From the NCBI GenBank assembly GCA_033763315.1, contig JANRKS010000019.1:459311-523310 (forward strand): DNA of 64,000 bases. Direction: 5' to 3'. Below are positions 1 through 64,000 of the stretch, piece after piece (the first letter of the stretch is position 1; each line of letters opens with the position of its first letter). Made by a program: the position numbers and the translations under genes. Source of the stretch: Deltaproteobacteria bacterium. Its GTDB lineage: Bacteria > Myxococcota_A > Polyangia > Fen-1088. The notes below the pieces were generated by a model. The model was not told the origin of the DNA, searched no databases, and was given only the letters and a program-made list of their open reading frames with translations.

Positions 1-1111
1 GATCCGAAGGGCACTGATCGAGCGCGTCCAAGATGCCGTCTTTGTCATTGTCAGGATCGGGGCAGCCATCCAGGTCCTCGAAGCCGTCTTTGTCTTCCGG
101 GTCGTCGGGGCACGCGTCTTTGGTGTCAACCAACCCGTCGCGATCGGCGTCGGGCGGATCGTTGGTCCAGGCAAGCGTGGCAAGCACTCGCCACGCGGGT
201 GAGCCAACGCCAGAAACCACACCCAACCCGGCCGCGGCGCCAACGTTGAATTGACCCATCTGGTACCGGCCGCCAACAAGTGCCTCAAGCGGGGTCAGGC
301 GGCGCTTCAGAACGCCATCCGTGGCAGGCGTTGAACCAAGCAATTCAACAATGCCGTGAAACGCACGCCCGAAACGCTTGTCGGCTCCTGCGCCGAACGT
401 CACCTCGTTGCGAACGGGCGTGCCAAGCAGGCTGGTGCTTTCGCGAAGCCTCATCCCAAGGCGTGCGCCCCACTGCAAGCTGCGGCGTTTGTGCGCCAGC
501 ACCAGACGTGGCTCCACCGTTAACCCCGGATTGTTGACGTACGTGCCCGTTTGCCCAAACGGCGATGTGGCGGTCAGTCCCGCGCCAAGGGACCAACCAT
601 CCGCACCTTGTTCCCACAACCGTGCTCGCACCGTGAAGCGCGCGTCGCCCACACCCGTGTCTGGCGTGGGCGCGGCGCCGAGCGGCGCGTCACCCGCCTG
701 CGACAAGGTCACAGGCAAGGCCACCGCCAATTCGAAGCGACCCAACAAGCCGATCGCCATCATCAAGTCGGCGGCTGCGGCCGAGCGAACCGCGTCCTTG
801 GTGGTGCTGGTCCCAGCCGCCAGCGACGTCACGCGCAGTGCAGACGCGGCGTAATTCACGTCCAGGGCCACCGCTAACTTCAAGTGCCCGAGCGGCTTGG
901 TGCCCTCCAACCCAAAGCCGCGATTGGCCGCCGTGACGGGCCGATAGCGTTGCAGTTCGACCACGCCTTGGCTTTGGGCATGAGCAACCGAAGGAACCAG
1001 CAGAGCACCACCCACCGCCGCCAATCCAGCCAGACCAGCGAGCCGGCCAGGCGAAAGACGGTCTTCGCTCTTAGGGATCTTCAATGTGGGCTTCACCGTA
1101 TCAGCTGTCAC
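1..1111 (-). CDS. OmpA-family outer-membrane protein with thrombospondin type-3 repeats (5' part; runs off window start)
   Basis: Not in the ORF track because no stop falls inside the window. Manual minus-strand translation from GTG 1111 gives a signal peptide (..GLAAVGGALLVPSVAHAQ) and, in the same frame at the window edge, TSP3 repeats (DGCPDPDNDKDGILDALDQCPSD). The OmpA domain itself is inferred to lie beyond the edge. Confidence 0.75.
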   Translation of the reverse strand, partial: MTADTVKPTLKIPKSEDRLSPGRLAGLAGLAAVGGALLVPSVAHAQSQGVVELQRYRPVTAANRGFGLEGTKPLGHLKLAVALDVNYAASALRVTSLAAGTSTTKDAVRSAAAADLMMAIGLLGRFELAVALPVTLSQAGDAPLGAAPTPDTGVGDARFTVRARLWEQGADGWSLGAGLTATSPFGQTGTYVNNPGLTVEPRLVLAHKRRSLQWGARLGMRLRESTSLLGTPVRNEVTFGAGADKRFGRAFHGIVELLGSTPATDGVLKRRLTPLEALVGGRYQMGQFNVGAAAGLGVVSGVGSPAWRVLATLAWTNDPPDADRDGLVDTKDACPDDPEDKDGFEDLDGCPDPDNDKDGILDALDQCPSD

Positions 1112-1183
1112 GGAGTGGGGAAATGTTGCGCGTCAAGATCGCGACAACTCAAGCCATCCACTTCGGAACTTCTCACTCTTTCC

Positions 1184-1211
1184 TTGACACCTGCGGTTGG
1201 GTAATTAGTGT
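1184..1211 (+). promoter_or_regulatory. Putative sigma70 promoter for tRNA-Val
   Basis: TTGACA (1184-1189), 16-bp spacer, TAGTGT (1206-1211), about 24 bp upstream of the tRNA. Confidence 0.5.
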
Positions 1212-1234
1212 ACGCAAACTGAATTTAACCAAAC

Positions 1235-1309
<75 letters not shown>

Positions 1310-1472
1310 GTTTGTCTGCCGGAAGCCGTGCATCTCTGCGCGCCCGGCGCAATCTGGAGGCCCGCCTGCAGGCCAATTTGGGTGCTATGTTGGTCCACCC
1401 TTTACCGAATCCCTATATGCTTGACCTCAATATGCCGATGCACGGCATCCCTCTGTCGAAAAAGTAGAGCGC

Positions 1473-2168
1473 ATGAACATTAGAAGGCGACCGTTTCCCG
1501 AGCGAAGGACTGATGATAACCACCGTGTGGGGCGAAGAATCCGCGTACCTGAAGTTCGCGTGATCGGTGCGGATGGCAAGCAAGTAGGCGTTATCCCCAC
1601 GCATGAAGCGCTCTCGATGGCGGATGCCCTGGGCCTTGAGTTGGTTGAGGTCGATCCGCGCGCCAAGCCGCCGGTGTGCCGCATCTTGGACTACGGCAAG
1701 TTCAAGTACGAGACGTCGAAGAAGGAAAAGGCTTCACGCAAACACCAAAGCACCGTGGTGGTCAAAGAGATCAAGCTGCGCCCGAAGACGGACACGCACG
1801 ATTTCGAGTTCAAGCTTAACCACATCAAGCGGTTCTTGGGTGAAGGCAACAAGTGCAAGTTGGTGGTCGTGTTCCGCGGCCGCGAGATCGTTCACCCTGA
1901 AACCGGTGAAGCGATGTTGAGCAACGTTTTGGCTGCGTTGGGTGACTACGCGCAAATCGAACAGCGGCCGTCGTTGGAAGGCAAGCGCATGGTCATGATC
2001 ATCGGACCCAAGGCTGGCGTCATCCGTCCGCGACCGGTGGCACCTGCCCCTGGTCCTGCTGGCGTTGCTGGGCCCGCAGCGGCTGCCCCCGCACCTGCCG
2101 GGGCGCCCGCGTCGTCGGCCGCCGCGCCCTCGGCGCCACCCGCGCCTGGCCCTGGCCGCCCTGCGTAA
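1473..2168 (+). CDS. infC: Translation initiation factor IF-3 with Pro/Ala-rich C-terminal tail
   Basis: IRVPEVRVI, PPVCRILDYGKFKYE, KEIKLRP, FRGRE motifs. Confidence 0.97.
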   Translation: MNIRRRPFPERRTDDNHRVGRRIRVPEVRVIGADGKQVGVIPTHEALSMADALGLELVEVDPRAKPPVCRILDYGKFKYETSKKEKASRKHQSTVVVKEIKLRPKTDTHDFEFKLNHIKRFLGEGNKCKLVVVFRGREIVHPETGEAMLSNVLAALGDYAQIEQRPSLEGKRMVMIIGPKAGVIRPRPVAPAPGPAGVAGPAAAAPAPAGAPASSAAAPSAPPAPGPGRPA

Positions 2169-2210
2169 CTAAAAAACCCACCGAACCAGCGATTTTGCAA
2201 CGCAAAAGTG

Positions 2211-2238
2211 TTGCATGCGGTCGCCGGGTCTATATACT
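2211..2238 (+). promoter_or_regulatory. Putative sigma70 promoter for rpmI-rplT
   Basis: TTGCAT, 16 bp, TATACT just upstream of the rpmI ATG. Confidence 0.45.
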
Positions 2239-2249
2239 CCGCCGCTCTC

Positions 2250-2453
2250 ATGGCCAACTACAAGATGAAGACGAACAGCGGCGCCAAAAAGCGCTTCAAG
2301 CTGACTGCAAAGGGAAGGGTCAAGCGCAAACGGGCCAACCTGCGCCACAACCTGACCAGCAAGTCAGCCGAGCAAAAGCGGCGGCTGCGCAAAGGCGGAT
2401 ACATCGCCAAGTCACAAGAGCATCAAATCAAGGCGATGCTCCCCTACGGTTAA
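2250..2453 (+). CDS. rpmI: 50S ribosomal protein L35
   Basis: KMKTNSGAKKRFKLTAKG..RHNLTSKS; lies between infC and rplT. Start moved to ATG 2250. Confidence 0.97.
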   Translation: MANYKMKTNSGAKKRFKLTAKGRVKRKRANLRHNLTSKSAEQKRRLRKGGYIAKSQEHQIKAMLPYG

Positions 2454-2516
2454 TCTGATTGTGTCTCCAGCGTCTCTCGGAGATACGCAGCTACGGAATT
2501 AAAGGAATAGTAGCCA

Positions 2517-2867
2517 ATGCCTCGCGCTAAAGGTGGTTTTAAAACTCGTCGTCGTCGCAACCGCATATTGAAGCACGCCAAGGGCTTCCGCGGTGGACGT
2601 CATCGTTTGTGGAAGACGGCTGTTGAGGCCGTTCATCGCAAGTGGCGTTATGCCCTGTTTCACAGGCGGAAGAAGAAAGGCGACTTCCGCGCCTTGTGGA
2701 TCGTGCGTATCAACGCCGTGGCTCGTGAGCTTGGCACAACGTACTCGCGCTTGATCGCTGGCCTCAAGAAGGCTGGCGTTGAATTGGATCGTAAGATTTT
2801 GGCCGATCTCGCTTTGACCGACCCCAATGCCTTTGCCAAGGTCGTTGAAGTCGCCAAGGCTGCGTAA
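2517..2867 (+). CDS. rplT: 50S ribosomal protein L20
   Basis: [34 protein letters not shown]. Confidence 0.98.
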
Positions 2868-2916
2868 GCCCCCGATTCATTCCCATCGCGACTGGCCCAA
2901 CGCCAGACGCCGAAAG

Positions 2917-2951
2917 AAACGCGGAGCCCAGTCTTGGGTCTCCGCGTTTTT
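2917..2951 (+). terminator. Intrinsic terminator after rplT
   Basis: AAACGCGGAG-CCCA/TGGG-T-CTCCGCGTTT hairpin followed by a T run. Confidence 0.75.
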
Positions 2952-3008
2952 GGTTTTAAAGTCGCAACGCTTCGCTAACGCCGTGAAGGCTTCAGAAAAA
3001 GGTGTGCC

Positions 3009-4082
3009 GTGAGCACAGAGGGCGCCGCCAACGTAGAGCCATTGATTGCAGAGCTGCGGCAGATACCTGCGGCTTTTGCCGCGGAAATCGCAGGTCTCGT
3101 GACGGAACCCGAGATCCGCGCCGTGCAATCAAAGTTCCTGGGCAAGAAGGGACGCCTCGCGGAAGTGATGAAGCTGCTCGGGCGCCTCTCGGCCGAAGAT
3201 CGCCCCAAAGTGGGCGCCGCCGCGAACGACACCCGTTCGGAGATGGAAAAGGCTATCGAGGAACGTTTGGCCGCCGTTGAGGACGCAGCGTTGGCAGGAG
3301 ACTTGGCTCGCTCGGTGGATGTGACTTTGCCGCCACGAGGGCAGGGGATCGGCACTTTGCATCCGCTCACCTTGGTGCGCCTTGAGATTGAACAAGTGTT
3401 CGCACGCATGGGCTTCGAGGTGCGTACAGGGCCGTGGGTCGAGTCGGAGTGGAATAACTTCGACGCTCTCAACACCCCTGCGGATCACCCCGCGCGCGAC
3501 ATGCAGGATACTTTCTTCGTCGAAGGCGGGTTGGTGCTGCGTTCGCACACGTCCCCGGTGCAGATCCGCACCATGCTGGCAGGGCCGCCACCCGTGCGCA
3601 TCATCGCGCCCGGCAACGTCTTTCGGCGCGACGACGACGCCACCCACACGCCGATGTTCCCTCAGGTCGAAGGGCTGGAAGTGGGTCCCAACGTTAGTTT
3701 CGCGGATCTCAAAGGCACCTTGCTTGATTTCGTTGGCCGCTTCTTTGGTCCAGGCACGCGCATTCGCTTGCGCCCCAGCTTCTTTCCCTTCACAGAGCCT
3801 TCGGCCGAGCTGGATGCCAGTTGCTTTAAGTGCGATGGCAAAGATGGCTCGTGCCGGCTGTGTAAAGGCACGGGCTGGGTTGAGATCGGCGGCTGCGGGA
3901 TGGTGCATCCGAACGTGTTCAAGCACGTGGGATACGACCCGCAGCAGGTCACGGGCTACGCGTTCGGCATGGGGCTCTCCCGCATGGCGATGCTGAAATA
4001 TGAAATTTCGGATCTGCGCTTGTTCTACGACAACGACGTGCGGTTCCTTCAACAATTTTCTCAATCGTTATCGCAAGCTTAG
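3009..4082 (+). CDS. pheS: Phenylalanine--tRNA ligase alpha subunit
   Basis: HPARDMQDTF, LRSHTSPVQ, FPFTEPS, GYAFGMGLSR. Confidence 0.98.
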   Translation: MSTEGAANVEPLIAELRQIPAAFAAEIAGLVTEPEIRAVQSKFLGKKGRLAEVMKLLGRLSAEDRPKVGAAANDTRSEMEKAIEERLAAVEDAALAGDLARSVDVTLPPRGQGIGTLHPLTLVRLEIEQVFARMGFEVRTGPWVESEWNNFDALNTPADHPARDMQDTFFVEGGLVLRSHTSPVQIRTMLAGPPPVRIIAPGNVFRRDDDATHTPMFPQVEGLEVGPNVSFADLKGTLLDFVGRFFGPGTRIRLRPSFFPFTEPSAELDASCFKCDGKDGSCRLCKGTGWVEIGGCGMVHPNVFKHVGYDPQQVTGYAFGMGLSRMAMLKYEISDLRLFYDNDVRFLQQFSQSLSQA

Positions 4083-4091
4083 AGGCCCATC

Positions 4092-6509
4092 GTGAGAATT
4101 TCCTTTAACTGGCTGCGCGATTTTTTGCCCACGCTTCCCCGCGACCCTGTGCAGGTCGCGGCCGATCTGACGCGCCTCGGGTTTGAGGTTGAGGGCACCA
4201 CGCATCTGGGCCGTGGGTTGTCGGGCTTGTTGGTGGCCGAAGTGCTTGCCTATAGGCCTCACCCGCAGGCCAGCAAACTTCGCATCGTTACGGTGAAGGC
4301 CGGCGCGCGCACGGACGAAGTTGTGTGTGGCGCGGCCAATGTTCCCGAGCCAGGTGGCAAAGTTTGCTGGGCGCCCCCAGGGGCCACGTTGCCTGGGTTC
4401 ACGATGGCGGCGAAGGAGATTCGCGGCGTGATGTCGCCTGGCATGTTGTGCAGCGAGGAAGAGCTGGGTCTCGCGCCAAGCGCCGACGGGATCTTGATCT
4501 TGGACGCCGATGCGCCCTCCGGTGCTGATCCGGTTTCTACGTTTGGCTTGGCCGATACAGTTTTCGAGGTGAACGTCACGCCCAACCGGGGCGACGCGCT
4601 TTCGCATCTCGGTCTAGCGCGCGAACTTGCCGCGGCCTACAGCGCGGAATTGGTCATGCCTGCGACCCCCGCGTTGAAGGTGGGCGCAGGCGCCCAAGCC
4701 TTGGACGTAGTGATCCAAGACAACAAGGCCTGCCGGCGCTACCAGGCCCGTTTCTTTGCAAACGTCGTTGTTGGTCCCAGCCCACTCGCCATGCGGATGC
4801 GTTTGTTGGCCTGCGGTGTGCGTTCGATATCGAACCTTGTCGACATCACAAACTACGTGCTTCTGGAGCTGGGGCACCCACTGCATGCCTTCGACCTGGA
4901 TAAGGTCAAAGGTGCCGTTTACGTGCGGCGCGCCCATCCCGGCGAGCGATTGGTTACGCTCGATGGCGTTGAGCGCGTGCTCGAAGCTGGCGACACGGTC
5001 ATTGCTGACGAGCAAAGCCCCATTGCCTTGGCCGGCGTCATGGGAGGCCAATCGACAGAAATCGGGCCCAACACGAAGAACGTGTTGCTTGAGACGGCCA
5101 CATTCGATCCCGTGAGCGTGCGCAAGACAGCCAAGCGCTTGTCGCTGCATAGCGAAGCTTCGCACCGCTTTGAGCGTGGCGTGGATTCTGAGGGCATTGC
5201 ACGCGCAGCCGCAAGGGCCGCTGAATTGATTTGCGGTTTGGCGCAAGCGCAACAGGCGGATCAAGTTGTGGATCGCTATCCTTCGCCGCCCACGCGCCGA
5301 CAGGCCTCATTAACGTTGGCCACGCTTCGCAAGCTTTCGGGCGACACAAACCGAAACCTCGAAGGCGCCAAGCGAACCTTGTCGCGGCTGTGCGACGAAG
5401 TGCGTATCACGGGCCACGGCGACAGCGCGCGTTTGGATCTGGGGATTCCGTCGTACCGGCCCGACCTCAGCATGGAAGCCGATCTGGTGGAAGAGGTGCT
5501 GCGGCACGAAGGCTACGAAAGCGTCGTTCCCCGCCGTATGATTTTCAACGCCAAGGCCGCGCCGAACCCCGAAGCGCCGAGCGATCTGGCGCGCGCACGT
5601 TTCGTCTCCGCGGGGCTCAACGAAGTTGTGACCTGGGGCTTCGTGCCGTCGGGGTGGCTCTCGGCCTTGGCTCCTGCCGCGCCCGAAGCGCATCAACGCT
5701 TGGTCCGCGGGTTGGCCGTGTCCAATCCTATATCCGCCGACTACGAAGTCATGCGCACCTCTTTGTTGCCCGGATTGGTGGAGACGGCGAAGCGCAACCT
5801 TTCGCGTGGCGTTCAAAGCCTTGCGTTGTTCGAGGTGGGGCCTGTGGTTGAGCGCGCGGAACAGGCCGGCCATGTGACGGCTGCACAGCAAAACCACGCC
5901 TCAGCGCTGTTGTGCGGTTTGCAACCCGGGTGGCTGCGGCCCGGCGCAGCCGTCGATTTCTTTGACCTCAAACGCGTCGCCGCCGCGGTGCTTGCGGGCT
6001 TCGCCTTGCAGGACGCGCGCTACGTCCCTGTCAGTGACGTGCCGTTCTTGCATCCTGGCGTGGGGGCCTCGATCGAAGTGCAGGGGCAGCGGGTGGGCTT
6101 GTTGGGTGAACTGCACCCTCGCACGCGCAAAGCCCTGCGGCTGACCGAGACGGCCTTTTACCTCGAGCTTTACCTCGACCAATTTCCGGCCGCTGCAGCC
6201 GCGATCCACCCGATCCTGCCTCCGCGGTATCCAGCCACGACGCGTGACATCTCGTTCTGGGTGGATGAAAGCGTCACCGCCCAAGCACAACAGGATGCGT
6301 TGTGGTCCACGCCGTCGCCGCTGCTTCGCGCGGTATCCGTGCTTGAGGATTTCCGCGATCCGAAATATGTGCCCGCCAAAAAGAAGGGCATGCTGTGGAC
6401 GCTCACGTACCGCGCGGACGACCGCACACTCACGGATGCCGAAGTGGATGCCGCGCACGCTGGCGTGCTGGCCGCCTTACAAGCGGCTTTCCCACTGCAA
6501 CTGCGGTGA
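4092..6509 (+). CDS. pheT: Phenylalanine--tRNA ligase beta subunit
   Basis: MRISFNWL, VCGAANV, GMLCSEEELG, TPNRGDALS, SHRFERGVD, C-terminal RDIS..RTLTD. Confidence 0.98.
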   Translation: MRISFNWLRDFLPTLPRDPVQVAADLTRLGFEVEGTTHLGRGLSGLLVAEVLAYRPHPQASKLRIVTVKAGARTDEVVCGAANVPEPGGKVCWAPPGATLPGFTMAAKEIRGVMSPGMLCSEEELGLAPSADGILILDADAPSGADPVSTFGLADTVFEVNVTPNRGDALSHLGLARELAAAYSAELVMPATPALKVGAGAQALDVVIQDNKACRRYQARFFANVVVGPSPLAMRMRLLACGVRSISNLVDITNYVLLELGHPLHAFDLDKVKGAVYVRRAHPGERLVTLDGVERVLEAGDTVIADEQSPIALAGVMGGQSTEIGPNTKNVLLETATFDPVSVRKTAKRLSLHSEASHRFERGVDSEGIARAAARAAELICGLAQAQQADQVVDRYPSPPTRRQASLTLATLRKLSGDTNRNLEGAKRTLSRLCDEVRITGHGDSARLDLGIPSYRPDLSMEADLVEEVLRHEGYESVVPRRMIFNAKAAPNPEAPSDLARARFVSAGLNEVVTWGFVPSGWLSALAPAAPEAHQRLVRGLAVSNPISADYEVMRTSLLPGLVETAKRNLSRGVQSLALFEVGPVVERAEQAGHVTAAQQNHASALLCGLQPGWLRPGAAVDFFDLKRVAAAVLAGFALQDARYVPVSDVPFLHPGVGASIEVQGQRVGLLGELHPRTRKALRLTETAFYLELYLDQFPAAAAAIHPILPPRYPATTRDISFWVDESVTAQAQQDALWSTPSPLLRAVSVLEDFRDPKYVPAKKKGMLWTLTYRADDRTLTDAEVDAAHAGVLAALQAAFPLQLR

Positions 6510-6595
6510 CGCCGTGCACGCGATGGCGTGCTGTGGCAGCCAAGTGGGCGCAAGGCTTTGACATCAGGGGGGAACTGGGGCTTAATTGTCCCGCC

Positions 6596-6874
6596 ATGAC
6601 GAAAGCCGACATCGTCGAAATCGTGTACGAGAAGGTTGGGGGATTTTCGAAGAAAGAAGCGGCCGACATCGTCGAGACGGTCTTCGATACGATCAAAGAC
6701 ACCTTGGAAAAGGGTGAGAAGATCAAGATCTCCGGTTTTGGCAACTTCGTGGTGCGCGACAAGAACTCGCGTGCAGGCCGCAACCCCCAGACCGGCGAAG
6801 AGATAACGATCAGCGCGCGCCGCGTGTTGACGTTTAAGCCAAGCCAAGTTCTCAAGAACGCATTGAACGACTAA
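6596..6874 (+). CDS. ihfA: Integration host factor subunit alpha
   Basis: MTKADIVE..KISGFGNF..GRNPQTGEEITISARRVLTFKPSQ; follows pheT. Start reassigned to ATG 6596. Confidence 0.95.
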   Translation: MTKADIVEIVYEKVGGFSKKEAADIVETVFDTIKDTLEKGEKIKISGFGNFVVRDKNSRAGRNPQTGEEITISARRVLTFKPSQVLKNALND

Positions 6875-6927
6875 TCCCGCAGCCCCAGCGGGTGGCTTGG
6901 GTCTCATTGTTTTGAGCGCTGACGTTC

Positions 6928-7308
6928 ATGCCACGCCCGAAAAAACGCACCGTTCTTTCGCCTGAGATTCCCGACAGACCCTTCTTCAAGATCGGCGACG
7001 TCGCGAAGCTGTGTGCCGTAAAGCCGTATGTGCTTCGGTACTGGGAAACAGAGTTCAAATCTCTGCGGCCGCAAAAGACCACGTCCGGGCAACGCCTCTA
7101 CACACGAGAGCACGTGGACCTCGTGCTGCGCATCCGCGATTTGCTGCACAACCAACGTTTTACGATCGAAGGCGCACGCGCCTCGCTGCGCGATCAGGGG
7201 CTGAAAGAAGAGACAACAGCCAAGGTTCCCGACCCAGCGTTGGACCGCGAGACTTTGAAAAAATTAAAGCAGGGGATCATTGACCTTTTGGCGTTGGTAG
7301 AGCAATAG
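6928..7308 (+). CDS. MerR-family transcriptional regulator
   Basis: FKIGDVAKLCAVKPYVLRYWETEF..QRLY; conserved position after ihfA. Confidence 0.93.
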   Translation: MPRPKKRTVLSPEIPDRPFFKIGDVAKLCAVKPYVLRYWETEFKSLRPQKTTSGQRLYTREHVDLVLRIRDLLHNQRFTIEGARASLRDQGLKEETTAKVPDPALDRETLKKLKQGIIDLLALVEQ

Positions 7309-7355
7309 TACACGGCCTCGCAGGACGGTGGTCTGCCACCTAAAGTGAGGAAGTT

Positions 7356-7431
<76 letters not shown>

Positions 7432-7486
7432 CCAAAAACCCTACCTAAGCTTTCAAGGCCAACTCTTAACCGTTGGAGATCTGCGA

Positions 7487-8284
7487 TTGCAACAGCGACC
7501 GCTTATCCTGCTCAGCAATGACGATGGGATAGGAGCGCCGGGGCTCGCAGCCTTGATAGCGGCGGTAGAGGATCTGGGTGACGTCATCGTTGCCGCTCCC
7601 GATCGCGAGCGCAGCGCCGCCAGCCATTCGATCACGCTCAACAGCCCTTTGCGTGTTGATGAGATTGCGCCTCAGCGTTACGCGATTGATGGCACGCCCG
7701 TGGATTGCATCTACATCGCGGCCCTGCACTTGGCGCCGCGCAAACCGGCGCTTTGCATCTCGGGCATCAACGACGGCTTCAATCTCGGCTCAGACGTGTT
7801 CTATTCGGGCACTGTGGCCGCGGCCGTGGAAGCCACCTTGCGAGGCATTCCTTCAATCGCCGTTTCAGGGGAGCGGCAGCGGCCGCATGATTTTGCCGCG
7901 GGCGCGGCGTTTGTGCGTGAGCTGGCGGCCGAGACGCTGGCCCGCGGGCAAAAGCAATCGCCGTTTCCCGAGGGCGCGTTGTTGAATGTGAACATTCCTG
8001 CGGGCGCGCTGTCAGGTTACCAAGTGACCTTTCTCGGCCGGCGTGTGTACCGCGATCAGGTGGACGTTCGCGCCGATCTGCGCGGCCGTTCGTATTATTG
8101 GATCGGCGGCCCGGAAGAAAAGGCCACGGATCTGCCGGGGAGCGATTGCAGCGCCGTGCAAAGTGGCGTGGCTTCGGTGACGCCGTTGGCCTTGGATCTC
8201 ACGCACGGTGCCTTGCTGCGCGATCTGCAGTCTTGGGACGTGGGCACGTTTGTCCGCGCCGCCACCACGCACGAAAAACCTTAA
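7487..8284 (+). CDS. surE: 5'/3'-nucleotidase SurE
   Basis: ILLSNDDGI, DGTPVDC, SGIN.G.N, YSGTVAAA. Confidence 0.96.
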   Translation: MQQRPLILLSNDDGIGAPGLAALIAAVEDLGDVIVAAPDRERSAASHSITLNSPLRVDEIAPQRYAIDGTPVDCIYIAALHLAPRKPALCISGINDGFNLGSDVFYSGTVAAAVEATLRGIPSIAVSGERQRPHDFAAGAAFVRELAAETLARGQKQSPFPEGALLNVNIPAGALSGYQVTFLGRRVYRDQVDVRADLRGRSYYWIGGPEEKATDLPGSDCSAVQSGVASVTPLALDLTHGALLRDLQSWDVGTFVRAATTHEKP

Positions 8285-8291
8285 GGCAAAC

Positions 8292-9044
8292 ATGTTACGC
8301 GCGTCGCTGCTGTGGGTTTTGGGCTTGGCGTTGGCGACGAGCGGTTGTGGTGGCAGCTGGCCTTACTGGCCATGGTCGCCGTCTGACAAGCCGCTGCACG
8401 CGGAGCCGCCGCCCGGCACGTGGCACGTGGTCAAAGAAGGCGAAACGTTGGCCACGCTGTCAGAGAAGGCCGCCGTGCCGGTGGAAGATCTGCGCGAGAT
8501 CAATGGCCTTGCGAAAGGCCAAGAGCCCAAAGCCGGGCAGCTGCTGTTCTTGTTGGGCCCCGACAAACACGAACAAACCAAAATCGTGGGCGCCACCGAG
8601 GTCCCCCGCCGCGGGCCCGGCAGCGTCACGAACACCGAGCACCGGCCGCAGGCGCGCGAAGATGGGCGCTTGGCTTGGCCCGTGGCGCGGCCGCTGGTGT
8701 CATCAACGTTTGGTGATCGCTGGGGCCGGCATCACGAGGGCATCGATCTGTCAGCGCCGTTGGGCACCGCTGTGTTCGCGGCCGACGATGGCGTGGTGAT
8801 CTACTCAGACAACCTGCTCTCGGGCTACGGCAACATGATCATCATCGAACACCGGGGCGGGCTGCTGACCGCGTACGCGCACAATTCGGTGTTGATGGCT
8901 CAACGAGGCGACAAGGTGCGCCGCGGCCAGCCCATCGCCCGCGTGGGGCAAAGCGGCCGTGCCACGGCGCCTCACCTGCATTTTGAGGTGCGCCTGGGCG
9001 ACGAGCCGCGCGATCCAATGCAGTTTCTGCCGCCGCTAAAGTGA
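8292..9044 (+). CDS. LysM + M23 peptidase lipoprotein (NlpD-like)
   Basis: Lipobox (LATSGC), LysM (HVVKEGETL..LREINGL), M23 motifs HEGID and HLHFE. Start set to ATG 8292. Confidence 0.9.
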   Translation: MLRASLLWVLGLALATSGCGGSWPYWPWSPSDKPLHAEPPPGTWHVVKEGETLATLSEKAAVPVEDLREINGLAKGQEPKAGQLLFLLGPDKHEQTKIVGATEVPRRGPGSVTNTEHRPQAREDGRLAWPVARPLVSSTFGDRWGRHHEGIDLSAPLGTAVFAADDGVVIYSDNLLSGYGNMIIIEHRGGLLTAYAHNSVLMAQRGDKVRRGQPIARVGQSGRATAPHLHFEVRLGDEPRDPMQFLPPLK

Positions 9045-9101
9045 AAAAGGGTGTCGCTTTTTCAAGCGGCACCCTCATTCATCAAAGCCTATTCTGCTGT
9101 T

Positions 9102-11072
9102 TTACTTCGACCAAGGCCCCATCGTGGACACCAGCGTTTCGAGCGACATTTCGCCCAACTCGCCCTTGTCGCGCGAGCGAACGTTGATGCTGTTGTTGGC
9201 TTGTTCTTTTTCGCCAACCACGATCACCAACGGCAGCTTCTGCAAGCTGGCGTCGCGAATTTTGTAACCCACACGATCGTCGCTGAGGTTCACTTCGGCA
9301 CGGATGCCTTGGTCCAACAACTTGTTGTGGATCTCGCGCGCGTACCCGATGAACTTTTCGCTGATGGGGATCACCAACGCCTGCACAGGCGACAGCCATA
9401 AGGGGAAGGCGCCCGCGTAGTTTTCGATGATGATGCCCAAGAAGCGCTCAATGCTGCCGTAGCAAGCACGGTGCAACATCACAGGCGTGTGCTTTTGCCC
9501 ATCGGCCCCGATGTACGTCAAACCAAAGCGCTGCGGCATCGAGAAATCAAGCTGAATGGTGCCGCATTGCCATGAGCGCTTGAGAACGTCCCGGATGTGA
9601 AAGTCGATCTTCGGCCCATAGAACGCACCGTCGCCGGGGTTCAGCTGGTACTCGACCTGCTTTTCATCCAGGGCTTCTTTGAGCGCCGTCTCGGCCTTGT
9701 TCCACATCTCATCGGTGCCCAAGCTCTTGGCCGGGCGCGTGGACAATTCAAGCCGCACGTCCGTGAGATCAAAGGTGCCATAAACCTCGCGGAAGAAATC
9801 GATGAGCATCGAGATCTCCGACTTGATCTGATCGATCGTACAGAAGTGGTGCGCGTCGTCCTGCGTGAAGGCTTGCACGCGGAACAACCCGTGCCGTACG
9901 CCCGAAAGCTCACGACGGTGTACCAGCCCCATCTCGGCGATGCGCAACGGGAACTGGTTGTGCGAGTGCATGTGCGTTCGGTAGGTGATCAAGTGGCCCG
10001 GGCAGTTCATGGGCTTGACCGCCATCGGCCGATCTTCTTCAACGTTGTCGCGCACCTTTTCCGGGTTGGCCGGATCGCGCAGCTTCAACTTCGTGAAGAA
10101 CATGTTCTCAAGGTAATTGTCGTAGTGGCCGGACGTGTGCCACAGCTCCTCGCTCAATACGAGGGGCGTTTTGACCTCCATATAGCCGCGGCGGCGCAAC
10201 AGTTTGCGCATGTAATCCGTCAGCGTCGTGAACAGCGTGGTGCCGCGCGGATGGAAAAACGGAAAGCCTGGGGCCTCGTCGTGAAAGCTGAATAGATCCA
10301 GCTTCTCGCCCAAAAGCCTGTGATCGCGCTTCTTTGCTTCTTCAAGGACGTGCAGGTATTCCTTGAGATCGTTCTTATCGAAGAACGCCGTGCCATACAC
10401 GCGCGTGAGCTGCTCACGGTTGGCGTCTGCGCGCCAATACGAACCGCCCGTCTTCGTGAGCTTCGTGTTCTTCAGCCACCCCGTGTGCGGCACGTGCGGA
10501 CCGCGACACAAATCGATGAAATCGCCGTGCTTGTAGAACGTCAGCTCTTCGCCACGCCCCTTGATGTCGCCGACAATCTCTTGCTTGAATTTGTTGTTGC
10601 CACCATCAATCGCGCGGTAGCGGGCGAAGTGCTCGTTCGCCTCGTCGTAGCTGGAAACACAGCGCACAAACGGCGCGTTGCCGTCGGCGATCTTCTGCAT
10701 CTCTTCTTCGATGCGGGGCAAATCGTCGGGCGAGATCTTCCCCTCGGGCAAAAAGATGTCGTAGTAAAAGCCGTCTTCGATCACCGGACCGATCGTCAAC
10801 TGCGCCTTCGGATAAAGCCGCAAAATGGCATCGGCCATCAAGTGGGCCGCGGAGTGCCGCAGCACTTCCAGGGCTTCGGCGTCGCGCTTGGTGAGCAAGG
10901 CCACCTCGGCGCCATTGGGCAGCGCGCGCTGCAGATCCACCACCGTGCCGTTGACCTTGGCGGCCACGGCGGCCTTGGCCAGGCCTGGTCCAATGCTGGC
11001 AGCCAAATCGGCGGCGCTCGCACCATCGGCCAGATCCCGGGCCGACCCATCGGGAAGTTTCACACTGATCAT
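9102..11072 (-). CDS. thrS: Threonine--tRNA ligase
   Basis: TGS domain, RHSAAHL, DLCRGPH, KPMNCPGH, FTQDDAH, GAFYGPKID, GSIERF. Confidence 0.98.
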   Translation of the reverse strand: MISVKLPDGSARDLADGASAADLAASIGPGLAKAAVAAKVNGTVVDLQRALPNGAEVALLTKRDAEALEVLRHSAAHLMADAILRLYPKAQLTIGPVIEDGFYYDIFLPEGKISPDDLPRIEEEMQKIADGNAPFVRCVSSYDEANEHFARYRAIDGGNNKFKQEIVGDIKGRGEELTFYKHGDFIDLCRGPHVPHTGWLKNTKLTKTGGSYWRADANREQLTRVYGTAFFDKNDLKEYLHVLEEAKKRDHRLLGEKLDLFSFHDEAPGFPFFHPRGTTLFTTLTDYMRKLLRRRGYMEVKTPLVLSEELWHTSGHYDNYLENMFFTKLKLRDPANPEKVRDNVEEDRPMAVKPMNCPGHLITYRTHMHSHNQFPLRIAEMGLVHRRELSGVRHGLFRVQAFTQDDAHHFCTIDQIKSEISMLIDFFREVYGTFDLTDVRLELSTRPAKSLGTDEMWNKAETALKEALDEKQVEYQLNPGDGAFYGPKIDFHIRDVLKRSWQCGTIQLDFSMPQRFGLTYIGADGQKHTPVMLHRACYGSIERFLGIIIENYAGAFPLWLSPVQALVIPISEKFIGYAREIHNKLLDQGIRAEVNLSDDRVGYKIRDASLQKLPLVIVVGEKEQANNSINVRSRDKGELGEMSLETLVSTMGPWSK

Positions 11073-11196
11073 GTTTTTCTCCTGTGTGCGAGACGGATAC
11101 CCCCGAACTCGCGGTTGTTAAAGGCAGACCGGATACTGCCGGCTGCCGACGTTCAAAATGCCGTGACTTGCCCCAGTCGTCAAGGCACACACGCGG

Positions 11197-11679
11197 CTAC
11201 GCAGGGGCAGGGGATGTCACATCCCGCTTCACAAGCGCGCCGCCCGCGGTTTCGATAATGAAGGTCACCGGGCCATCGTTGGCCAAAGTGACCAGCATAT
11301 CGGCGCCAAATCGGCCGGTTTGAACATGCACGCCGGCCCCGCGCAGCTGCGACACAAACAGCTCATAAAGCGCATTGGCCCGCTCGGGCGCTTCTGCGCT
11401 GTCGAAGCTCGGTCGGTTGCCCTTATACAGCCGACCCACAAGTGTAAATTGGCTGACGGCCAACACCTCGCCGTTGACGTCCTTGATGGTGAGGTCCATA
11501 GGCGTTTTCCCCGCGAACATGCGCAGCGCCACAAGTTTGCGAACCGTGGCCTCAACGTCGGCTTCCGTGTCGCCCCGAGCCACGCCCACCAAAACCATCA
11601 GACCGTGGCCGATGCGGCCCACCACCTCGTCGCCCACCGTCACCTGGGCGTGCTGCACCCGTTGGACCACGGAAATCAT
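11197..11679 (-). CDS. dtd: D-aminoacyl-tRNA deacylase
   Basis: VVQRV, SQFTL, GNRPSF, NDGPVT. Confidence 0.96.
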   Translation of the reverse strand: MISVVQRVQHAQVTVGDEVVGRIGHGLMVLVGVARGDTEADVEATVRKLVALRMFAGKTPMDLTIKDVNGEVLAVSQFTLVGRLYKGNRPSFDSAEAPERANALYELFVSQLRGAGVHVQTGRFGADMLVTLANDGPVTFIIETAGGALVKRDVTSPAPA

Positions 11680-12212
11680 CGCGCGCCCTCACGTGGCTGC
11701 CCGAACACCTTGCACCACAGGTCATCGGCCGCGCTTTCTAAGCCGGGTTGCAAAGCGGGCAGAGCGCTGAACACGTCTTTGATTCCCTGGTCGATGAGCT
11801 GGCGCATGGGTGCAGGTAGGTCTGGTGGCAATTCATCTTCGTCAAGCACTTCGGGTGAAGCGCCTGGGCGGCACAAAACGTCTAACTCCAGGTCGTGCCA
11901 CTGCAACGCATCGGCCGAAATGGTGGTTTCGTGGGCAATGTTGAAATAGTGGGCCAAGGTGGTGCCGGTGGGGGTGAGCCAATGGTAAACGTTGTAAAGG
12001 CGGTCGCGCCAAAAATGCCCAAAGGTCACGGTGCCCGTGGGCAGGTCAATGTCAGCCACGCGCATGGGGCGGTCGGAAATGAAAAGCACGGTGACATTTG
12101 TTTCGTTACCGTCCAACCGCTGGCACGTAAACACCTTGTGCTGACCTTGCAAGGTAATCTTGGTTTCGACGATCGTGCTGAACGGTTTGGCGATATCGTG
12201 AGACGAAGCCAC
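11676..12212 (-). CDS. DUF402-family protein
   Basis: YNVYHW..YFNIA..DLELDV..LDEDEL pattern; 4-bp overlap with dtd. Confidence 0.75.
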   Translation of the reverse strand: MASSHDIAKPFSTIVETKITLQGQHKVFTCQRLDGNETNVTVLFISDRPMRVADIDLPTGTVTFGHFWRDRLYNVYHWLTPTGTTLAHYFNIAHETTISADALQWHDLELDVLCRPGASPEVLDEDELPPDLPAPMRQLIDQGIKDVFSALPALQPGLESAADDLWCKVFGQPREGAR

Positions 12213-12264
12213 GCCCGCAAGCTAGCAGAGACAGCCGGCCACGAGGGTCGCGAAGGAAACACCC

Positions 12265-13230
12265 ATGGACTCACGCATTAAACGGACACGACTGCTGGGC
12301 AACCCACCTCCGGCCAGCGAGATCACGCCGGAGGCGGTTTATAAAGCGCGGCGGCAATTCATGGCGGGCGCCGTGGCTGTGGGCCTCACAGGGGTGCCGG
12401 CGCTGGCGCAGGCAGAAGGGGCAGCGAAAACGGCTTCGTTGGGTGGCGTCAAACCAAGCCCCCTGTCGGTGACAGGCGAAGAAACCAGCAGCTGGGACAA
12501 CGCCACCACCTACAATAACTTCTATGAATTCGGCACCAGCAAATCGGACCCCGCAGAAAATGCCCACACGCTGAAAACCAAACCATGGACGATCGTGTGT
12601 GAGGGCGAGCTCAAGAAGCCACAAAGGATCGACATCGACGTGTTGATCAAGATGTTCCCGCTCGAAGAGCGCGTGTCCCGTTTTCGCTGCGTGGAAGCGT
12701 GGTCGATGGTGATTCCCTGGGTGGGCTTCTCGTTGAGCAAGCTGCTGCAAAAGCTTGAACCCAGCTCGCGCGCCAAGTACGTGGCCTTCGAGACGCTTTA
12801 CGATCCAGACCACATGCCGGGGCAACATCGTGCGGTGCTCGATTGGCCTTATGTGGAGGGCCTGCGGATCGACGAAGCCATGCATCCGTTGGCGATGCTC
12901 TCGGTGGGCATGTATGGCCGCGTGCTGCCCAATCAAAACGGCGCGCCCCGGCGCTTGAGCGTGCCATGGAAATACGGCTTCAAGAGCATCAAATCCATCG
13001 CGAAGATCAAGCTTGTGGAGCAGCAACCCAAGACGGCCTGGAACGTCAGCAACCCCGGGGAATATGGCTTTTATTCAAACGTGAACCCGCAAGTGGATCA
13101 CCCGCGCTGGAGCCAAGCGAAGGAACGTCGGATTGGCGAGTTTTTACGCCGCAAGACGCTGATGTTCAACGGCTACTCAACCCAAGTGGCCAGCCTGTAT
13201 ACCGGCATGGATTTGCGGAAGAACTACTAG
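12265..13230 (+). CDS. msrP: Protein-methionine-sulfoxide reductase catalytic subunit MsrP
   Basis: EITPE, Tat motif [41 protein letters not shown]. Confidence 0.97.
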
Positions 13231-13233
13231 GGC

Positions 13234-13842
13234 ATGTCGCGTTCGCAAGTGGTGTGGTTGGGTAGGGCGCTCGCAATTGTTCCGGCGGTGGTGCTTGGCG
13301 CGCAGGCGCTGACGGGCGGCCTTGGCGCCAATCCGATTGAAGCGCTGCTTAACCGATTGGGGTGGTGGACTTTGCTGGTGTTGCTGGCCTCGCTGGCGAT
13401 CACGCCGGTGCGAACGATGTTCAAGGTTGGCGTGGTGGCGCCGTGGCGCCGCACATTTGGTTTGGCGGCCTTCTGGTACGGTCTTGCACACGTCAGCGTC
13501 TACCTCGGCGTCGATAAATTCTTCGACGTCGCCGAAGTGTGGGAAGACGTTGTGAAGCGGCCCTTCATCACCGTGGGCGCCTTCGCTTTTGTGTTGCTGC
13601 TGGTTCTGGCAATCACGTCGACTGCACGTATGGTGAAACGATTGGGAGGCAAACGCTGGCGCGCCGTTCACCGGATGGCTTATGTCGCGGCGGCGGCGGG
13701 GGTGGTGCACTTCATCTGGCGCGTGAAAGCGGATCTGCGAGAGCCTCTCATCTTCGGCAGCGTGCTGGCGATCCTGCTGGCCGTGCGCGTGGCGCTGTGG
13801 CTGCGTAAGCGCACGCCGCTTGGCGCAGCAAAACTAAAGTGA
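13234..13842 (+). CDS. msrQ: Sulfoxide reductase heme-binding subunit MsrQ
   Basis: LGANPIE, LAITP, RRTFGL, KRPFITVG, W..VHRMAY; directly after msrP. Confidence 0.95.
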   Translation: MSRSQVVWLGRALAIVPAVVLGAQALTGGLGANPIEALLNRLGWWTLLVLLASLAITPVRTMFKVGVVAPWRRTFGLAAFWYGLAHVSVYLGVDKFFDVAEVWEDVVKRPFITVGAFAFVLLLVLAITSTARMVKRLGGKRWRAVHRMAYVAAAAGVVHFIWRVKADLREPLIFGSVLAILLAVRVALWLRKRTPLGAAKLK

Positions 13843-13913
13843 CCCCGGCGAGGCTCGAACACGCGACCTACGGTTTAGGAAACCGTCGCTCTATCCAACT
13901 GAGCTACGGGGCC
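13840..13913 (-). tRNA. tRNA-Arg (CCT)
   Basis: Reverse complement GGCCCCGTAGCTCAGTTGGATAGAGCGACGGTTTCCTAAACCGTAGGTCGCGTGTTCGAGCCTCGCCGGGGTCA; anticodon CCT. Confidence 0.95.
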
Positions 13914-13968
13914 GATCAACGGTGACCTTAGGATAGAACACCTGCCTTGTCCACCGCACGCGCTGGCG

Positions 13969-14967
13969 CTACACGCGGTTGCGCAGCATCAGTTCTTTGG
14001 GGTGGGGCTGTAGATACGTTTGGCCCAGCAGATACTCCACGTTGTGCCGTCGGATGTGGTGCTTTAGCAGCGTCAGCGGCACGATCAAAGGTGATTGGCC
14101 GCGGCGGTGATCATCGATGAGCGACATCACCTCGTTGCGATCGTCTGCGTCCAGGTGGGGGCGCAAATAACCCGCCATGTGTTGCATCACGTTGGCGTGG
14201 CGGCCCGGCGTCGCCCGTTTTTTGAGCGCCGCCATAAACTCGGTTTCGTATCGTTCGCGCAATTGCGCGCGCGGCATCGCCTTAGCGCCTGCCACCAGTT
14301 GCCCCAGGCTTTTATAAGCTTCCGGTGAATGCGCCATCAGCGTCAGTTTGTGCGCCGTGTGAAAAGCCACCAGCGCGCCCACCGTCCAACGTTGGGCCCA
14401 CAAGGCTTTGAGGCGTTTATACGCAAACAGCCGTTCGATGAAATTCTCGCGCAGCGCCGGATCTTCAAGGCGACCTTCTTCTTCGACCGGCAGATTCGGA
14501 AAACGAGAGAGCAGGGCGGCCGCAAATAAGCCGACGCCGTCTTTGCTTGGTTGGCTCGGCTCACCGTTGTCACCCGCAGGCGGGTAAAGCTTCACCCGCT
14601 CCATACCGCAGCTGGGGGACGCCTTTTTCAGGACGTAACCGTCCAAATCTTCGTCATCGAGGTCGGCCGTGCGTTTGTGGGCGAAGCGCTCCATGCGCGC
14701 GGTCCAGTCTTCGCCGCTGTCGGGAGCGATCATCAGCGTCTTGCCCGCTTTGTTACGCACAAGCCGAACGGTGGGGCGTGGAATCGACATGCCCGCCTCA
14801 ATCTCAGGGCACACCGCCACCCATTGCACATAGGGCCCAAGCACATCCACCAAGAACCCGTCGCGTTTGTGCTGGCCGTCGAAACGCACCTTGGCTCCCA
14901 ACAGGCACATCGAAACGCCGACGCGTAAGGCATCCACGCCCGGCTCTGGTTTGTCGCCTTGCCCCAT
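13969..14967 (-). CDS. DUF523 (TudS-like) + DUF1722 (YbgA-family) protein
   Basis: GVSMCLLG..VRFDGQHK, CPE, KKASPSCG, EEEGRL.D, FH..HK..LMAHS, YLQPHPKEL. Start set to ATG 14967. Confidence 0.9.
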   Translation of the reverse strand: MGQGDKPEPGVDALRVGVSMCLLGAKVRFDGQHKRDGFLVDVLGPYVQWVAVCPEIEAGMSIPRPTVRLVRNKAGKTLMIAPDSGEDWTARMERFAHKRTADLDDEDLDGYVLKKASPSCGMERVKLYPPAGDNGEPSQPSKDGVGLFAAALLSRFPNLPVEEEGRLEDPALRENFIERLFAYKRLKALWAQRWTVGALVAFHTAHKLTLMAHSPEAYKSLGQLVAGAKAMPRAQLRERYETEFMAALKKRATPGRHANVMQHMAGYLRPHLDADDRNEVMSLIDDHRRGQSPLIVPLTLLKHHIRRHNVEYLLGQTYLQPHPKELMLRNRV

Positions 14968-15076
14968 GGAACAACAATGGCCGAGATCTGGAGGCCCTGC
15001 TACTTTCCGCGTGCCCATGCCCGATTCACCGCCTGCCTCTGGTCCGCCGCCCTCCAACCAAAAAGGCGGGGAAAGC

Positions 15077-16039
15077 GTGCAGACAGGCGGCGGTTTGCCG
15101 ATCCGGGCGCGCACCGTCTCGTTCGTGGCCGCACCCGACGACGTGGGACAGCGCCTCGATCAATTATTGGCCAAGCGCATTGAGGGTTTGTCGCGGCGCC
15201 AGGCCCGCACGCTGTTGGATTTGGGCGGCGTGTTCGTGAACAAGGTGCGGACCAAGTTTGCGGCGCGGCCCACGCAAGCGGGCGATGAGGTCACGGCTTA
15301 CATCGGCGGGGCGCTGTCGCGCGCGAAGAACCAGGTGGGAACGGCGGCGCGTGAGGAAGATGCCGCCAAGCTGCCGGCTTACGAAGTGATGTTTGAAGAC
15401 GAGGACATCGTGGTGGTGAACAAGCCCGCGGGTCTTCTCACCGCGCCCACGCCCGAAAGTGACCGCAACAATTTGGCCGATCTGTTGTCCCGCCGGGGAC
15501 CACGGCGTTCGCGCCTGTTTGTGGTTCACCGGTTAGATCTGCAAACGAGCGGCGTGCTGGTGTTTGCCAAATCGCCCTGGGCAAATCGCGTGTTGTCAGA
15601 GCGTTTTGCCGTACACGACATGTTCCGCGAATACTTGGCGGTCGTGGCGGGCGCCTTCCCCGGTGACGTGGCCACAATTGATCGTCCGGTCGGGGGCAAG
15701 CGGGCGGTGACGCACGTTGAAGTGGCGGAGCGGCTGGGTGAACTGGCCTCGGTGTTGCGCCTGCGTCTGGAGACCGGCCGCACCCACCAGATCCGGCTGC
15801 ATGTGCGCTCCCTTGGGTGCCAGGTGCTGGGGGATCCCGACGTGCCCAAGGTCAAGGGCCTGCCCGTTCCGCCCCGCATGGCTCTTCATGCAGCGCGTCT
15901 CGAATTTGCGCACCCCGTAACGCGGGAAGCCCTGGCCTACGAGGCGCCTGTGCCTGTGGAGCTTGGGAACTACATTACGAAGCTGCGGGCAGGTGCCGCC
16001 GAACCGTCTGGGCCATCTGTTGGCCCGGAAGGGGAATAA
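15077..16039 (+). CDS. RluA/RluD-family pseudouridine synthase with S4 domain
   Basis: RLDQLL, VNKPAGL, VHRLDLQTSG, LETGRTHQIR, LHAARL. Start approximate. Confidence 0.93.
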   Translation: MQTGGGLPIRARTVSFVAAPDDVGQRLDQLLAKRIEGLSRRQARTLLDLGGVFVNKVRTKFAARPTQAGDEVTAYIGGALSRAKNQVGTAAREEDAAKLPAYEVMFEDEDIVVVNKPAGLLTAPTPESDRNNLADLLSRRGPRRSRLFVVHRLDLQTSGVLVFAKSPWANRVLSERFAVHDMFREYLAVVAGAFPGDVATIDRPVGGKRAVTHVEVAERLGELASVLRLRLETGRTHQIRLHVRSLGCQVLGDPDVPKVKGLPVPPRMALHAARLEFAHPVTREALAYEAPVPVELGNYITKLRAGAAEPSGPSVGPEGE

Positions 16040-16187
16040 AGAACTTCGGATTGCACTTTATGTGCGACCAAATGGTGTCGTTGGCTATCTTACTCTCCAC
16101 TAGTTTTGGTCTAACCACTAAGGCCCAAGATATGGAATACGAAAGCTCAGCATCGTTGTGCGCGCGCCGGTGGGACGGGGGGATTCG

Positions 16188-17063
16188 GTGAATCGAGATA
16201 CTTATGTGGCAATCGGACTGATGGTGTTCCTGGGCACGTCAGTCTTGGCATACTTAGGAAGGTTGATCATGCGCGGCCGGGCCCGTGTGGATCGGCTGAA
16301 CCAAGACGGCGGCAGCGCCATGCTCTCCGTGCCGATCATGGAGTTGGGTTACTGGGTGCTGCGGCCGGTTGTGAAGCTGCTCGATCGAGCCGGAGCCACA
16401 CCCAACGCGGTGACCCTTTTTGCGGTGGTTCCTGCGTGCTTCGCCGCGGTGGCGGGCGGTTTTGGAGCCTTCGCGACCGTGTGCCTCCTGGGGATGACTT
16501 CTGCCTTTTGCGATGCGCTTGATGGCATGTTGGCCAAGTACCAGGGGGTGTCGTCGCGTTCGGGTCAGGCGCTTGATTCAGTCTTGGACCGCGTCACAGA
16601 ATCGGTGATTCTCATTGGGTTGGCGGTCTACTTCCGGGGATCCGTCTCGCTGTTGTTGGTCGCCTTGTTGGCGCTGTTCGGTGGCTATATGACCAGCTAC
16701 GTCTCAGCGAAGGCCGAGGTGATGAAGGTGGCTATCCCGCGAGGGCAAATGCGCCGCCCCGAGCGTGCCGTTTACTTGATGAGTGGGTGTGCCTTCACGC
16801 CTTTGTGGGCCTTGCTGATGCCATCCGCCGCACATCCTGCGTTGCGCTTCCTGCCTGTGGTTGTGGCCATGGCTTTGATCGGCGTCATCGCCACCTGGTC
16901 GGCGCTTGCGCGCTTGCATGCGCTTGTCGTCGGCGCCGCTTTGCCGCTTGAGGCAGCGGACGCGGCCGCAGACCGCGCGCCCCGCGCCGCCACGCAAGAG
17001 CTGACGCCCATCCCGGTCACCCCAGAAGCCTTCGCGCCCGCAAAGTCCCGGGGTGTGGCGTAA
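16188..17063 (+). CDS. CDP-alcohol phosphatidyltransferase
   Basis: TPNAVT, D.LDG.LA..G..LD..LDR signature; hydrophobic. Confidence 0.9.
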   Translation: MNRDTYVAIGLMVFLGTSVLAYLGRLIMRGRARVDRLNQDGGSAMLSVPIMELGYWVLRPVVKLLDRAGATPNAVTLFAVVPACFAAVAGGFGAFATVCLLGMTSAFCDALDGMLAKYQGVSSRSGQALDSVLDRVTESVILIGLAVYFRGSVSLLLVALLALFGGYMTSYVSAKAEVMKVAIPRGQMRRPERAVYLMSGCAFTPLWALLMPSAAHPALRFLPVVVAMALIGVIATWSALARLHALVVGAALPLEAADAAADRAPRAATQELTPIPVTPEAFAPAKSRGVA

Positions 17064-17069
17064 CCGCGC

Positions 17070-18230
<1,161 letters not shown>

Positions 18231-18243
18231 GGGGTGTCTTTCG

Positions 18244-20610
18244 TTAATTCCGCAGGGGCTTGCTGGTGGTCAACATGTGTTGAATGCGTGCGCGGGTCTT
18301 CTCCTCGCCGCACAATGACAGGAAGGCTTCGCGCTCAAGATCCAGCAGGTGCTGCTCGGTCACCTTGGCGCCGCCTGCCACGTCCCCACCGCTTAAGATG
18401 CGCGCGAGGTGCCTTCCGATTCGTGCGTCGTGCTCGCTGATTCGATGGGCGTCGGCAAGGTTGTGCAAAGCCGCATTCATCGTGGCGGCCCCCGACGCGC
18501 CCACCACTTTAATCCGGCGCGGGGGAGGGGGACGGTAACCCGCGCGCGCCAGCCCAAGCGCCCACTGCTTCGCGTCGGCGAGCAATGTATCCCGGCTCAT
18601 GGACACCGAATCGCCCGTGCGCAGGTAACCGAGATCTCGCGCTTCCTCGGCGCTCGTGGATACGCGGGCCGTGCCCAGGTACTCGAACGGCTCGCGAACA
18701 ACGCCCAGCAGATCGATGTTCGGGTTGCTGCCCACCATCGCGCTGGCTCGCGCGGCCAGTTCCATGCAGCCGCCACCCGCGGGGATGAGACCCACGCCCA
18801 CTTCCACGCAGCCGACATAAAGCTCGGCCGCGGCTCGCACATATTGGCAACCAAGCACAACTTCGGCGCCGCCACCCAATGCCAAACCGAACGGAGCGCA
18901 CACCACGGGTACGTGCGCGTAGCGCGTGCGCATGCAGGCGTTTTGAAAGCCCACCAACATCTGATCGATGGCCTTGTAGTTGTTTTGCGACAGACCCACC
19001 ATCAGTGAGAACAGGTTGGCGCCGGCACAGAATGCTTCGGGGGCTTCGTTGCCAATGATGAGCGCCACGCCCTCGCGTTCGGCGCGGTCCACACCCTTGT
19101 GCATCATCGCGATGATGTCGGGATCGATCGCGTTCATCTTCGAGTGAAATTCCACGCAGAAAACGCCGTCGCCGATGTCCAGCAATGAAGCGCTGGCGTT
19201 GCGTTCCACCTCGCCGCCCCAGGCACGCACCTCTTCAAGCGAGAGGCTGCGTTCATCCTGAGCCACCGGCCGATAGCCGCCGCGCGATTCCAGATAGGAC
19301 AGCTGCGTAGGTGTCTCACGCTTGTAGAACCGCTCTTCCCCTGCAGCCACGCGTTCCTTCACCCACGCGGGCACCGAAAGTCCCATGGCTTCCATTTTGG
19401 CGACCGTGTCTTTGACGCCCAAGGCGTCCCAGGTTTCAAACGGACCGCGGTCCCAACCAAAGCCCCATTTCATGGCGCGATCAATGTCGACCACGGAATC
19501 GGCGATCTCGCCCAAGCGATTGGCTGCGTAGATCAGCGTCTCGTAGATCACTTGCCGCGCCAAAGTCGAGGCGCGGTCGTCACCGTTGACGACCCTGCGG
19601 GTGCGCTCGTCTACATCGTCAACGCCTTTGGTGGCCCCGATCGAGGCGAAGCGTGGCTTTTCGCCGGGCTTGTATTCGAGCGTCTTGAGATCAAGTTGCA
19701 AGATGTCCTTGCCCTCTTTCTTGTAGAAGCCCTGGCGCGCTTTGCTGCCCAGCCATTTGCGTTCCACCAGCTGGCGTAACACGGGCGGCAGCGCGAACAC
19801 GTCGCGGCGTTCGTCGTTGGCGAGCGCTTCGTAACAGTTGTTGGCCACGTGGGCGAGGGTGTCCAGGCCCACCACGTCGGCTGTGCGGAACACGGCGCTT
19901 TTGGGGCGGCCCAAGGCTTTGCCGAAGATCGCGTCCACCTCTTCCACGGAATAACCTTGCTCGGCAGCCAAGGTCAGCGTTCGCATCAGGCCGAACGTGC
20001 CCACCCGGTTGGCGATGAAGTTGGGCGTGTCCTTGGCCCGCACAAGGCCTTTGCCCAGCAACGTGCCACACACGCGCTCGGCCAGGTCAATGGCAGCGTC
20101 GGCAGTGTCGTCGCCGGTGACAACCTCCACCAACTTGAGGTAGCGGGGTGGGTTGAAAAAGTGGGTGATGAGGAAGCGCTTCTTGAAGGCCAAGCTGCGG
20201 CCTTCCACCAGTTCGGCCAAGGGCAATCCAGACGTGTTGGACGCGATGACGGCGTCGCCGCCCATGGCATCGAGGCGCTCGTAAAGCTTGCGCTTGATGC
20301 CCAGGTTCTCAATGACGGCCTCAACAATAAAGTCGCACTTGGCGGCGTCTTGCAGGTTGTCTTCCAAGTTCCCCACGCGGACAAGGGCCTCGAACCGCTT
20401 GGCAAAAAAGCTGGCCGGTTTGCTGGCTTTCGCCCGCGACAACCCATCCTCCGCCACCTTGTTCCGAAGGCCCGGCTTGTCGGGCGGGGCGTCCTTCGGA
20501 GGAATGTCCAGCAGAAGAACCTTCAATCCTGCATTCGCCAGGTGGGCGGCGATGGCGGCTCCCATCACGCCCGCACCCAAAACGGCGACCTCATCGATCG
20601 GCTTGGCCAT
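18244..20610 (-). CDS. 3-hydroxyacyl-CoA dehydrogenase / enoyl-CoA hydratase (FadN-like)
   Basis: GAGVMG, SNTSG, HFFNPPRY, KDTPNFIANR, crotonase GGGAE/EVGVGLIP, C-terminal KPLRN. Start set to ATG 20610. Confidence 0.95.
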   Translation of the reverse strand: MAKPIDEVAVLGAGVMGAAIAAHLANAGLKVLLLDIPPKDAPPDKPGLRNKVAEDGLSRAKASKPASFFAKRFEALVRVGNLEDNLQDAAKCDFIVEAVIENLGIKRKLYERLDAMGGDAVIASNTSGLPLAELVEGRSLAFKKRFLITHFFNPPRYLKLVEVVTGDDTADAAIDLAERVCGTLLGKGLVRAKDTPNFIANRVGTFGLMRTLTLAAEQGYSVEEVDAIFGKALGRPKSAVFRTADVVGLDTLAHVANNCYEALANDERRDVFALPPVLRQLVERKWLGSKARQGFYKKEGKDILQLDLKTLEYKPGEKPRFASIGATKGVDDVDERTRRVVNGDDRASTLARQVIYETLIYAANRLGEIADSVVDIDRAMKWGFGWDRGPFETWDALGVKDTVAKMEAMGLSVPAWVKERVAAGEERFYKRETPTQLSYLESRGGYRPVAQDERSLSLEEVRAWGGEVERNASASLLDIGDGVFCVEFHSKMNAIDPDIIAMMHKGVDRAEREGVALIIGNEAPEAFCAGANLFSLMVGLSQNNYKAIDQMLVGFQNACMRTRYAHVPVVCAPFGLALGGGAEVVLGCQYVRAAAELYVGCVEVGVGLIPAGGGCMELAARASAMVGSNPNIDLLGVVREPFEYLGTARVSTSAEEARDLGYLRTGDSVSMSRDTLLADAKQWALGLARAGYRPPPPRRIKVVGASGAATMNAALHNLADAHRISEHDARIGRHLARILSGGDVAGGAKVTEQHLLDLEREAFLSLCGEEKTRARIQHMLTTSKPLRN

Positions 20611-20802
20611 AAAACTACGATACCGCAACATGCCGTTCGTTGCGCGGTTGTGAACAAAATCTAAACGGCAACAATCCGGCGACGGCGTAAGTGACGACCC
20701 TTTAAAGATGTGTGCCTATGTCCTGAAAGGGAATGCGAACTTTGTTTACCAGGGCTCCTTACACTCTTGATTGCGGCTGCCGCATGACGCAAGCTGCGGC
20801 CC

Positions 20803-22260
20803 ATGAATCGAGTGAGTCTTAGCCTTCACGCCGCATGTGCTTTTGCGGTCTTAACTCTTGGTTTCACGGTGCCGTCTTTCGGCCAGGAAACGGCGGCGCC
20901 GGAATCCGATCCTGCATTGCAGGCGGCCAAGGCGGAGTTCGAAGAAGCGCAGCGGTTGTTCATCAAAGAACAATTCGATGGCGCGGCGGCGAAGTTCGTG
21001 GCGGCTTTTGAGAAGAAGCCCTACGCGGCTTTCTTATTCAACGCCGCCGTTTCGTTCGAGCGCAGCCAAAAATGGGAATTGGCGATCGATTATTTTCAGC
21101 GCTACATCGACCGCAACCCCGAGGCCAAAGACAAGCGTGACGTTGAACTGCGCTTGCAAGGGTTGCAGCGTGTGCTGACCGCCAGCCGTGCCGCAGCGGC
21201 GCCGCAGCCCGGCCAGGCGCCGGCGGCTCCCGCGGAGGTGGCGATGTTGCCTGCGCTTGAGACGAAGGGCCTGGTGATCATCGATTCGAAACCGCAGGGC
21301 GCCACGATTTACCTTGAGGACAAGAAGAACGGGCCATTGGGCACCACGCAGTGGCAAGGCTCGTTGGAACCTCGCCCGGTCAAGATCATCGTGGAAGCCA
21401 AGGGTTTCAAGGCAGAGTCTCGCTTGATCAATCCCCGGTCAGACAAGATCGTGGATGTGTACATCGCTTTATCCGAGGAGCACTTCTTGGGGTGGGTCGA
21501 GATTGCGTCGAACGTCGCGGGCGCTGACGTTTACCTCGACAAGAAAGAAATCGGCGCCATAGGCCGTACGCCCTACACCGGCCACATCAAACCGGGCAAG
21601 CACATGCTTTGGGTGGAGAAGGCAGGGTACGGATCGGTGCAAAAGGAAATCGAAGTGCAGCCGGGCACGGCCACCACGCACATCGTGGATCTCGCGAAGG
21701 TTTCCGTAGGCTGGATTGCAGTTGTGGGCAAGAAGAGCCGGGGCGCAAAGCTTTACGTTGATGAAAAATTCGCCTGCGACACGCCCTGCCAATACGAGAC
21801 CACCCCTGGCAACCACGACGTGCGCGTGGAGCAAGAAGGCATGGAGAACTACGAGGCCAACCTGCCGGTCAAGCAGGCCACGCAAACCTTGGTTGAGGTT
21901 CAATTCAATCCCAAACCGCCGCGCACGCGGGCCTGGACCACAGCCGTGCTGTCGGCGGCATTTTTGGGCGGCGGCATTTATGCCGGTCTGCAAGCCAACG
22001 ATCGCGAAGATGGTTTGAAGAAAGACATCGCGGCGGGCCGCCTCATCGATAACAACGATCCGCGGGTGAGTGAGGGAAAACTTTGGGCGATTGGGGCCGA
22101 CGTCGCGTTCGGGCTTTCGGCCATCACGGGGATTATGTCGGTCTACAACTTTCTTCGTTCAAACGACGCAAGCAAGGCTGAGCTCGATGAGAAAAATGTG
22201 GCGATTACACCCGTAGGAATGCCTGGTGGGGCAGGGCTCTTCGCCTCGGGGAGGTTCTAA
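20803..22260 (+). CDS. Secreted TPR + PEGA-domain protein
   Basis: Signal peptide, TPR-like helices (FLFNAAVSFE..AIDYFQRY), three PEGA-like repeats (DSKPQGATIYL, SNVAGADVYLD, GAKLYVD), C-terminal ..LFASGRF. Confidence 0.8.
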   Translation: MNRVSLSLHAACAFAVLTLGFTVPSFGQETAAPESDPALQAAKAEFEEAQRLFIKEQFDGAAAKFVAAFEKKPYAAFLFNAAVSFERSQKWELAIDYFQRYIDRNPEAKDKRDVELRLQGLQRVLTASRAAAAPQPGQAPAAPAEVAMLPALETKGLVIIDSKPQGATIYLEDKKNGPLGTTQWQGSLEPRPVKIIVEAKGFKAESRLINPRSDKIVDVYIALSEEHFLGWVEIASNVAGADVYLDKKEIGAIGRTPYTGHIKPGKHMLWVEKAGYGSVQKEIEVQPGTATTHIVDLAKVSVGWIAVVGKKSRGAKLYVDEKFACDTPCQYETTPGNHDVRVEQEGMENYEANLPVKQATQTLVEVQFNPKPPRTRAWTTAVLSAAFLGGGIYAGLQANDREDGLKKDIAAGRLIDNNDPRVSEGKLWAIGADVAFGLSAITGIMSVYNFLRSNDASKAELDEKNVAITPVGMPGGAGLFASGRF

Positions 22261-22263
22261 ATT

Positions 22264-23652
22264 ATGCGTCGTCTAATACAAACAGTGTGCATGGGTATCG
22301 CCGCCACGTCTTTGAGCGTGGGGTGTGATTGGAAGAAGCTGGATGACGCCGTGGAGAAGGCGCCCGTATTGAGTGTGGGTGCGCCCGGCGGTTATTTGGG
22401 CAACGACGTCGGTCGGCTGATCGTGGCTTTGCCGCCTCCAGCGGAGCGTCCCGAAGTGGCGGCACGCTTCTTTGTGGCGTCAATCACGAAGGTGGCGGCC
22501 GCTGTTGTGGAGCTTGATGCCAAGGGCAAGGCCACGGTGATCAACGTGCCCGACACGGTGCTGACGCCCTTGAACAGCACGCCAATCGGGTCGGTCGCTT
22601 TGGCTCTGCGGCCGGACGAGGCGTTTCCATCCGTGCTGTTGGGTGTGCCTGATTTCAAAACGGCCGAGATCCGCAACGGCGCGATGTTTAGGCTGAAGAT
22701 CTCCCCTGGCAATGTGTTCACGCTCGACGCTGGCCTTTTGCCCCCGCCCACTTTGGCCGTTGGGGCGAAGGCGCAGCAATTCTCGGGCATTCAAGGGTAT
22801 GGCCGTGGTGTGGCCTCGGGTAACGTTTCAGGCAATGCCGCTTTCGATGATTGGGTGGTTGCCGGGAACGCGGGCGTGGCCCTGATCGAAGATGGCGCTG
22901 CAAATCTGCCGCAGGTGCTTACGCCCCCAAGCGCATGTGCGCTTGACCTTAACCCCATTCGCTTGGGGCACCTTTACGAACTCTCGCGCGCGGTGGCCAT
23001 TGGCGACCTGATGGACTTGCCTGGTGGTGAAATTGCGGTGGGCGTGCCCGATGCCGTGGGCGCGGGCAAGGTCGTGCTGCTGCATCGAAGTGAAACCGAG
23101 CTCGGATGCCCCACCACCATCACAGTTCCGGGCAGCCCTAGCTTCGGTTCGGCCGTGGTTGCGGGCGATCTGAATGGCGATGGAAAGGCTGATCTCGTTG
23201 TCGGCGCCCCTCAAGACAAGGTCTACGTGTTCTTTGGACCATTTACGCCTGCGGTGCCGCCCACCCCAAGCTTGATCATCAACCCACCGGCAGGGGCGCA
23301 GGCCGCGGACTTCGGCGCGCGCTTGGCCTTGATGGAACTCGATGCCGCATCACCCGGCCCGGAGATCGTTATAGCCGCGCCCAATTACCCCGCGGGTGGA
23401 AAGACAGGCACAGGTGCCTTGTTTGTGTTCAAGGCGGACGGAACGCAATCGCCACTTACGATCTCAGACATCGATCCCGAAGCCAACAGCGGCCTTGGCG
23501 AAGCCATTGCGGTCGTACCGTTCCGCAACCCAAGCTGCGCCGCGGGGCCTGATCGACCTGTGCTTGTGGCCGGAGCGAATGAAGAAGTGTTCACATACTT
23601 TGCGTTGCCCGGGGCACTTCCGGATCCGCGCTGCTTCCCAGCCGCGAAATAG
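22264..23652 (+). CDS. FG-GAP (integrin-alpha-like) repeat lipoprotein
   Basis: Lipobox LSVGC; FGSAVVAGDLNGDGKADLVVGAP and similar repeats. Confidence 0.85.
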   Translation: MRRLIQTVCMGIAATSLSVGCDWKKLDDAVEKAPVLSVGAPGGYLGNDVGRLIVALPPPAERPEVAARFFVASITKVAAAVVELDAKGKATVINVPDTVLTPLNSTPIGSVALALRPDEAFPSVLLGVPDFKTAEIRNGAMFRLKISPGNVFTLDAGLLPPPTLAVGAKAQQFSGIQGYGRGVASGNVSGNAAFDDWVVAGNAGVALIEDGAANLPQVLTPPSACALDLNPIRLGHLYELSRAVAIGDLMDLPGGEIAVGVPDAVGAGKVVLLHRSETELGCPTTITVPGSPSFGSAVVAGDLNGDGKADLVVGAPQDKVYVFFGPFTPAVPPTPSLIINPPAGAQAADFGARLALMELDAASPGPEIVIAAPNYPAGGKTGTGALFVFKADGTQSPLTISDIDPEANSGLGEAIAVVPFRNPSCAAGPDRPVLVAGANEEVFTYFALPGALPDPRCFPAAK

Positions 23653-23706
23653 GCGCTATCGTATCGACGCTCATCCTCATATTCACCGTCACGCGCGGGG
23701 GTCGTT

Positions 23707-25068
23707 ATGCGCCTTGCGAGCCTTTTAGGCCCCAATCTCGACGAAAATCTATTGGCCAGCCCCGCTGAACTGGCGGAGCTGCTGGAAGAAGTTCACGCGG
23801 CGGATCTATCCGAGCTTATTGCCGAGCTCGAAGATCCGCCGGCGGTAAAACTGCTGACGAATCTGCCCCGCGAAGCTGTGGCCGAAGCGCTCGACTTCAT
23901 GGAGCACGGCCGGCGCGCCGAGCTGGTGGAGCAAATCGAACGCAGTGTGGCCGCTGAGTTGACCGACCTAATGTCGGCCGACGAGCGCGTCGACCTTCTG
24001 CAAGAGCTCGAGCCCGACGTTCGCGCCGACATCTTGTCGCGCATGGATAAGGAAGAGCGGCAAGACGTCCGCGACCTTATCAACTATTCGGAATCGAGCG
24101 CGGGTGGTCTGATGACCACCGAATACGTGGCTCTGTCGCCGGAGCTGACGGTGGAACGCGCCATTGAACAAGTGCGGCGGACCGCGGAAGAGAAAGAGAC
24201 GATTTACGAAGCCTACGCGGTGGATCCAAACGGAACCCTTGTGGGCGTGATTTCGCTGCGCCAGCTTTTGTTGGCGCCCGCCAGCCGCAAGTTATCCGAC
24301 TTGATGGAGCCCGATGTTGTATCGGTGCCGGTGGAGATGGATCAAGAAGAAGTGGCGCACGTGTTTCAGCGTTACGACTTGTTGGCCCTGCCGGTCGTCG
24401 ATTCGACCCACAAGCTGCTTGGCATTGTCACCGTCGATGACGTTGTGCACGTGCTCAAAGAAGAGCAGGCGGAAGACATCCAGAAGTTGGGCGCCGTGGC
24501 GGCCCCCGCGGGTTCATACTTTGACACCAGCTTTTGGACTTACCTTCGCAGCCGCGCCGTGTGGCTTGTGGTTTTGTTCATTGGGCAAAGCTTCACTGTC
24601 AGCGTGCTCAAGCATTACGGCACTGTTACGGCCACCGTGGTGGCGTTGACGTTCTTTATTCCGCTCATCATCTCGTCAGGTGGCAACACCGGAAATCAAG
24701 CAGCAGCGCTCGTGATCCGTGGCATGGCGCTGGGGGAGTTCGAGTTCGGCGACGCCGCCAAGATTCTGTGGCGCGAATGCCGGATGGGCCTGGCCTTGGG
24801 GGGCATCCTTGGGTGTTTGGGCATGGTGATGGCCGCATTCATCGGCAACCACGAAGGCGTTCGTTTTGCCTTGGCGGTTGGCACGGCCCTGGTGGCGTGC
24901 GTGACGTTGGGCTCTGTTGTGGGGGCCGGCATGCCACTGCTCATCCGGCGGCTGGGCCTCGATCCGGCTGTGGCGTCGGGCCCCTTCATCGCTTCGCTGC
25001 TCGACGTGATGGGCATCTTCATCTACGTCGAGACAGCCGTCTTGATGCTGGGCTTGGCCCGGCATTAG
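23707..25068 (+). CDS. mgtE: Magnesium transporter MgtE
   Basis: AGGLMTTE, CBS pair, GIVTVDD, PLIISSGGNTGNQ, DPAVASGPFI..D. Confidence 0.96.
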   Translation: MRLASLLGPNLDENLLASPAELAELLEEVHAADLSELIAELEDPPAVKLLTNLPREAVAEALDFMEHGRRAELVEQIERSVAAELTDLMSADERVDLLQELEPDVRADILSRMDKEERQDVRDLINYSESSAGGLMTTEYVALSPELTVERAIEQVRRTAEEKETIYEAYAVDPNGTLVGVISLRQLLLAPASRKLSDLMEPDVVSVPVEMDQEEVAHVFQRYDLLALPVVDSTHKLLGIVTVDDVVHVLKEEQAEDIQKLGAVAAPAGSYFDTSFWTYLRSRAVWLVVLFIGQSFTVSVLKHYGTVTATVVALTFFIPLIISSGGNTGNQAAALVIRGMALGEFEFGDAAKILWRECRMGLALGGILGCLGMVMAAFIGNHEGVRFALAVGTALVACVTLGSVVGAGMPLLIRRLGLDPAVASGPFIASLLDVMGIFIYVETAVLMLGLARH

Positions 25069-25077
25069 GCCGCCTCT

Positions 25078-26109
25078 TCAGCCGTTCTTTACGGTGTTCA
25101 CCAGCGCATCGACGGTTTCGAGAGGCGTATCAGGATAGATGCCGTGGCCGAGGTTAAACACGTGGCCTCGGCGTTGGCCTTCCGCGATGATGCTGCGGGC
25201 TTGGCGAACCACCTCGTTCGGCGGGCCCAGCAGCAGGGCGGGATCCAAATTGCCTTGAACGGCCGCATCGGGAGCGCCGCCCGCGGCCAAGCGGCGGCGC
25301 GCTTCTGACAACGGAATGTGCCAATCGATGCCGTACATATCGGCGCCCACTTTTGCCAGGCGGTCCAGCATCGTGGTGGCGCCGTTGGGAAAGTAGATCA
25401 CGGGCACGCTGGTGGCCTGCACGGCTTTCACCAAGGCCGTTGTGGGTCCCACCAAAAAGCGATCCCAATCTTCTACCGAAGCCACACCCACCCAGCTGTC
25501 GAAGATCTGAATCGCCTGCGCCCCGGCATGCACCTGGGCGATGAGGTAGGCCGCCGTGGCTTCGGCGATTTTTTCGAGCAACCGCTTGCTGGCTTCGGGC
25601 TGCGTGTAGAACAATCGCTTGGTCTCGACGAAGCGTTTCGATGTTTTGCCTTCGATGGCATACGTCGAAACCGTAAACGGCGCGCCAGCGAAGCCAATCA
25701 AGGGCGTGGGGCCAAGTTTGTCCAGCTCGGGCCGCAAGCGCTTGATCGTTTCCAGCACGAACGGTGTGCCCTTGGCAGGATCGAACAACGTGAGCCGGTC
25801 GACGTCCTCGGCGGTGCGCACAGGATTGGAGATCGCGGGGCCCTGCTCCGTGAACGACACGTCGAGACCCATCGGCTCAAGCGGGATCAGGAGATCCGAG
25901 AACAATATGGCCGCATCGAAGCCATAGCGACGCAAAGGCTGCAAAGTCACCTCTGCGGCGCGCTCCGGGTTCTTGCACAAATCCAGAAACGATACGTTGG
26001 CCCGCAAAGCGCGATATTCGGGCAAATAGCGGCCCGCCTGGCGCATCAGCCACAAGGGTGGTCGGTCAGTTGTTTCGCCTCGGCACGCTCGCAAGAACAG
26101 GGGTTGCAC
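25078..26109 (-). CDS. hemE: Uroporphyrinogen decarboxylase
   Basis: WLMRQAGRYLPEYR, ILFSDLL, QIFDSW, QGNLDP, FNLGHGI. Confidence 0.97.
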   Translation of the reverse strand: MQPLFLRACRGETTDRPPLWLMRQAGRYLPEYRALRANVSFLDLCKNPERAAEVTLQPLRRYGFDAAILFSDLLIPLEPMGLDVSFTEQGPAISNPVRTAEDVDRLTLFDPAKGTPFVLETIKRLRPELDKLGPTPLIGFAGAPFTVSTYAIEGKTSKRFVETKRLFYTQPEASKRLLEKIAEATAAYLIAQVHAGAQAIQIFDSWVGVASVEDWDRFLVGPTTALVKAVQATSVPVIYFPNGATTMLDRLAKVGADMYGIDWHIPLSEARRRLAAGGAPDAAVQGNLDPALLLGPPNEVVRQARSIIAEGQRRGHVFNLGHGIYPDTPLETVDALVNTVKNG

Positions 26110-26178
26110 AAAGGCTTTCTATCTCAGGCCCCGCGTAACGTCCATCAAGCTTGCCAGGGCAGGGGGCGGCGCTATGAA

Positions 26179-27159
26179 ATGGCGATGTCGCGATCTGTGC
26201 TTGTGCATGCAGTGGGGGGCCCCGAGGTTTTGCGCCTTGAGACGGTGGACGTGCCGCCCCCAGGGCCCGGCGAGCTGCGGCTGCGGCAAACGTTCGCCGG
26301 CCTCAACTACATCGACGTTTATTACCGCACGGGCGTCTATAAAGCGCCGTCACTGCCCTTCGTGGCGGGGCAAGAAGGCGCTGGCGTGGTCGAGGCCTTG
26401 GGCCCAGGCGTGCAAGGGTTCGCCGTGGGAGATCGCGTGGCTTACGCAGGGCCCATGGGCGCCTACGCACAAACGCGCGTCTTACCTGCAGACCGCGCCG
26501 TAAAGCTGCCCGCAGAAATCCCCGACGACGTGGCCGCCGCCATGATGCTCAAAGGAATGACGGCGCAGTACCTATTGCAGCAAACCTTCGCGGTGAAGCC
26601 AGGCGACGTGGTGTTGTTTCACGCAGCCGCCGGCGGCGTGGGATTGATCGCTTGCCAGTGGGCCAAGGCGCTGGGCGCCACTGTGATAGGCACCGTGGGT
26701 TCAGATGCCAAGGCCGCGTTGGCGCGCGCGCACGGCTGCGATCACACCATTGTCTATGGCCGTGAGAACTTCGTTGAGCGCGTGCATGAAATCACGGGCG
26801 GCAAGAAGGCCTCGGTGGTTTACGACGGCGTCGGCAAAGACACGTTCGATGGCTCATTGGATTGTTTGCGTCCGCGCGGCATGATGGTGTTGTTCGGCCA
26901 GTCGTCCGGCAAAGTGCCCCCATTCGATCTAGGCCTGCTTGCCGCGAAGGGCTCGCTGTTCATCACGCGCCCTTCGTTGTTTGCCTATACGGCCAGCCGC
27001 GCCGAGCTCGAAGCGTGTGCCAAATCGCTGATCGATGTGGTGGCACGCAAGGTGGTGACGATTCCCATCGGTGCCCGCTACGCGTTGGCTGATGTGGCGC
27101 AAGCACACCGCGATCTGGAAGCGCGCCAAACAACAGGCGCCAGCGTCTTGGCTGTGTGA
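26179..27159 (+). CDS. NADPH:quinone oxidoreductase (Qor)
   Basis: GGPEVL, GLNYIDVY.RTG, HAAAGGVG, YDGVGKDTF, KGSLFITRPSL. Start reassigned to ATG 26179. Confidence 0.93.
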   Translation: MAMSRSVLVHAVGGPEVLRLETVDVPPPGPGELRLRQTFAGLNYIDVYYRTGVYKAPSLPFVAGQEGAGVVEALGPGVQGFAVGDRVAYAGPMGAYAQTRVLPADRAVKLPAEIPDDVAAAMMLKGMTAQYLLQQTFAVKPGDVVLFHAAAGGVGLIACQWAKALGATVIGTVGSDAKAALARAHGCDHTIVYGRENFVERVHEITGGKKASVVYDGVGKDTFDGSLDCLRPRGMMVLFGQSSGKVPPFDLGLLAAKGSLFITRPSLFAYTASRAELEACAKSLIDVVARKVVTIPIGARYALADVAQAHRDLEARQTTGASVLAV

Positions 27160-27163
27160 TGTG

Positions 27164-28531
27164 CTAACGGCGTTGGCTTCCCGGCGGAGGCAAAGTGGCG
27201 GTGCTGGGCTTGGCGGAGCGGTAGAGCAGAGCCGCCGCCAAGCCCAACGTGGCCAGCACGAACCACGCGCCTCGCGGTGAAACAGTCTCGAGCAAGAACA
27301 CGCCCAGCACGGGCCCGATGGTTTGCGCGGCGCCTTGAAAAAGTCCGAAGATACCGGTGTAGCGCGCGACCTTGTCGGGCGGCGCCAACGCAGCAACGCG
27401 CGCTTGTTGTGCAGGCGCGGTCATGATCTCGCACAAGGTGATGAGGCCCACGCAGGCCAACAACGAGACATGGTTGAAGGCCAGCCCGCAGGCCGCGAAA
27501 GCCGCCATATAGCCCAAGGATCCGAACACCAACGTTTTCGCCGTGCCCAGTTTGCGAATCCACTGCACGGCGGGCAGTTGCAGCATCACAACCAAGATCG
27601 CGTTGAGCGTAAACAAGGTGCCCACCTGCGCGCGCCCGAGCCCCACGTACTTGGCCGCGAACACGGACATCATGTGATACATCTGCGTTTGCAGCATGAA
27701 GTAAGCAAACGATCCGAACAGGAAGCGCAAAAACGCGGGATCGCCACCGAACGCCAACATGTCGAAAAAGCTCGGTGTTTGCCGCGGCTTTTCGGGCCGC
27801 GTTTCCGGGATGAACATCGCCATCACGGGCGCCAACAAGGTGAAGGGCGCGCAGACATAGAAAAGGAAACTGAAGTCGGCGCTCGCCGCCAGCGTGGCCA
27901 CCAACGGGCCCGCCACCCAACCCAAGCTGCTGCCGACCCGGTGCAACGAAAACGCAGCCACGCGCTCCTCGCGCGAAGCGAGCGACGCCACCACGGCCCA
28001 CGCCACGGGATCATAGAAGCCGCGCAGGGCACCGTTGACGATCGTAAGCGCAGCGATGACTCCGAACGAAGCGCCATGCCCAAGCGCGTACCCGAGCAGC
28101 GCCAGGTTTGCCGAGCGAACAATCATCCCCGCCACCAACACCGGGCGGCGGCCCACACGATCGGCCAAGTGCCCCGCCACCCATTGCATGGCTGCACATC
28201 CCGCGCTCGACATCGCCCACAAGCCGCCGATGCGCAACACAGAGATGCCGCGATCGACCACCAAGTGCATCGCCAAAAACGGCATCACGACAGCGAAGCC
28301 CGCGGTGACCACGAAGCGTACGGCTGCCAGCAGCCAAATGTGCGCGTCCATCGCGGGGATCTGGATGACGGGTGCCACGGACGCAGGGATCGTCACGCGC
28401 CGCACGGGCGCTGCTTTGTGGGGGCCAGGTGGCGCGTGCTGAGGCGGCCCCTCATCACGTAGGGTGTCGGTGGCGCGAACAGGCGCCGGGCCTGGCGGCC
28501 CCTGTTTTGCGCCGGGCGCAGGAAGGCTCAC
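27164..28531 (-). CDS. MFS transporter
   Basis: GHLADRVGRRPV motif A and about 12 hydrophobic segments; start uncertain. Confidence 0.88.
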   Translation of the reverse strand: MSLPAPGAKQGPPGPAPVRATDTLRDEGPPQHAPPGPHKAAPVRRVTIPASVAPVIQIPAMDAHIWLLAAVRFVVTAGFAVVMPFLAMHLVVDRGISVLRIGGLWAMSSAGCAAMQWVAGHLADRVGRRPVLVAGMIVRSANLALLGYALGHGASFGVIAALTIVNGALRGFYDPVAWAVVASLASREERVAAFSLHRVGSSLGWVAGPLVATLAASADFSFLFYVCAPFTLLAPVMAMFIPETRPEKPRQTPSFFDMLAFGGDPAFLRFLFGSFAYFMLQTQMYHMMSVFAAKYVGLGRAQVGTLFTLNAILVVMLQLPAVQWIRKLGTAKTLVFGSLGYMAAFAACGLAFNHVSLLACVGLITLCEIMTAPAQQARVAALAPPDKVARYTGIFGLFQGAAQTIGPVLGVFLLETVSPRGAWFVLATLGLAAALLYRSAKPSTATLPPPGSQRR

Positions 28532-28570
28532 GAAGAGCGCTATCGGCAGAACCGGCGAGCCTCTTGATCG

Positions 28571-29047
28571 CTAGACGGGACCGTAACGGCGCACTTCCAC
28601 ATACAGTTTTTGCGTGTCATCCCACGCAAATTGCACCGAGCCACGCACCCCATCGGCCTGCACGTCCACCACCAGATATTCGACGGGATAAGCGGGCTCG
28701 TCACCCATTTTTGCGGCGGCTTGATCGGTGTCGCTGAAGTAGGCGCCCACGTTGGCGTGGGAGTGGTAAATCAGCTTGGCCGGCTCGTTGCCGCGCAGGC
28801 TCTTTTGCAAGCGGAAGATGTCGCCCGTATCGAAGTTGTAGGCGGTGTGGGCGTCGCGAGAGAATTGGACCGGATCTTCGGCGTGCAGATCATCTTGAAT
28901 GTTGCGGCAGATCTGGGCGCGGTTGGCGTCTGGGGCATCCTTCGGTCCAAAGATGATGCCGCAGCACTCTTTCGGATATTCGGTGCGCGCGTGGGCGTAG
29001 ATCTCAGCCAGGGCGTTCGTGGCCACTACCGGATGTTCGTTCGACAT
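28571..29047 (-). CDS. JAB/MPN+ (JAMM, Mec-like) metallopeptidase
   Basis: YPKECCG and IYHSHANVGAYFSDTD, a canonical E..HxHx7SxxD motif. Confidence 0.93.
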   Translation of the reverse strand: MSNEHPVVATNALAEIYAHARTEYPKECCGIIFGPKDAPDANRAQICRNIQDDLHAEDPVQFSRDAHTAYNFDTGDIFRLQKSLRGNEPAKLIYHSHANVGAYFSDTDQAAAKMGDEPAYPVEYLVVDVQADGVRGSVQFAWDDTQKLYVEVRRYGPV

Positions 29048-29056
29048 GTGGGTGTT

Positions 29057-30100
29057 CTAGCGGGCGGGCGTCGTTTCGCTTGCTTGGGTTTTGGGTGACT
29101 CTTGCGCGCTGATGGGCGCCTCGAAATAGCGATCCGCGCGGTCAGGGAAAACGGTGACGATCACGCCTTTTTGGCCGGCCGCATGCAGCTGCTTGGCCAA
29201 GCGAACCGCTCCCGCCAAAGCCGCGCCTGAGGAGTGGCCCACCAAAATGCCGGCCTCGGCGCCCAACCGATCGCTGACGTCCCATGCCTCATCCGTTGGC
29301 ATCGACAGAACGCCTGTGAGCTGGTCGGGGTGATAGATCTCGGGCACAAGTGAGCTCGCCATGTGCTTGAGCCCTTCGAGGCCATGCAAGGCATCGTCGG
29401 GTTCCACTGCCCAAATCTCGACTTTGTTGTTGTGTTCGCGCAGACCGCGGCCGGTGCCCATGATGGTGCCACTCGTGCCAATGCCGGCAACGAAATGGGT
29501 GACGCGCCCTTGCGTCTGCTCCCAGATCTCTTGCGCGGTGGTGAGGTAGTGGCCACGCGGGTTCGATTCGTTGCCGTACTGGTCGGGATAGAAGAACTTT
29601 TCTGGATGCTCACCCACAAGCCTGCGGCACAAGCGAATCGCGCCGTCTGAGCCCTCGAGTTCCGACGACAGCTCAAGGTGGGTGCCAAACGCTTCGGTGA
29701 TTTTCCGACGCGCCCATGACACGTTGCCAGGCAAAACCAGCGTGATGGAGTAACCCAGGGCCGCACCGATCATTGAATAGGCAATGCCCGTGTTGCCCGA
29801 CGAGGCATCGATGAGCGTGCGATCCTTTGTGAGCCGTCCGGCCGTCACGGCGTCGCGAATCATTTGGACGGCGGCACGATCCTTGACCGACCCGCCTGGA
29901 TTCATGAATTCGCACTTGGCCCAGATCTCCACGCCGGGAAAGTCTTTGTCGAACGAGCTGAGCCGCACAAGCGGCGTGTGGCCGATAAGCTGCGTGACGT
30001 CGTCCGCCACGCGCGCACGAGCGCGTTCAACAGCCAGTTCGTCCACGTCGTAGTCGAGCGTGGAAGGTATGGATGACGGTGCGAGGGAAGTGGTGGCCAT
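29057..30100 (-). CDS. Cysteine synthase family protein (CysM-like)
   Basis: IGHTPLV, NPGGSVKDR, SSGNTG, GIGTSGT, GLEGLKH, GHSSGA. Confidence 0.92.
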   Translation of the reverse strand: MATTSLAPSSIPSTLDYDVDELAVERARARVADDVTQLIGHTPLVRLSSFDKDFPGVEIWAKCEFMNPGGSVKDRAAVQMIRDAVTAGRLTKDRTLIDASSGNTGIAYSMIGAALGYSITLVLPGNVSWARRKITEAFGTHLELSSELEGSDGAIRLCRRLVGEHPEKFFYPDQYGNESNPRGHYLTTAQEIWEQTQGRVTHFVAGIGTSGTIMGTGRGLREHNNKVEIWAVEPDDALHGLEGLKHMASSLVPEIYHPDQLTGVLSMPTDEAWDVSDRLGAEAGILVGHSSGAALAGAVRLAKQLHAAGQKGVIVTVFPDRADRYFEAPISAQESPKTQASETTPAR

Positions 30101-30125
30101 GGTGACGCGAGGGTGAATGTGAGGC

Positions 30126-30815
30126 TTAAGGAGCGGGCCAAGCGATGTTATGCGTGATTGGATGGTTTTCGCGCGTCGAAAACGGCACGTTTAGGTGTCG
30201 AATGACGCCTGTGGCCGCGGCTTCGGCAGACACACCCGGGCCACGGCCAAGCAAAGACCACAACACTTCGGTTGCGGCCAGGGTGCCCGCCAACACGTCG
30301 GTGCCGTGATCGATGGCAGACACATCCGACTGTGGGTGACTCGGCCCGGGCGGCACGCTGGGAACGTCGCTGTCGGGGCCTCCCGGCGCCGGTCGGAGGG
30401 ATAGCAGGTCTAAAGCGCCCGAATCTTTGCGCCACCGGGCCACAACGGCGGGGACGCGCAGGCGTCGGCACGCTTCCACAAAGGAATCGTCCGCAAAGCT
30501 CGCCCGCAGGGCTACATCGCACCCGGCAAGCGCCGCAGCCCACGCCGATCCCGCTGAGGCGACTTTGACTTCGTCAAAGCGTGCAGCCGGGGCAAGCGCC
30601 GCCAGCGATGAGGCGTCCGCCGCGGCTGGCAGCAGCACCCGGAAGGCCCGCACGCCCGCGCACGCCAAATAAAGCGTGGCCGTCTCAAGGGCCAATGTGC
30701 CCTCGGCGTCCACAACCAACGCCACCGTTGCGTCCAAAATGCGTTGCTGGCCCCTGGATCCCACTTCGGGAAGGGCCACATGACGGATGAAACGGCGGGC
30801 GTCGGCGAAATCCAT
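30126..30815 (-). CDS. Degenerate (non-catalytic) ThiF/MoeB-family protein
   Basis: Keeps RRFIRHVALPEVGSRGQQRI, YLACAGV and LAGTLAATEVLWSLLG; lacks GxGxxG, SNLxRQ and both CxxC pairs. Confidence 0.75.
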   Translation of the reverse strand: MDFADARRFIRHVALPEVGSRGQQRILDATVALVVDAEGTLALETATLYLACAGVRAFRVLLPAAADASSLAALAPAARFDEVKVASAGSAWAAALAGCDVALRASFADDSFVEACRRLRVPAVVARWRKDSGALDLLSLRPAPGGPDSDVPSVPPGPSHPQSDVSAIDHGTDVLAGTLAATEVLWSLLGRGPGVSAEAAATGVIRHLNVPFSTRENHPITHNIAWPAP

Positions 30816-30872
30816 GGCAAGCACAAGCCGCCAACCTACTTTGCCGGGCGGGGCAGAGCAGGGGCTTTGGTA

Positions 30873-31148
30873 TTAGCGGCCGCCAGCGATCGCGGGAACG
30901 ATCGAGATTTCGTCGCTGTCTTTCACAGCGGTTTCAAGATTCTGTTGAAAGCGAATGTCTTCGTCGTTGGCGAAAATATTCACGAAGCGACGCACTTTGC
31001 CTTGGTCGTCGCAAATGCGTTCTTTGATGCCGGGGTATTGCGTTTCAAGCGACGCAATCACCTGCGCGATGTTGGCGCCGCTGGCCTGGACTTCCTCAAG
31101 ACCGTTCGTGAGCTTGCGAAGTGGTGTGGGAATGCGGACGGTGGCCAT
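30873..31148 (-). CDS. MoaD/ThiS/CysO-family ubiquitin-like sulfur carrier
   Basis: VRIPTPLRKLT..RRFVNIFANDEDIRF..EISIVPAIAGG-R. Confidence 0.95.
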   Translation of the reverse strand: MATVRIPTPLRKLTNGLEEVQASGANIAQVIASLETQYPGIKERICDDQGKVRRFVNIFANDEDIRFQQNLETAVKDSDEISIVPAIAGGR

Positions 31149-31205
31149 GGAAGATGTCTCCTTAGTGTTTTCAGACGAGATGTGATGAGCAGGCGGTGCC
31201 AGAGG

Positions 31206-32507
31206 TTACGAGACGTAACCGGTAAAGGCCCCGGAACCAACCAATTGATCGAAGTCGCCCAACTTGGGGCCGATGAGGCTGGGCTTCCGCACGCGGTCAA
31301 CCAGCGGATCTTGCGTTTTGAGGCCTTGGCCTGTGATGGACAAAACCACCGGACCATCGTTGGAACCAATGCGGCCTTGTTGCACCAATTTTTTGGCGGC
31401 ACCCAAAGTCACGCCGCCTGCCGTTTCGGTGAAAATGCCCTCGTTTTCCGCCAGAGCCAAGATGGCTTCGCAAATATCGTCATCGTTGGGCAACGCGGCG
31501 AAACCGCCTGAACCCAGCATTGACTGGCGGGCGTAGATGGCGTCGGCAGGGTTGCCGATGGCCAAGCTTTTGGCGATCGTTTGCGGGGTTTTCACCGGCT
31601 TTACGTAATCACGCTCCTCCACAACCATCGACGCGATCGGGCCGCAGCCGGCCGCTTGTGCGCCGTGGATCTTGGTGGCGCGTGATTCCACAAAGCCAAG
31701 CTTCGTGAATTCCTTGAACGCCTTATCGATCTTGGTGATGAGCGAGCCACCGGCCATGGGCACAACCACGTGCGCCGGCACTTTCCAGCCCAGTTGCTCG
31801 GCGATTTCATAGCCAAATGCCTTTGAGCCTTCGGCGTAAAACGGCCGCAAGTTCACGTTCACGAAGCCCCAACCGTACTTGCCCGCGATCTCGGAGCACA
31901 AGCGGTTGACGTCATCGTAAGTGCCGTTGACGCCCACGACGCGCGCGCCGTAAACGCTGGTGGCCAGAACCTTTGCAGGTTCGAGGTCGTGCGGAATCAA
32001 AATGACGGCGGGCATACCCACGGACGCCGCTTGCGACGCGGTGGCATTCGCCAGGTTGCCTGTGCTGGCGCACGCCACAACCTTGATACCGAATTCGCGT
32101 GCCTTGCTGATCGCCACAGACACCACGCGGTCCTTGAAAGACAGGGTGGGGTAGCTAACCGAATCGTTCTTAAGCCACAGCTCTTTGACGCCCAGCCATT
32201 TGGCCAAGCGATCGGCCTTCACAAGCGGGGTCATTCCGGTTTGCGCACCCACCGAGGGTGGGCCATCAAGCGGCAACAGCTCAGCGTAACGCCACATCGA
32301 GTTCATGCGGTTCTCGATCGCTTTGCGCGTGAGCGACTTCGCGATGGCCTCGTAGTCGTAGGCGATTTCCAATGGCCCAAAGCAGAACTCACACACGTGA
32401 ATCGGTTGCTTCGGGTACTCGCTGCCGCACTCGCGGCACTTCATGGCTTTGACGAAAGACACTTCGCTTTGGTTCTTGCTGAGGTTATGGGCTGACACGG
32501 CGTTCAT
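31206..32507 (-). CDS. Threonine-synthase-like PLP enzyme with N-terminal Zn ribbon
   Basis: CRECG..CEFCFG, PTLSFKDR, CASTGNLA, NLRPFYAEGSK, IAKSLAIGNPAD, ITGQGLKT. Confidence 0.9.
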   Translation of the reverse strand: MNAVSAHNLSKNQSEVSFVKAMKCRECGSEYPKQPIHVCEFCFGPLEIAYDYEAIAKSLTRKAIENRMNSMWRYAELLPLDGPPSVGAQTGMTPLVKADRLAKWLGVKELWLKNDSVSYPTLSFKDRVVSVAISKAREFGIKVVACASTGNLANATASQAASVGMPAVILIPHDLEPAKVLATSVYGARVVGVNGTYDDVNRLCSEIAGKYGWGFVNVNLRPFYAEGSKAFGYEIAEQLGWKVPAHVVVPMAGGSLITKIDKAFKEFTKLGFVESRATKIHGAQAAGCGPIASMVVEERDYVKPVKTPQTIAKSLAIGNPADAIYARQSMLGSGGFAALPNDDDICEAILALAENEGIFTETAGGVTLGAAKKLVQQGRIGSNDGPVVLSITGQGLKTQDPLVDRVRKPSLIGPKLGDFDQLVGSGAFTGYVS

Positions 32508-33268
32508 GGGTTCTCGCTCCGACGGTGCAAGGGCTGGCAGGCCGGGGCGCCGTAGGCCCGAGCGTCCAAGCCGGTGATCGCAGGCGCATCACCACACACC
32601 CGACAAGCGGGATTGCGGCGGAAGGTGATGGTGCGCATGGTCATGGCGGGCGAATCATAGCGGATGAGACGGCCGGAAAAGGCTGGTGTCTTACCACAAA
32701 GTAAACGAATCGCCTCGTTCGCTTGTGCAGATCCCAAAACCCCCGGCACGGGTCCCAAAACGCCCGCTTCGGCGCAGTTGGGCGCGTCGGCGCCAGAAGG
32801 TAGCTCCTCGAACAGGCACCGGTAACAAGGTCGCCCCCCCGCTGGCACCGTGATGAGCTGGCCCATCGTGCCCACAGCTGCGGCGTGCACAAAGGCTTTG
32901 CCCCCAAGCACGCACGCATCGTTGACCAAGAACTTGGTTTCCAGGTTGTCGGAGCCGTCCAGAACCACGTCGTGCGCGGCGACCAACGCGGCGGCGTTCA
33001 GGGTTGAAAAACGTTCACGGCGCGGCGTGACCGCGGTTTGCGGAAAACGCTTGCGTAAAAAACCGGCGATGGAATCCACTTTGGGATGGCCGATGAACGC
33101 GTCCGTGTGAAGCACCTGGCGGTGCAGGTTCGACTCATCGACCAAGTCGTCATCCAGCACTGTAAGTTCCGCCAGGCCGGCGGCGACCAACGTTAAGGCT
33201 GCGCCACAGCCCAAACCACCAGCGCCAATTAACAACACCCGGCCGGGCAACAACGCAGAAGCACTCAC
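32504..33268 (-). CDS. ThiF/MoeB-family adenylyltransferase (E1-like), N-terminally short
   Basis: IGAGGLG, DESNLHRQ, DGSDN, CYRC, NCAEAG, CRVC. Start GTG 33268 overlaps the cysK stop (GTGA). Confidence 0.93.
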   Translation of the reverse strand: MSASALLPGRVLLIGAGGLGCGAALTLVAAGLAELTVLDDDLVDESNLHRQVLHTDAFIGHPKVDSIAGFLRKRFPQTAVTPRRERFSTLNAAALVAAHDVVLDGSDNLETKFLVNDACVLGGKAFVHAAAVGTMGQLITVPAGGRPCYRCLFEELPSGADAPNCAEAGVLGPVPGVLGSAQANEAIRLLCGKTPAFSGRLIRYDSPAMTMRTITFRRNPACRVCGDAPAITGLDARAYGAPACQPLHRRSENP

Positions 33269-34254
33269 GAGCGGGAACCCGGCTCCGCCAGACCCGGGAA
33301 CTGTTTGGCGAACGCTTCGTCGGTGCTGAAGTAACGTTCCCCGGTGTCGCACAAAACAGTGACCACCGTTTTGCCTGGACCAAGCGCGGCCGCCACTTCC
33401 AAAGCCACCTTCACTGACGCGCCAGCCGAGATGCCCACCAGCAAGCCTTCTTTGCGGGCCAACGCCAACTTGGTGCGTTGCGCGTCTTCCTCGGTCACGC
33501 GACGAACGTCCGACAACAAACTGCGATCCAGAATGTCTGGAACGAAGCCAGCGCCGATGCCGTCGATGCGGTGTTCGCCGGGCAGTCCGCCCGATAGCAC
33601 GGGGCTGCGATCGGGTTCGACGGCGATCAACAACACGTTGGGGTTTGCCCTGCGAAACGCCTGACCCACGCCGGTGATCGTGCCGCCCGTGCCAACGCCG
33701 GCCACGAACGCATCAGGCTTGCGGCCGTCCAACGTTTGCAGCTGCGCCAAGATCTCCGGCCCGGTGGTGTGCCTGTGGGCCGCCGGGTTGGCTGGGTTCT
33801 TGAATTGTTGCAACATGACGAACGAAGGGTTTTCTTCGCATAGCTCAAGAGCCTTGCGAACGGCGCCGTTCATCACGTCAGCGGCGGGCGTGAGATGCAG
33901 TTCCGCGCCATAGGCCTTCAACAACATGCGACGCTCGAGCGACATGTTGTCGGGCATCGTGAGGATGAGCCGGTAGCCTTTGACGGCGCACACCAACGCC
34001 AGGCCCACGCCCGTGTTGCCAGAGGTGGGCTCGACCAACACCGTCTTACCAGGCACCAAGCGTCCCTCGCGTTCGGCGGTTTCGATCATGGAAAGCGCGA
34101 CGCGATCTTTAACGCTGCCACCAGGGTTGAAATGCTCGCACTTGGCGAACACATCCGCCGACGCTGCGCCGGGCAGATTTCGCAAGCGCACAAGCGGGGT
34201 GCCGCCGATCAGCGCCAGCATGTTGCGAACCACAGGAAGGTCAGGGCGGGACAC
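33265..34254 (-). CDS. cysK: Cysteine synthase A
   Basis: NPGGSVKDR, EPTSGNTG, MSLERR, QQFKNPANP, GVGTGGT, HRIDGIGAGFVP, DTGERYFST. Confidence 0.93.
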   Translation of the reverse strand: MSRPDLPVVRNMLALIGGTPLVRLRNLPGAASADVFAKCEHFNPGGSVKDRVALSMIETAEREGRLVPGKTVLVEPTSGNTGVGLALVCAVKGYRLILTMPDNMSLERRMLLKAYGAELHLTPAADVMNGAVRKALELCEENPSFVMLQQFKNPANPAAHRHTTGPEILAQLQTLDGRKPDAFVAGVGTGGTITGVGQAFRRANPNVLLIAVEPDRSPVLSGGLPGEHRIDGIGAGFVPDILDRSLLSDVRRVTEEDAQRTKLALARKEGLLVGISAGASVKVALEVAAALGPGKTVVTVLCDTGERYFSTDEAFAKQFPGLAEPGSRS

Positions 34255-34255
34255 G

Positions 34256-34615
34256 TTAAGGCCTTTCGCCGATGTCTACGATGCTGCACGCATTGATGGG
34301 GTCAAGTCCCAGCTTCTCAGCTTCAGCGATGAGGGCGTCGCTTTCCGCGCCGGGGTTCACCCAAAATTCCTTGGGGGCCTTGTCACGAATGGCAGGCAGC
34401 AACGCCAAGCCGACGGCCGGGGGCACATAAAGCGAGATGCGGTCGATGGCTTCGCTGATGTCTTCCAAACGCCTGACCACGGGCAGCCCTTCAATCGTTT
34501 CTTCGCTTGGGTTCACCGGGATCACTTTCCAACCCTGGCGTTGGTAAGCACGAACGGCTTTGTTGCCGAACTTCTTCGGATCATTTGAAGCGCCCACAAC
34601 CACGACGGTAGGCAC
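34256..34615 (-). CDS. CoA-binding domain protein (YccU-like)
   Basis: VVGASNDPKKFG, IPVNP, WVNPGAES. Start reassigned to GTG 34615. Confidence 0.88.
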   Translation of the reverse strand: MPTVVVVGASNDPKKFGNKAVRAYQRQGWKVIPVNPSEETIEGLPVVRRLEDISEAIDRISLYVPPAVGLALLPAIRDKAPKEFWVNPGAESDALIAEAEKLGLDPINACSIVDIGERP

Positions 34616-34616
34616 C

Positions 34617-34952
34617 TTACAGGCCTTCCGTTTCGGCGGCCGTGCGGCCGCACTCTGAACATCGGCCTTGAGCGTCCAGCAGGCCAGTGCAGGCGCCATC
34701 AGGACACAAGCGGCGGCTTGGATCCAGGCCGGACAGCTCTGACGAATCGTCGGCGGAAGCGGAAAACACAACCTCCCCCGCCTCAGGCGCAAGATTCGTC
34801 TCGGGCCCGAGCGAGGCCACGGTGGGTGCATTCACAAACGTTCGGCGGCATTCGGCGCACCAGCCGGATTCGTCCAACACGCCCGTGCAGGCACCATCCG
34901 GACACAGCCGGCGGGTGGTCGGATCAAACGCGGTCTCTTCGGTCGCACTCAT
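34617..34952 (-). CDS. Small protein with two tandem Cys4 (Cx4Cx9Cx2C) repeats
   Basis: RRLCPDGACTGVLDESGWCAEC and RRLCPDGACTGLLDAQGRCSEC; stop lies 1 bp before the next start. Confidence 0.8.
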   Translation of the reverse strand: MSATEETAFDPTTRRLCPDGACTGVLDESGWCAECRRTFVNAPTVASLGPETNLAPEAGEVVFSASADDSSELSGLDPSRRLCPDGACTGLLDAQGRCSECGRTAAETEGL

Positions 34953-35051
34953 GGGTGTGGCAAATCCAAACAATCAAGGAAAACATTCAGGAAAGCGAGG
35001 CCCAGGCTTTGAAAGCCGCCCCGGAACAAGGCATATAGTGACGCACTCGCC

Positions 35052-36275
35052 ATGTCCACTCCATCGTCAACGTCATCAGGCAGGTTTGGGCCCTTCGGGG
35101 GCCGTTATGTGTCGGAAACACTGATTCCGTCACTCGACGAATTGACGGCGGCTTGGGAGCGCGAGTCAAAGAACCCTGAGTTTCTGGCTGAAGTGGACCG
35201 GCTGCTCAAGGACTACGTGGGCCGCCCAACGCCGCTTTCACGTGCGGATCGCTTGGCTGCTGACCTGCTCAAGGAAACCGGCAAGCGTGTGCGGCTTTAC
35301 CTAAAGCGCGAGGACTTGTGCCACACGGGCGCGCACAAGATCAACAACACCATCGGCCAAGTGCTGCTGGCAAAGCGGATGGGAAAAACGCGCATCATCG
35401 CCGAGACGGGCGCGGGCCAGCACGGCGTTGCCACGGCCACGGCGTGTGCTTTGTTCGGAATGCCGTGTGAGGTCTACATGGGCGCGGTGGACGTGGAGCG
35501 ACAAGCGCTCAACGTGTTCCGCATGAAGCTGCTGGGCGCCAAAGTTCACGCCGTCACAGGCGGAACGGCCACACTTAAAGACGCCATGAACGAGGCCCTG
35601 CGCGACTGGGTCACGAACGTGCGCGACACCTACTACGTGATCGGTTCGGTGGCGGGGCCGCACCCGTACCCGACGCTGGTGCGCGATCTCCAGGCCGTGA
35701 TCGGCCGTGAGGCGCGCGCGCAGGTACTGGAAGCCACAGGCCAACTGCCTGATGCGGCCGTGGCTTGCGTGGGCGGCGGCTCGAACGCTATGGGCTTGTT
35801 CCACGCGTTTGTTCCGGATGCCACGGTTCAGCTTTTCGGCGTCGAAGCGGCGGGCGACGGCGTGAACACGGGGCGGCACGCGGCCACGCTCACGGCGGGC
35901 AAAGTGGGCGTGTTGCACGGGTCGAAATCCTACGTTTTGTGCGACGACGAAGGCCAAATCGCCGAAGCGCATTCAATTTCAGCGGGCTTGGATTACCCAG
36001 GCGTGGGGCCCGAGCACTCGTATCTGAAAGACACGGGCCGGGCGAAATACGTTTCTGTCACCGACACAGAGGCGCTGGCGGGCCTGCAACGTTTGGGGCG
36101 CAACGAAGGCATCTTGTGCGCGCTCGAAACCGCGCACGCTGTGGCAGCGCTGCCGCAAGTGCTGGCGCAGTTGCCTGACAACGCGGTGGTGGTTGTGAAC
36201 ATCTCGGGCCGCGGCGACAAAGACATGGGGCACGTGGCCAAGGCGTTGGGCGTTGAGCTGGGAGGCAAAGCTTAA
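35052..36275 (+). CDS. trpB: Tryptophan synthase beta chain
   Basis: [57 protein letters not shown]. Confidence 0.98.
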
Positions 36276-37088
36276 ATGGCCGCTGCTTCGACACGCATTG
36301 CCCAAGCGTTCGCGAAGGCCACCGCCGAAGGCCGCAAGGCGCTGGTCATTTACCTTACCGCCGGTGATCCCAACATCGAAACCAGCTTCGAGCTCATCCT
36401 GGCTGCGGCGGATGCCGGCATGGATGTGCTTGAGCTCGGCATTCCGTGGAGCGATCCCTCAGCCGATGGTTTGGCGATTCAAGGCGCCATGCAACGGGCT
36501 CTGGAGGCGGGCGGCGGAATGTCCGCGGCCCTGAAGCTATGTAGACGGTTGCGTGAGGCGCGCCCCGCGCTGCCGATTGTTCTGTTCGGTTATGCGAACC
36601 CCATCGTCGTCAAAGGCTGTGCTGCCTTCGCGAAGGCGGCGCGCGAGGCCGGGGCCGACGCCGTGTTGTGCGTGGACTGGCCGGCCGATGAGGATCGCGA
36701 GCTGCCGAACGCCCTGGCGGCCGAAGGTCTGGCGTTTGTGCCCCTGTTGGCACCCACGTCCACGCCCGATCGTGTGCGGGCGGCGTTAGACGTGGCCGGC
36801 GGTTTCGTTTATTACGTTTCGCTCACCGGCATCACGGGCGCCAAGCTCACGGATTTCTCCGGCCCTGCGGCGCACGTGGCCCAAATCCGCGCGGCCGCCG
36901 AAAACCGCTTGCCCGTCGTGGTGGGCTTCGGCATCGCGACCGCCGCCGATGTCAAGACGGTGGCTGCCTTCGCGGACGGGGTCGTGGTGGGCAGCGCCGC
37001 CGTGCGGGTCATCGAGACGACGCCCAAAGATGGGGTTTCCAAGGCCTTGTCCACAATGATTGGCGGATTGGCCGCCGGCTTAAAATAG
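36276..37088 (+). CDS. trpA: Tryptophan synthase alpha chain
   Basis: YLTAGDP, ELGIPWSDPSADG, YYVSLTGITG, VGFGI, DGVVVGSA. Confidence 0.97.
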   Translation: MAAASTRIAQAFAKATAEGRKALVIYLTAGDPNIETSFELILAAADAGMDVLELGIPWSDPSADGLAIQGAMQRALEAGGGMSAALKLCRRLREARPALPIVLFGYANPIVVKGCAAFAKAAREAGADAVLCVDWPADEDRELPNALAAEGLAFVPLLAPTSTPDRVRAALDVAGGFVYYVSLTGITGAKLTDFSGPAAHVAQIRAAAENRLPVVVGFGIATAADVKTVAAFADGVVVGSAAVRVIETTPKDGVSKALSTMIGGLAAGLK

Positions 37089-37108
37089 CGGCGTTCGCTT
37101 GCCGGGCT

Positions 37109-37438
37109 TCAATCCTCAAGCGGGCCCACGCGCGTTCGTATGTCCGTGACCAGGGGCTCGCCCAGGTCGGCAAGCATGCGTTCCATCAACGTTCGTTTGC
37201 ACATCGTAAGCTCTTGCGCCAAGGCCGAGCTTTCCAAGCGCACGATGAGCGTTCCCTCTTTAAGCCGCTCGGGGCGTGAGTGTTTCGAAAGCTGCGCCCC
37301 TGCGGCGGCGTCGTAAGCCATGAACACGCGTTGCTCCACGCTGCGTGCGGCCCCGCCCAGGCGCGCCACAACTTGCGGCAGCAGGTCCGCGAAGGTTTGC
37401 GGAACTGTGTGGCTTGGCCTTCGCGTGGGGCGCTTCAT
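37109..37438 (-). CDS. DUF721 / DciA-family protein
   Basis: AAG..SKHSRPERLKEGTLIVRLESSALAQEL..VTDIRTRVG pattern. Confidence 0.8.
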   Translation of the reverse strand: MKRPTRRPSHTVPQTFADLLPQVVARLGGAARSVEQRVFMAYDAAAGAQLSKHSRPERLKEGTLIVRLESSALAQELTMCKRTLMERMLADLGEPLVTDIRTRVGPLED

Positions 37439-37548
37439 GGCTTCGCTCTTACGGCCGCGGCGCGAGGGAAGCAAGCTGTTTTGGACGCACCCCTAACGTT
37501 GTTCTTTCGCGCCCGTTTCACGCATGTGATCGGCTATCATCCGCACCC

Positions 37549-37941
37549 ATGTCCCACCAATCCATCTCCACGCCTTCAGCCCCAAGCGCGATTGGTCCCT
37601 ACGTGCAAGCGAAGGTGGCGCTGGGCTCGCGCATGGTGTTCTGCTCGGGCCAAATCCCGTTGGACCCGGCTTCGGGCGCCTTTGTGGGCGAGGGCGACGT
37701 TTCGGCGCAAACGCACAGGGTGCTGCAAAACTTAGGCGCGGTGTTGGAGGCGGCGGGGGTGGGTTTCAGCGAAGTCGTCAAGACCACTATCTTCTTGGTG
37801 GATATGGCTGACTTCGCAGTGGTGAACCAAGTTTACGCCACGTATTTCACGGGCGAATTTCCAGCCCGTGCAACGGTGGCCGTGGCCGCGTTGCCGCGAG
37901 GCGCGCGTGTTGAGATCGAAGCCATTGCGATTGCGGCTTAG
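37549..37941 (+). CDS. RidA/YjgF-family deaminase
   Basis: APSAIGPYVQA, SGQIPLDP, VVKTTIFL.DM.DF..VN.VY, PARATV, VEIEAIA. Confidence 0.95.
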   Translation: MSHQSISTPSAPSAIGPYVQAKVALGSRMVFCSGQIPLDPASGAFVGEGDVSAQTHRVLQNLGAVLEAAGVGFSEVVKTTIFLVDMADFAVVNQVYATYFTGEFPARATVAVAALPRGARVEIEAIAIAA

Positions 37942-39979
37942 GCAGCGCGCCTCACTCAAAGCCATTTTGTGGGCGCCGCCCGTGCTGTGCCTGCTTGCGG
38001 TGGCTTGCCACAAGCGGCCCGCTGTTACGCCCGCCACGCCCGGCAGCGTGGAAGGCAAGGTGACCGCCACGCACGGCGTTTCCTTGCACGGTTTGAAGGT
38101 TGCCTTGAGGCGCGCCAACACGGTGGGCGGGACGTTGTCGGCGGCCACCACCACCGATGCCTCCGGGCGCTTCCGCGTGGCCCCCGTGGCGCCCGGTCAA
38201 TACATCATCGAATGCGAAATCGCGGGGCGCTCCGCCTCGGTTGGTTTGGTGGTTCAACCGGGTGAAACGCTGCGAACGGTGCTCCGCCTGCAAGATCCTG
38301 CCCGGCTCACCGGGCGCGTCTTGGACCGCAAGGGCAATCCCGTGCCGTCCGCGCTGGTTTTGGTGTGGCCCAGCGGTCAAGGCACAACCCAAGCCCAAGA
38401 AAGCGTCACCAGCGAGCAGGGCACTTTCGTCTTCGAGCAACTGTTTCCCGGGAATCTCAGCGTGCTCGTGCAGGCGGCAGGCATCGGGTCCGTGAAATTG
38501 GATCCCGTCTCGGTTCCGTCACGCCCGCTGGTCATAAACCTCGACGGCGTGGGCCTCAGCATTGAAGGCAGCGTGGTGGGGCCGAAAGGTCCTGAGCCAC
38601 AGGCCACCGTTCGCCTGGGTGGCGCCGGTTTGCGTTCGGCCCGCACCACGGAGACAGACACGCAAGGGCGCTTTCGGTTTCACGGGCTGGGGCCGGGCGA
38701 GTACGCATTGCGGGCGGGCACAGTGGTGTTGGCGTCATCGACCCGGGCCGTCACCGTTGCAGATGCCGATGTCACGGGCGAGCCATTGCGATTGGGCCCG
38801 GGGGAAGTGATCTCGGGCAACGTGATCGATGGCGCACGCAAACCTTTGGGCGGCGCACGCGTGGTGGTGCAGGCCGTGCCTCCCGACGATTGCCCCGAAG
38901 TTCTCACGCCCGACGTGGTTGGATATTTTTCCACCATCGCGCTGCCGCGCGGGCAATACGAAGTCAGCGCCGCCATGCCCGGTTTCGTGGCTGAGGCGCC
39001 GCAGCGGATCACGATCAATGGAAGACCGCCAGCGCTTTCCCTGGCGCTTTTTCGCGCCGGCCGCGTTGTGGGCCGCGTGGTGTTGCCAAATGGCAAACCA
39101 GCCGCGGGGGCGCAGATCAACGTCACCTCACCCGCGGGCTCGCGTTACCCACGCGATCGGCTGCCAGTGGTGTCGGGAAACTTGCCCCTTGCTGCGGAAG
39201 CCGCTGCCTTGGGCACGCAACTTTTGCCTCATGTCATGCGAACGCGTTCGGTGACCGCCGATGCCAAGGGCACATTCTCGTTGGGTGAACTGCGGCCCGG
39301 ATCGTATGGCTTGGCTGCGTCGCTTGAAGGGGCAGGGCGGGTGACGGCGAAACCGCGGCTTGTGACGGAAGGCACCGCCACCGATTTCGGTACGCTCACG
39401 CTTGTGCCCGTGGTGTCGGCCGCTCCCACAATCACCCCGATGCCCACGGGCGCACGCACGCTTATTGGCACAGTCAAAGACGCCAAAGGCAAGAAGGTGC
39501 CGAACGCTTCGGTGGCCGTCGGTCTCACAGCTGACCCATCGTCCGAGTTCGTCAGCACCATCGCAAACTCGGAAGGCAACTTTGTGTTTTCGAGCTTGCC
39601 CGATGGCAAAGCCCTCACGGTGCGCGCGCGCCACCCCGAACTCGGCAGCACAGCGCTGCCGGTGGGTGGCACGGACAAAAGCGTGGCACTGCGTTTCTTG
39701 GCGCCCGGAGGAATCGAGGGCGAGGTTGTGGACGCGCGCGGACGCTTCGTGCAAGACGCACGCGTCAGCCTGCGATCGGCCGACGGCACGCTAGGCCCGC
39801 CGGTTCAGATGGCGGGGGCTGGGTTTCGAGCCCTGGGCGTTCCCTCCGGCAGCTGGACGCTGGTGGTGCAGATTGGCGACGCCCCCCCCGCCATACAGAT
39901 GCCCCTTGAGGTCCCACCGGCGGCACAGCCTGGTGTGGCTTCGCTGCGTGGCATCCGCGTAAAGCTTCCGAAGCCATAA
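37931..39979 (+). CDS. Lipoprotein with multiple carboxypeptidase-regulatory-like (prealbumin-fold) repeats
   Basis: Lipobox LAVAC; about 7 repeats of G.V.D..G.P..GA.V..TD..G.F....L.PG.Y; start uncertain. Confidence 0.8.
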   Translation: MRLRQRASLKAILWAPPVLCLLAVACHKRPAVTPATPGSVEGKVTATHGVSLHGLKVALRRANTVGGTLSAATTTDASGRFRVAPVAPGQYIIECEIAGRSASVGLVVQPGETLRTVLRLQDPARLTGRVLDRKGNPVPSALVLVWPSGQGTTQAQESVTSEQGTFVFEQLFPGNLSVLVQAAGIGSVKLDPVSVPSRPLVINLDGVGLSIEGSVVGPKGPEPQATVRLGGAGLRSARTTETDTQGRFRFHGLGPGEYALRAGTVVLASSTRAVTVADADVTGEPLRLGPGEVISGNVIDGARKPLGGARVVVQAVPPDDCPEVLTPDVVGYFSTIALPRGQYEVSAAMPGFVAEAPQRITINGRPPALSLALFRAGRVVGRVVLPNGKPAAGAQINVTSPAGSRYPRDRLPVVSGNLPLAAEAAALGTQLLPHVMRTRSVTADAKGTFSLGELRPGSYGLAASLEGAGRVTAKPRLVTEGTATDFGTLTLVPVVSAAPTITPMPTGARTLIGTVKDAKGKKVPNASVAVGLTADPSSEFVSTIANSEGNFVFSSLPDGKALTVRARHPELGSTALPVGGTDKSVALRFLAPGGIEGEVVDARGRFVQDARVSLRSADGTLGPPVQMAGAGFRALGVPSGSWTLVVQIGDAPPAIQMPLEVPPAAQPGVASLRGIRVKLPKP

Positions 39980-39982
39980 ACC

Positions 39983-41191
39983 ATGAACAACCACGGCCGC
40001 AAGGCTTGGGCTGCCAGGGAAGGTGTCGTAAGCTCGCCCGCCTTGTTTGCCCGTACCCTCACCGCACGCAACGCGGGCCTCGCCTGCGCGATGGTTCTGA
40101 TCGCCGCATGTAAGCCAGCCGCCGAAGCGCCGCTTGGTCCTTCCCCATCGTTCATGCTGTTGCAAGCCGAGGGCGCGGCCGACAGCCTGCCCCTTGTGAC
40201 CCCCGTCAAGGGCACCGACGGTGCTGCCGCGAACGTGACCGCCGCCCTCAACGACGGCTTCGCCGCGGAACTGTTGCGCACCGTCTATGTCACCCAGCAA
40301 TACATTCAAAATGCCCCCGGTTCGCAACCCGCCTCTGCGCGGGCCTTGGCGTGGGCCAAAGACGCGACGCCGTTTGTGTTGAACGCGCCGCAGCCGACGG
40401 GCAGGGGCGTGGCCTTACGCGGCCCCTGGCTGGGTGGCCCGTTGCTGCGCCCACAAACAAATTACATTGGTGTGCCGCTTAACAAAGAGCCTCGGCAGTT
40501 GGTGCCCGAGCTGGCTCGTTACATCGGCAGCTATCTTGGTTCCGCTGCGGCCACGGCAGGCGCGTTCGACGCGGAAACTTCCCCCTTGGCGAGCGCGTAC
40601 GCAAAGGCGATGGAGGTCATCGCGCGCGAGTGGAAGGGCACGGCGGGCGGTGGGATGAGGCCCCAGCTCAGTGAGGTGGACGGGAACCTTTTTGCGGGCG
40701 TGCGCGAGAATCGTTTTGTGTTGGACGCGCAAGGCAAGCTTCGCCCCCCCTTGGACTTGCTTGGCGATGAAGGGGTTGCGGCCACGGTGTTTTACCGCTG
40801 GTTCCAGGACAAGCAGCTGATGAAGACGGTGGCGGATGATGCGTTCTACGCACCGTTGAAGTCGGATCGCATCCCCCCCGGGGTGAGCCCCGCGGTCGTG
40901 CTCGGCACGTTCCGTAATCTCCAGATGAAGGTACTGGGCGCTTGGATTGATGCCGTCCGCGCGGGGCACGGACCCAAGAACATCGCCGATCTCGTGAGGC
41001 TTTACGGCCAGCGGTTTCCTGCGGAGCGCGCGGCCGTGATTCGTTTGTTTGTGGCCACCACCTATGGCGCCACGGTGAAGCCGCCGGGGCTTTCGCCCAA
41101 ACCCGAAGACGCCACAACCACATTGGCGGCGCTTACGGCGTTGTCTGACGACGTGATATCTGGCAAAACGCCTTTGCTCTCCTTACCTTAG
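39983..41191 (+). CDS. Hypothetical protein (probable lipoprotein)
   Basis: 402-aa ORF starting 3 bp after the previous stop; LIAAC lipobox-like motif; no family recognised. Confidence 0.65.
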   Translation: MNNHGRKAWAAREGVVSSPALFARTLTARNAGLACAMVLIAACKPAAEAPLGPSPSFMLLQAEGAADSLPLVTPVKGTDGAAANVTAALNDGFAAELLRTVYVTQQYIQNAPGSQPASARALAWAKDATPFVLNAPQPTGRGVALRGPWLGGPLLRPQTNYIGVPLNKEPRQLVPELARYIGSYLGSAAATAGAFDAETSPLASAYAKAMEVIAREWKGTAGGGMRPQLSEVDGNLFAGVRENRFVLDAQGKLRPPLDLLGDEGVAATVFYRWFQDKQLMKTVADDAFYAPLKSDRIPPGVSPAVVLGTFRNLQMKVLGAWIDAVRAGHGPKNIADLVRLYGQRFPAERAAVIRLFVATTYGATVKPPGLSPKPEDATTTLAALTALSDDVISGKTPLLSLP

Positions 41192-41239
41192 CGCTTTCCC
41201 TTTGGCTTTTACTTTCACTTTTGTTCTAAGCACACACAC

Positions 41240-42220
41240 ATGACCCAACCTTCACCTTTGGCAGGCAAGCGCATCGTCGTCACCGGCGGCCGCGGCTTTT
41301 TGGGCAGCTTCGTTGTCGAGAAACTGCGGGCGCGTGGCGCGGCAGAGATCTTTGCCCCCAATAGCTCCCAATACGACCTGGTCAACCGCGAGGCTTGCCA
41401 GCAACTGCTGGCGGACACGCAACCGGATCTGGTGTTTCACCTGGCGGCCCGCGTGGGTGGCATCGGTGCCAACCAGAAGAATCCGGGGCGCTTCCTGTTC
41501 GAGAACGCCATGATGGCGCTGCACCTGTTTGAGGAATGCCGTTTGGCCGGCGTAAAGAAGCTGGTGGCCGCGGGGACCATCTGCGCTTATCCCAAATTCG
41601 CCCCCATTCCGTTCAAAGAGGACGACATCTGGAACGGTTATCCCGAAGAAACCAACGCCCCTTACGGCGTCGCCAAGAAGATGATGATCGTGCAGTCTTC
41701 GGCTTACCGGGATCAATACAACTTCAACAGCATCGTGCTGTTCCCCGTGAACCTCTACGGCCCGCGCGACAACTTCGATCTCGAAAGCTCGCACGTCATT
41801 CCAGCGATGATTCGCAAGTGCCTTGAGGCGAAAGACCAAGGCCACAAAGAAGTGGTGCTGTGGGGCGACGGCTCGCCCACGCGCGAGTTCCTTTATGTTG
41901 AGGATGCCGCCGAAGGCCTGATCCGGGGCGCTGAATCTTATGATTCAAGCGATCCCGTGAACCTTGGTTCGGGCGAGGAAATCAGCATCAAAGCGCTTGC
42001 AGAACTGATTGCCCAAGCCACAGGCTTTACCGGACAATTCCGTTGGGACACCTCACGGCCCAATGGCCAACCGCGCCGCCGCCTGGACGTCACACGGGCC
42101 AAAGAGCGATTTGATTTTTCAGCGCAAGTGTCATTCAAAGAAGGGATCACGCGCACCGTGAACTGGTTCGTAAATTCACAAATGACCGCCCACACGGCAT
42201 TGTCGGGAGCACAACGATGA
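41240..42220 (+). CDS. fcl: GDP-L-fucose synthase
   Basis: [51 protein letters not shown]. Confidence 0.96.
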
Positions 42221-43248
42221 GCGACGTCACAAAGAAAGCAGAACCCCGCAAGGCCTTGATCACGGGCATCACCGGACAAGATGGCTCTTACTTGGCCGAG
42301 CTCTTGTTGAAAAAGGGCTACGAGGTTCATGGCGTTGTACGCCGTTCCAGCTCGTTCAACACCGAACGCCTTGAAGACATTTACCAAGATCCGCACACCG
42401 AAAATTATCGACTCCGCCTGGTGTATGGCGATTTGGACGACGCCAGCTCGCTCAACCGCATTCTTGAAACGGTTCGCCCAGACGAAATCTATAACCTGGG
42501 TGCGCAAAGCCACGTGCGTGTGAGCTTCGACGTTCCGGAATACACATGCAATACCGTGGGCATGGGCACGCTGCGTTTGCTCGAAGCCATGCGCGAGATC
42601 GTGCCGAGGAGCCGGTTTTACCAAGCCTCGTCGTCAGAGATGTTTGGCGCGGCGAAACCTCCGCAAAGCGAGACCACGCCGTTTCAGCCGCAATCGCCTT
42701 ATGCGTGCGCCAAGGTCTTCGCGCACCAACTTTGCCAAAATTACCGCGCGGCTTACGGGCTGTTCATCAGCTGCGGCATTTTGTTCAACCACGAAAGCCC
42801 GCGCCGTGGCGTTCCCTTCGTCACGCGCAAGATCACGCGCGCGGCAGCCCGCATCAAGCATGGCCTTGAGAAGAAGCTGTTTTTGGGCAACCTTGAAGCC
42901 AAGCGCGACTGGGGCTTTGCGGGCGACTATGTGGAAGCGATGTGGTTGATGCTTCAACACGACAAACCCGATGATTTCGTCGTGGCGACCGGTGAATCGC
43001 ATTCGGTGAAGGAGTGTTTAGAGGTCGCTTTCAAAACGATGGGCCTCAATTGGGAAGAACACGTGGAGATCGATCCGCGTTACTTCCGCCCCACCGAAGT
43101 GGATCACTTGTTGGGTGATGCCAGCAAGGCGAAGCGGGAACTGAAGTGGGATCCGAAAGTTCGCTTCCGCGAGTTGGTCGAGATGATGGTGCGCGCCGAT
43201 GAGGCGGATCTCCGTGCGTCTTTGGCTGGCCGCGCGCCTGCCCGCTAA
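42217..43248 (+). CDS. gmd: GDP-mannose 4,6-dehydratase
   Basis: [51 protein letters not shown]. Confidence 0.98.
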
Positions 43249-43269
43249 GCTCAAGCGAGGAACATAAAC

Positions 43270-44127
43270 ATGACCACCCTCACCGCGATCATTCTGGGCG
43301 CACAGGGCACGTTGGGCAAAGCGTTGGCAGACAACCTGCCGCGCTTGGGCATCCACGTGCTGGCCGCGCACACGCGCGCCACGTGCGACATCGTGGATCA
43401 CAGCGCGGTGGAGGGGGCCTTGCTGAGCGCCCGACCGAATTTGGTGTTCAACGCCGCGGCCTACACAAATGTGGACAAGGCCGAGGACGAGCCAGATCCG
43501 TGCTACATCGCGAACGCCATCGGCCCGCAAAATGTGGCGCACGCCTGCGCGCGCGTGGGTGCCAAGCTTGTTCACTACTCCACCGACTTCGTGTTCGACG
43601 GCGAGCAAGAGCGGCCTTACGACGAGTTCGATCCGGTCTCTCCGCAGGGCGTCTACGCCCGCAGCAAAGTGGCCGGTGAGCGGCTGGTGATGGCGGCGTG
43701 GGCGCAAAGCTTTGTCATGCGCGTGGGCTGCCTCTATGGGCGCGGCGGTCGCAACTTTCCAAGCACGATCTTGGATCGTCTGAAGCGGGGCGAGGCCATC
43801 AAAGCCGATGCCGAACGCAAGGGCTCACCCACCTGGGTTGTGCCGGTGGTGGAAGCCTCCGCCGCCTTGGCGCGCTCGGAATGGTTTGGGCTTTATCACA
43901 GCACCGCCAATGGCGAGACCACCTGGGCCGATTACGCTCATTTCTTGGCCGCCCAGATCGGCGCGCCCACGGGCAACGTCACGGCGTTGCCCTATGGAGC
44001 TCTGTCGCTCAAAGCGCCGCGCCCACGCCGGTCGATCCTGGACAACCGCATGCTGCGTTTGCGTGGGCTTGACGTGCTCGGCACGTGGCAAGACCAAGCG
44101 CTGCGCTACCTGCAGTCAGAAGGCTGA
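43270..44127 (+). CDS. rfbD: dTDP-4-dehydrorhamnose reductase
   Basis: GAQGTLG, NAAAYTNVDKAE, YSTDFVFDG, YARSKVAGE, APRP..S.L. Confidence 0.95.
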   Translation: MTTLTAIILGAQGTLGKALADNLPRLGIHVLAAHTRATCDIVDHSAVEGALLSARPNLVFNAAAYTNVDKAEDEPDPCYIANAIGPQNVAHACARVGAKLVHYSTDFVFDGEQERPYDEFDPVSPQGVYARSKVAGERLVMAAWAQSFVMRVGCLYGRGGRNFPSTILDRLKRGEAIKADAERKGSPTWVVPVVEASAALARSEWFGLYHSTANGETTWADYAHFLAAQIGAPTGNVTALPYGALSLKAPRPRRSILDNRMLRLRGLDVLGTWQDQALRYLQSEG

Positions 44128-44158
44128 AAAAACAACGGGCGCCTCGCGACGCCCGTTG
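44127..44158 (-). terminator. Hairpin between convergent rfbD and rfbA
   Basis: CAACGGGCG-8 nt-CGCCCGTTG, preceded by an A6 run that reads as a U-tract on the minus strand. Confidence 0.6.
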
Positions 44159-44174
44159 CTTGCGGCGGCTGCGC

Positions 44175-44915
44175 TTATTCGGCTGGCCCTTCGAGCGTCC
44201 ACGCCAGGTCGTTCGCCTGCCGCAACGAGGGGAACGTGCCGGCATCGGTCCACCAACCTGGAAGCTCATTCCAAGACAGTGTGCCCCGCGCGATGTACGC
44301 GTTGTTCACGTCGGTGATCTCAAGTTCGCCACGGCCTGACGGCTTGAGCGTGTCGATGATGTTGAACACCTCTTCGTCGTAAAAGTACACGCCGGTGACG
44401 GCCAGATCGCTGGGGGGATCTTTGGGCTTCTCGATGATTCTGGTCACCTTGTTGCCCTCGGTCACCGCCACGCCATAGCGGCCCGGATCATGAACCTTCT
44501 GCACCAAGATCTTGGCGCCGGCCTGTTGTTCGCGGAAGGCATCGGCGAAAGGCTTGATCGAGTTTTGAAAGATGTTGTCGCCCAAAATGACGGCCAATCG
44601 ACCGCCGCGGCCAAAGCGGCGCGCCAAGCCCAAGGCCTGCGCAATGCCGCCCGCTTGATCCTGAACGCGGTAGGTGAACTCGCAACCGAACTCGTGACCG
44701 CTGCCCAACAACGCCACCACGTCGCCCATGTGCTCAGTGCCGGTGACGATCAAGATCTCCTTAATCCCGGCCTCAAGCATCTTGCGCACGGGGTGGAAAA
44801 TCATCGGCTCACGCCCAACCGGCAACAGGTGCTTGTTCGTTACCTTGGTCAAGGGGAACAAGCGTGAGCCTGTGCCGCCAGCCAAAACAACGCCCCTCAG
44901 ATCCGTCTCTTTCAT
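44175..44915 (-). CDS. rfbA: Glucose-1-phosphate thymidylyltransferase (short form)
   Basis: LAGGTGSRLFPLT..NKHLLPV, GIAQA, LGDNIF, EKP, GRGELEITDVN, WTDAGT. Confidence 0.9.
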   Translation of the reverse strand: MKETDLRGVVLAGGTGSRLFPLTKVTNKHLLPVGREPMIFHPVRKMLEAGIKEILIVTGTEHMGDVVALLGSGHEFGCEFTYRVQDQAGGIAQALGLARRFGRGGRLAVILGDNIFQNSIKPFADAFREQQAGAKILVQKVHDPGRYGVAVTEGNKVTRIIEKPKDPPSDLAVTGVYFYDEEVFNIIDTLKPSGRGELEITDVNNAYIARGTLSWNELPGWWTDAGTFPSLRQANDLAWTLEGPAE

Positions 44916-44963
44916 GGTTTCTGCCTGCTTTTCTTGATCGTCGCCCAAGCTAAGTGTGGCGCC

Positions 44964-45974
44964 CTAGATGGCGCCGTATTGCTGCTGATAATACTCGCGG
45001 TAAGCGCCGCTGCGAACCCGCTCCCACCACGTTTTATTGCTGCGGTACCACGCCACCGTCTCAGCCAGACCTTGCTCAAAGTCGCGCGTGGGCTTCCAGC
45101 CAAGCTGCGAGCGGATCTTCGAGGCGTCCATCGCGTAACGGCGATCGTGGCCCGGCCGGTCAGCGACGTATTTGATCAGTGAGTCGCTTGCGCCCGTGAG
45201 ACGCAAAATGTCGCGAATCACCGACAAATTGGGACGATCGTTTTCGGCGCCGATATTGTAAACGTGGCCCGTGGTGCCGCGCGTGAGCACCAAATCGATC
45301 GCCGCGGCATGATCTTCCACGTGGATCCAATCGCGCACTTGCATCCCGTCGCCATAAACAGGCAGCGGTTTGCCTTCAAAGGCGTTCAAAATCATCAGCG
45401 GGATCAGCTTCTCGGGAAACTGAAAGGGCCCGTAATTGTTCGAGCAGCGGGTGGTCACAGTCTCCAGCCCGTGCGTGTGATGGAACGCGCTCACCAAGTG
45501 GTCGGCGGCGGTTTTGCTGGCGGAGTAGGGGCTGCGCGGGTCAATCGGGGACGTTTCGCTGAACGCGCCGGTGGGCCCCAACGAGCCATAAACCTCGTCG
45601 GTAGAAACCTGCAAGAACCGTTTGAGCTTGCTGTCCTTGGCGGCTTCAAGCAGCGCAAGCGTGCCTTGCACGTTGGTTTCCACGAACGGCGCGGCCGACA
45701 TGATGCTGCGATCCACGTGGCTTTCAGCCGCGAAGTTCACGATGGCGTCAATCTGGTGCTCGGCGATGAGCTTACGTACCAAAGCGCCGTCACGAATGTC
45801 GCCCTTGACGAACACGTGCCCCGGATCGCTTTTCAGGTCAGCCAATGATTCAAGGTTGCCCGCGTAGGTTAGGACGTCGAGATTCACAACCTTAGACGCT
45901 GGCCGCAAACGGCGCACAAGCCGCACGTAACACTGGCCGATGAAGCCGGCCCCTCCGGTGACAATCAGATTCAC
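44964..45974 (-). CDS. rfbB: dTDP-glucose 4,6-dehydratase
   Basis: TGGAGFIG, TYAGN, AAESHVDRS, STDEVYG, PYSASK, SNNYGP.QFPEKLIP, DRPGHDRRY. Confidence 0.97.
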   Translation of the reverse strand: MNLIVTGGAGFIGQCYVRLVRRLRPASKVVNLDVLTYAGNLESLADLKSDPGHVFVKGDIRDGALVRKLIAEHQIDAIVNFAAESHVDRSIMSAAPFVETNVQGTLALLEAAKDSKLKRFLQVSTDEVYGSLGPTGAFSETSPIDPRSPYSASKTAADHLVSAFHHTHGLETVTTRCSNNYGPFQFPEKLIPLMILNAFEGKPLPVYGDGMQVRDWIHVEDHAAAIDLVLTRGTTGHVYNIGAENDRPNLSVIRDILRLTGASDSLIKYVADRPGHDRRYAMDASKIRSQLGWKPTRDFEQGLAETVAWYRSNKTWWERVRSGAYREYYQQQYGAI

Positions 45975-46067
45975 AGGCCGAGACTTAGCCCAGCAACGCC
46001 GTGGCTGTCAAAGGTTGGCGTTAAGCGGCTCGACAAACTACGGGGTTTGCGGTTGACTGAGCGCCCC

Positions 46068-46799
46068 GTGACCGCCCCCCCAACTACGCTTATCGTCATT
46101 CCTACTTACAACGAGCGTGAATGCCTGCCCGAAATTGTGGCCGCCGTTCGTAACGCCGTCCCGTACGCAACGATTCAGATCGTCGACGACAACTCACCCG
46201 ATGGCACGGGCGCTTTGGCCGATGACCTGGCCGCGGCCGATCCGCAAGTGCGCGTCCTTCACAGAACGGGTAAAGCTGGTTTGGGCGCCGCCTACTTGGA
46301 CGCTTTCGGCCGCGCCTTGGCCGAAGACACCTGGGATCGCGTGGTTCAAATGGACGCTGATTTTTCGCACGCCCCCGCGGATGTGCCCCGTCTTCTGGCG
46401 GCGCTTGATGCCGGCGCAGACCTGGCGGTGGGCTCGCGTTACACCAGCGGCGGCGGCACGCGCAACTGGGGGCTCGGCCGGCGTATCATCAGCCGCGGTG
46501 GTGGCACGTATGCGCGCGTCGTGCTGGGCGTGGGCGTGCATGACCTCACGGCGGGCTTTAAGGCCTGGAAGGTCCAAACTCTGCGCAACATCAACCTGGC
46601 AGCGGTGGGCGCGCGCGGCTACGGCTTTCAAATCGAGATGACTTTCCGTGTGCTTCGCAACGGCATGAAGGTCACCGAAGTGCCGATCTTGTTCGAGGAC
46701 CGCCGCGTGGGCGAATCCAAGATGTCGGGCAGCATCTTCTTCGAGGCTGCGTCGTTGGTGTGGCGCCTTCGCCGTTCCATTCCAGTGGGCCGTGGGTGA
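46068..46799 (+). CDS. Polyprenol monophosphomannose synthase (Ppm1/DPM1-like GT2)
   Basis: IPTYNE, VDDNSPDGTG, GLGAAY, MDADFSH, GSRY, DLTAGFK, GYGFQIEM, DRRVGESKMS. Confidence 0.92.
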   Translation: MTAPPTTLIVIPTYNERECLPEIVAAVRNAVPYATIQIVDDNSPDGTGALADDLAAADPQVRVLHRTGKAGLGAAYLDAFGRALAEDTWDRVVQMDADFSHAPADVPRLLAALDAGADLAVGSRYTSGGGTRNWGLGRRIISRGGGTYARVVLGVGVHDLTAGFKAWKVQTLRNINLAAVGARGYGFQIEMTFRVLRNGMKVTEVPILFEDRRVGESKMSGSIFFEAASLVWRLRRSIPVGRG

Positions 46800-48297
46800 A
46801 CCTCAAAGCGTTGAGCCGCCCACCCGGCGGGTGCTGGCCTTCGGAGCGATCCTGTGGCTGACCTTCGCGTTCTTTATCCCCGCCGCGTCGTGGAACCCCA
46901 ACGCTCGCTTTGATTTAACTTTGGCGTTGGTCCACCACCAACAGCTGAACATCGACGCCTACCACGCCAACACGGGCGATAAAGCCCACTTCGGCGGCCA
47001 TTATTATTGCGACAAAGCGCCAGGCGTCTCGCTCTTGGCGGTGCCGGCCTACGCCGTGTTCGCGGCCGCGCGGCAAGCCCTTGGTTGGCCGTCGCCAAGC
47101 GTTGTTACGGTGGGGCGTGATGGTTCCGCCTACGCCACCCCGCGCGGTGACGGGCGCGACGACGTGCTTCTCAATGGCGGGTTTCGCTGGGGACAATACA
47201 CCTGCACAGTGTTCACCTCCGGCCTGGCGGGCGCCGCCTTGGGCATGATGCTGATGGCCGCCGCCTATCGAAATGGCCGATCGCTGGCCGACTCCACCGC
47301 CATCGCCATCGCCGCGACGTTGGGCACCTTGCTGTTCCCCTACAGCACAAGCTTTTACGGCCACGTGCCGGCGGCGGCTTTGGCGTTTGGCAGCTTTGTT
47401 TTGCTAGCCGCTCCGGGCCCCAAGGCGAAGCTCTTCTTTGCCGGATCGCTGGCTGCCGCCGCCGTGGCGTGTGAATGGCCTGCGGCCTTGATCGCCTTGG
47501 CACTCACGGGATTCATCGTGCACCAACACTCATGGCGCGCCCTGGCCCCCTGGTGCTTGGGCGCCGCTTTGCCCGCGCTCGGCGTCGCGCTTTACAACCA
47601 CTGCGCTTTTGGCAGTGTGCTTGGCTCGGGTTACACGCATCTGGTTGATCCGCGCTTCGCGGCCGGCATGTCACGCGGCTTGATGGGCATCACGTGGCCA
47701 TCGCCGCGTGTGCTGTTGGCTGAGTTGTTCGGCCGCTCCCGTGGCTTGTTTTATACAGGCCCCGTACTGCTGCTGGCCACGGCGGGGCTGTGGCGCCCCA
47801 CAGGCGCGACACGGTTGTTGGCGTCAGCCGTTGTCGCAAGCTTTCTGCTGCTTTCCGCGGGGTATTTCATGTGGTGGGGCGGAGCCGCCTTTGGGCCGCG
47901 CCACGTGATTCCAGCGCTGCCGTTTTGGTGTTTGGGCCTGCTGTGGGCCTGGCCCTCATCCACCCAGAACGACATTGGCGGTGCGCCTCACCGCGCCCGC
48001 GATCGTTGGCATGGCCACCTCACGTTCGCCTGCGTGGCCTGGTCAGTGGCCAACATGACGTTGGGCACGGCCGTTGGATTTGAGGCGCCTTTGACCACCG
48101 ATTTGTTGTTCCGCTACACATACCCGTTGGCCGTGCGCGGCCAAATCCCGTTCATGCCCGGCGGTTCCAACCTGGGACGCTTGCTTGGCTTGCCGGGCCC
48201 GCTATCACTACTGCCCCTCGTCTTGGTATGGGGTGCGTACATCAGCTGGGTGTGGCGGTGGCTGCCATTGCCACCCCAGTTGCAGCCGAAGGATTAA
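46792..48297 (+). CDS. Polytopic membrane protein, probable GT-C glycosyltransferase
   Basis: Many TM segments; N-terminal loop NARF..GDKA..GHYYCDKAPG; WWGG..FGPRH motif; overlaps the upstream GT2. Confidence 0.6.
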   Translation: MGEPQSVEPPTRRVLAFGAILWLTFAFFIPAASWNPNARFDLTLALVHHQQLNIDAYHANTGDKAHFGGHYYCDKAPGVSLLAVPAYAVFAAARQALGWPSPSVVTVGRDGSAYATPRGDGRDDVLLNGGFRWGQYTCTVFTSGLAGAALGMMLMAAAYRNGRSLADSTAIAIAATLGTLLFPYSTSFYGHVPAAALAFGSFVLLAAPGPKAKLFFAGSLAAAAVACEWPAALIALALTGFIVHQHSWRALAPWCLGAALPALGVALYNHCAFGSVLGSGYTHLVDPRFAAGMSRGLMGITWPSPRVLLAELFGRSRGLFYTGPVLLLATAGLWRPTGATRLLASAVVASFLLLSAGYFMWWGGAAFGPRHVIPALPFWCLGLLWAWPSSTQNDIGGAPHRARDRWHGHLTFACVAWSVANMTLGTAVGFEAPLTTDLLFRYTYPLAVRGQIPFMPGGSNLGRLLGLPGPLSLLPLVLVWGAYISWVWRWLPLPPQLQPKD

Positions 48298-48303
48298 CTG
48301 TTT

Positions 48304-50082
48304 ATGAGCGAGCCCACGTCACCAGGTTCATTGGTGGTTGTTGACGAAGACAGCACCCGCGCGCCCGAACGTCTGGCCGTGGCCATCATCGTGGTGCTTA
48401 TCGGCGCGTTCTTGGGCCAAGTGCTGCGCTTCCCGTTCATCTACGACGATCACTGGACCATCGTTCACAACCCCGTGGTCACAAGCCTGTGGAACCTGCC
48501 GAGCCTGCTGGGGTTTCGTTTTGCCGCCGAAGGCGTGCCCGACGCTGGCCGCCCCACGATGCTGGCGACGATCCTTTTGGACGTGAAGCTGTGGGGTTTC
48601 GTGCCGCTTGGTTTTCACCTGCAAAACTTGTTTTGGCACGCGGCCGCTTCGGTGTTCGTGCTTTTCGGTTTGCGGCACGTGACGATGTCGTTGCCGGTGG
48701 CACTGTTCGGCGCCTCGCTGTTTGCGGTGCATCCCCTCAATGTCGAAGCCGTCACCGTGGTGAATTACCGCGAGGATCTTCTGGTTGGCACGTTCTTGTT
48801 GGCGGCGTTGTTCGCGATGGGTGCGGGTCGACGCTCGCTGGCCGCGGGCAAAAAACGCGGTTTTAAGACCCTGGCCTTCATCTTGTTCGTCATCGCGGCG
48901 TTCGCGAAAGAGTCGGCCTATGTCGCGCCTTTGTTGGTGCTGGTGCTTGATTGGCTTCCGCCGCCACGCCTGCATCCGGCCATCCCCGCGCGCGGTTTGC
49001 CCCCTGGGCGCGACCCGCGCGAACGCTGGCTCGACGCCACGATGGCCACGGCCGCGGTGGCGCTGGTGTTCGTGTGGCGCGCGCTGGCGATCGGCCGCAT
49101 GGCCACGGTCTCAACCACGGCCGAGGTGGGCGCCGCCGGCGTGTTCTTGCGCCTCGTCGAAGGCTGCCATGCCTTCATCGCGGGCCTGTTCCAAGTGGTG
49201 GCGCCACGAGGTCTTTCGCCCGAATACGATCCCGCGACCGTCGATGGCTTTGGTCTGTTCATGGGTGCGCTTGCCATCCTTGTGACCGCCGCGCTTGGCC
49301 TTGTGGTTTACCTGCTGCGCCGGCGCGCATCGCTTGTGGCATTGGGCTTGGCCTTCGCTTTGGTGGCGTATCTGCCCACGCTTGGGTTCATTGGCATCAC
49401 GAACGAACGCGCCGATCGCTATTTCTACGTACCGATGATGGGCCTTGTGCTGGTGGTGGTCTCGGGCCTGTCACACGCCACCGAGTGGCTAAACAGAAAA
49501 CTGCGAAAGGGCCGCCCGCCCATTGCCATCCTGGGCACCCCGGTGGTGTGGCTGATCGCTGCGGCTGCGGTGGCTGGCAGCGGCATGCTGGCTCGCGCCC
49601 AATCCACGGTGTGGGCCGACGAGGAATTGATGTGGGCGCGCTCGATACGGGTGGCGCCCAATTCGCCGCGCGCCTGGGCCGGGTACGCCTCAAGCTTGCT
49701 TGAGAAACGCAAGAATCAAGAGGCAGAAATGGCCGTTTCGGCGGGCCTGCAACGCTTCAATGAAGATTCGCGTCTGCGCGAACTGCTGGCGTTGGTGTAC
49801 ATGAACGAAGGCTCGTTCGTCAGCGCCTGCAGCGTGCTGAAGGAAACGGCCGACGACGGCGCCGCATACGAGCGAGCCCAACGCGCCAGCAACCTGGGTT
49901 ACTGCTTGATGCAGATCGGCCGCCTGGAAGAAGCCTTGCCGCACTTCGAGAAGTCGCGAAAGCTGGCGCCCTGGTTCGATCAAGCGTGGACAAACGAAGC
50001 TGAAGCTTTGCGACGCTTGGGTCGCGAGACAGAAGCAAAACAGCTCATCGATCAGCTCAACGCCCGCGAACACCGCGAATAA
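48304..50082 (+). CDS. TMTC-like (GT-C + TPR) membrane protein
   Basis: FIYDD..IVHNP, RP, GFHLQNL.WH, LFAVHPLNVEAV, AKES, ADRYFYVP, W.DE..W, C-terminal TPRs. Confidence 0.85.
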   Translation: MSEPTSPGSLVVVDEDSTRAPERLAVAIIVVLIGAFLGQVLRFPFIYDDHWTIVHNPVVTSLWNLPSLLGFRFAAEGVPDAGRPTMLATILLDVKLWGFVPLGFHLQNLFWHAAASVFVLFGLRHVTMSLPVALFGASLFAVHPLNVEAVTVVNYREDLLVGTFLLAALFAMGAGRRSLAAGKKRGFKTLAFILFVIAAFAKESAYVAPLLVLVLDWLPPPRLHPAIPARGLPPGRDPRERWLDATMATAAVALVFVWRALAIGRMATVSTTAEVGAAGVFLRLVEGCHAFIAGLFQVVAPRGLSPEYDPATVDGFGLFMGALAILVTAALGLVVYLLRRRASLVALGLAFALVAYLPTLGFIGITNERADRYFYVPMMGLVLVVVSGLSHATEWLNRKLRKGRPPIAILGTPVVWLIAAAAVAGSGMLARAQSTVWADEELMWARSIRVAPNSPRAWAGYASSLLEKRKNQEAEMAVSAGLQRFNEDSRLRELLALVYMNEGSFVSACSVLKETADDGAAYERAQRASNLGYCLMQIGRLEEALPHFEKSRKLAPWFDQAWTNEAEALRRLGRETEAKQLIDQLNAREHRE

Positions 50083-50092
50083 CCAGGGCATG

Positions 50093-50131
50093 AAAAAAGC
50101 CTCCGGCCCTGGCGTGGGCGGGAGGCTTTTT
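50093..50131. terminator. Bidirectional intrinsic terminator
   Basis: AAAAAAGCCTCC...GGAGGCTTTTT between convergent genes. Confidence 0.85.
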
Positions 50132-50146
50132 CGGGAAGCGACGGGC

Positions 50147-50725
50147 TTAGAAGCGCGTGTCGGTTACGGCCATCGTTCCCTTGGCGTCGTAACGAATCTT
50201 GCTGCACTCGGTGCGGTTCGCGTATGTCCAGCCGATGAAGTCAGGATCGTTTGACTTGCTCTTGGCAAGATAAGCGTTCGCCCATTCCACGTGCTGCGGG
50301 TTTTCGGGATCGTAAAGGCGAGGGCGCAGAACGCGTTCCTCGAAGAACGAGTAGAAGGCATCATCCGCCGGCGTGAGCTTGCTGGCCCAGGGGTGCCCCT
50401 CGGGCAGCGGCTGCAACCAGTTGGCAGGCATCTCGATGGTGCCATCGGGGTGCTTCACCGGTTGGCCAAGCTTGGCGACGCCCAGAAGTTTGCCTTGCGT
50501 CTTCAAGGTCAGGCGTTGGTTCTCGTTCAAGGAAAGCCCATCTTGCGACAAGGCTTCGTTCAAAGTGCGAATGCGATAGCTGTTGACCTCGTCCATCGTG
50601 CGGAACTCGGCCGTCTTCAGGTCAGCACAAACGTCTGGCAAGCAGGCGTAGTTGGCTGTGGCTGCCACCAAACCGGCGATGGCGAACAAGAACATCAAGC
50701 GCTGAAATTGAGGGTGCTTCTTCAT
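50147..50725 (-). CDS. Hypothetical exported protein
   Basis: Signal-like N-terminus (MKKHPQFQRLMFLFAIAGLVAATANYAC); GC3-rich codons; ends at the terminator; no family recognised. Confidence 0.7.
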   Translation of the reverse strand: MKKHPQFQRLMFLFAIAGLVAATANYACLPDVCADLKTAEFRTMDEVNSYRIRTLNEALSQDGLSLNENQRLTLKTQGKLLGVAKLGQPVKHPDGTIEMPANWLQPLPEGHPWASKLTPADDAFYSFFEERVLRPRLYDPENPQHVEWANAYLAKSKSNDPDFIGWTYANRTECSKIRYDAKGTMAVTDTRF

Positions 50726-50896
50726 GGGGACGGGAGCCTCCGAAATGGGCAATAGGGGCGCATCTTAGACAGGGGCCTACATCAGGGTCAACAACCGGAA
50801 TGGAAATAAGCACTTAGGCCGGCCGAGGGCGCGAAAAACGGCCAGTTGTGTGACCCCGAACTGGGCCGTGAGGGCAACGCCAAGGCATCGATCTGG

Positions 50897-50965
50897 ATGT
50901 ATCCACTGATAATAAAAACTAGTGGATACATTCGGTATCCACTACAATCGTGTTGTAGAGGATAC
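50897..50965. promoter_or_regulatory. Double inverted-repeat operator upstream of the nucleotidyltransferase
   Basis: ATGTATCCACT-13-AGTGGATACAT and GTATCCACTACAA-5-TTGTAGAGGATAC (one mismatch), ending 3 bp before ATG 50969. Confidence 0.7.
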
Positions 50966-50968
50966 GAA

Positions 50969-52015
50969 ATGTCGCTGTTCACCATTCACGCCCGCGCCCT
51001 GACGAGCCTCTACGCCGACGTTGAAGGGGTGGCGCTGACGCTGCATTCGCCGCTGCTCGGCACGCCTGGCTCCGTGGTGGAGCGCACCAACGCCAGCGGT
51101 TTCCGTTTCTATAGCCATCAGTTCTATAACGGCGACGGCAAGAAAACGGAACGCTACATCGCCGGCCCCGTGGGCGCCCCTGAGGCCGATGCCGCCGCCG
51201 AAGCCGTGCGGCAACAGCTGGTCGAGGTCAAAGATCTGGTGCCATCGCTGCGTCTTTTAGGCCGCGAGGGCTTCAACTTGGTGGACGCCAAAACCTACGC
51301 CACGTTGGCCAGCCTGGCGAAACACGGGGTTTTCACGGCGGGCGCCACGCTGATCGGCTCGCACGCCTACGGCATCATCCTAAACCGCCTTGGCGTGCGC
51401 GGCGTTCCTTACGCCACCGAAGACATCGACATTGCCCGCAACGAAGCGTTGGCGTTTGCCGAACGACCTTCGCAAGGCTTTCTTGAAATGCTCAAGAGCT
51501 CTGGGATCGATTTTGTGGAAGTGCCGGGCCTGGATCCGCGCACGCCCGCCACATCGTTTAAGCAAAAGGGGAGAGGGCGCTTCCACGTCGATCTGCTGGT
51601 GCCTTCACGCACGGATGATTTTCCCGTCGTCGAGGTGCCCGAATTGGCCGCACACGCCACGGGCCTGCCTTACCTCGATTATCTGCTGGCCGAATCGCAG
51701 ATGGCGATGCTCGCCGCACGCGAAGGTTGCTGCCCGGTGCGCGTGCCACTTGCTGAGCGCTTCTGCGTTCACAAACTGCTGGTGTCCGCCCTGCGCACAG
51801 GACGCGACGCCAAATCTCAAAAGGACGTGTTTCAAGCGGCCGTACTCGCCGCTGCGTTGGCCGAGCTTGAGCCCGGCGCTTTGGCGTCAGCGAAGGAGGC
51901 CTTGCCAAAACGCGCTGAGAAACTGTGGCGACGGGGCATGGACGCCGTGGCAAAACACATCGAATTCCTACACCCACGGGCCTGGGAGGAGCTGCAAGGA
52001 GCGGCTCACTCCTGA
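50969..52015 (+). CDS. GSU2403-family (NTP_transf_8) nucleotidyltransferase-fold protein
   Basis: LIGSHAYG..LGVR..TEDIDIA, VDLLVP, LPYLDYLL, P..ERF..HKL, K..KD..QA. Start set to ATG 50969. Confidence 0.8.
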   Translation: MSLFTIHARALTSLYADVEGVALTLHSPLLGTPGSVVERTNASGFRFYSHQFYNGDGKKTERYIAGPVGAPEADAAAEAVRQQLVEVKDLVPSLRLLGREGFNLVDAKTYATLASLAKHGVFTAGATLIGSHAYGIILNRLGVRGVPYATEDIDIARNEALAFAERPSQGFLEMLKSSGIDFVEVPGLDPRTPATSFKQKGRGRFHVDLLVPSRTDDFPVVEVPELAAHATGLPYLDYLLAESQMAMLAAREGCCPVRVPLAERFCVHKLLVSALRTGRDAKSQKDVFQAAVLAAALAELEPGALASAKEALPKRAEKLWRRGMDAVAKHIEFLHPRAWEELQGAAHS

Positions 52016-52236
52016 GCCGGGAATAACCGCGGGAACAGAAAATCAGCGGACGTGGTTGAGAACTTCAAATGCACCTCACCCTTGGGCGAGTTGGAAGCCA
52101 GGATGCCGGCATCGATCATGCGGCGTAGGATGTCGCGCGCGGTGCGTTCCGGTCGCTTCGTAATGCGCGCTGCATCCCCGCGAGCCACGGCTCCTCCCAG
52201 AAAAACCGCGTCCACGAGCAGGGCCGCATCCTCGCC
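52006..52236 (-). pseudogene. C-terminal winged-helix remnant of a Fic-family protein
   Basis: EDAALLVDAVFLGGAVARGDAARITKRPERTARDILRRMIDAGILASNSPKGEVHLKF..LFPRLFP resembles, from memory, the C-terminus of Fic+wHTH proteins. No Fic motif upstream, and an in-frame TGA occurs near 52330. Confidence 0.7.
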
Positions 52237-52424
52237 CCGGGAGGCATAAGGCTGCCGGTCTTTTGAGTGGATTTCGCCGATCCAGTTGAGCTCAAAAGCG
52301 CCCGCGCTGCAAACACTTAACCCACATGCTCAACCTCTTCTTGCCGATCGAGGCTGCCGATCTAGGCCGCGGGGTACCCCGTCGTTTGGGGAGTATCAAG
52401 CTGCTCTTCTCCCGGAAGGAGTGA

Positions 52425-52480
52425 AGTCATATGTGACTCGTGCGCAAGTCACATACGACTCGTGGCCGAGTCATATGACT
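52425..52480. repeat. Three near-palindromic AGTC(A)...GACT units at 22-bp period
   Basis: AGTCATATGTGACT (52425), AGTCACATACGACT (52447), AGTCATATGACT (52469). Confidence 0.8.
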
Positions 52481-52690
52481 CCCCTGTCTGTGCCTCGACA
52501 GATCCTCGCGTTGGTGCGGGGGCAATCGGCATTGAGCAGCGGCATGGGTTTAGCAGTGCACTGATGGCGTGATTCCGTTCGCGCTTACCTTGGCTGCCAA
52601 GTGACCACAAAAAGCGACAAGACCGCTGATGTCACGAAGTTTTAGGTAGACGAGAAACTTCGCAAAGTGTTAGGTCCATGGCGCACAAAT

Positions 52691-53290
52691 ATGGACGCGA
52701 ACCACAAGAATAAGAAACGTAACTTAGCGACCTACCTTATGGTGGTATCGCTGTCGGCTGTCGTAACGGCGGCGTTTCTAAAACACGATGCCTTCGCGGG
52801 TCCTGACCCGGCGCCGTTGCCCGGAGCTGGCGCTGTTGCCCCGGTTGAGCTAATGCCGCTGCCGGGACCGTCGGACACGAAGCGCAAGACTGAGGTGGCG
52901 CCGCCAAAGTCGACTGTGACGAAGGCCGAGGACGTTGTGCCGCTTCCGCCGGATGTGCCCTGCGGGGGTGAGTCGGCGGCTTTCTGCCCTGACCTTGAGG
53001 GCCAACCGCTTTACCGATGCCTGGCTTCACACGTTGAGGACTTGGGTCGCCTTTGTCTGCTTGGCCTGCGCCCCTACGCGATCGCTTGGTTCAAGAAAGC
53101 ATGCGCGCCTGATGCGCGGCAATTCTGTTTGGGCGCCAAGGGAGCCGAGCTGTTGGCATGCCTCGTTGAAGAGCAACCCAACCTTACGATGGCGTGTAAG
53201 GCCATCGTTGAACTTGCGCCCGCGGCGCGCGGAAAAACCACGGGTGTGGCTGCAGAGATGCCGGCCGTGAAGACGGCGGTGTCGCAATGA
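52691..53290 (+). CDS. Exported protein with Pro-rich linker and two Cys-rich (GLG1-like) repeats
   Basis: N-terminal TM/signal segment; CGGESAAFC..LYRCL..LC and CAPDARQFC..LLACL..AC; ATGA overlap with the Rhs gene. Confidence 0.7.
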   Translation: MDANHKNKKRNLATYLMVVSLSAVVTAAFLKHDAFAGPDPAPLPGAGAVAPVELMPLPGPSDTKRKTEVAPPKSTVTKAEDVVPLPPDVPCGGESAAFCPDLEGQPLYRCLASHVEDLGRLCLLGLRPYAIAWFKKACAPDARQFCLGAKGAELLACLVEEQPNLTMACKAIVELAPAARGKTTGVAAEMPAVKTAVSQ

Positions 53291-56200
53291 ACTTCATTTC
53301 AAACGTTGTGCGCGGTTCGGTGCCGCTGCTTCTCGTCTTAGCGTTGGGAGCGTGTGGCAAGAGTGCAGACAACAAAGCCAATGTGCGGCTCGAAGGCGAT
53401 CAGGCCGTCAAGGTCTCCAAAGATTTTCCATCTGCCATTGGCAACGGCGGGCAGTTCGGCAGCCGGGTGGCGATGTCGGGCAATCTGGCGGTGGTTGGTG
53501 CGCCGAACGACGTCAACCCGATGGGCACCACGACGGGCGCGGCGTACATCTACGAGCGGCAAGCCAACAACACGTGGCTGCTGAAGCAGAAGTTGTTTCC
53601 CATCTCGTCGTTGGTCGATGGCAAAAGCGGCCAGATGTTCGGGGCAGCGGTCGCCATATCTGGTGAACGCGTTTTTGTGGGTGCCCCGCTTTCCGTCGAT
53701 CCGGCCGTTGGCCAGCCTCGCGGTTCGGTTCACGTCTTCGAGAAGCAATCGCAAGAAGGCCCGCTGTGGGTTGAAGACGTTCGTTGGGGCATTCCAAATC
53801 TTCTGACCACGGGTCAGTGGACCGTGGGAGGCGGCTCGGCAGGCACACAATGGCGGCAGTTCGGCCCGATGACCATCGGCAGTGGAGCCTCGTGGACGGT
53901 TTCGACGGTGGGAACCAACGACGTTGATCTGTTCACCCGCAAAGGCGCCGCACCTGATCAAACGAACAAGGATTGTGCTCCGTGGACAGGATCATCAAAC
54001 GAAAGCTGCGTGTTAAGCGGCGCCGGTGATCACTACATTGGCGTGCGAGGGTATGCGGGCCAATCGAAGTTCACTGTGCAAGCCTCGCTTCCGTCTCAGT
54101 CGCTGGCTTTGCAACAACAGATTACCTACGGGCCTTTCACGGTGCAGCCAGGCCAACGGTTGCGTGCCCAACTTACGGGCACAGGCGATCCAGATTTATA
54201 CCTTCACAACGCGGCAACTCGTGCAGCGTCAACCGACATCTGTGCCTCTGACTCCTCAGCCACCACCGAATCGTGTGTGAGGCAAACCTCGGCAGCGTAT
54301 TACGTGTCGGTTTACGGCTACCAGGCTTCAACGTTCCAATTGCAGGTCATCTTTGAGCCTGGCCACGATGACATCACCAGCGGCGGCGGGTACGCGCTCA
54401 TTGGTTCGGGGCTATCGGCAACGGGTGATCTTGTTGCCGTGACCGGCCCCAATCAACTGAACGTGAGCACGGGCAAGGTGAACGTGCTGCGCAAAAATGC
54501 ACGGGGCCACTGGAAGATTGAATCGACGATCGGCGATCCCGAGAACACAAGCAATACGGGCCAGTTCGGAACGTCAGTGGCCATGACCAGCAACCGGCTT
54601 GTCATCGGCGCTTCCGGCGGCGGCGGGCGCGTTCTCACGTATTCCTATGCCGCGGGCACATGGGTCAACGACACCCGAGCCGAGCTGGTCGCCGGCGTGA
54701 TGCAACAAGTGCCGTGGATCTTGCGAGACAAAGCGGGTGCCGAAGTGGGCAACGCTGTGGCCGTGGCCGTGGATGCCGACCGGTTTGCGCTGGGCGTGCC
54801 TTCAGCCAATGCAGGCAAGGGGATCGTAAGGGTGTTCGATTGGGATGGAGACCGTTGGACCGAGCGGCAAAAGATGGTGCCTCAAGGTACGTCTACAGCG
54901 GGCTTTGGAACATCGGTGGCGCTTTATTCAGGAAAGGTCGCGGTTGGCGCGCCTTACAACGACGGCGTGGGGGCGGCGTACTTGTTTGCGAATGTGGGCT
55001 CGAAAGAGCCCGCGGTTTACCAACCAACGGCCGCCACCAGCGGCTCGAATTTCGGAAATGATGTGGCCCTGGGCGCAACGATGTTGTTGGGGGGCGCGCC
55101 TTATCACGGCGCAAGTTTGCAAGGGGCAATCTTTGGCATCGTTCCCTTCTCCGATGTATGCGGAGCGCCTTTGTCCGACGGCATGCCGTGTGACGATGGC
55201 AACGCCTGCACCACCGGCGAGAAGTGCCAGGCCGGCGTTTGCAAATCACCAACGGGAACGGTGACCTGCAACGACGGCGCTGAGTGCACGGCGGATTCGT
55301 GCCATCCGCAGCTCGGCTGCGTTTACGACACCAGGGTGCCTGAGCAACAAGGCTGGTCATGCAGCATCGCAAGTTGTGGCTCTGGCGTGTGTCAAGCTGG
55401 CACCTGTAACACAGCAACAAACACAAACCCGATGTGTCAGCTCACGCCGGAAGTTTCGTGCGTTTATCCATCGGGTTCGGGTTTTCGCGCCGTGTTTGGC
55501 TACCGCAACACCACCACGCCGGGAACGAACCTTAGCATTGCAGTAGGAAGCAACGACACAGCCACAAACAAGATCAACAAGCTCTCAAGTGGCTATTCGT
55601 CAAGCGATCAACCCACGTGGCTGCAGTGGGGTTACAAGCCAAATGCGTTCACTGTGCCCTTGGCTGCGAACGCATCCGTGACTTGGTCGCTGGGCAACAA
55701 AACCGCTACCGCAACAGGTGCGGCCACGTGCTCACTCGTGTCCGTTCGAGACGGCACGGCCTTGCGGTTAAACGGCGTGGATTACCTTATCGAGCCCAAG
55801 CCAGACCAGATCGTTGCGGCCTCAATCAAGCCCACAACGGGCGCGGTTGATCCGCTTTCAAGCAAGGGCGACGTGAACCCGGATGGATCGTACTCGCACA
55901 GCATTCCTTTGTGGGTGCCACCCGGCACCCATGGGCTGCAACCGAATCTTTCGCTTGAGTACAACAGCCGCGGTGGCAACGGCCTCGTGGGCGTGGGTTG
56001 GTCGCTCAGTGGCTTTTCGCAGATCACACGATGCCCCAAGACCAAACGTGTGGCGGGCGTTGTGGCGCCCGTGAACTACAAAGATCCGGCCGCCACGGGC
56101 TCACCAGATGAAGAGCAGTTCTGTTTAGACGGCAACCCGTTGGTGAAGTGGGGCGATGGTTCGTACCGCACGCGCATCGAGACGTTTAACAAGATCACTC

Positions 56201-59200
56201 GCTCGGGCTCGGGCACGAGTTTGGCGTGGACGGTGAAAACGAAAGATGGCCGCGAGCTCGCCTTCTCTCATGGCGGTGTCACACGGCAGCGCAAAGATGG
56301 CGCTGGCAACTTGATGCCGGCAGTTGTGCCCGGTTGGTGGCTCACCAGCATCACGGACCCATTTAACAACCGCATCCAGTTCGATTACTCGAATAGCAAT
56401 GGCCCTGATTCGGCCGAGTCAGCTTGGACGCTTGAGCGGTATCCGACTTCGATCAAGTACAACTATCCCAACTACCAGCGCGAGATCTTGCTGAAGTACG
56501 TTGACCGGCCAGCGCACGATGTCCTCGAATCCTACGTGGGTGGCATTCGGTATGTGACGACGAAACTGCTCAGCGCCGTTGAGATGCGCGTGAAGAACGA
56601 AGCGAACAGCTTCACGTCGGTCAAAGAGTATCGGTTGGCGTATCACGCCAACGCCACCAACGGCACAAACGATTGGTCTGATACGTCAGGCCGCAAAAGC
56701 ATCAGCGGCCGTTCGCTGCTTCAAAGCGTGAAGGAGTGTGACAGCTCAAACCCCGTTGCCATTTGCGGCCCGCCCACGACGTTCGACTGGGAAACGGGCT
56801 CGTGGGCGTTTGAGCGGACCGTGCTTAATTCTTCGGTCGCAATGGATCAGAAGCTTTTGTCTATCACGGACGTCGACAAGGACGGCAAACCGGACTTGGT
56901 TACGGGGCAGGTTGTGACCAAAGACCTTTGTGCAGAAGCTGTAAATGGCTCGCCACCACTGTCGAGCGAAGGCCTCGCAGCGTTCTACTCAGGTTGCCGC
57001 GTTCCTCGGCCCTCCGGCTACTGGGTGGGTCAATGGTATGGTGATTCGAGGCTTCCAGACTATGGGTTCGTGTCAGAGGACGACACTTGGCATGTCTGCG
57101 ACACCAGGAAGATATGGGGTTGTAGTACCACAGCTCCCGGCGAGCCGTACCTTGAGTATGATCCAGATAGCCAATCTTCACCGCCCGGAGTGATTCAAAT
57201 TCCAACGAATCCAACGATGCCGAGCGGCACTCAACTATGCGACGGTTATCCGAGAAAGCTCTACGACCCTCAAGTCGGCGGCTGCATGATTTTGAGAAGT
57301 GACGCCAAGTTCGCAAGGTACAAGTATTTCAGGAATACATCGGTGTTGCGCAATGGCGCCATAAGTTCCAGCTTTGGTACCCAAGCTGATGTGGTGAACA
57401 AGTACATCGTGACGAGCGCCACCAAACCGGATCAACTGCCAGCGCCGTTGTTTTTTGATTATGACAACGACGGGACCAATAACGTCGTACTTCAAGAGCA
57501 GGACAACTTCGATAAGGTTCAGCTCGTCCAGGGAGATTATCAAGGCGGCATTCGCCTCACGACCGAAGTATGGGCTCTGGGCGGCAACCTTCCCATCGCA
57601 ACCCAGACGTCGAACGAGTTCTTCCTTGACGGCGGGTGGGACATGAAGACCTTCCAGGGGACCGTAAAAGCGTTGGCGATTGCGGACCTCGATAGTGACG
57701 GCAAGCTCGAGATCATTAGCGGTGCACAAGGACCGGTCGCAGCGGACGGACGATATCCGACTTACTGGACCCGTTGGGGTTTCAATCAGCCCACAATCCA
57801 CATGCGCAAAGTCGCATGGCAGAACAAGCAGCTAGAATTTCATCAACTCACAAACGCTGAAGAAGCCACGGCGATGGATCTTGACGGCGACGGCCAACCG
57901 GAATTCATTACCACCTTTGGCGACGGCAACTTTGGCAGCGAGACAACCTTTCCCTTCGCGAAGGCACTGAACCGCTCGCCAACATTCGTGGACATCAACG
58001 GCGATGGCTTGGTGGATGCGCTCGACCGCGGCATCAGCCCAAGCACCATCGGCCAAACGGTGATCATCAATACCGGCTTGCGAGGCACCAGCGCAGGCGA
58101 TCCGGGCTCGCCAAGCAGGTATCTGAATCCAACGGCCAAAAACACGGACGATGGTGTTCGCGTGGGCGATTTTGATCGCGATGGACAATCGGACGTGTTG
58201 CTTACAGGCGCCGGTTGGAACGGTACTGTGGGTAGCAGCGCTCCCGTTCTGCTGCTTCGCAAAGGCAAGACCTTCCGTACGGTCAAGCTGGACGCGCCGG
58301 CTGGGGGGCTGGCAGGCATCACAAAGCTCAATCCAGACACGAAGATCTCAAATGAAGGGTTGCCGGCCTCTGAGCGCGGCATCACTGGTTGGCGAGAGAT
58401 CTACGTGCTCGACTTCGATGGCGATGGCTCTGAAGACATCGTTCAGCGGGAAGGCGCTCAGCTCGTCCTCTATCGGCGCAAGGGTGGCCAACCCGATCTG
58501 ATGAAAGTGATCAACCGTGGCCTGACAACCATCAATCCAACGGAAGTGAAATACACGGCCATCACCGACGTTGATAGCAGCGGTTACAACCCGGCAAACT
58601 GTGCAACAACCGACCTAAAGTGCAACACAAAGGAACAGGACCGCGTGACCTCCGGGATGTGGGTGGTCAAGAACCTAACCACCGACGCGGGCGATGACCT
58701 TCAAACCAAGCGGGTGAAAGTTTATTCATACGCCGATGGGCGCACTGACAAGGTTAGCGGCGCCTTCTTGGGCTTCCGACAGTTCACAACGAATGAATTC
58801 GCGACGCAAACCACGCGCACAGTTGAGAATTACTTGGGCTCGGCGAACGACTTGACGACCGAACCCAGACCAATTGCAGGATTTGGCTTCGTTTTCGCCG
58901 GTAAGCCTAAGCGCGAGACGATCTCGATCCGCTCGGCGGATGGCGCGGGCTTTAACACCACGACAACGGACTACGAGTACGAATTCGTCACGTTCTCAGG
59001 CGGCTCAATGGGGCTTTCCGGGATGACCCGGCCGAAGAAAATTACGACTTCGATAGACGACTTCCGGCAGACGTGTGTTGGTGCAGAGAAGACAAGCACG
59101 GCCACCTTCAACTACGTCACCTCGGGGGCTGGGTTGCTCACGGGAGAACTGGCTTCGGAAACCGTGGTTGATAAGCCAGGCGCGGGCTGCGCGGCAGGCG

Positions 59201-62200
59201 TTGACCGCACGCACGCCGAACGCACGACGACAAAGACGATGACCTACCACCCTGAGGACACGAACAAATGGTGGGTGGGAAGGGTGAAAACGGCGACGAC
59301 GGCCATCACGGTGGGTTCGAACACCGTCACAACGAGCACTGAAACGGTTCTTGATTCAACCTATGGTGTGGTCAAGAAGGCGATCACGATGCCTTCTGGC
59401 TCCGCTGACGAGCGCTCGGAAACGGAATACACGTTCGATTCAAGCGGGATGCCGTTGACGATCACATCGCGCACGGCGGGGGTGGCCGATCGGATTTTGA
59501 CGACCACCTACGACACATATGGATTCCCACGCACGGTCACCAATCAGCTCGGGCATCGAACAGAATCGGTGACGGATCCGTTTAGCGGCCAAGTGGTTTG
59601 GTCGCGCGACATGAACGGCGTGATTACGCGCAAGGTTCGCGACGGGTTCTTCCGCGAGATTGAAACGCAGGTGCCCACGCGCGGGGATCGCGTTTTGGCC
59701 ACCGTCACGTCTTATACGGCCGAGGCAAGTTCATTGACGCCGCGTCGGTTGACGGTTGAATCACAGCTTAAAGACACAGCAGGCACGGCGCTTCGCAGTC
59801 TTGGGTACCAATACACTCTCATTGATCGCTTCGGCCGTCCGAGCGTCGCCTACAAGCGGAATTGGGCCGGCAACTATGTGGGGACCGAGAAGAAGTATGA
59901 CTGGCTCGGCCGGTTGATTTCCGAAAGCGTGCCTGCGGTCAGCGTGGGCAGCCAGGGCTACACTCGTTACGAGTACGATGAGCTCGATCGTGTGACGAAG
60001 GTTTACTCGCCAGAATGCCCGACGCCTGTGAACGCCACCTGCCCACGCACCACAACGGATCGGGTGGACCTCAAGACGATCACCACAAACCCTGATGGCA
60101 AGGTTTCACATTCAGTGGCCGACACGTTGGGCCGTGTGGTTGAAACGCGTGCCATGGAGGGCACGACGGCGCGTGGAAAGATGACGTTCACGTATCGCGC
60201 TGATGACAAGCTGCTAACGTCGCGTGATTCGGTGGGTAACGTGACGACGATGACCTACGATGCGCTTGGCAGGCGTATGAAGCTTGTCGATCCGGACGCT
60301 GGCACCACAGAGACGTACTACAACGGCCTGGGCGAAGTGCGGCTTGAACAAAAGATGGATGTGTCGACTACGCCAGCGGTGGCAAGAGAAAAGACGACCT
60401 TCGTCCGTGACATCCTTGGACGCACGCTTGAGCAACGGGTGGAGGAATTGGAAGACCTCGCCACATCTCGGCCAGCGCGCACGCGGGCCACAGCATACGC
60501 CTGGGACACAGCTCCTTATGGCGTGGGTCAGTTGACGACGAGCGCTTCTTACGACGGCGTGGCCAAGGCGTTTGCTTACGATTCGCTTGGGCGACCAATA
60601 GTGGAAAGCCAGGTGCGCTCAAGCGTCGTGCAGAAGACGTCGCGCACGTATGACGAGGCCGGGCGGCTTGATGTGTTGACGTATCCTGAAGCGCTCACAA
60701 CGGGGCAGGCCGCGGGCACGGGCGTGGCCACCAGCGTGCAGTACACGTACAACGATTTAGCGGGCGCTCTTGCAAGCGTGCGCAATGCCGCGAACACGAC
60801 GCAGATATATTGGCAAGCGCAAGAGCGGGATGAGCTTGGGCGCATCAAGAAGGAGCAGTTTGGCAGCGGCGCGGTGACGACACGCTCGTGGGACGCAAAG
60901 CGAGGCTGGCTGACCAGCATCACCACGCAGGTCGGGACCGCAACGCCCTTGCAGGCGGCGACATATTCCTATACCCCTGGCGGCTTGATGAAGGGGAGGG
61001 CCGATACGTCAGCGCCCGGTGGCTCGTTGAACGAATCCTTCCAATACGACGCGCTCAACCGGTTGCAGTATTGGTGCGTAAAAGACGTGGCCGGTGGCAG
61101 CAACCAATGCGGACAAGCGCAATGGGGCGTGAACTATGTGTTCGCTGACAACGGCAATCTGACCGCACGCAAAACGTTTGTGGGCACCACACAATCAAGC
61201 CCGCTTGAGAACATCGCCTTCACATATCCGGCAAACGGTCAGCCAAGGCCCCACGCCGTCACTCAACGGGCATGGGCGGTGGGCTCTGGCACCGGCGGCA
61301 CATTCGCGTACGACTTCGCTGGCAGGCAATGGTCACGCATGGGTCAAACCGCCATGAGTCAAGTCGTGACCTACAATGCGAACGACTTGCCCGAGAAGAT
61401 CGTCACGTCGTCGAGCACAACGACGTATCTGTATGATGCGGATGGAACCCGCTACCAGAAGAAGGCCGCCTTTGGCCTGAACCTCACCCGCACAACAACG
61501 TATGCGGGTGGCATCTACGAGCTTCGCGAAGAGGCGGGAACCGCCGCGGGGCTAGTGCCGAAAACGCACATCTATTACGTGACCGCGGGCAACACCGTGC
61601 TGGCGCAGCTCAAACGTGAAGAGCCAGCGTTAAGCACGCTGACTGCCGAGTACATGCACAACGATCACCTGGGCACGGTGTCGTTCACAACGAGCTCGGC
61701 GGGCGTCGCCAGCACGAAGGTGCGAACGGATCCCTACGGGAACCGCTTCGATCCCACGAAGGCGCCGCGACTCGATACGCCACCGCCTGCGGCGATCGGT
61801 GGGGTCACGCGCGGCTTCACGGGCCACGAGATGGAGGTCGACGACCTAGGCGTCGTCAATATGAATGGCCGCATCTTTGATCCGATCAACGGGCGCTTCA
61901 ATTCGCCGGATCCGGTGGTGCAGGCGCCATCGTTCAGCCAAAGCTACAACCGGTACATGTACGTGATGGGGAACCCGGTGGGGGCGACCGATCCGACGGG
62001 GTACATGGCGACGTATGATTCGAATGGCCGTGCCGATCAATACACGGTGATCTTTGGATCACAGGACGCTTACCACAGCTCGTGGCAATTTCTATCCAGC
62101 CATGCCAATACAGGCTCCGAATGGGACGATCAGGACTACGACTATGGTGACGATGCTGCGCCGAGCGAAGGTGGGCGCGGCGAGATGGCGGCAAAGTGGG

Positions 62201-62880
62201 AGAGCTCCATGTTAAACATGCAGTCATTCGGCAGGCTTGGCGTGAGTGCGAGCGGCAAACTAGGTTTGGCATACAAGGCAGGAGCAGGACCCGCCGAGGG
62301 TCAACTACTCCAAAAGAATGGCAGCGGTCCCAACAAGGACGCTAAGGGCATCGCGACAGGAGATGCAACAGCGGGCGGCAAGAATGAACCAAAAGCATTC
62401 TCGAAGCTTGATCATGCAATCGACTACGCCACGCGACAGGCACAATCACTGACACGGCAGGATGCGGAGAGGCTTGAGGCACAAGGAGACAATCCCGATC
62501 TTGCAAAGGAGTATGGCATGGCGATCTATACGTCTGACTCACGAAAGGGCTTCATCGTTGGGCCGGCCGTAGAAGGGCGAGGTCGGTCTGTAGGGGGATG
62601 GCCTCAAGTAAACCCTAGAGAGCTGGTGGAAAGCACGCCCGAGAAAAGTAGGATTGTTGCTCTTGCCCACTCACACCCTACGAATAACGCTTCAAGCAGT
62701 GCCACTTTAAACGATTTCCAAACAGCTCGGGTCATACGTCAGCGCGCGGACGTTGTGCGTGCTGCGGGGCAAGAGCAACAGTTGCCGGGTCATCGAGTTC
62801 TGGATCTTCAAAGAATCTCGATCGGCTATCCTGATGGAACAATCCAGCGGTATGATCCTCGCACAGGGAGAATATATTGA
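53287..62880 (+). CDS. Giant lipoprotein Rhs/YD-repeat toxin (FG-GAP + PPC + Cys-rich repeats + SpvB/TcB-like + Rhs core + C-terminal toxin domain)
   Basis: Lipobox LGAC23; FG..VA..VVGAP repeats; DVDLF/DPDLY..ESC PPC domains; CDDGNACT repeats; SpvB-like IPLWVPPG..PNLSLEYNS.GGNG.VGVGW; YD repeats; RGFTGHE..NGRIFDP..GRF.SPDP; NPVGATDPTGY. Confidence 0.92.
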   Translation: MNFISNVVRGSVPLLLVLALGACGKSADNKANVRLEGDQAVKVSKDFPSAIGNGGQFGSRVAMSGNLAVVGAPNDVNPMGTTTGAAYIYERQANNTWLLKQKLFPISSLVDGKSGQMFGAAVAISGERVFVGAPLSVDPAVGQPRGSVHVFEKQSQEGPLWVEDVRWGIPNLLTTGQWTVGGGSAGTQWRQFGPMTIGSGASWTVSTVGTNDVDLFTRKGAAPDQTNKDCAPWTGSSNESCVLSGAGDHYIGVRGYAGQSKFTVQASLPSQSLALQQQITYGPFTVQPGQRLRAQLTGTGDPDLYLHNAATRAASTDICASDSSATTESCVRQTSAAYYVSVYGYQASTFQLQVIFEPGHDDITSGGGYALIGSGLSATGDLVAVTGPNQLNVSTGKVNVLRKNARGHWKIESTIGDPENTSNTGQFGTSVAMTSNRLVIGASGGGGRVLTYSYAAGTWVNDTRAELVAGVMQQVPWILRDKAGAEVGNAVAVAVDADRFALGVPSANAGKGIVRVFDWDGDRWTERQKMVPQGTSTAGFGTSVALYSGKVAVGAPYNDGVGAAYLFANVGSKEPAVYQPTAATSGSNFGNDVALGATMLLGGAPYHGASLQGAIFGIVPFSDVCGAPLSDGMPCDDGNACTTGEKCQAGVCKSPTGTVTCNDGAECTADSCHPQLGCVYDTRVPEQQGWSCSIASCGSGVCQAGTCNTATNTNPMCQLTPEVSCVYPSGSGFRAVFGYRNTTTPGTNLSIAVGSNDTATNKINKLSSGYSSSDQPTWLQWGYKPNAFTVPLAANASVTWSLGNKTATATGAATCSLVSVRDGTALRLNGVDYLIEPKPDQIVAASIKPTTGAVDPLSSKGDVNPDGSYSHSIPLWVPPGTHGLQPNLSLEYNSRGGNGLVGVGWSLSGFSQITRCPKTKRVAGVVAPVNYKDPAATGSPDEEQFCLDGNPLVKWGDGSYRTRIETFNKITRSGSGTSLAWTVKTKDGRELAFSHGGVTRQRKDGAGNLMPAVVPGWWLTSITDPFNNRIQFDYSNSNGPDSAESAWTLERYPTSIKYNYPNYQREILLKYVDRPAHDVLESYVGGIRYVTTKLLSAVEMRVKNEANSFTSVKEYRLAYHANATNGTNDWSDTSGRKSISGRSLLQSVKECDSSNPVAICGPPTTFDWETGSWAFERTVLNSSVAMDQKLLSITDVDKDGKPDLVTGQVVTKDLCAEAVNGSPPLSSEGLAAFYSGCRVPRPSGYWVGQWYGDSRLPDYGFVSEDDTWHVCDTRKIWGCSTTAPGEPYLEYDPDSQSSPPGVIQIPTNPTMPSGTQLCDGYPRKLYDPQVGGCMILRSDAKFARYKYFRNTSVLRNGAISSSFGTQADVVNKYIVTSATKPDQLPAPLFFDYDNDGTNNVVLQEQDNFDKVQLVQGDYQGGIRLTTEVWALGGNLPIATQTSNEFFLDGGWDMKTFQGTVKALAIADLDSDGKLEIISGAQGPVAADGRYPTYWTRWGFNQPTIHMRKVAWQNKQLEFHQLTNAEEATAMDLDGDGQPEFITTFGDGNFGSETTFPFAKALNRSPTFVDINGDGLVDALDRGISPSTIGQTVIINTGLRGTSAGDPGSPSRYLNPTAKNTDDGVRVGDFDRDGQSDVLLTGAGWNGTVGSSAPVLLLRKGKTFRTVKLDAPAGGLAGITKLNPDTKISNEGLPASERGITGWREIYVLDFDGDGSEDIVQREGAQLVLYRRKGGQPDLMKVINRGLTTINPTEVKYTAITDVDSSGYNPANCATTDLKCNTKEQDRVTSGMWVVKNLTTDAGDDLQTKRVKVYSYADGRTDKVSGAFLGFRQFTTNEFATQTTRTVENYLGSANDLTTEPRPIAGFGFVFAGKPKRETISIRSADGAGFNTTTTDYEYEFVTFSGGSMGLSGMTRPKKITTSIDDFRQTCVGAEKTSTATFNYVTSGAGLLTGELASETVVDKPGAGCAAGVDRTHAERTTTKTMTYHPEDTNKWWVGRVKTATTAITVGSNTVTTSTETVLDSTYGVVKKAITMPSGSADERSETEYTFDSSGMPLTITSRTAGVADRILTTTYDTYGFPRTVTNQLGHRTESVTDPFSGQVVWSRDMNGVITRKVRDGFFREIETQVPTRGDRVLATVTSYTAEASSLTPRRLTVESQLKDTAGTALRSLGYQYTLIDRFGRPSVAYKRNWAGNYVGTEKKYDWLGRLISESVPAVSVGSQGYTRYEYDELDRVTKVYSPECPTPVNATCPRTTTDRVDLKTITTNPDGKVSHSVADTLGRVVETRAMEGTTARGKMTFTYRADDKLLTSRDSVGNVTTMTYDALGRRMKLVDPDAGTTETYYNGLGEVRLEQKMDVSTTPAVAREKTTFVRDILGRTLEQRVEELEDLATSRPARTRATAYAWDTAPYGVGQLTTSASYDGVAKAFAYDSLGRPIVESQVRSSVVQKTSRTYDEAGRLDVLTYPEALTTGQAAGTGVATSVQYTYNDLAGALASVRNAANTTQIYWQAQERDELGRIKKEQFGSGAVTTRSWDAKRGWLTSITTQVGTATPLQAATYSYTPGGLMKGRADTSAPGGSLNESFQYDALNRLQYWCVKDVAGGSNQCGQAQWGVNYVFADNGNLTARKTFVGTTQSSPLENIAFTYPANGQPRPHAVTQRAWAVGSGTGGTFAYDFAGRQWSRMGQTAMSQVVTYNANDLPEKIVTSSSTTTYLYDADGTRYQKKAAFGLNLTRTTTYAGGIYELREEAGTAAGLVPKTHIYYVTAGNTVLAQLKREEPALSTLTAEYMHNDHLGTVSFTTSSAGVASTKVRTDPYGNRFDPTKAPRLDTPPPAAIGGVTRGFTGHEMEVDDLGVVNMNGRIFDPINGRFNSPDPVVQAPSFSQSYNRYMYVMGNPVGATDPTGYMATYDSNGRADQYTVIFGSQDAYHSSWQFLSSHANTGSEWDDQDYDYGDDAAPSEGGRGEMAAKWESSMLNMQSFGRLGVSASGKLGLAYKAGAGPAEGQLLQKNGSGPNKDAKGIATGDATAGGKNEPKAFSKLDHAIDYATRQAQSLTRQDAERLEAQGDNPDLAKEYGMAIYTSDSRKGFIVGPAVEGRGRSVGGWPQVNPRELVESTPEKSRIVALAHSHPTNNASSSATLNDFQTARVIRQRADVVRAAGQEQQLPGHRVLDLQRISIGYPDGTIQRYDPRTGRIY

Positions 62881-63416
62881 GGTTAGCCATCTTTATGCAA
62901 ATTGTGGCCATTGTATCGGCGACGCTAGGCTGTAGAACCGCGCCATCGAACCGATCCCCCAGTCAAGCTGTGGGGTATGATCTGTTCAAAGTAGATCCTC
63001 GTGATCCGCCAATGATCTCGAGCGCCAGGCTTACCGGAGATATGCTTCTAGCTATTGACGCGGTCATTCGGTTTCGACGGGCTGAGCCGACTAGCCGGCA
63101 ATTTCCTGAAGAACTTGATGCAGCAGAGTTCTATTATTCGGCAACATATGCTTTAGGTGAACATGAAACGAAGCCGCAGTTCATTAAGGTCTTTATGGGC
63201 CCGTTGGTCCATGATCTCTTAGATTCCGCCCATCGACAGGGAAATCGCGAGGAGGCTCATTACTTAGTCGATCTGAGGACTAACAGCGTAATTTGCTGGA
63301 ATGCTGTTAGCGAAATGAAAGCTGTGTTCGATCGAAATCGTGATTGTGTCAAATTTCGGCTAATGCCCGACCCTTCCCCGGTGGTGACGGGTTCCAAAGA
63401 CTCCGATTACCGCTAG
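62877..63416 (+). CDS. Putative immunity lipoprotein
   Basis: TTGA overlap with the toxin stop; signal peptide with TLGC lipobox; visibly lower GC. Confidence 0.65.
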   Translation: MRLAIFMQIVAIVSATLGCRTAPSNRSPSQAVGYDLFKVDPRDPPMISSARLTGDMLLAIDAVIRFRRAEPTSRQFPEELDAAEFYYSATYALGEHETKPQFIKVFMGPLVHDLLDSAHRQGNREEAHYLVDLRTNSVICWNAVSEMKAVFDRNRDCVKFRLMPDPSPVVTGSKDSDYR

Positions 63417-63640
63417 CCTGGAATCATGCATGGGCTCGGTTGTCTGCCGGACGGCGATCAACGCATCGACCTAGAAGCGCGTTGTCCGCCTTCTGAAAGA
63501 AGCTACGCGTAGCAGGTTCAGCGAAGGTGGTTAAGATCCTCCGCTTAAGCGGACAGGGCCCCGATAGATGTGGTGGCAAAGAGGCAGAAGATTAGCCAGG
63601 CCACTTTGACCTGCCTGGCACTTTTCGGACCAGCTAAAGT

Positions 63641-63748
63641 CACGACTTGATCTGACAGCGACCTTGCCTGCGACTGTGTCTGTCTGTCACGACCACGACT
63701 TGATCTGACAGCCCCCCAGCCGCGACTATAACCGTCAGGTCAAGTTGT
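63641..63748. repeat. 19-bp direct repeat plus a degenerate inverted copy
   Basis: CACGACTTGATCTGACAGC at 63641 and 63694. The reverse complement of 63734-63748 is ACAACTTGACCTGAC (2 mismatches). Confidence 0.75.
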
Positions 63749-64000
63749 TGCCGCTACTTTACAAGTCGTTCCCCCATACAGATTCACCACACACAACCCA
63801 TTGCGCCATGCACTCATCCATCCTCCTTGCATCCCTTGCGCTCACAACCGCGATCACAACACCGGATCTATCTCGCATCAACGAGTACCCTGAGGTTGCG
63901 TTGGGCCCGCTCCCCACTGATCTATCGGTTCGCGACGATTACGCGGGGGAGGGCGCTTGCAATACGGACGTTTGCTTACAAACGTGGATCCAGTCGCCTA

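Follow-up and report, generated by a model that had tools for sequence, protein, structure and literature searches.

In E. coli, the activators of the MoeB-MoaD (1jw9/1jwa) and ThiF-ThiS (1zud/1zfn) systems each form a symmetric homodimer that has two active sites, and every protomer carries both the N-terminal helix and the catalytic motifs. The eukaryotic enzymes NAE1/APPBP1-UBA3, SAE1-SAE2 and Uba1 combine an inactive with an active adenylation domain, and the N-terminal arginine is on the inactive one. APPBP1 and SAE1 supply this arginine to their active E1 partners. In hUBA1, Arg57 and Arg515 are located at the γ-phosphate site according to a review (PMC12355090). The ThiF-family heterodimer Tcd1-Tcd2 of S. 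cerevisiae (ct6A dehydratase) is a paralogue pair with one active site, to which the dead member Tcd1 gives the finger Arg59 (PMC13139853). Among bacteria, the inactive adenylation domain of BilD, the E1 of the BilABCD antiviral ubiquitination-like system, supplies Arg9, and the other known bacterial E1-like proteins, MoeB and Cap2 included, are stated to form homodimers (PMC10557695).

The operon described here, which encodes a short MoeB and a degenerate ThiF-fold paralogue (pseudo-E1), resembles each of these systems in part. Short MoeB has the fold and the catalytic motifs of E. coli MoeB and ThiF, the carrier is of the same ThiS/MoaD type, and the predicted dimer interface and trans N-terminal arginine match those of ThiF, but helix and catalysis are placed on two gene products. 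With the eukaryotic E1 enzymes the pair would share the division into an inactive, arginine-bearing and an active adenylation domain; unlike them, it lacks an inserted catalytic-cysteine domain, a ubiquitin-fold domain and an E2, and it serves sulfur transfer rather than conjugation. Since a single ThiF domain fills nearly all 254 amino acids of short MoeB and no E2-like gene was found in the operon by the ORF list and Pfam, the pair is not classed as a canonical E1 and is E1-like in its adenylation half only. BilD has the same domain order as the natural fusions P0065 and P0159 described below, but it is one polypeptide that includes a CYS domain, has an E2 partner and acts in phage defence, whereas the proteins studied here are mostly encoded by two genes of a metabolic operon. 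Tcd1-Tcd2, which the pair would resemble in its division of labour, is eukaryotic, acts on tRNA and consists of full-length subunits with extra C-terminal domains; Tcd2 is without an N-terminal truncation of the short-MoeB kind.

Genes of the operon

In the window, i.e. the whole stretch of 64,000 nucleotides that was analysed, the operon lies on the minus strand. It comprises cysK encoding cysteine synthase A (33265..34254; TIGR01139 402.5 bits, above the cut-off of 350.95), the gene of the short MoeB/ThiF adenylation subunit of 254 amino acids (32504..33268; Pfam ThiF E 1.2e-64), and the genes of a ThrC-like PLP enzyme that bears a Cys-rich ribbon at its N-terminus (31206..32507; PALP E 8.8e-65; TIGR00260 255 bits), a ThiS/MoaD-type sulfur carrier of 91 amino acids (30873..31148; Pfam ThiS E 9.8e-17; NCBIfam SAMP1 62.7 bits, cut-off 60), pseudo-E1 of 229 amino acids with an ATG start (30126..30815), a CysM-like cysteine synthase (29057..30100; PALP E 5.2e-65; TIGR01138 cysM 321.6 bits, below the cut-off of 394.2) and a Mec-like JAB/JAMM metalloprotease (28571..29047; Pfam Prok-JAB E 8.8e-17). 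The carrier ends with AGGR, i.e. with a single residue beyond Gly-Gly. This gene order was repeated in 31 related loci and in 20 loci of the class, and the operon with the MoeB/pseudo-E1 pair is conserved throughout a myxobacterial class and also occurs in metagenomes.

An operon that combines a C-terminal Gly-Gly carrier with CysM-type and ThrC-like enzymes and a JAB protease has the gene content of the thiocarboxylate-dependent cysteine/homocysteine class. Judged by this content, the operon encodes a sulfur-carrier-protein pathway for the synthesis of cysteine and probably also of homocysteine, in which the ThrC-like protein is a candidate carrier-thiocarboxylate-dependent, MetM-like homocysteine synthase. 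A further thrC match is present elsewhere in the genome. The same set of carrier, CysM-type, MetM-type and JAB proteins occurs in the CysO-CysM-Mec-MoeZ pathway of Mycobacterium and the MetO-MetM-Mec-MoeZ pathway of Streptomyces (for MetM/MetO, see 10.1101/2024.10.14.618325), and the operon type was already listed by Iyer et al. 2006 (Table 1, row 4c; PMC1779556). The activator of those pathways is one MoeZ protein (E1 and rhodanese), whereas here it is rhodanese-free and apparently split.

Complementary losses in short MoeB and pseudo-E1

The GTG start of short MoeB overlaps the TGA of cysK as GTGA. The P-loop GAGGLG follows at residues 15-20 (33209..33226, minus strand) and the phosphate-binding motif SNLHRQ at residues 46-51 (33116..33133, minus strand), while DGSDN, CYRC and CRVC occupy residues 104-108, 148-151 and 222-225, and NCAEAG is at 164. 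The P-loop, N47, L48, R50, Q51, D104 and five cysteines (among them C148, C151, C222 and C225) are invariant in 24 aligned orthologues; the roles of MoeB Arg73 and Asp130 were taken from PMC12355090 and PMC13139853. Short MoeB thus has the P-loop, SNLxRQ, DxxDN and both CxxC zinc pairs of the ThiF/MoeB family (PF00899), and the N-terminal RYxRQ...G..GQ helix of the family is missing. The Pfam ThiF match is limited to profile positions 17-238 of 238, the match to NCBIfam PRK05690 starts only from position 29 of 250, and the NCBIfam MoeB and SAMP-E1 models join from about position 28. The other four of the five ThiF-family matches in the same genome begin at profile position 1-3. Upstream of the P-loop, the helix motif was absent in all 27 assessable orthologues. 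By its sequence, short MoeB is a complete ThiF/MoeB adenylation domain with no room for the RxxR(Q/H)...G..GQ helix.

A longer in-frame MoeB ORF does exist; it starts with GTG at 33352 and overlaps cysK by 84 nt. The RxxRQ...G..GQ motif was looked for in this extension and was not found. The distance from the cysK stop to the P-loop codon is 14-71 nt in 19 operons (18 orthologues and the window, in which it is 38 nt) and all three frame relations of cysK and MoeB are seen among them, so that no conserved MoeB extension is possible. The seeming conservation of the extension in relatives proved to be the shadow of the conserved cysK C-terminus in another frame. The start given in the initial annotation was thus upheld. 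Since the pseudo-E1 ORF is, moreover, intact in 31 further loci as well as in the window and evolves with dN/dS below 1, we consider it very improbable that an annotation or assembly artefact is involved, i.e. that MoeB starts upstream with its own helix or that pseudo-E1 is a decayed pseudogene. Every examinable orthologous operon shows the pattern again, which is far more than chance would give.

The N-terminus of pseudo-E1 reads MDFADARRFIRHVALPEVGSRGQQRI and includes the arginine-finger helix motif RRFIRHVALPEVGSRGQQ (residues 7-24; 30744..30797, minus strand). Its Arg11 aligns with ThiF Arg11, which was equated with MoeB Arg14 as a trans arginine finger in PMC13139853, and this alignment supports the proposed equivalence of pseudo-E1 Arg11 and MoeB Arg14. 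The helix LAGTLAATEVL (residues 175-185; 30261..30293, minus strand) forms the core of the predicted dimer interface. The window's pseudo-E1 sequence has no GxGxxG, SNLxRQ, DxxDN or zinc CxxC pair, and a Pfam search with it matched no family. The NCBIfam MoeB/ThiF models, matched from model position 1-8, reach only its N-terminal part (best match, residues 7-98, E 2.2e-11). The family profile, by comparison with PDB entries, matched ThiF 1zfn over the full length (positions 1-224, E 2.1e-16), MoeB 1jw9 (E 4e-11) and, weakly, the N-terminus of SAE1 (E about 1e-3). The AF2 model of pseudo-E1 (pLDDT 86.1, pTM 0.84) had ThiF, Uba4 and MoeB as its top Foldseek matches. Fold and homology thus place pseudo-E1 in the ThiF/MoeB family, and the nucleotide-binding and catalytic motifs of the family are absent from it.

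The two profiles were aligned with hhalign, which paired pseudo-E1 columns 29-226 with short-MoeB columns 7-230 (probability 96.5%). Since the pairing begins at column 29, the first 28 pseudo-E1 columns have no counterpart in short MoeB. Conversely, a segment of about 20 residues comprising SNLxRQ in ThiF and short MoeB is deleted in pseudo-E1 in the profile alignments. Pseudo-E1 relatives in other genera retain GPCPH and a C-terminal CxxC, and those of group 2 retain both CxxC pairs. These alignments identify pseudo-E1 as a ThiF-fold paralogue of short MoeB with reciprocal, complementary losses. The initial annotation had described one gene with the complete motif set and without the helix and another with the helix and LAGTLAATEVL and without P-loop, SNLxRQ and zinc ligands, and this observation was confirmed. 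Its first interpretation, reciprocal loss leading to an obligate heterodimer, was partly supported: the reciprocal loss is borne out by the complementarity described above.

Conservation, co-occurrence and natural fusions

Eight pseudo-E1 columns are invariant among 37 sequences and five of them (R11, L15, G19, G22 and Q23) lie in the finger helix; R8 and E17 are at least 90% conserved. In the LAGTLAATEVL helix, A181 does not vary and E183 is conserved to at least 90%. The 17 pairs with more than 60% amino-acid identity gave dN/dS values of 0.25-0.54 for pseudo-E1 versus 0.12-0.42 for short MoeB; the pseudo-E1 values were below 1 in all 17, as had been predicted, and often above the short-MoeB value. 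Pseudo-E1 is therefore conserved and under purifying selection. Its length across relatives ranges from about 100 to 258 amino acids. Many lineages have a reduced partner of 100-160 amino acids, which aligns significantly over the first 56-97 profile positions only; in these shrunken forms the predicted interface positions are kept no better than the rest (35 vs 34%).

Pseudo-E1 was accompanied by a truncated MoeB in 43 of 43 operons in which both genes could be judged. The MoeB N-terminus was visible in 27 operons (26 from genomes of the window's own family and one from G055 of family f16), all of them motif-free and with pseudo-E1; 11 operons from other families of the class and all five metagenome operons with sufficient flank also had a truncated MoeB and pseudo-E1. 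Within the window's own family, pseudo-E1 was detected in 31 of 37 genomes, the window's genome included. L076, the sole operon whose MoeB is full-length, has pseudo-E1 neither at the locus nor elsewhere in the genome, and at canonical MoeB loci of other phyla the motif and the P-loop were found on one protein in 22/22 cases. The claim that a truncated MoeB always occurs with the paralogue stood in the 43 operons, but not in three genomes of family f11 (L086, L091 and L092): their operons include the truncated MoeB but not pseudo-E1, which a whole-genome profile search did not find either. In these genomes, the N-terminal motif was found only in canonical MoeB-rhodanese proteins of about 412-415 amino acids. 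It follows that truncated MoeB can survive in the absence of this partner, and 'obligate' is too strong a word. Because the genomes compared are related, they do not count as independent cases, and one or two evolutionary events may underlie the co-occurrence.

Both parts also occur on one chain. The fusions P0065 and P0159 (448 and 449 amino acids; six sequences in two clusters from several sources) and P0091 (386 amino acids) consist of a pseudo-E1 part with the motif and without a P-loop, followed by a MoeB domain whose ThiF match starts at profile position 9 or 18 and which has no second motif. The AF2 model of a fusion was poor (pLDDT 50.5). Their domain architecture supports pairing of the two proteins.

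Predicted heterodimer and alternative explanations

The complex of short MoeB, ATP and pseudo-E1 was modelled in three runs together with three controls. The heterodimer was predicted with an ipSAE of 0.92 in 3/3 runs, and the best of the three controls reached 0.00. Of 80 solved complexes, 58 reached the ipSAE mark, as did 2 of 110 mismatched pairs, counts which apply only roughly here because custom alignments were used and ATP was co-modelled; as the MoeB and ThiF homodimers are solved, passing the mark may also mirror likeness to them. The runs shared at least 91% of contacts, with a partner pLDDT of at least 83. In the predicted MoeB-like dimer, pseudo-E1 residues 7-12, 14-15 and 17-18 touch short-MoeB residues 45-52 (ESNLHRQV), a segment including the SNLHRQ motif, and the contacts with the lowest error involve pseudo-E1 residues 174-182.

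We consider it fairly probable that the E1-like activator is split into an active short MoeB and pseudo-E1, forming an asymmetric heterodimeric E1. Short MoeB would hold all the catalytic elements (P-loop, SNLHRQ arginine, DGSDN aspartate, zinc site and loop cysteine), and pseudo-E1 would be a nucleotide-blind ThiF fold retaining the dimer interface and the RxxR(Q/H)...G..GQ helix. The two would associate 1:1 as a pseudo-symmetric heterodimer of the MoeB type that has one active site. In this complex the pseudo-E1 helix, with Arg11 and perhaps also Arg8, would close over the ATP phosphates and SNLHRQ of the active subunit. Pseudo-E1 would then do what the other protomer does in homodimeric MoeB and ThiF, and what the inactive adenylation domain does in NAE1-UBA3, SAE1-SAE2, Uba1 and BilD. 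The data show the anatomy of both sequences, their homology and fold, their conservation and co-occurrence and the fusions; we infer that the two proteins bind each other, that the arginine makes its contact in trans and what it contributes to catalysis.

Short MoeB could instead act as a lone, finger-less homodimer, with pseudo-E1 being a slowly shrinking remnant or a scaffold or adaptor that would bind the carrier, CysM, the ThrC-like enzyme or the JAB protease. [quoted passage not shown] Nevertheless, we regard it as unlikely: the best-conserved part of pseudo-E1 is exactly the helix that MoeB has lost, the partner is missing where the operon MoeB is full-length, the fusions put both parts on one chain, the interface predicted by modelling is the canonical ThiF dimer interface, and purifying selection on pseudo-E1 was found in every pair. 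Even less credible, although the same heterodimer prediction fits it, is a regulatory 'poison' subunit which by heterodimerization would halve or block the active sites of short MoeB and so tune carrier activation, as was speculated for Tcd1-Tcd2 by the authors of PMC13139853. The gene is placed constitutively within a biosynthetic operon, its reading frame often overlapping or abutting its neighbours, the fused forms lock the ratio at 1:1, and an inhibitor would not need an invariant finger-helix motif.

It is conceivable, at a little short of an even chance, that bacterial sulfur-carrier metabolism evolved its own eukaryote-style asymmetric E1, stages of which perhaps still live. These stages may be represented by a full-length MoeB of the homodimer type encoded in the same operon (L076), the two-gene active/pseudo pair whose pseudo subunit is of full size, as in the window, the pseudo subunit pared down to an N-terminal finger-helix module of about 100-160 residues, the single-chain fusions with the pseudo-E1 part ahead of the active one, as in Uba1 and BilD (P0065, P0159 and P0091), and the complete loss of the partner (f11). 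The split into an active and an inactive E1 is otherwise known from eukaryotic ubiquitin-type E1 enzymes. Should the heterodimer and the trans arginine prove true, the operon would provide a tractable bacterial model for the origin of heterodimeric and pseudo-dimeric E1 enzymes from MoeB-like homodimers.

The operon and its two MoeB-like genes

The short MoeB and the pseudo-E1 belong to a compact operon on the minus strand of the window, in which eight genes are listed from CoA_binding_2 to JAB on the basis of Pfam and NCBIfam matches: a CoA_binding_2 protein (34256-34831), cysK (33265-34254), the short ThiF/MoeB gene (32504-33268), a ThrC-like PLP enzyme with a Cys-rich ribbon at the N-terminus (31206-32507), a ThiS/MoaD-type carrier with the C-terminus ...AGGR (30873-31148), the pseudo-E1 (30126-30815), a CysM-like synthase (29057-30100) and a JAB/JAMM protease (28571-29047). 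This operon type serves the carrier-thiocarboxylate synthesis of cysteine and probably also that of homocysteine. The combination of ThiS/MoaD, E1-like protein, JAB and cysteine synthase is listed in a section of Iyer et al. 2006 (PMC1779556), and the MetO/MetM/Mec/MoeZ route is described in a part of 10.1101/2024.10.14.618325. A MetM-like role of the ThrC-like gene is plausible, since the genome holds a second thrC match elsewhere. The Gly-Gly of the ThiS-like carrier (30873-31148, minus strand) is followed by one extra residue, and trimming of the carrier by the JAB protease of the operon is probably needed before activation.

The operon is adjoined by trpB and trpA (35052-37088, plus strand) and, at its other end, by an MFS transporter gene (27164-28531, minus strand) followed by a zinc-type alcohol dehydrogenase/quinone oxidoreductase gene (about 26200-27159, plus strand). 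A 118-aa ORF (34617-34973, minus strand) with two copies of the motif RRLCPDGACTG.LD..G.C.EC.RT looks like a tandem zinc ribbon; no family was found in Pfam. The CoA_binding_2 ORF, which relatives match from about residue 70 only, has an unlikely N-terminal extension with which this 118-aa ORF overlaps. The Rfam scan of 24000-40000 gave no match at the gathering threshold, the promoter scan yielded 0 promoter-like sites, and the 13 terminator-like sites were close to the mean of 9.0 (sd 2.4) for shuffled sequence.

The initial annotation had described the short MoeB and the degenerate 229-aa gene from the sequence, and both descriptions were borne out by the sequence and the Pfam and NCBIfam profile matches. 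The short MoeB starts with GTG, which overlaps the cysK stop as GTGA, and contains GAGGLG from residue 15 as well as SNLHRQ, DGSDN, CYRC, NCAEAG and CRVC. Pfam ThiF matches it with an E value of 1.2e-64 over profile positions 17-238 only, and the PRK05690 match begins at position 29; the other four of the five ThiF-family matches in the same genome begin at profile position 1-3. It had been considered that the true start might lie upstream and supply an Arg helix of its own, but the extension from GTG at 33352 shares 84 nt with cysK, and it contains no RxxRQ...G..GQ motif. Across the window and 18 orthologous operons, 14-71 nt (5-24 codons) separate the cysK stop from the P-loop codon downstream, with all three frame relations represented, and a canonical MoeB, as seen in the sequence of locus L076 from another family of the class, requires about 28 or more codons before the P-loop. 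An upstream 'RHRRALLQ' conservation proved to be the cysK C-terminus in another reading frame. At two loci (L048 in G025 and L050 in G010), cysK lies about 2.5 kb from the short MoeB and does not abut it. At another (L038, G034:C6, about 5615-6442), the short MoeB is split across two reading frames, owing to either a frameshift or an assembly error, and the pseudo-E1 is intact.

The 229-aa ORF begins MDFADARRFIRHVALPEVGSRGQQRI. No P-loop, SNLxRQ or CxxC was found in it, and no Pfam family matched; NCBIfam models of MoeB/ThiF do align with it through their N-terminal part (best E 2.2e-11). Its protein family is small, with 10 clusters found in a search of 5.8 billion proteins. The profile of 37 pseudo-E1 sequences aligned with E. 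coli ThiF (1zfn) over the full length (E 2.1e-16), with further matches to MoeB 1jw9 (4e-11), Uba4 and the SAE1 N-terminus (about 1e-3); in this profile alignment the SNLxRQ segment of ThiF has no counterpart in the pseudo-E1. The AF2 model of the pseudo-E1 was confident (pLDDT 86.1, pTM 0.84), and its best Foldseek matches were ThiF, Uba4 and MoeB. Since hhalign pairs pseudo-E1 columns 29-226 with columns 7-230 of the alignment of 24 short MoeBs (96.5% probability), the two proteins are, as judged by their aligned sequences, paralogues with reciprocal gaps.

In the profile alignment, pseudo-E1 Arg11 falls on ThiF Arg11. According to a section of PMC13139853, ThiF Arg11 and MoeB Arg14 are arginine fingers from the neighbouring subunit. 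Eight columns of the pseudo-E1 alignment are invariant, five of which are R11, L15, G19, G22 and Q23, and R8 and E17 are at least 90% conserved. The pseudo-E1 is under purifying selection, somewhat more relaxed than that on the short MoeB, with pairwise Nei-Gojobori dN/dS of 0.25-0.54 and 0.12-0.42, respectively, in 17 pairs of more than 60% amino-acid identity from 22 loci with both genes; the dN/dS below 1 that the initial annotation had looked for in the degenerate gene was thus found. The most degenerate pseudo-E1 is that of the window's genus, and GPCPH and the C-terminal ...PECFACGG are retained in other genera. At three loci (L048, L050 and L051), the pseudo-E1 lacks a start codon (ATG, GTG or TTG) where one is expected, and its first aligned residue is a Leu directly after a stop.

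Distribution and origin of the pair

The counts in this section rest on HMM hits and a strict motif regex for the N-terminal RxxR(Q/H)...G..GQ helix; a looser regex was rejected, as it gave false matches in Arg-rich out-of-frame ORFs. The pseudo-E1 was found in 31 of the 37 genomes of the window's family, the window's genome counted, and 30 loci were checked. A close relative of the window's genome is a Polyangia MAG (L001, the same contig as L036 and counted once). The gene order cysK, short MoeB, ThrC-like, ThiS, pseudo-E1, CysM, JAB is retained in the family, with the ThrC-like gene absent at a few loci. All 27 operons with a visible MoeB N-terminus (26 of the family and G055 of family f16) have a MoeB without the motif, together with a pseudo-E1.

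In other families of the class, 20 neighbourhoods were reached via the JAB gene, which was matched in 85 of 151 genomes. Truncated MoeB and pseudo-E1 occur together in 11 of them, the latter mostly in short forms of 99-157 aa; two have the pseudo-E1 with the MoeB past the contig end, three have neither gene, and in one (L076) the MoeB is full-length and bears the motif, with no pseudo-E1 present. The remaining three (L086, L091 and L092), all of family f11, have a truncated MoeB without a pseudo-E1, and the profile search of those genomes found the motif in canonical proteins of about 412-415 aa only. The f11 genomes concerned (G057, G046 and G161) carry no pseudo-E1 in the operon or elsewhere. 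Their truncated MoeBs are placed on a long stem branch (0.96, SH-aLRT 99), which may reflect compensatory change following partner loss.

As a baseline, the motif and the P-loop were present in one protein at 22 of 22 MoeB loci of other phyla. The MoeB is truncated in all 43 pseudo-E1 operons that could be assessed. The converse, that a truncated MoeB always has its partner, had been put forward for testing in the initial annotation and holds in 43 of 46 operons, the exceptions being those of f11. Because the genomes are related, these counts reflect few evolutionary events.

An exhaustive profile search yielded 48 representative clusters when E was limited to 1e-30; with a limit of 1e-10 there were 2076, canonical MoeBs among them. 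The N-terminal motif without P-loop and without SNLxRQ was found in 107 of 156 proteins examined. In a second group of 34 pseudo-E1 sequences, R9, Y10, S11, R12, G20, G23, Q24 and two Cys are invariant; with two more Cys conserved to at least 90%, both CxxC pairs are retained. These proteins match Pfam ThiF in two stretches which skip the SNLxRQ region, and they are named adenylyltransferases in some sources. Such pseudo-E1s were found at 17 loci of metagenome contigs: truncated MoeB, ThrC-like, ThiS, CysM and pseudo-E1 were present at all five loci with enough upstream flank, an E1 fragment lies at the contig edge at two, and ten are cut short. A single canonical MoeB only was found at 58 metagenome loci. 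One protein, P0102 (390 aa), is a fusion of a rhodanese domain to a ThiF domain (Rhodanese and, in two stretches, ThiF in Pfam). Its N-terminal motif is present, its P-loop is degenerate (GSGGLRS) and SNLxRQ is missing; it may be a pseudo-E1 with a sulfurtransferase domain. Another, P0027 (364 aa), in which a pseudo-E1 is followed by a peroxidase-like segment (PF00141), is probably a chimeric gene call or assembly.

In trees of the MoeB core, the truncated MoeBs of the class grouped together (SH-aLRT 95-98), with the full-length MoeB of L076 as their sister in one analysis (84), and those from metagenomes formed a separate clade (98). Both FastTree (three in four canonical metagenome rows left out) and a quick IQ-TREE run placed the two sets apart. 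The independent origins of truncation suggested by these trees were not upheld by the AU test, in which a single clade comprising all 29 truncated rows was not rejected (p 0.816); the constrained single-clade tree was better by 26.5 log-likelihood units (32 near-duplicate loci were left out of the IQ-TREE and AU rows). All 24 pseudo-E1 rows fell on one side of a branch (SH-aLRT 96), and none was placed as sister to the MoeB of its own operon. Either shared ancestry or long-branch attraction among degenerate sequences may explain this grouping. The data are consistent with a single old duplication and reciprocal loss, and also with more than one origin.

Predicted heterodimer and natural fusions

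Prediction of the complex from the short MoeB alignment, ATP and the pseudo-E1 alignment gave an ipSAE of 0.92 in each of three runs, and the best of 3 control complexes gave 0.00. Among 80 solved complexes, 58 attained the ipSAE mark, and among 110 mismatched pairs, 2 did; this calibration is only rough here because our own alignments were used and the ligand was included. Contact agreement between the runs was at least 91% and partner pLDDT at least 83. The predicted interface comprises pseudo-E1 residues 7-12, 14-15 and 17-18 of the finger helix and 167-186 of the LAGTLAATEVL helix, and short MoeB residues 45-52 (ESNLHRQV). Since MoeB and ThiF homodimers have already been solved, the high score of the model may come from likeness to them.

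The fusion proteins P0065 (448 aa), P0159 (449 aa) and P0091 (386 aa) provide independent support for the active/pseudo pairing; the P0159 cluster has 5 members, which come from JGI, ENA, NCBI and Logan. In each of the fusions, an N-terminal pseudo-E1 part with the motif and no P-loop is followed by a MoeB domain which begins at ThiF profile position 9 or 18 and has no second motif. The AF2 model of P0159 from a 6-row alignment was too poor for use (pLDDT 50.5, pTM 0.43).

Many partners are shrunk to about 100-160 aa, with significant alignment over the first 56-97 profile positions only. As scored by hmmalign and individually significant hmmsearch stretches, the 11 short forms kept 35% of the 51 predicted interface positions compared with a mean of 34% of other positions, so there was no enrichment. 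Retention of the interface helix in these forms was not accepted, since the second stretches near profile positions 150-200 were weak and individually not significant.

The best explanation, which we consider fairly probable, is a putative asymmetric active/pseudo MoeB heterodimer in which the finger helix would be supplied in trans. The initial annotation had proposed an obligate heterodimer; its interpretation stands as regards the paralogues, reciprocal gaps, purifying selection, co-occurrence and predicted complex, but 'obligate' had to be dropped in view of the f11 operons without partner. These operons, together with partners cut to about 100-160 aa, argue against an obligate arginine-finger partnership. 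Moreover, a section of PMC13139853 reports that neither the MoeB nor the ThiF finger is essential, that TcdA has no finger and that Tcd1 R59A had little effect. Because of these three lines of evidence, a role of the partner in stability, active-site closure or carrier handling may be as weighty as arginine catalysis.

Relation to known E1 systems and implications

Textbooks treat the homodimeric MoeB and ThiF as ancestral to ubiquitin-type E1 enzymes, and the eukaryotic NAE1-UBA3, SAE1-SAE2 and Uba1 combine inactive and active adenylation domains. Bacterial E1-like sulfur-carrier activators are described as homodimers in parts of PMC10557695 and PMC12355090, where the defence protein BilD is the only asymmetric case named from bacteria. 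In this E1 an inactive and an active domain are fused, and the inactive one contributes Arg9; according to the same portion of PMC10557695, homodimers are formed by the other E1-like proteins known from bacteria, MoeB and Cap2 among them. In the yeast ThiF-family heterodimer Tcd1-Tcd2, the inactive member gives the finger (PMC13139853, in part). The operon's pair would function as the adenylation core of these enzymes does. However, it is not a canonical E1, because the catalytic-cysteine domain, the ubiquitin-fold domain and an E2 are all absent. Our literature search found no bacterial MoeB/ThiF active/pseudo heterodimer in a sulfur-carrier operon; an earlier mention is possible in the 2009 work of Burroughs, Iyer and Aravind, which may treat inactive E1-like paralogues.

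Conservation of the active/pseudo pair extends through a bacterial class and further; some lineages have both parts in a single chain, and at least one can do without the partner. If the proposed heterodimer is real, the step from a symmetric homodimer to an active/inactive pair also occurred within primary sulfur metabolism, and the operon would offer simple, expressible proteins for testing the contribution of an N-terminal helix and its arginine in trans. Many of the pseudo-subunits are annotated as adenylyltransferases and the truncated subunit as an ordinary MoeB, which masks the proposed two-gene requirement in the reconstruction of cysteine and methionine pathways.
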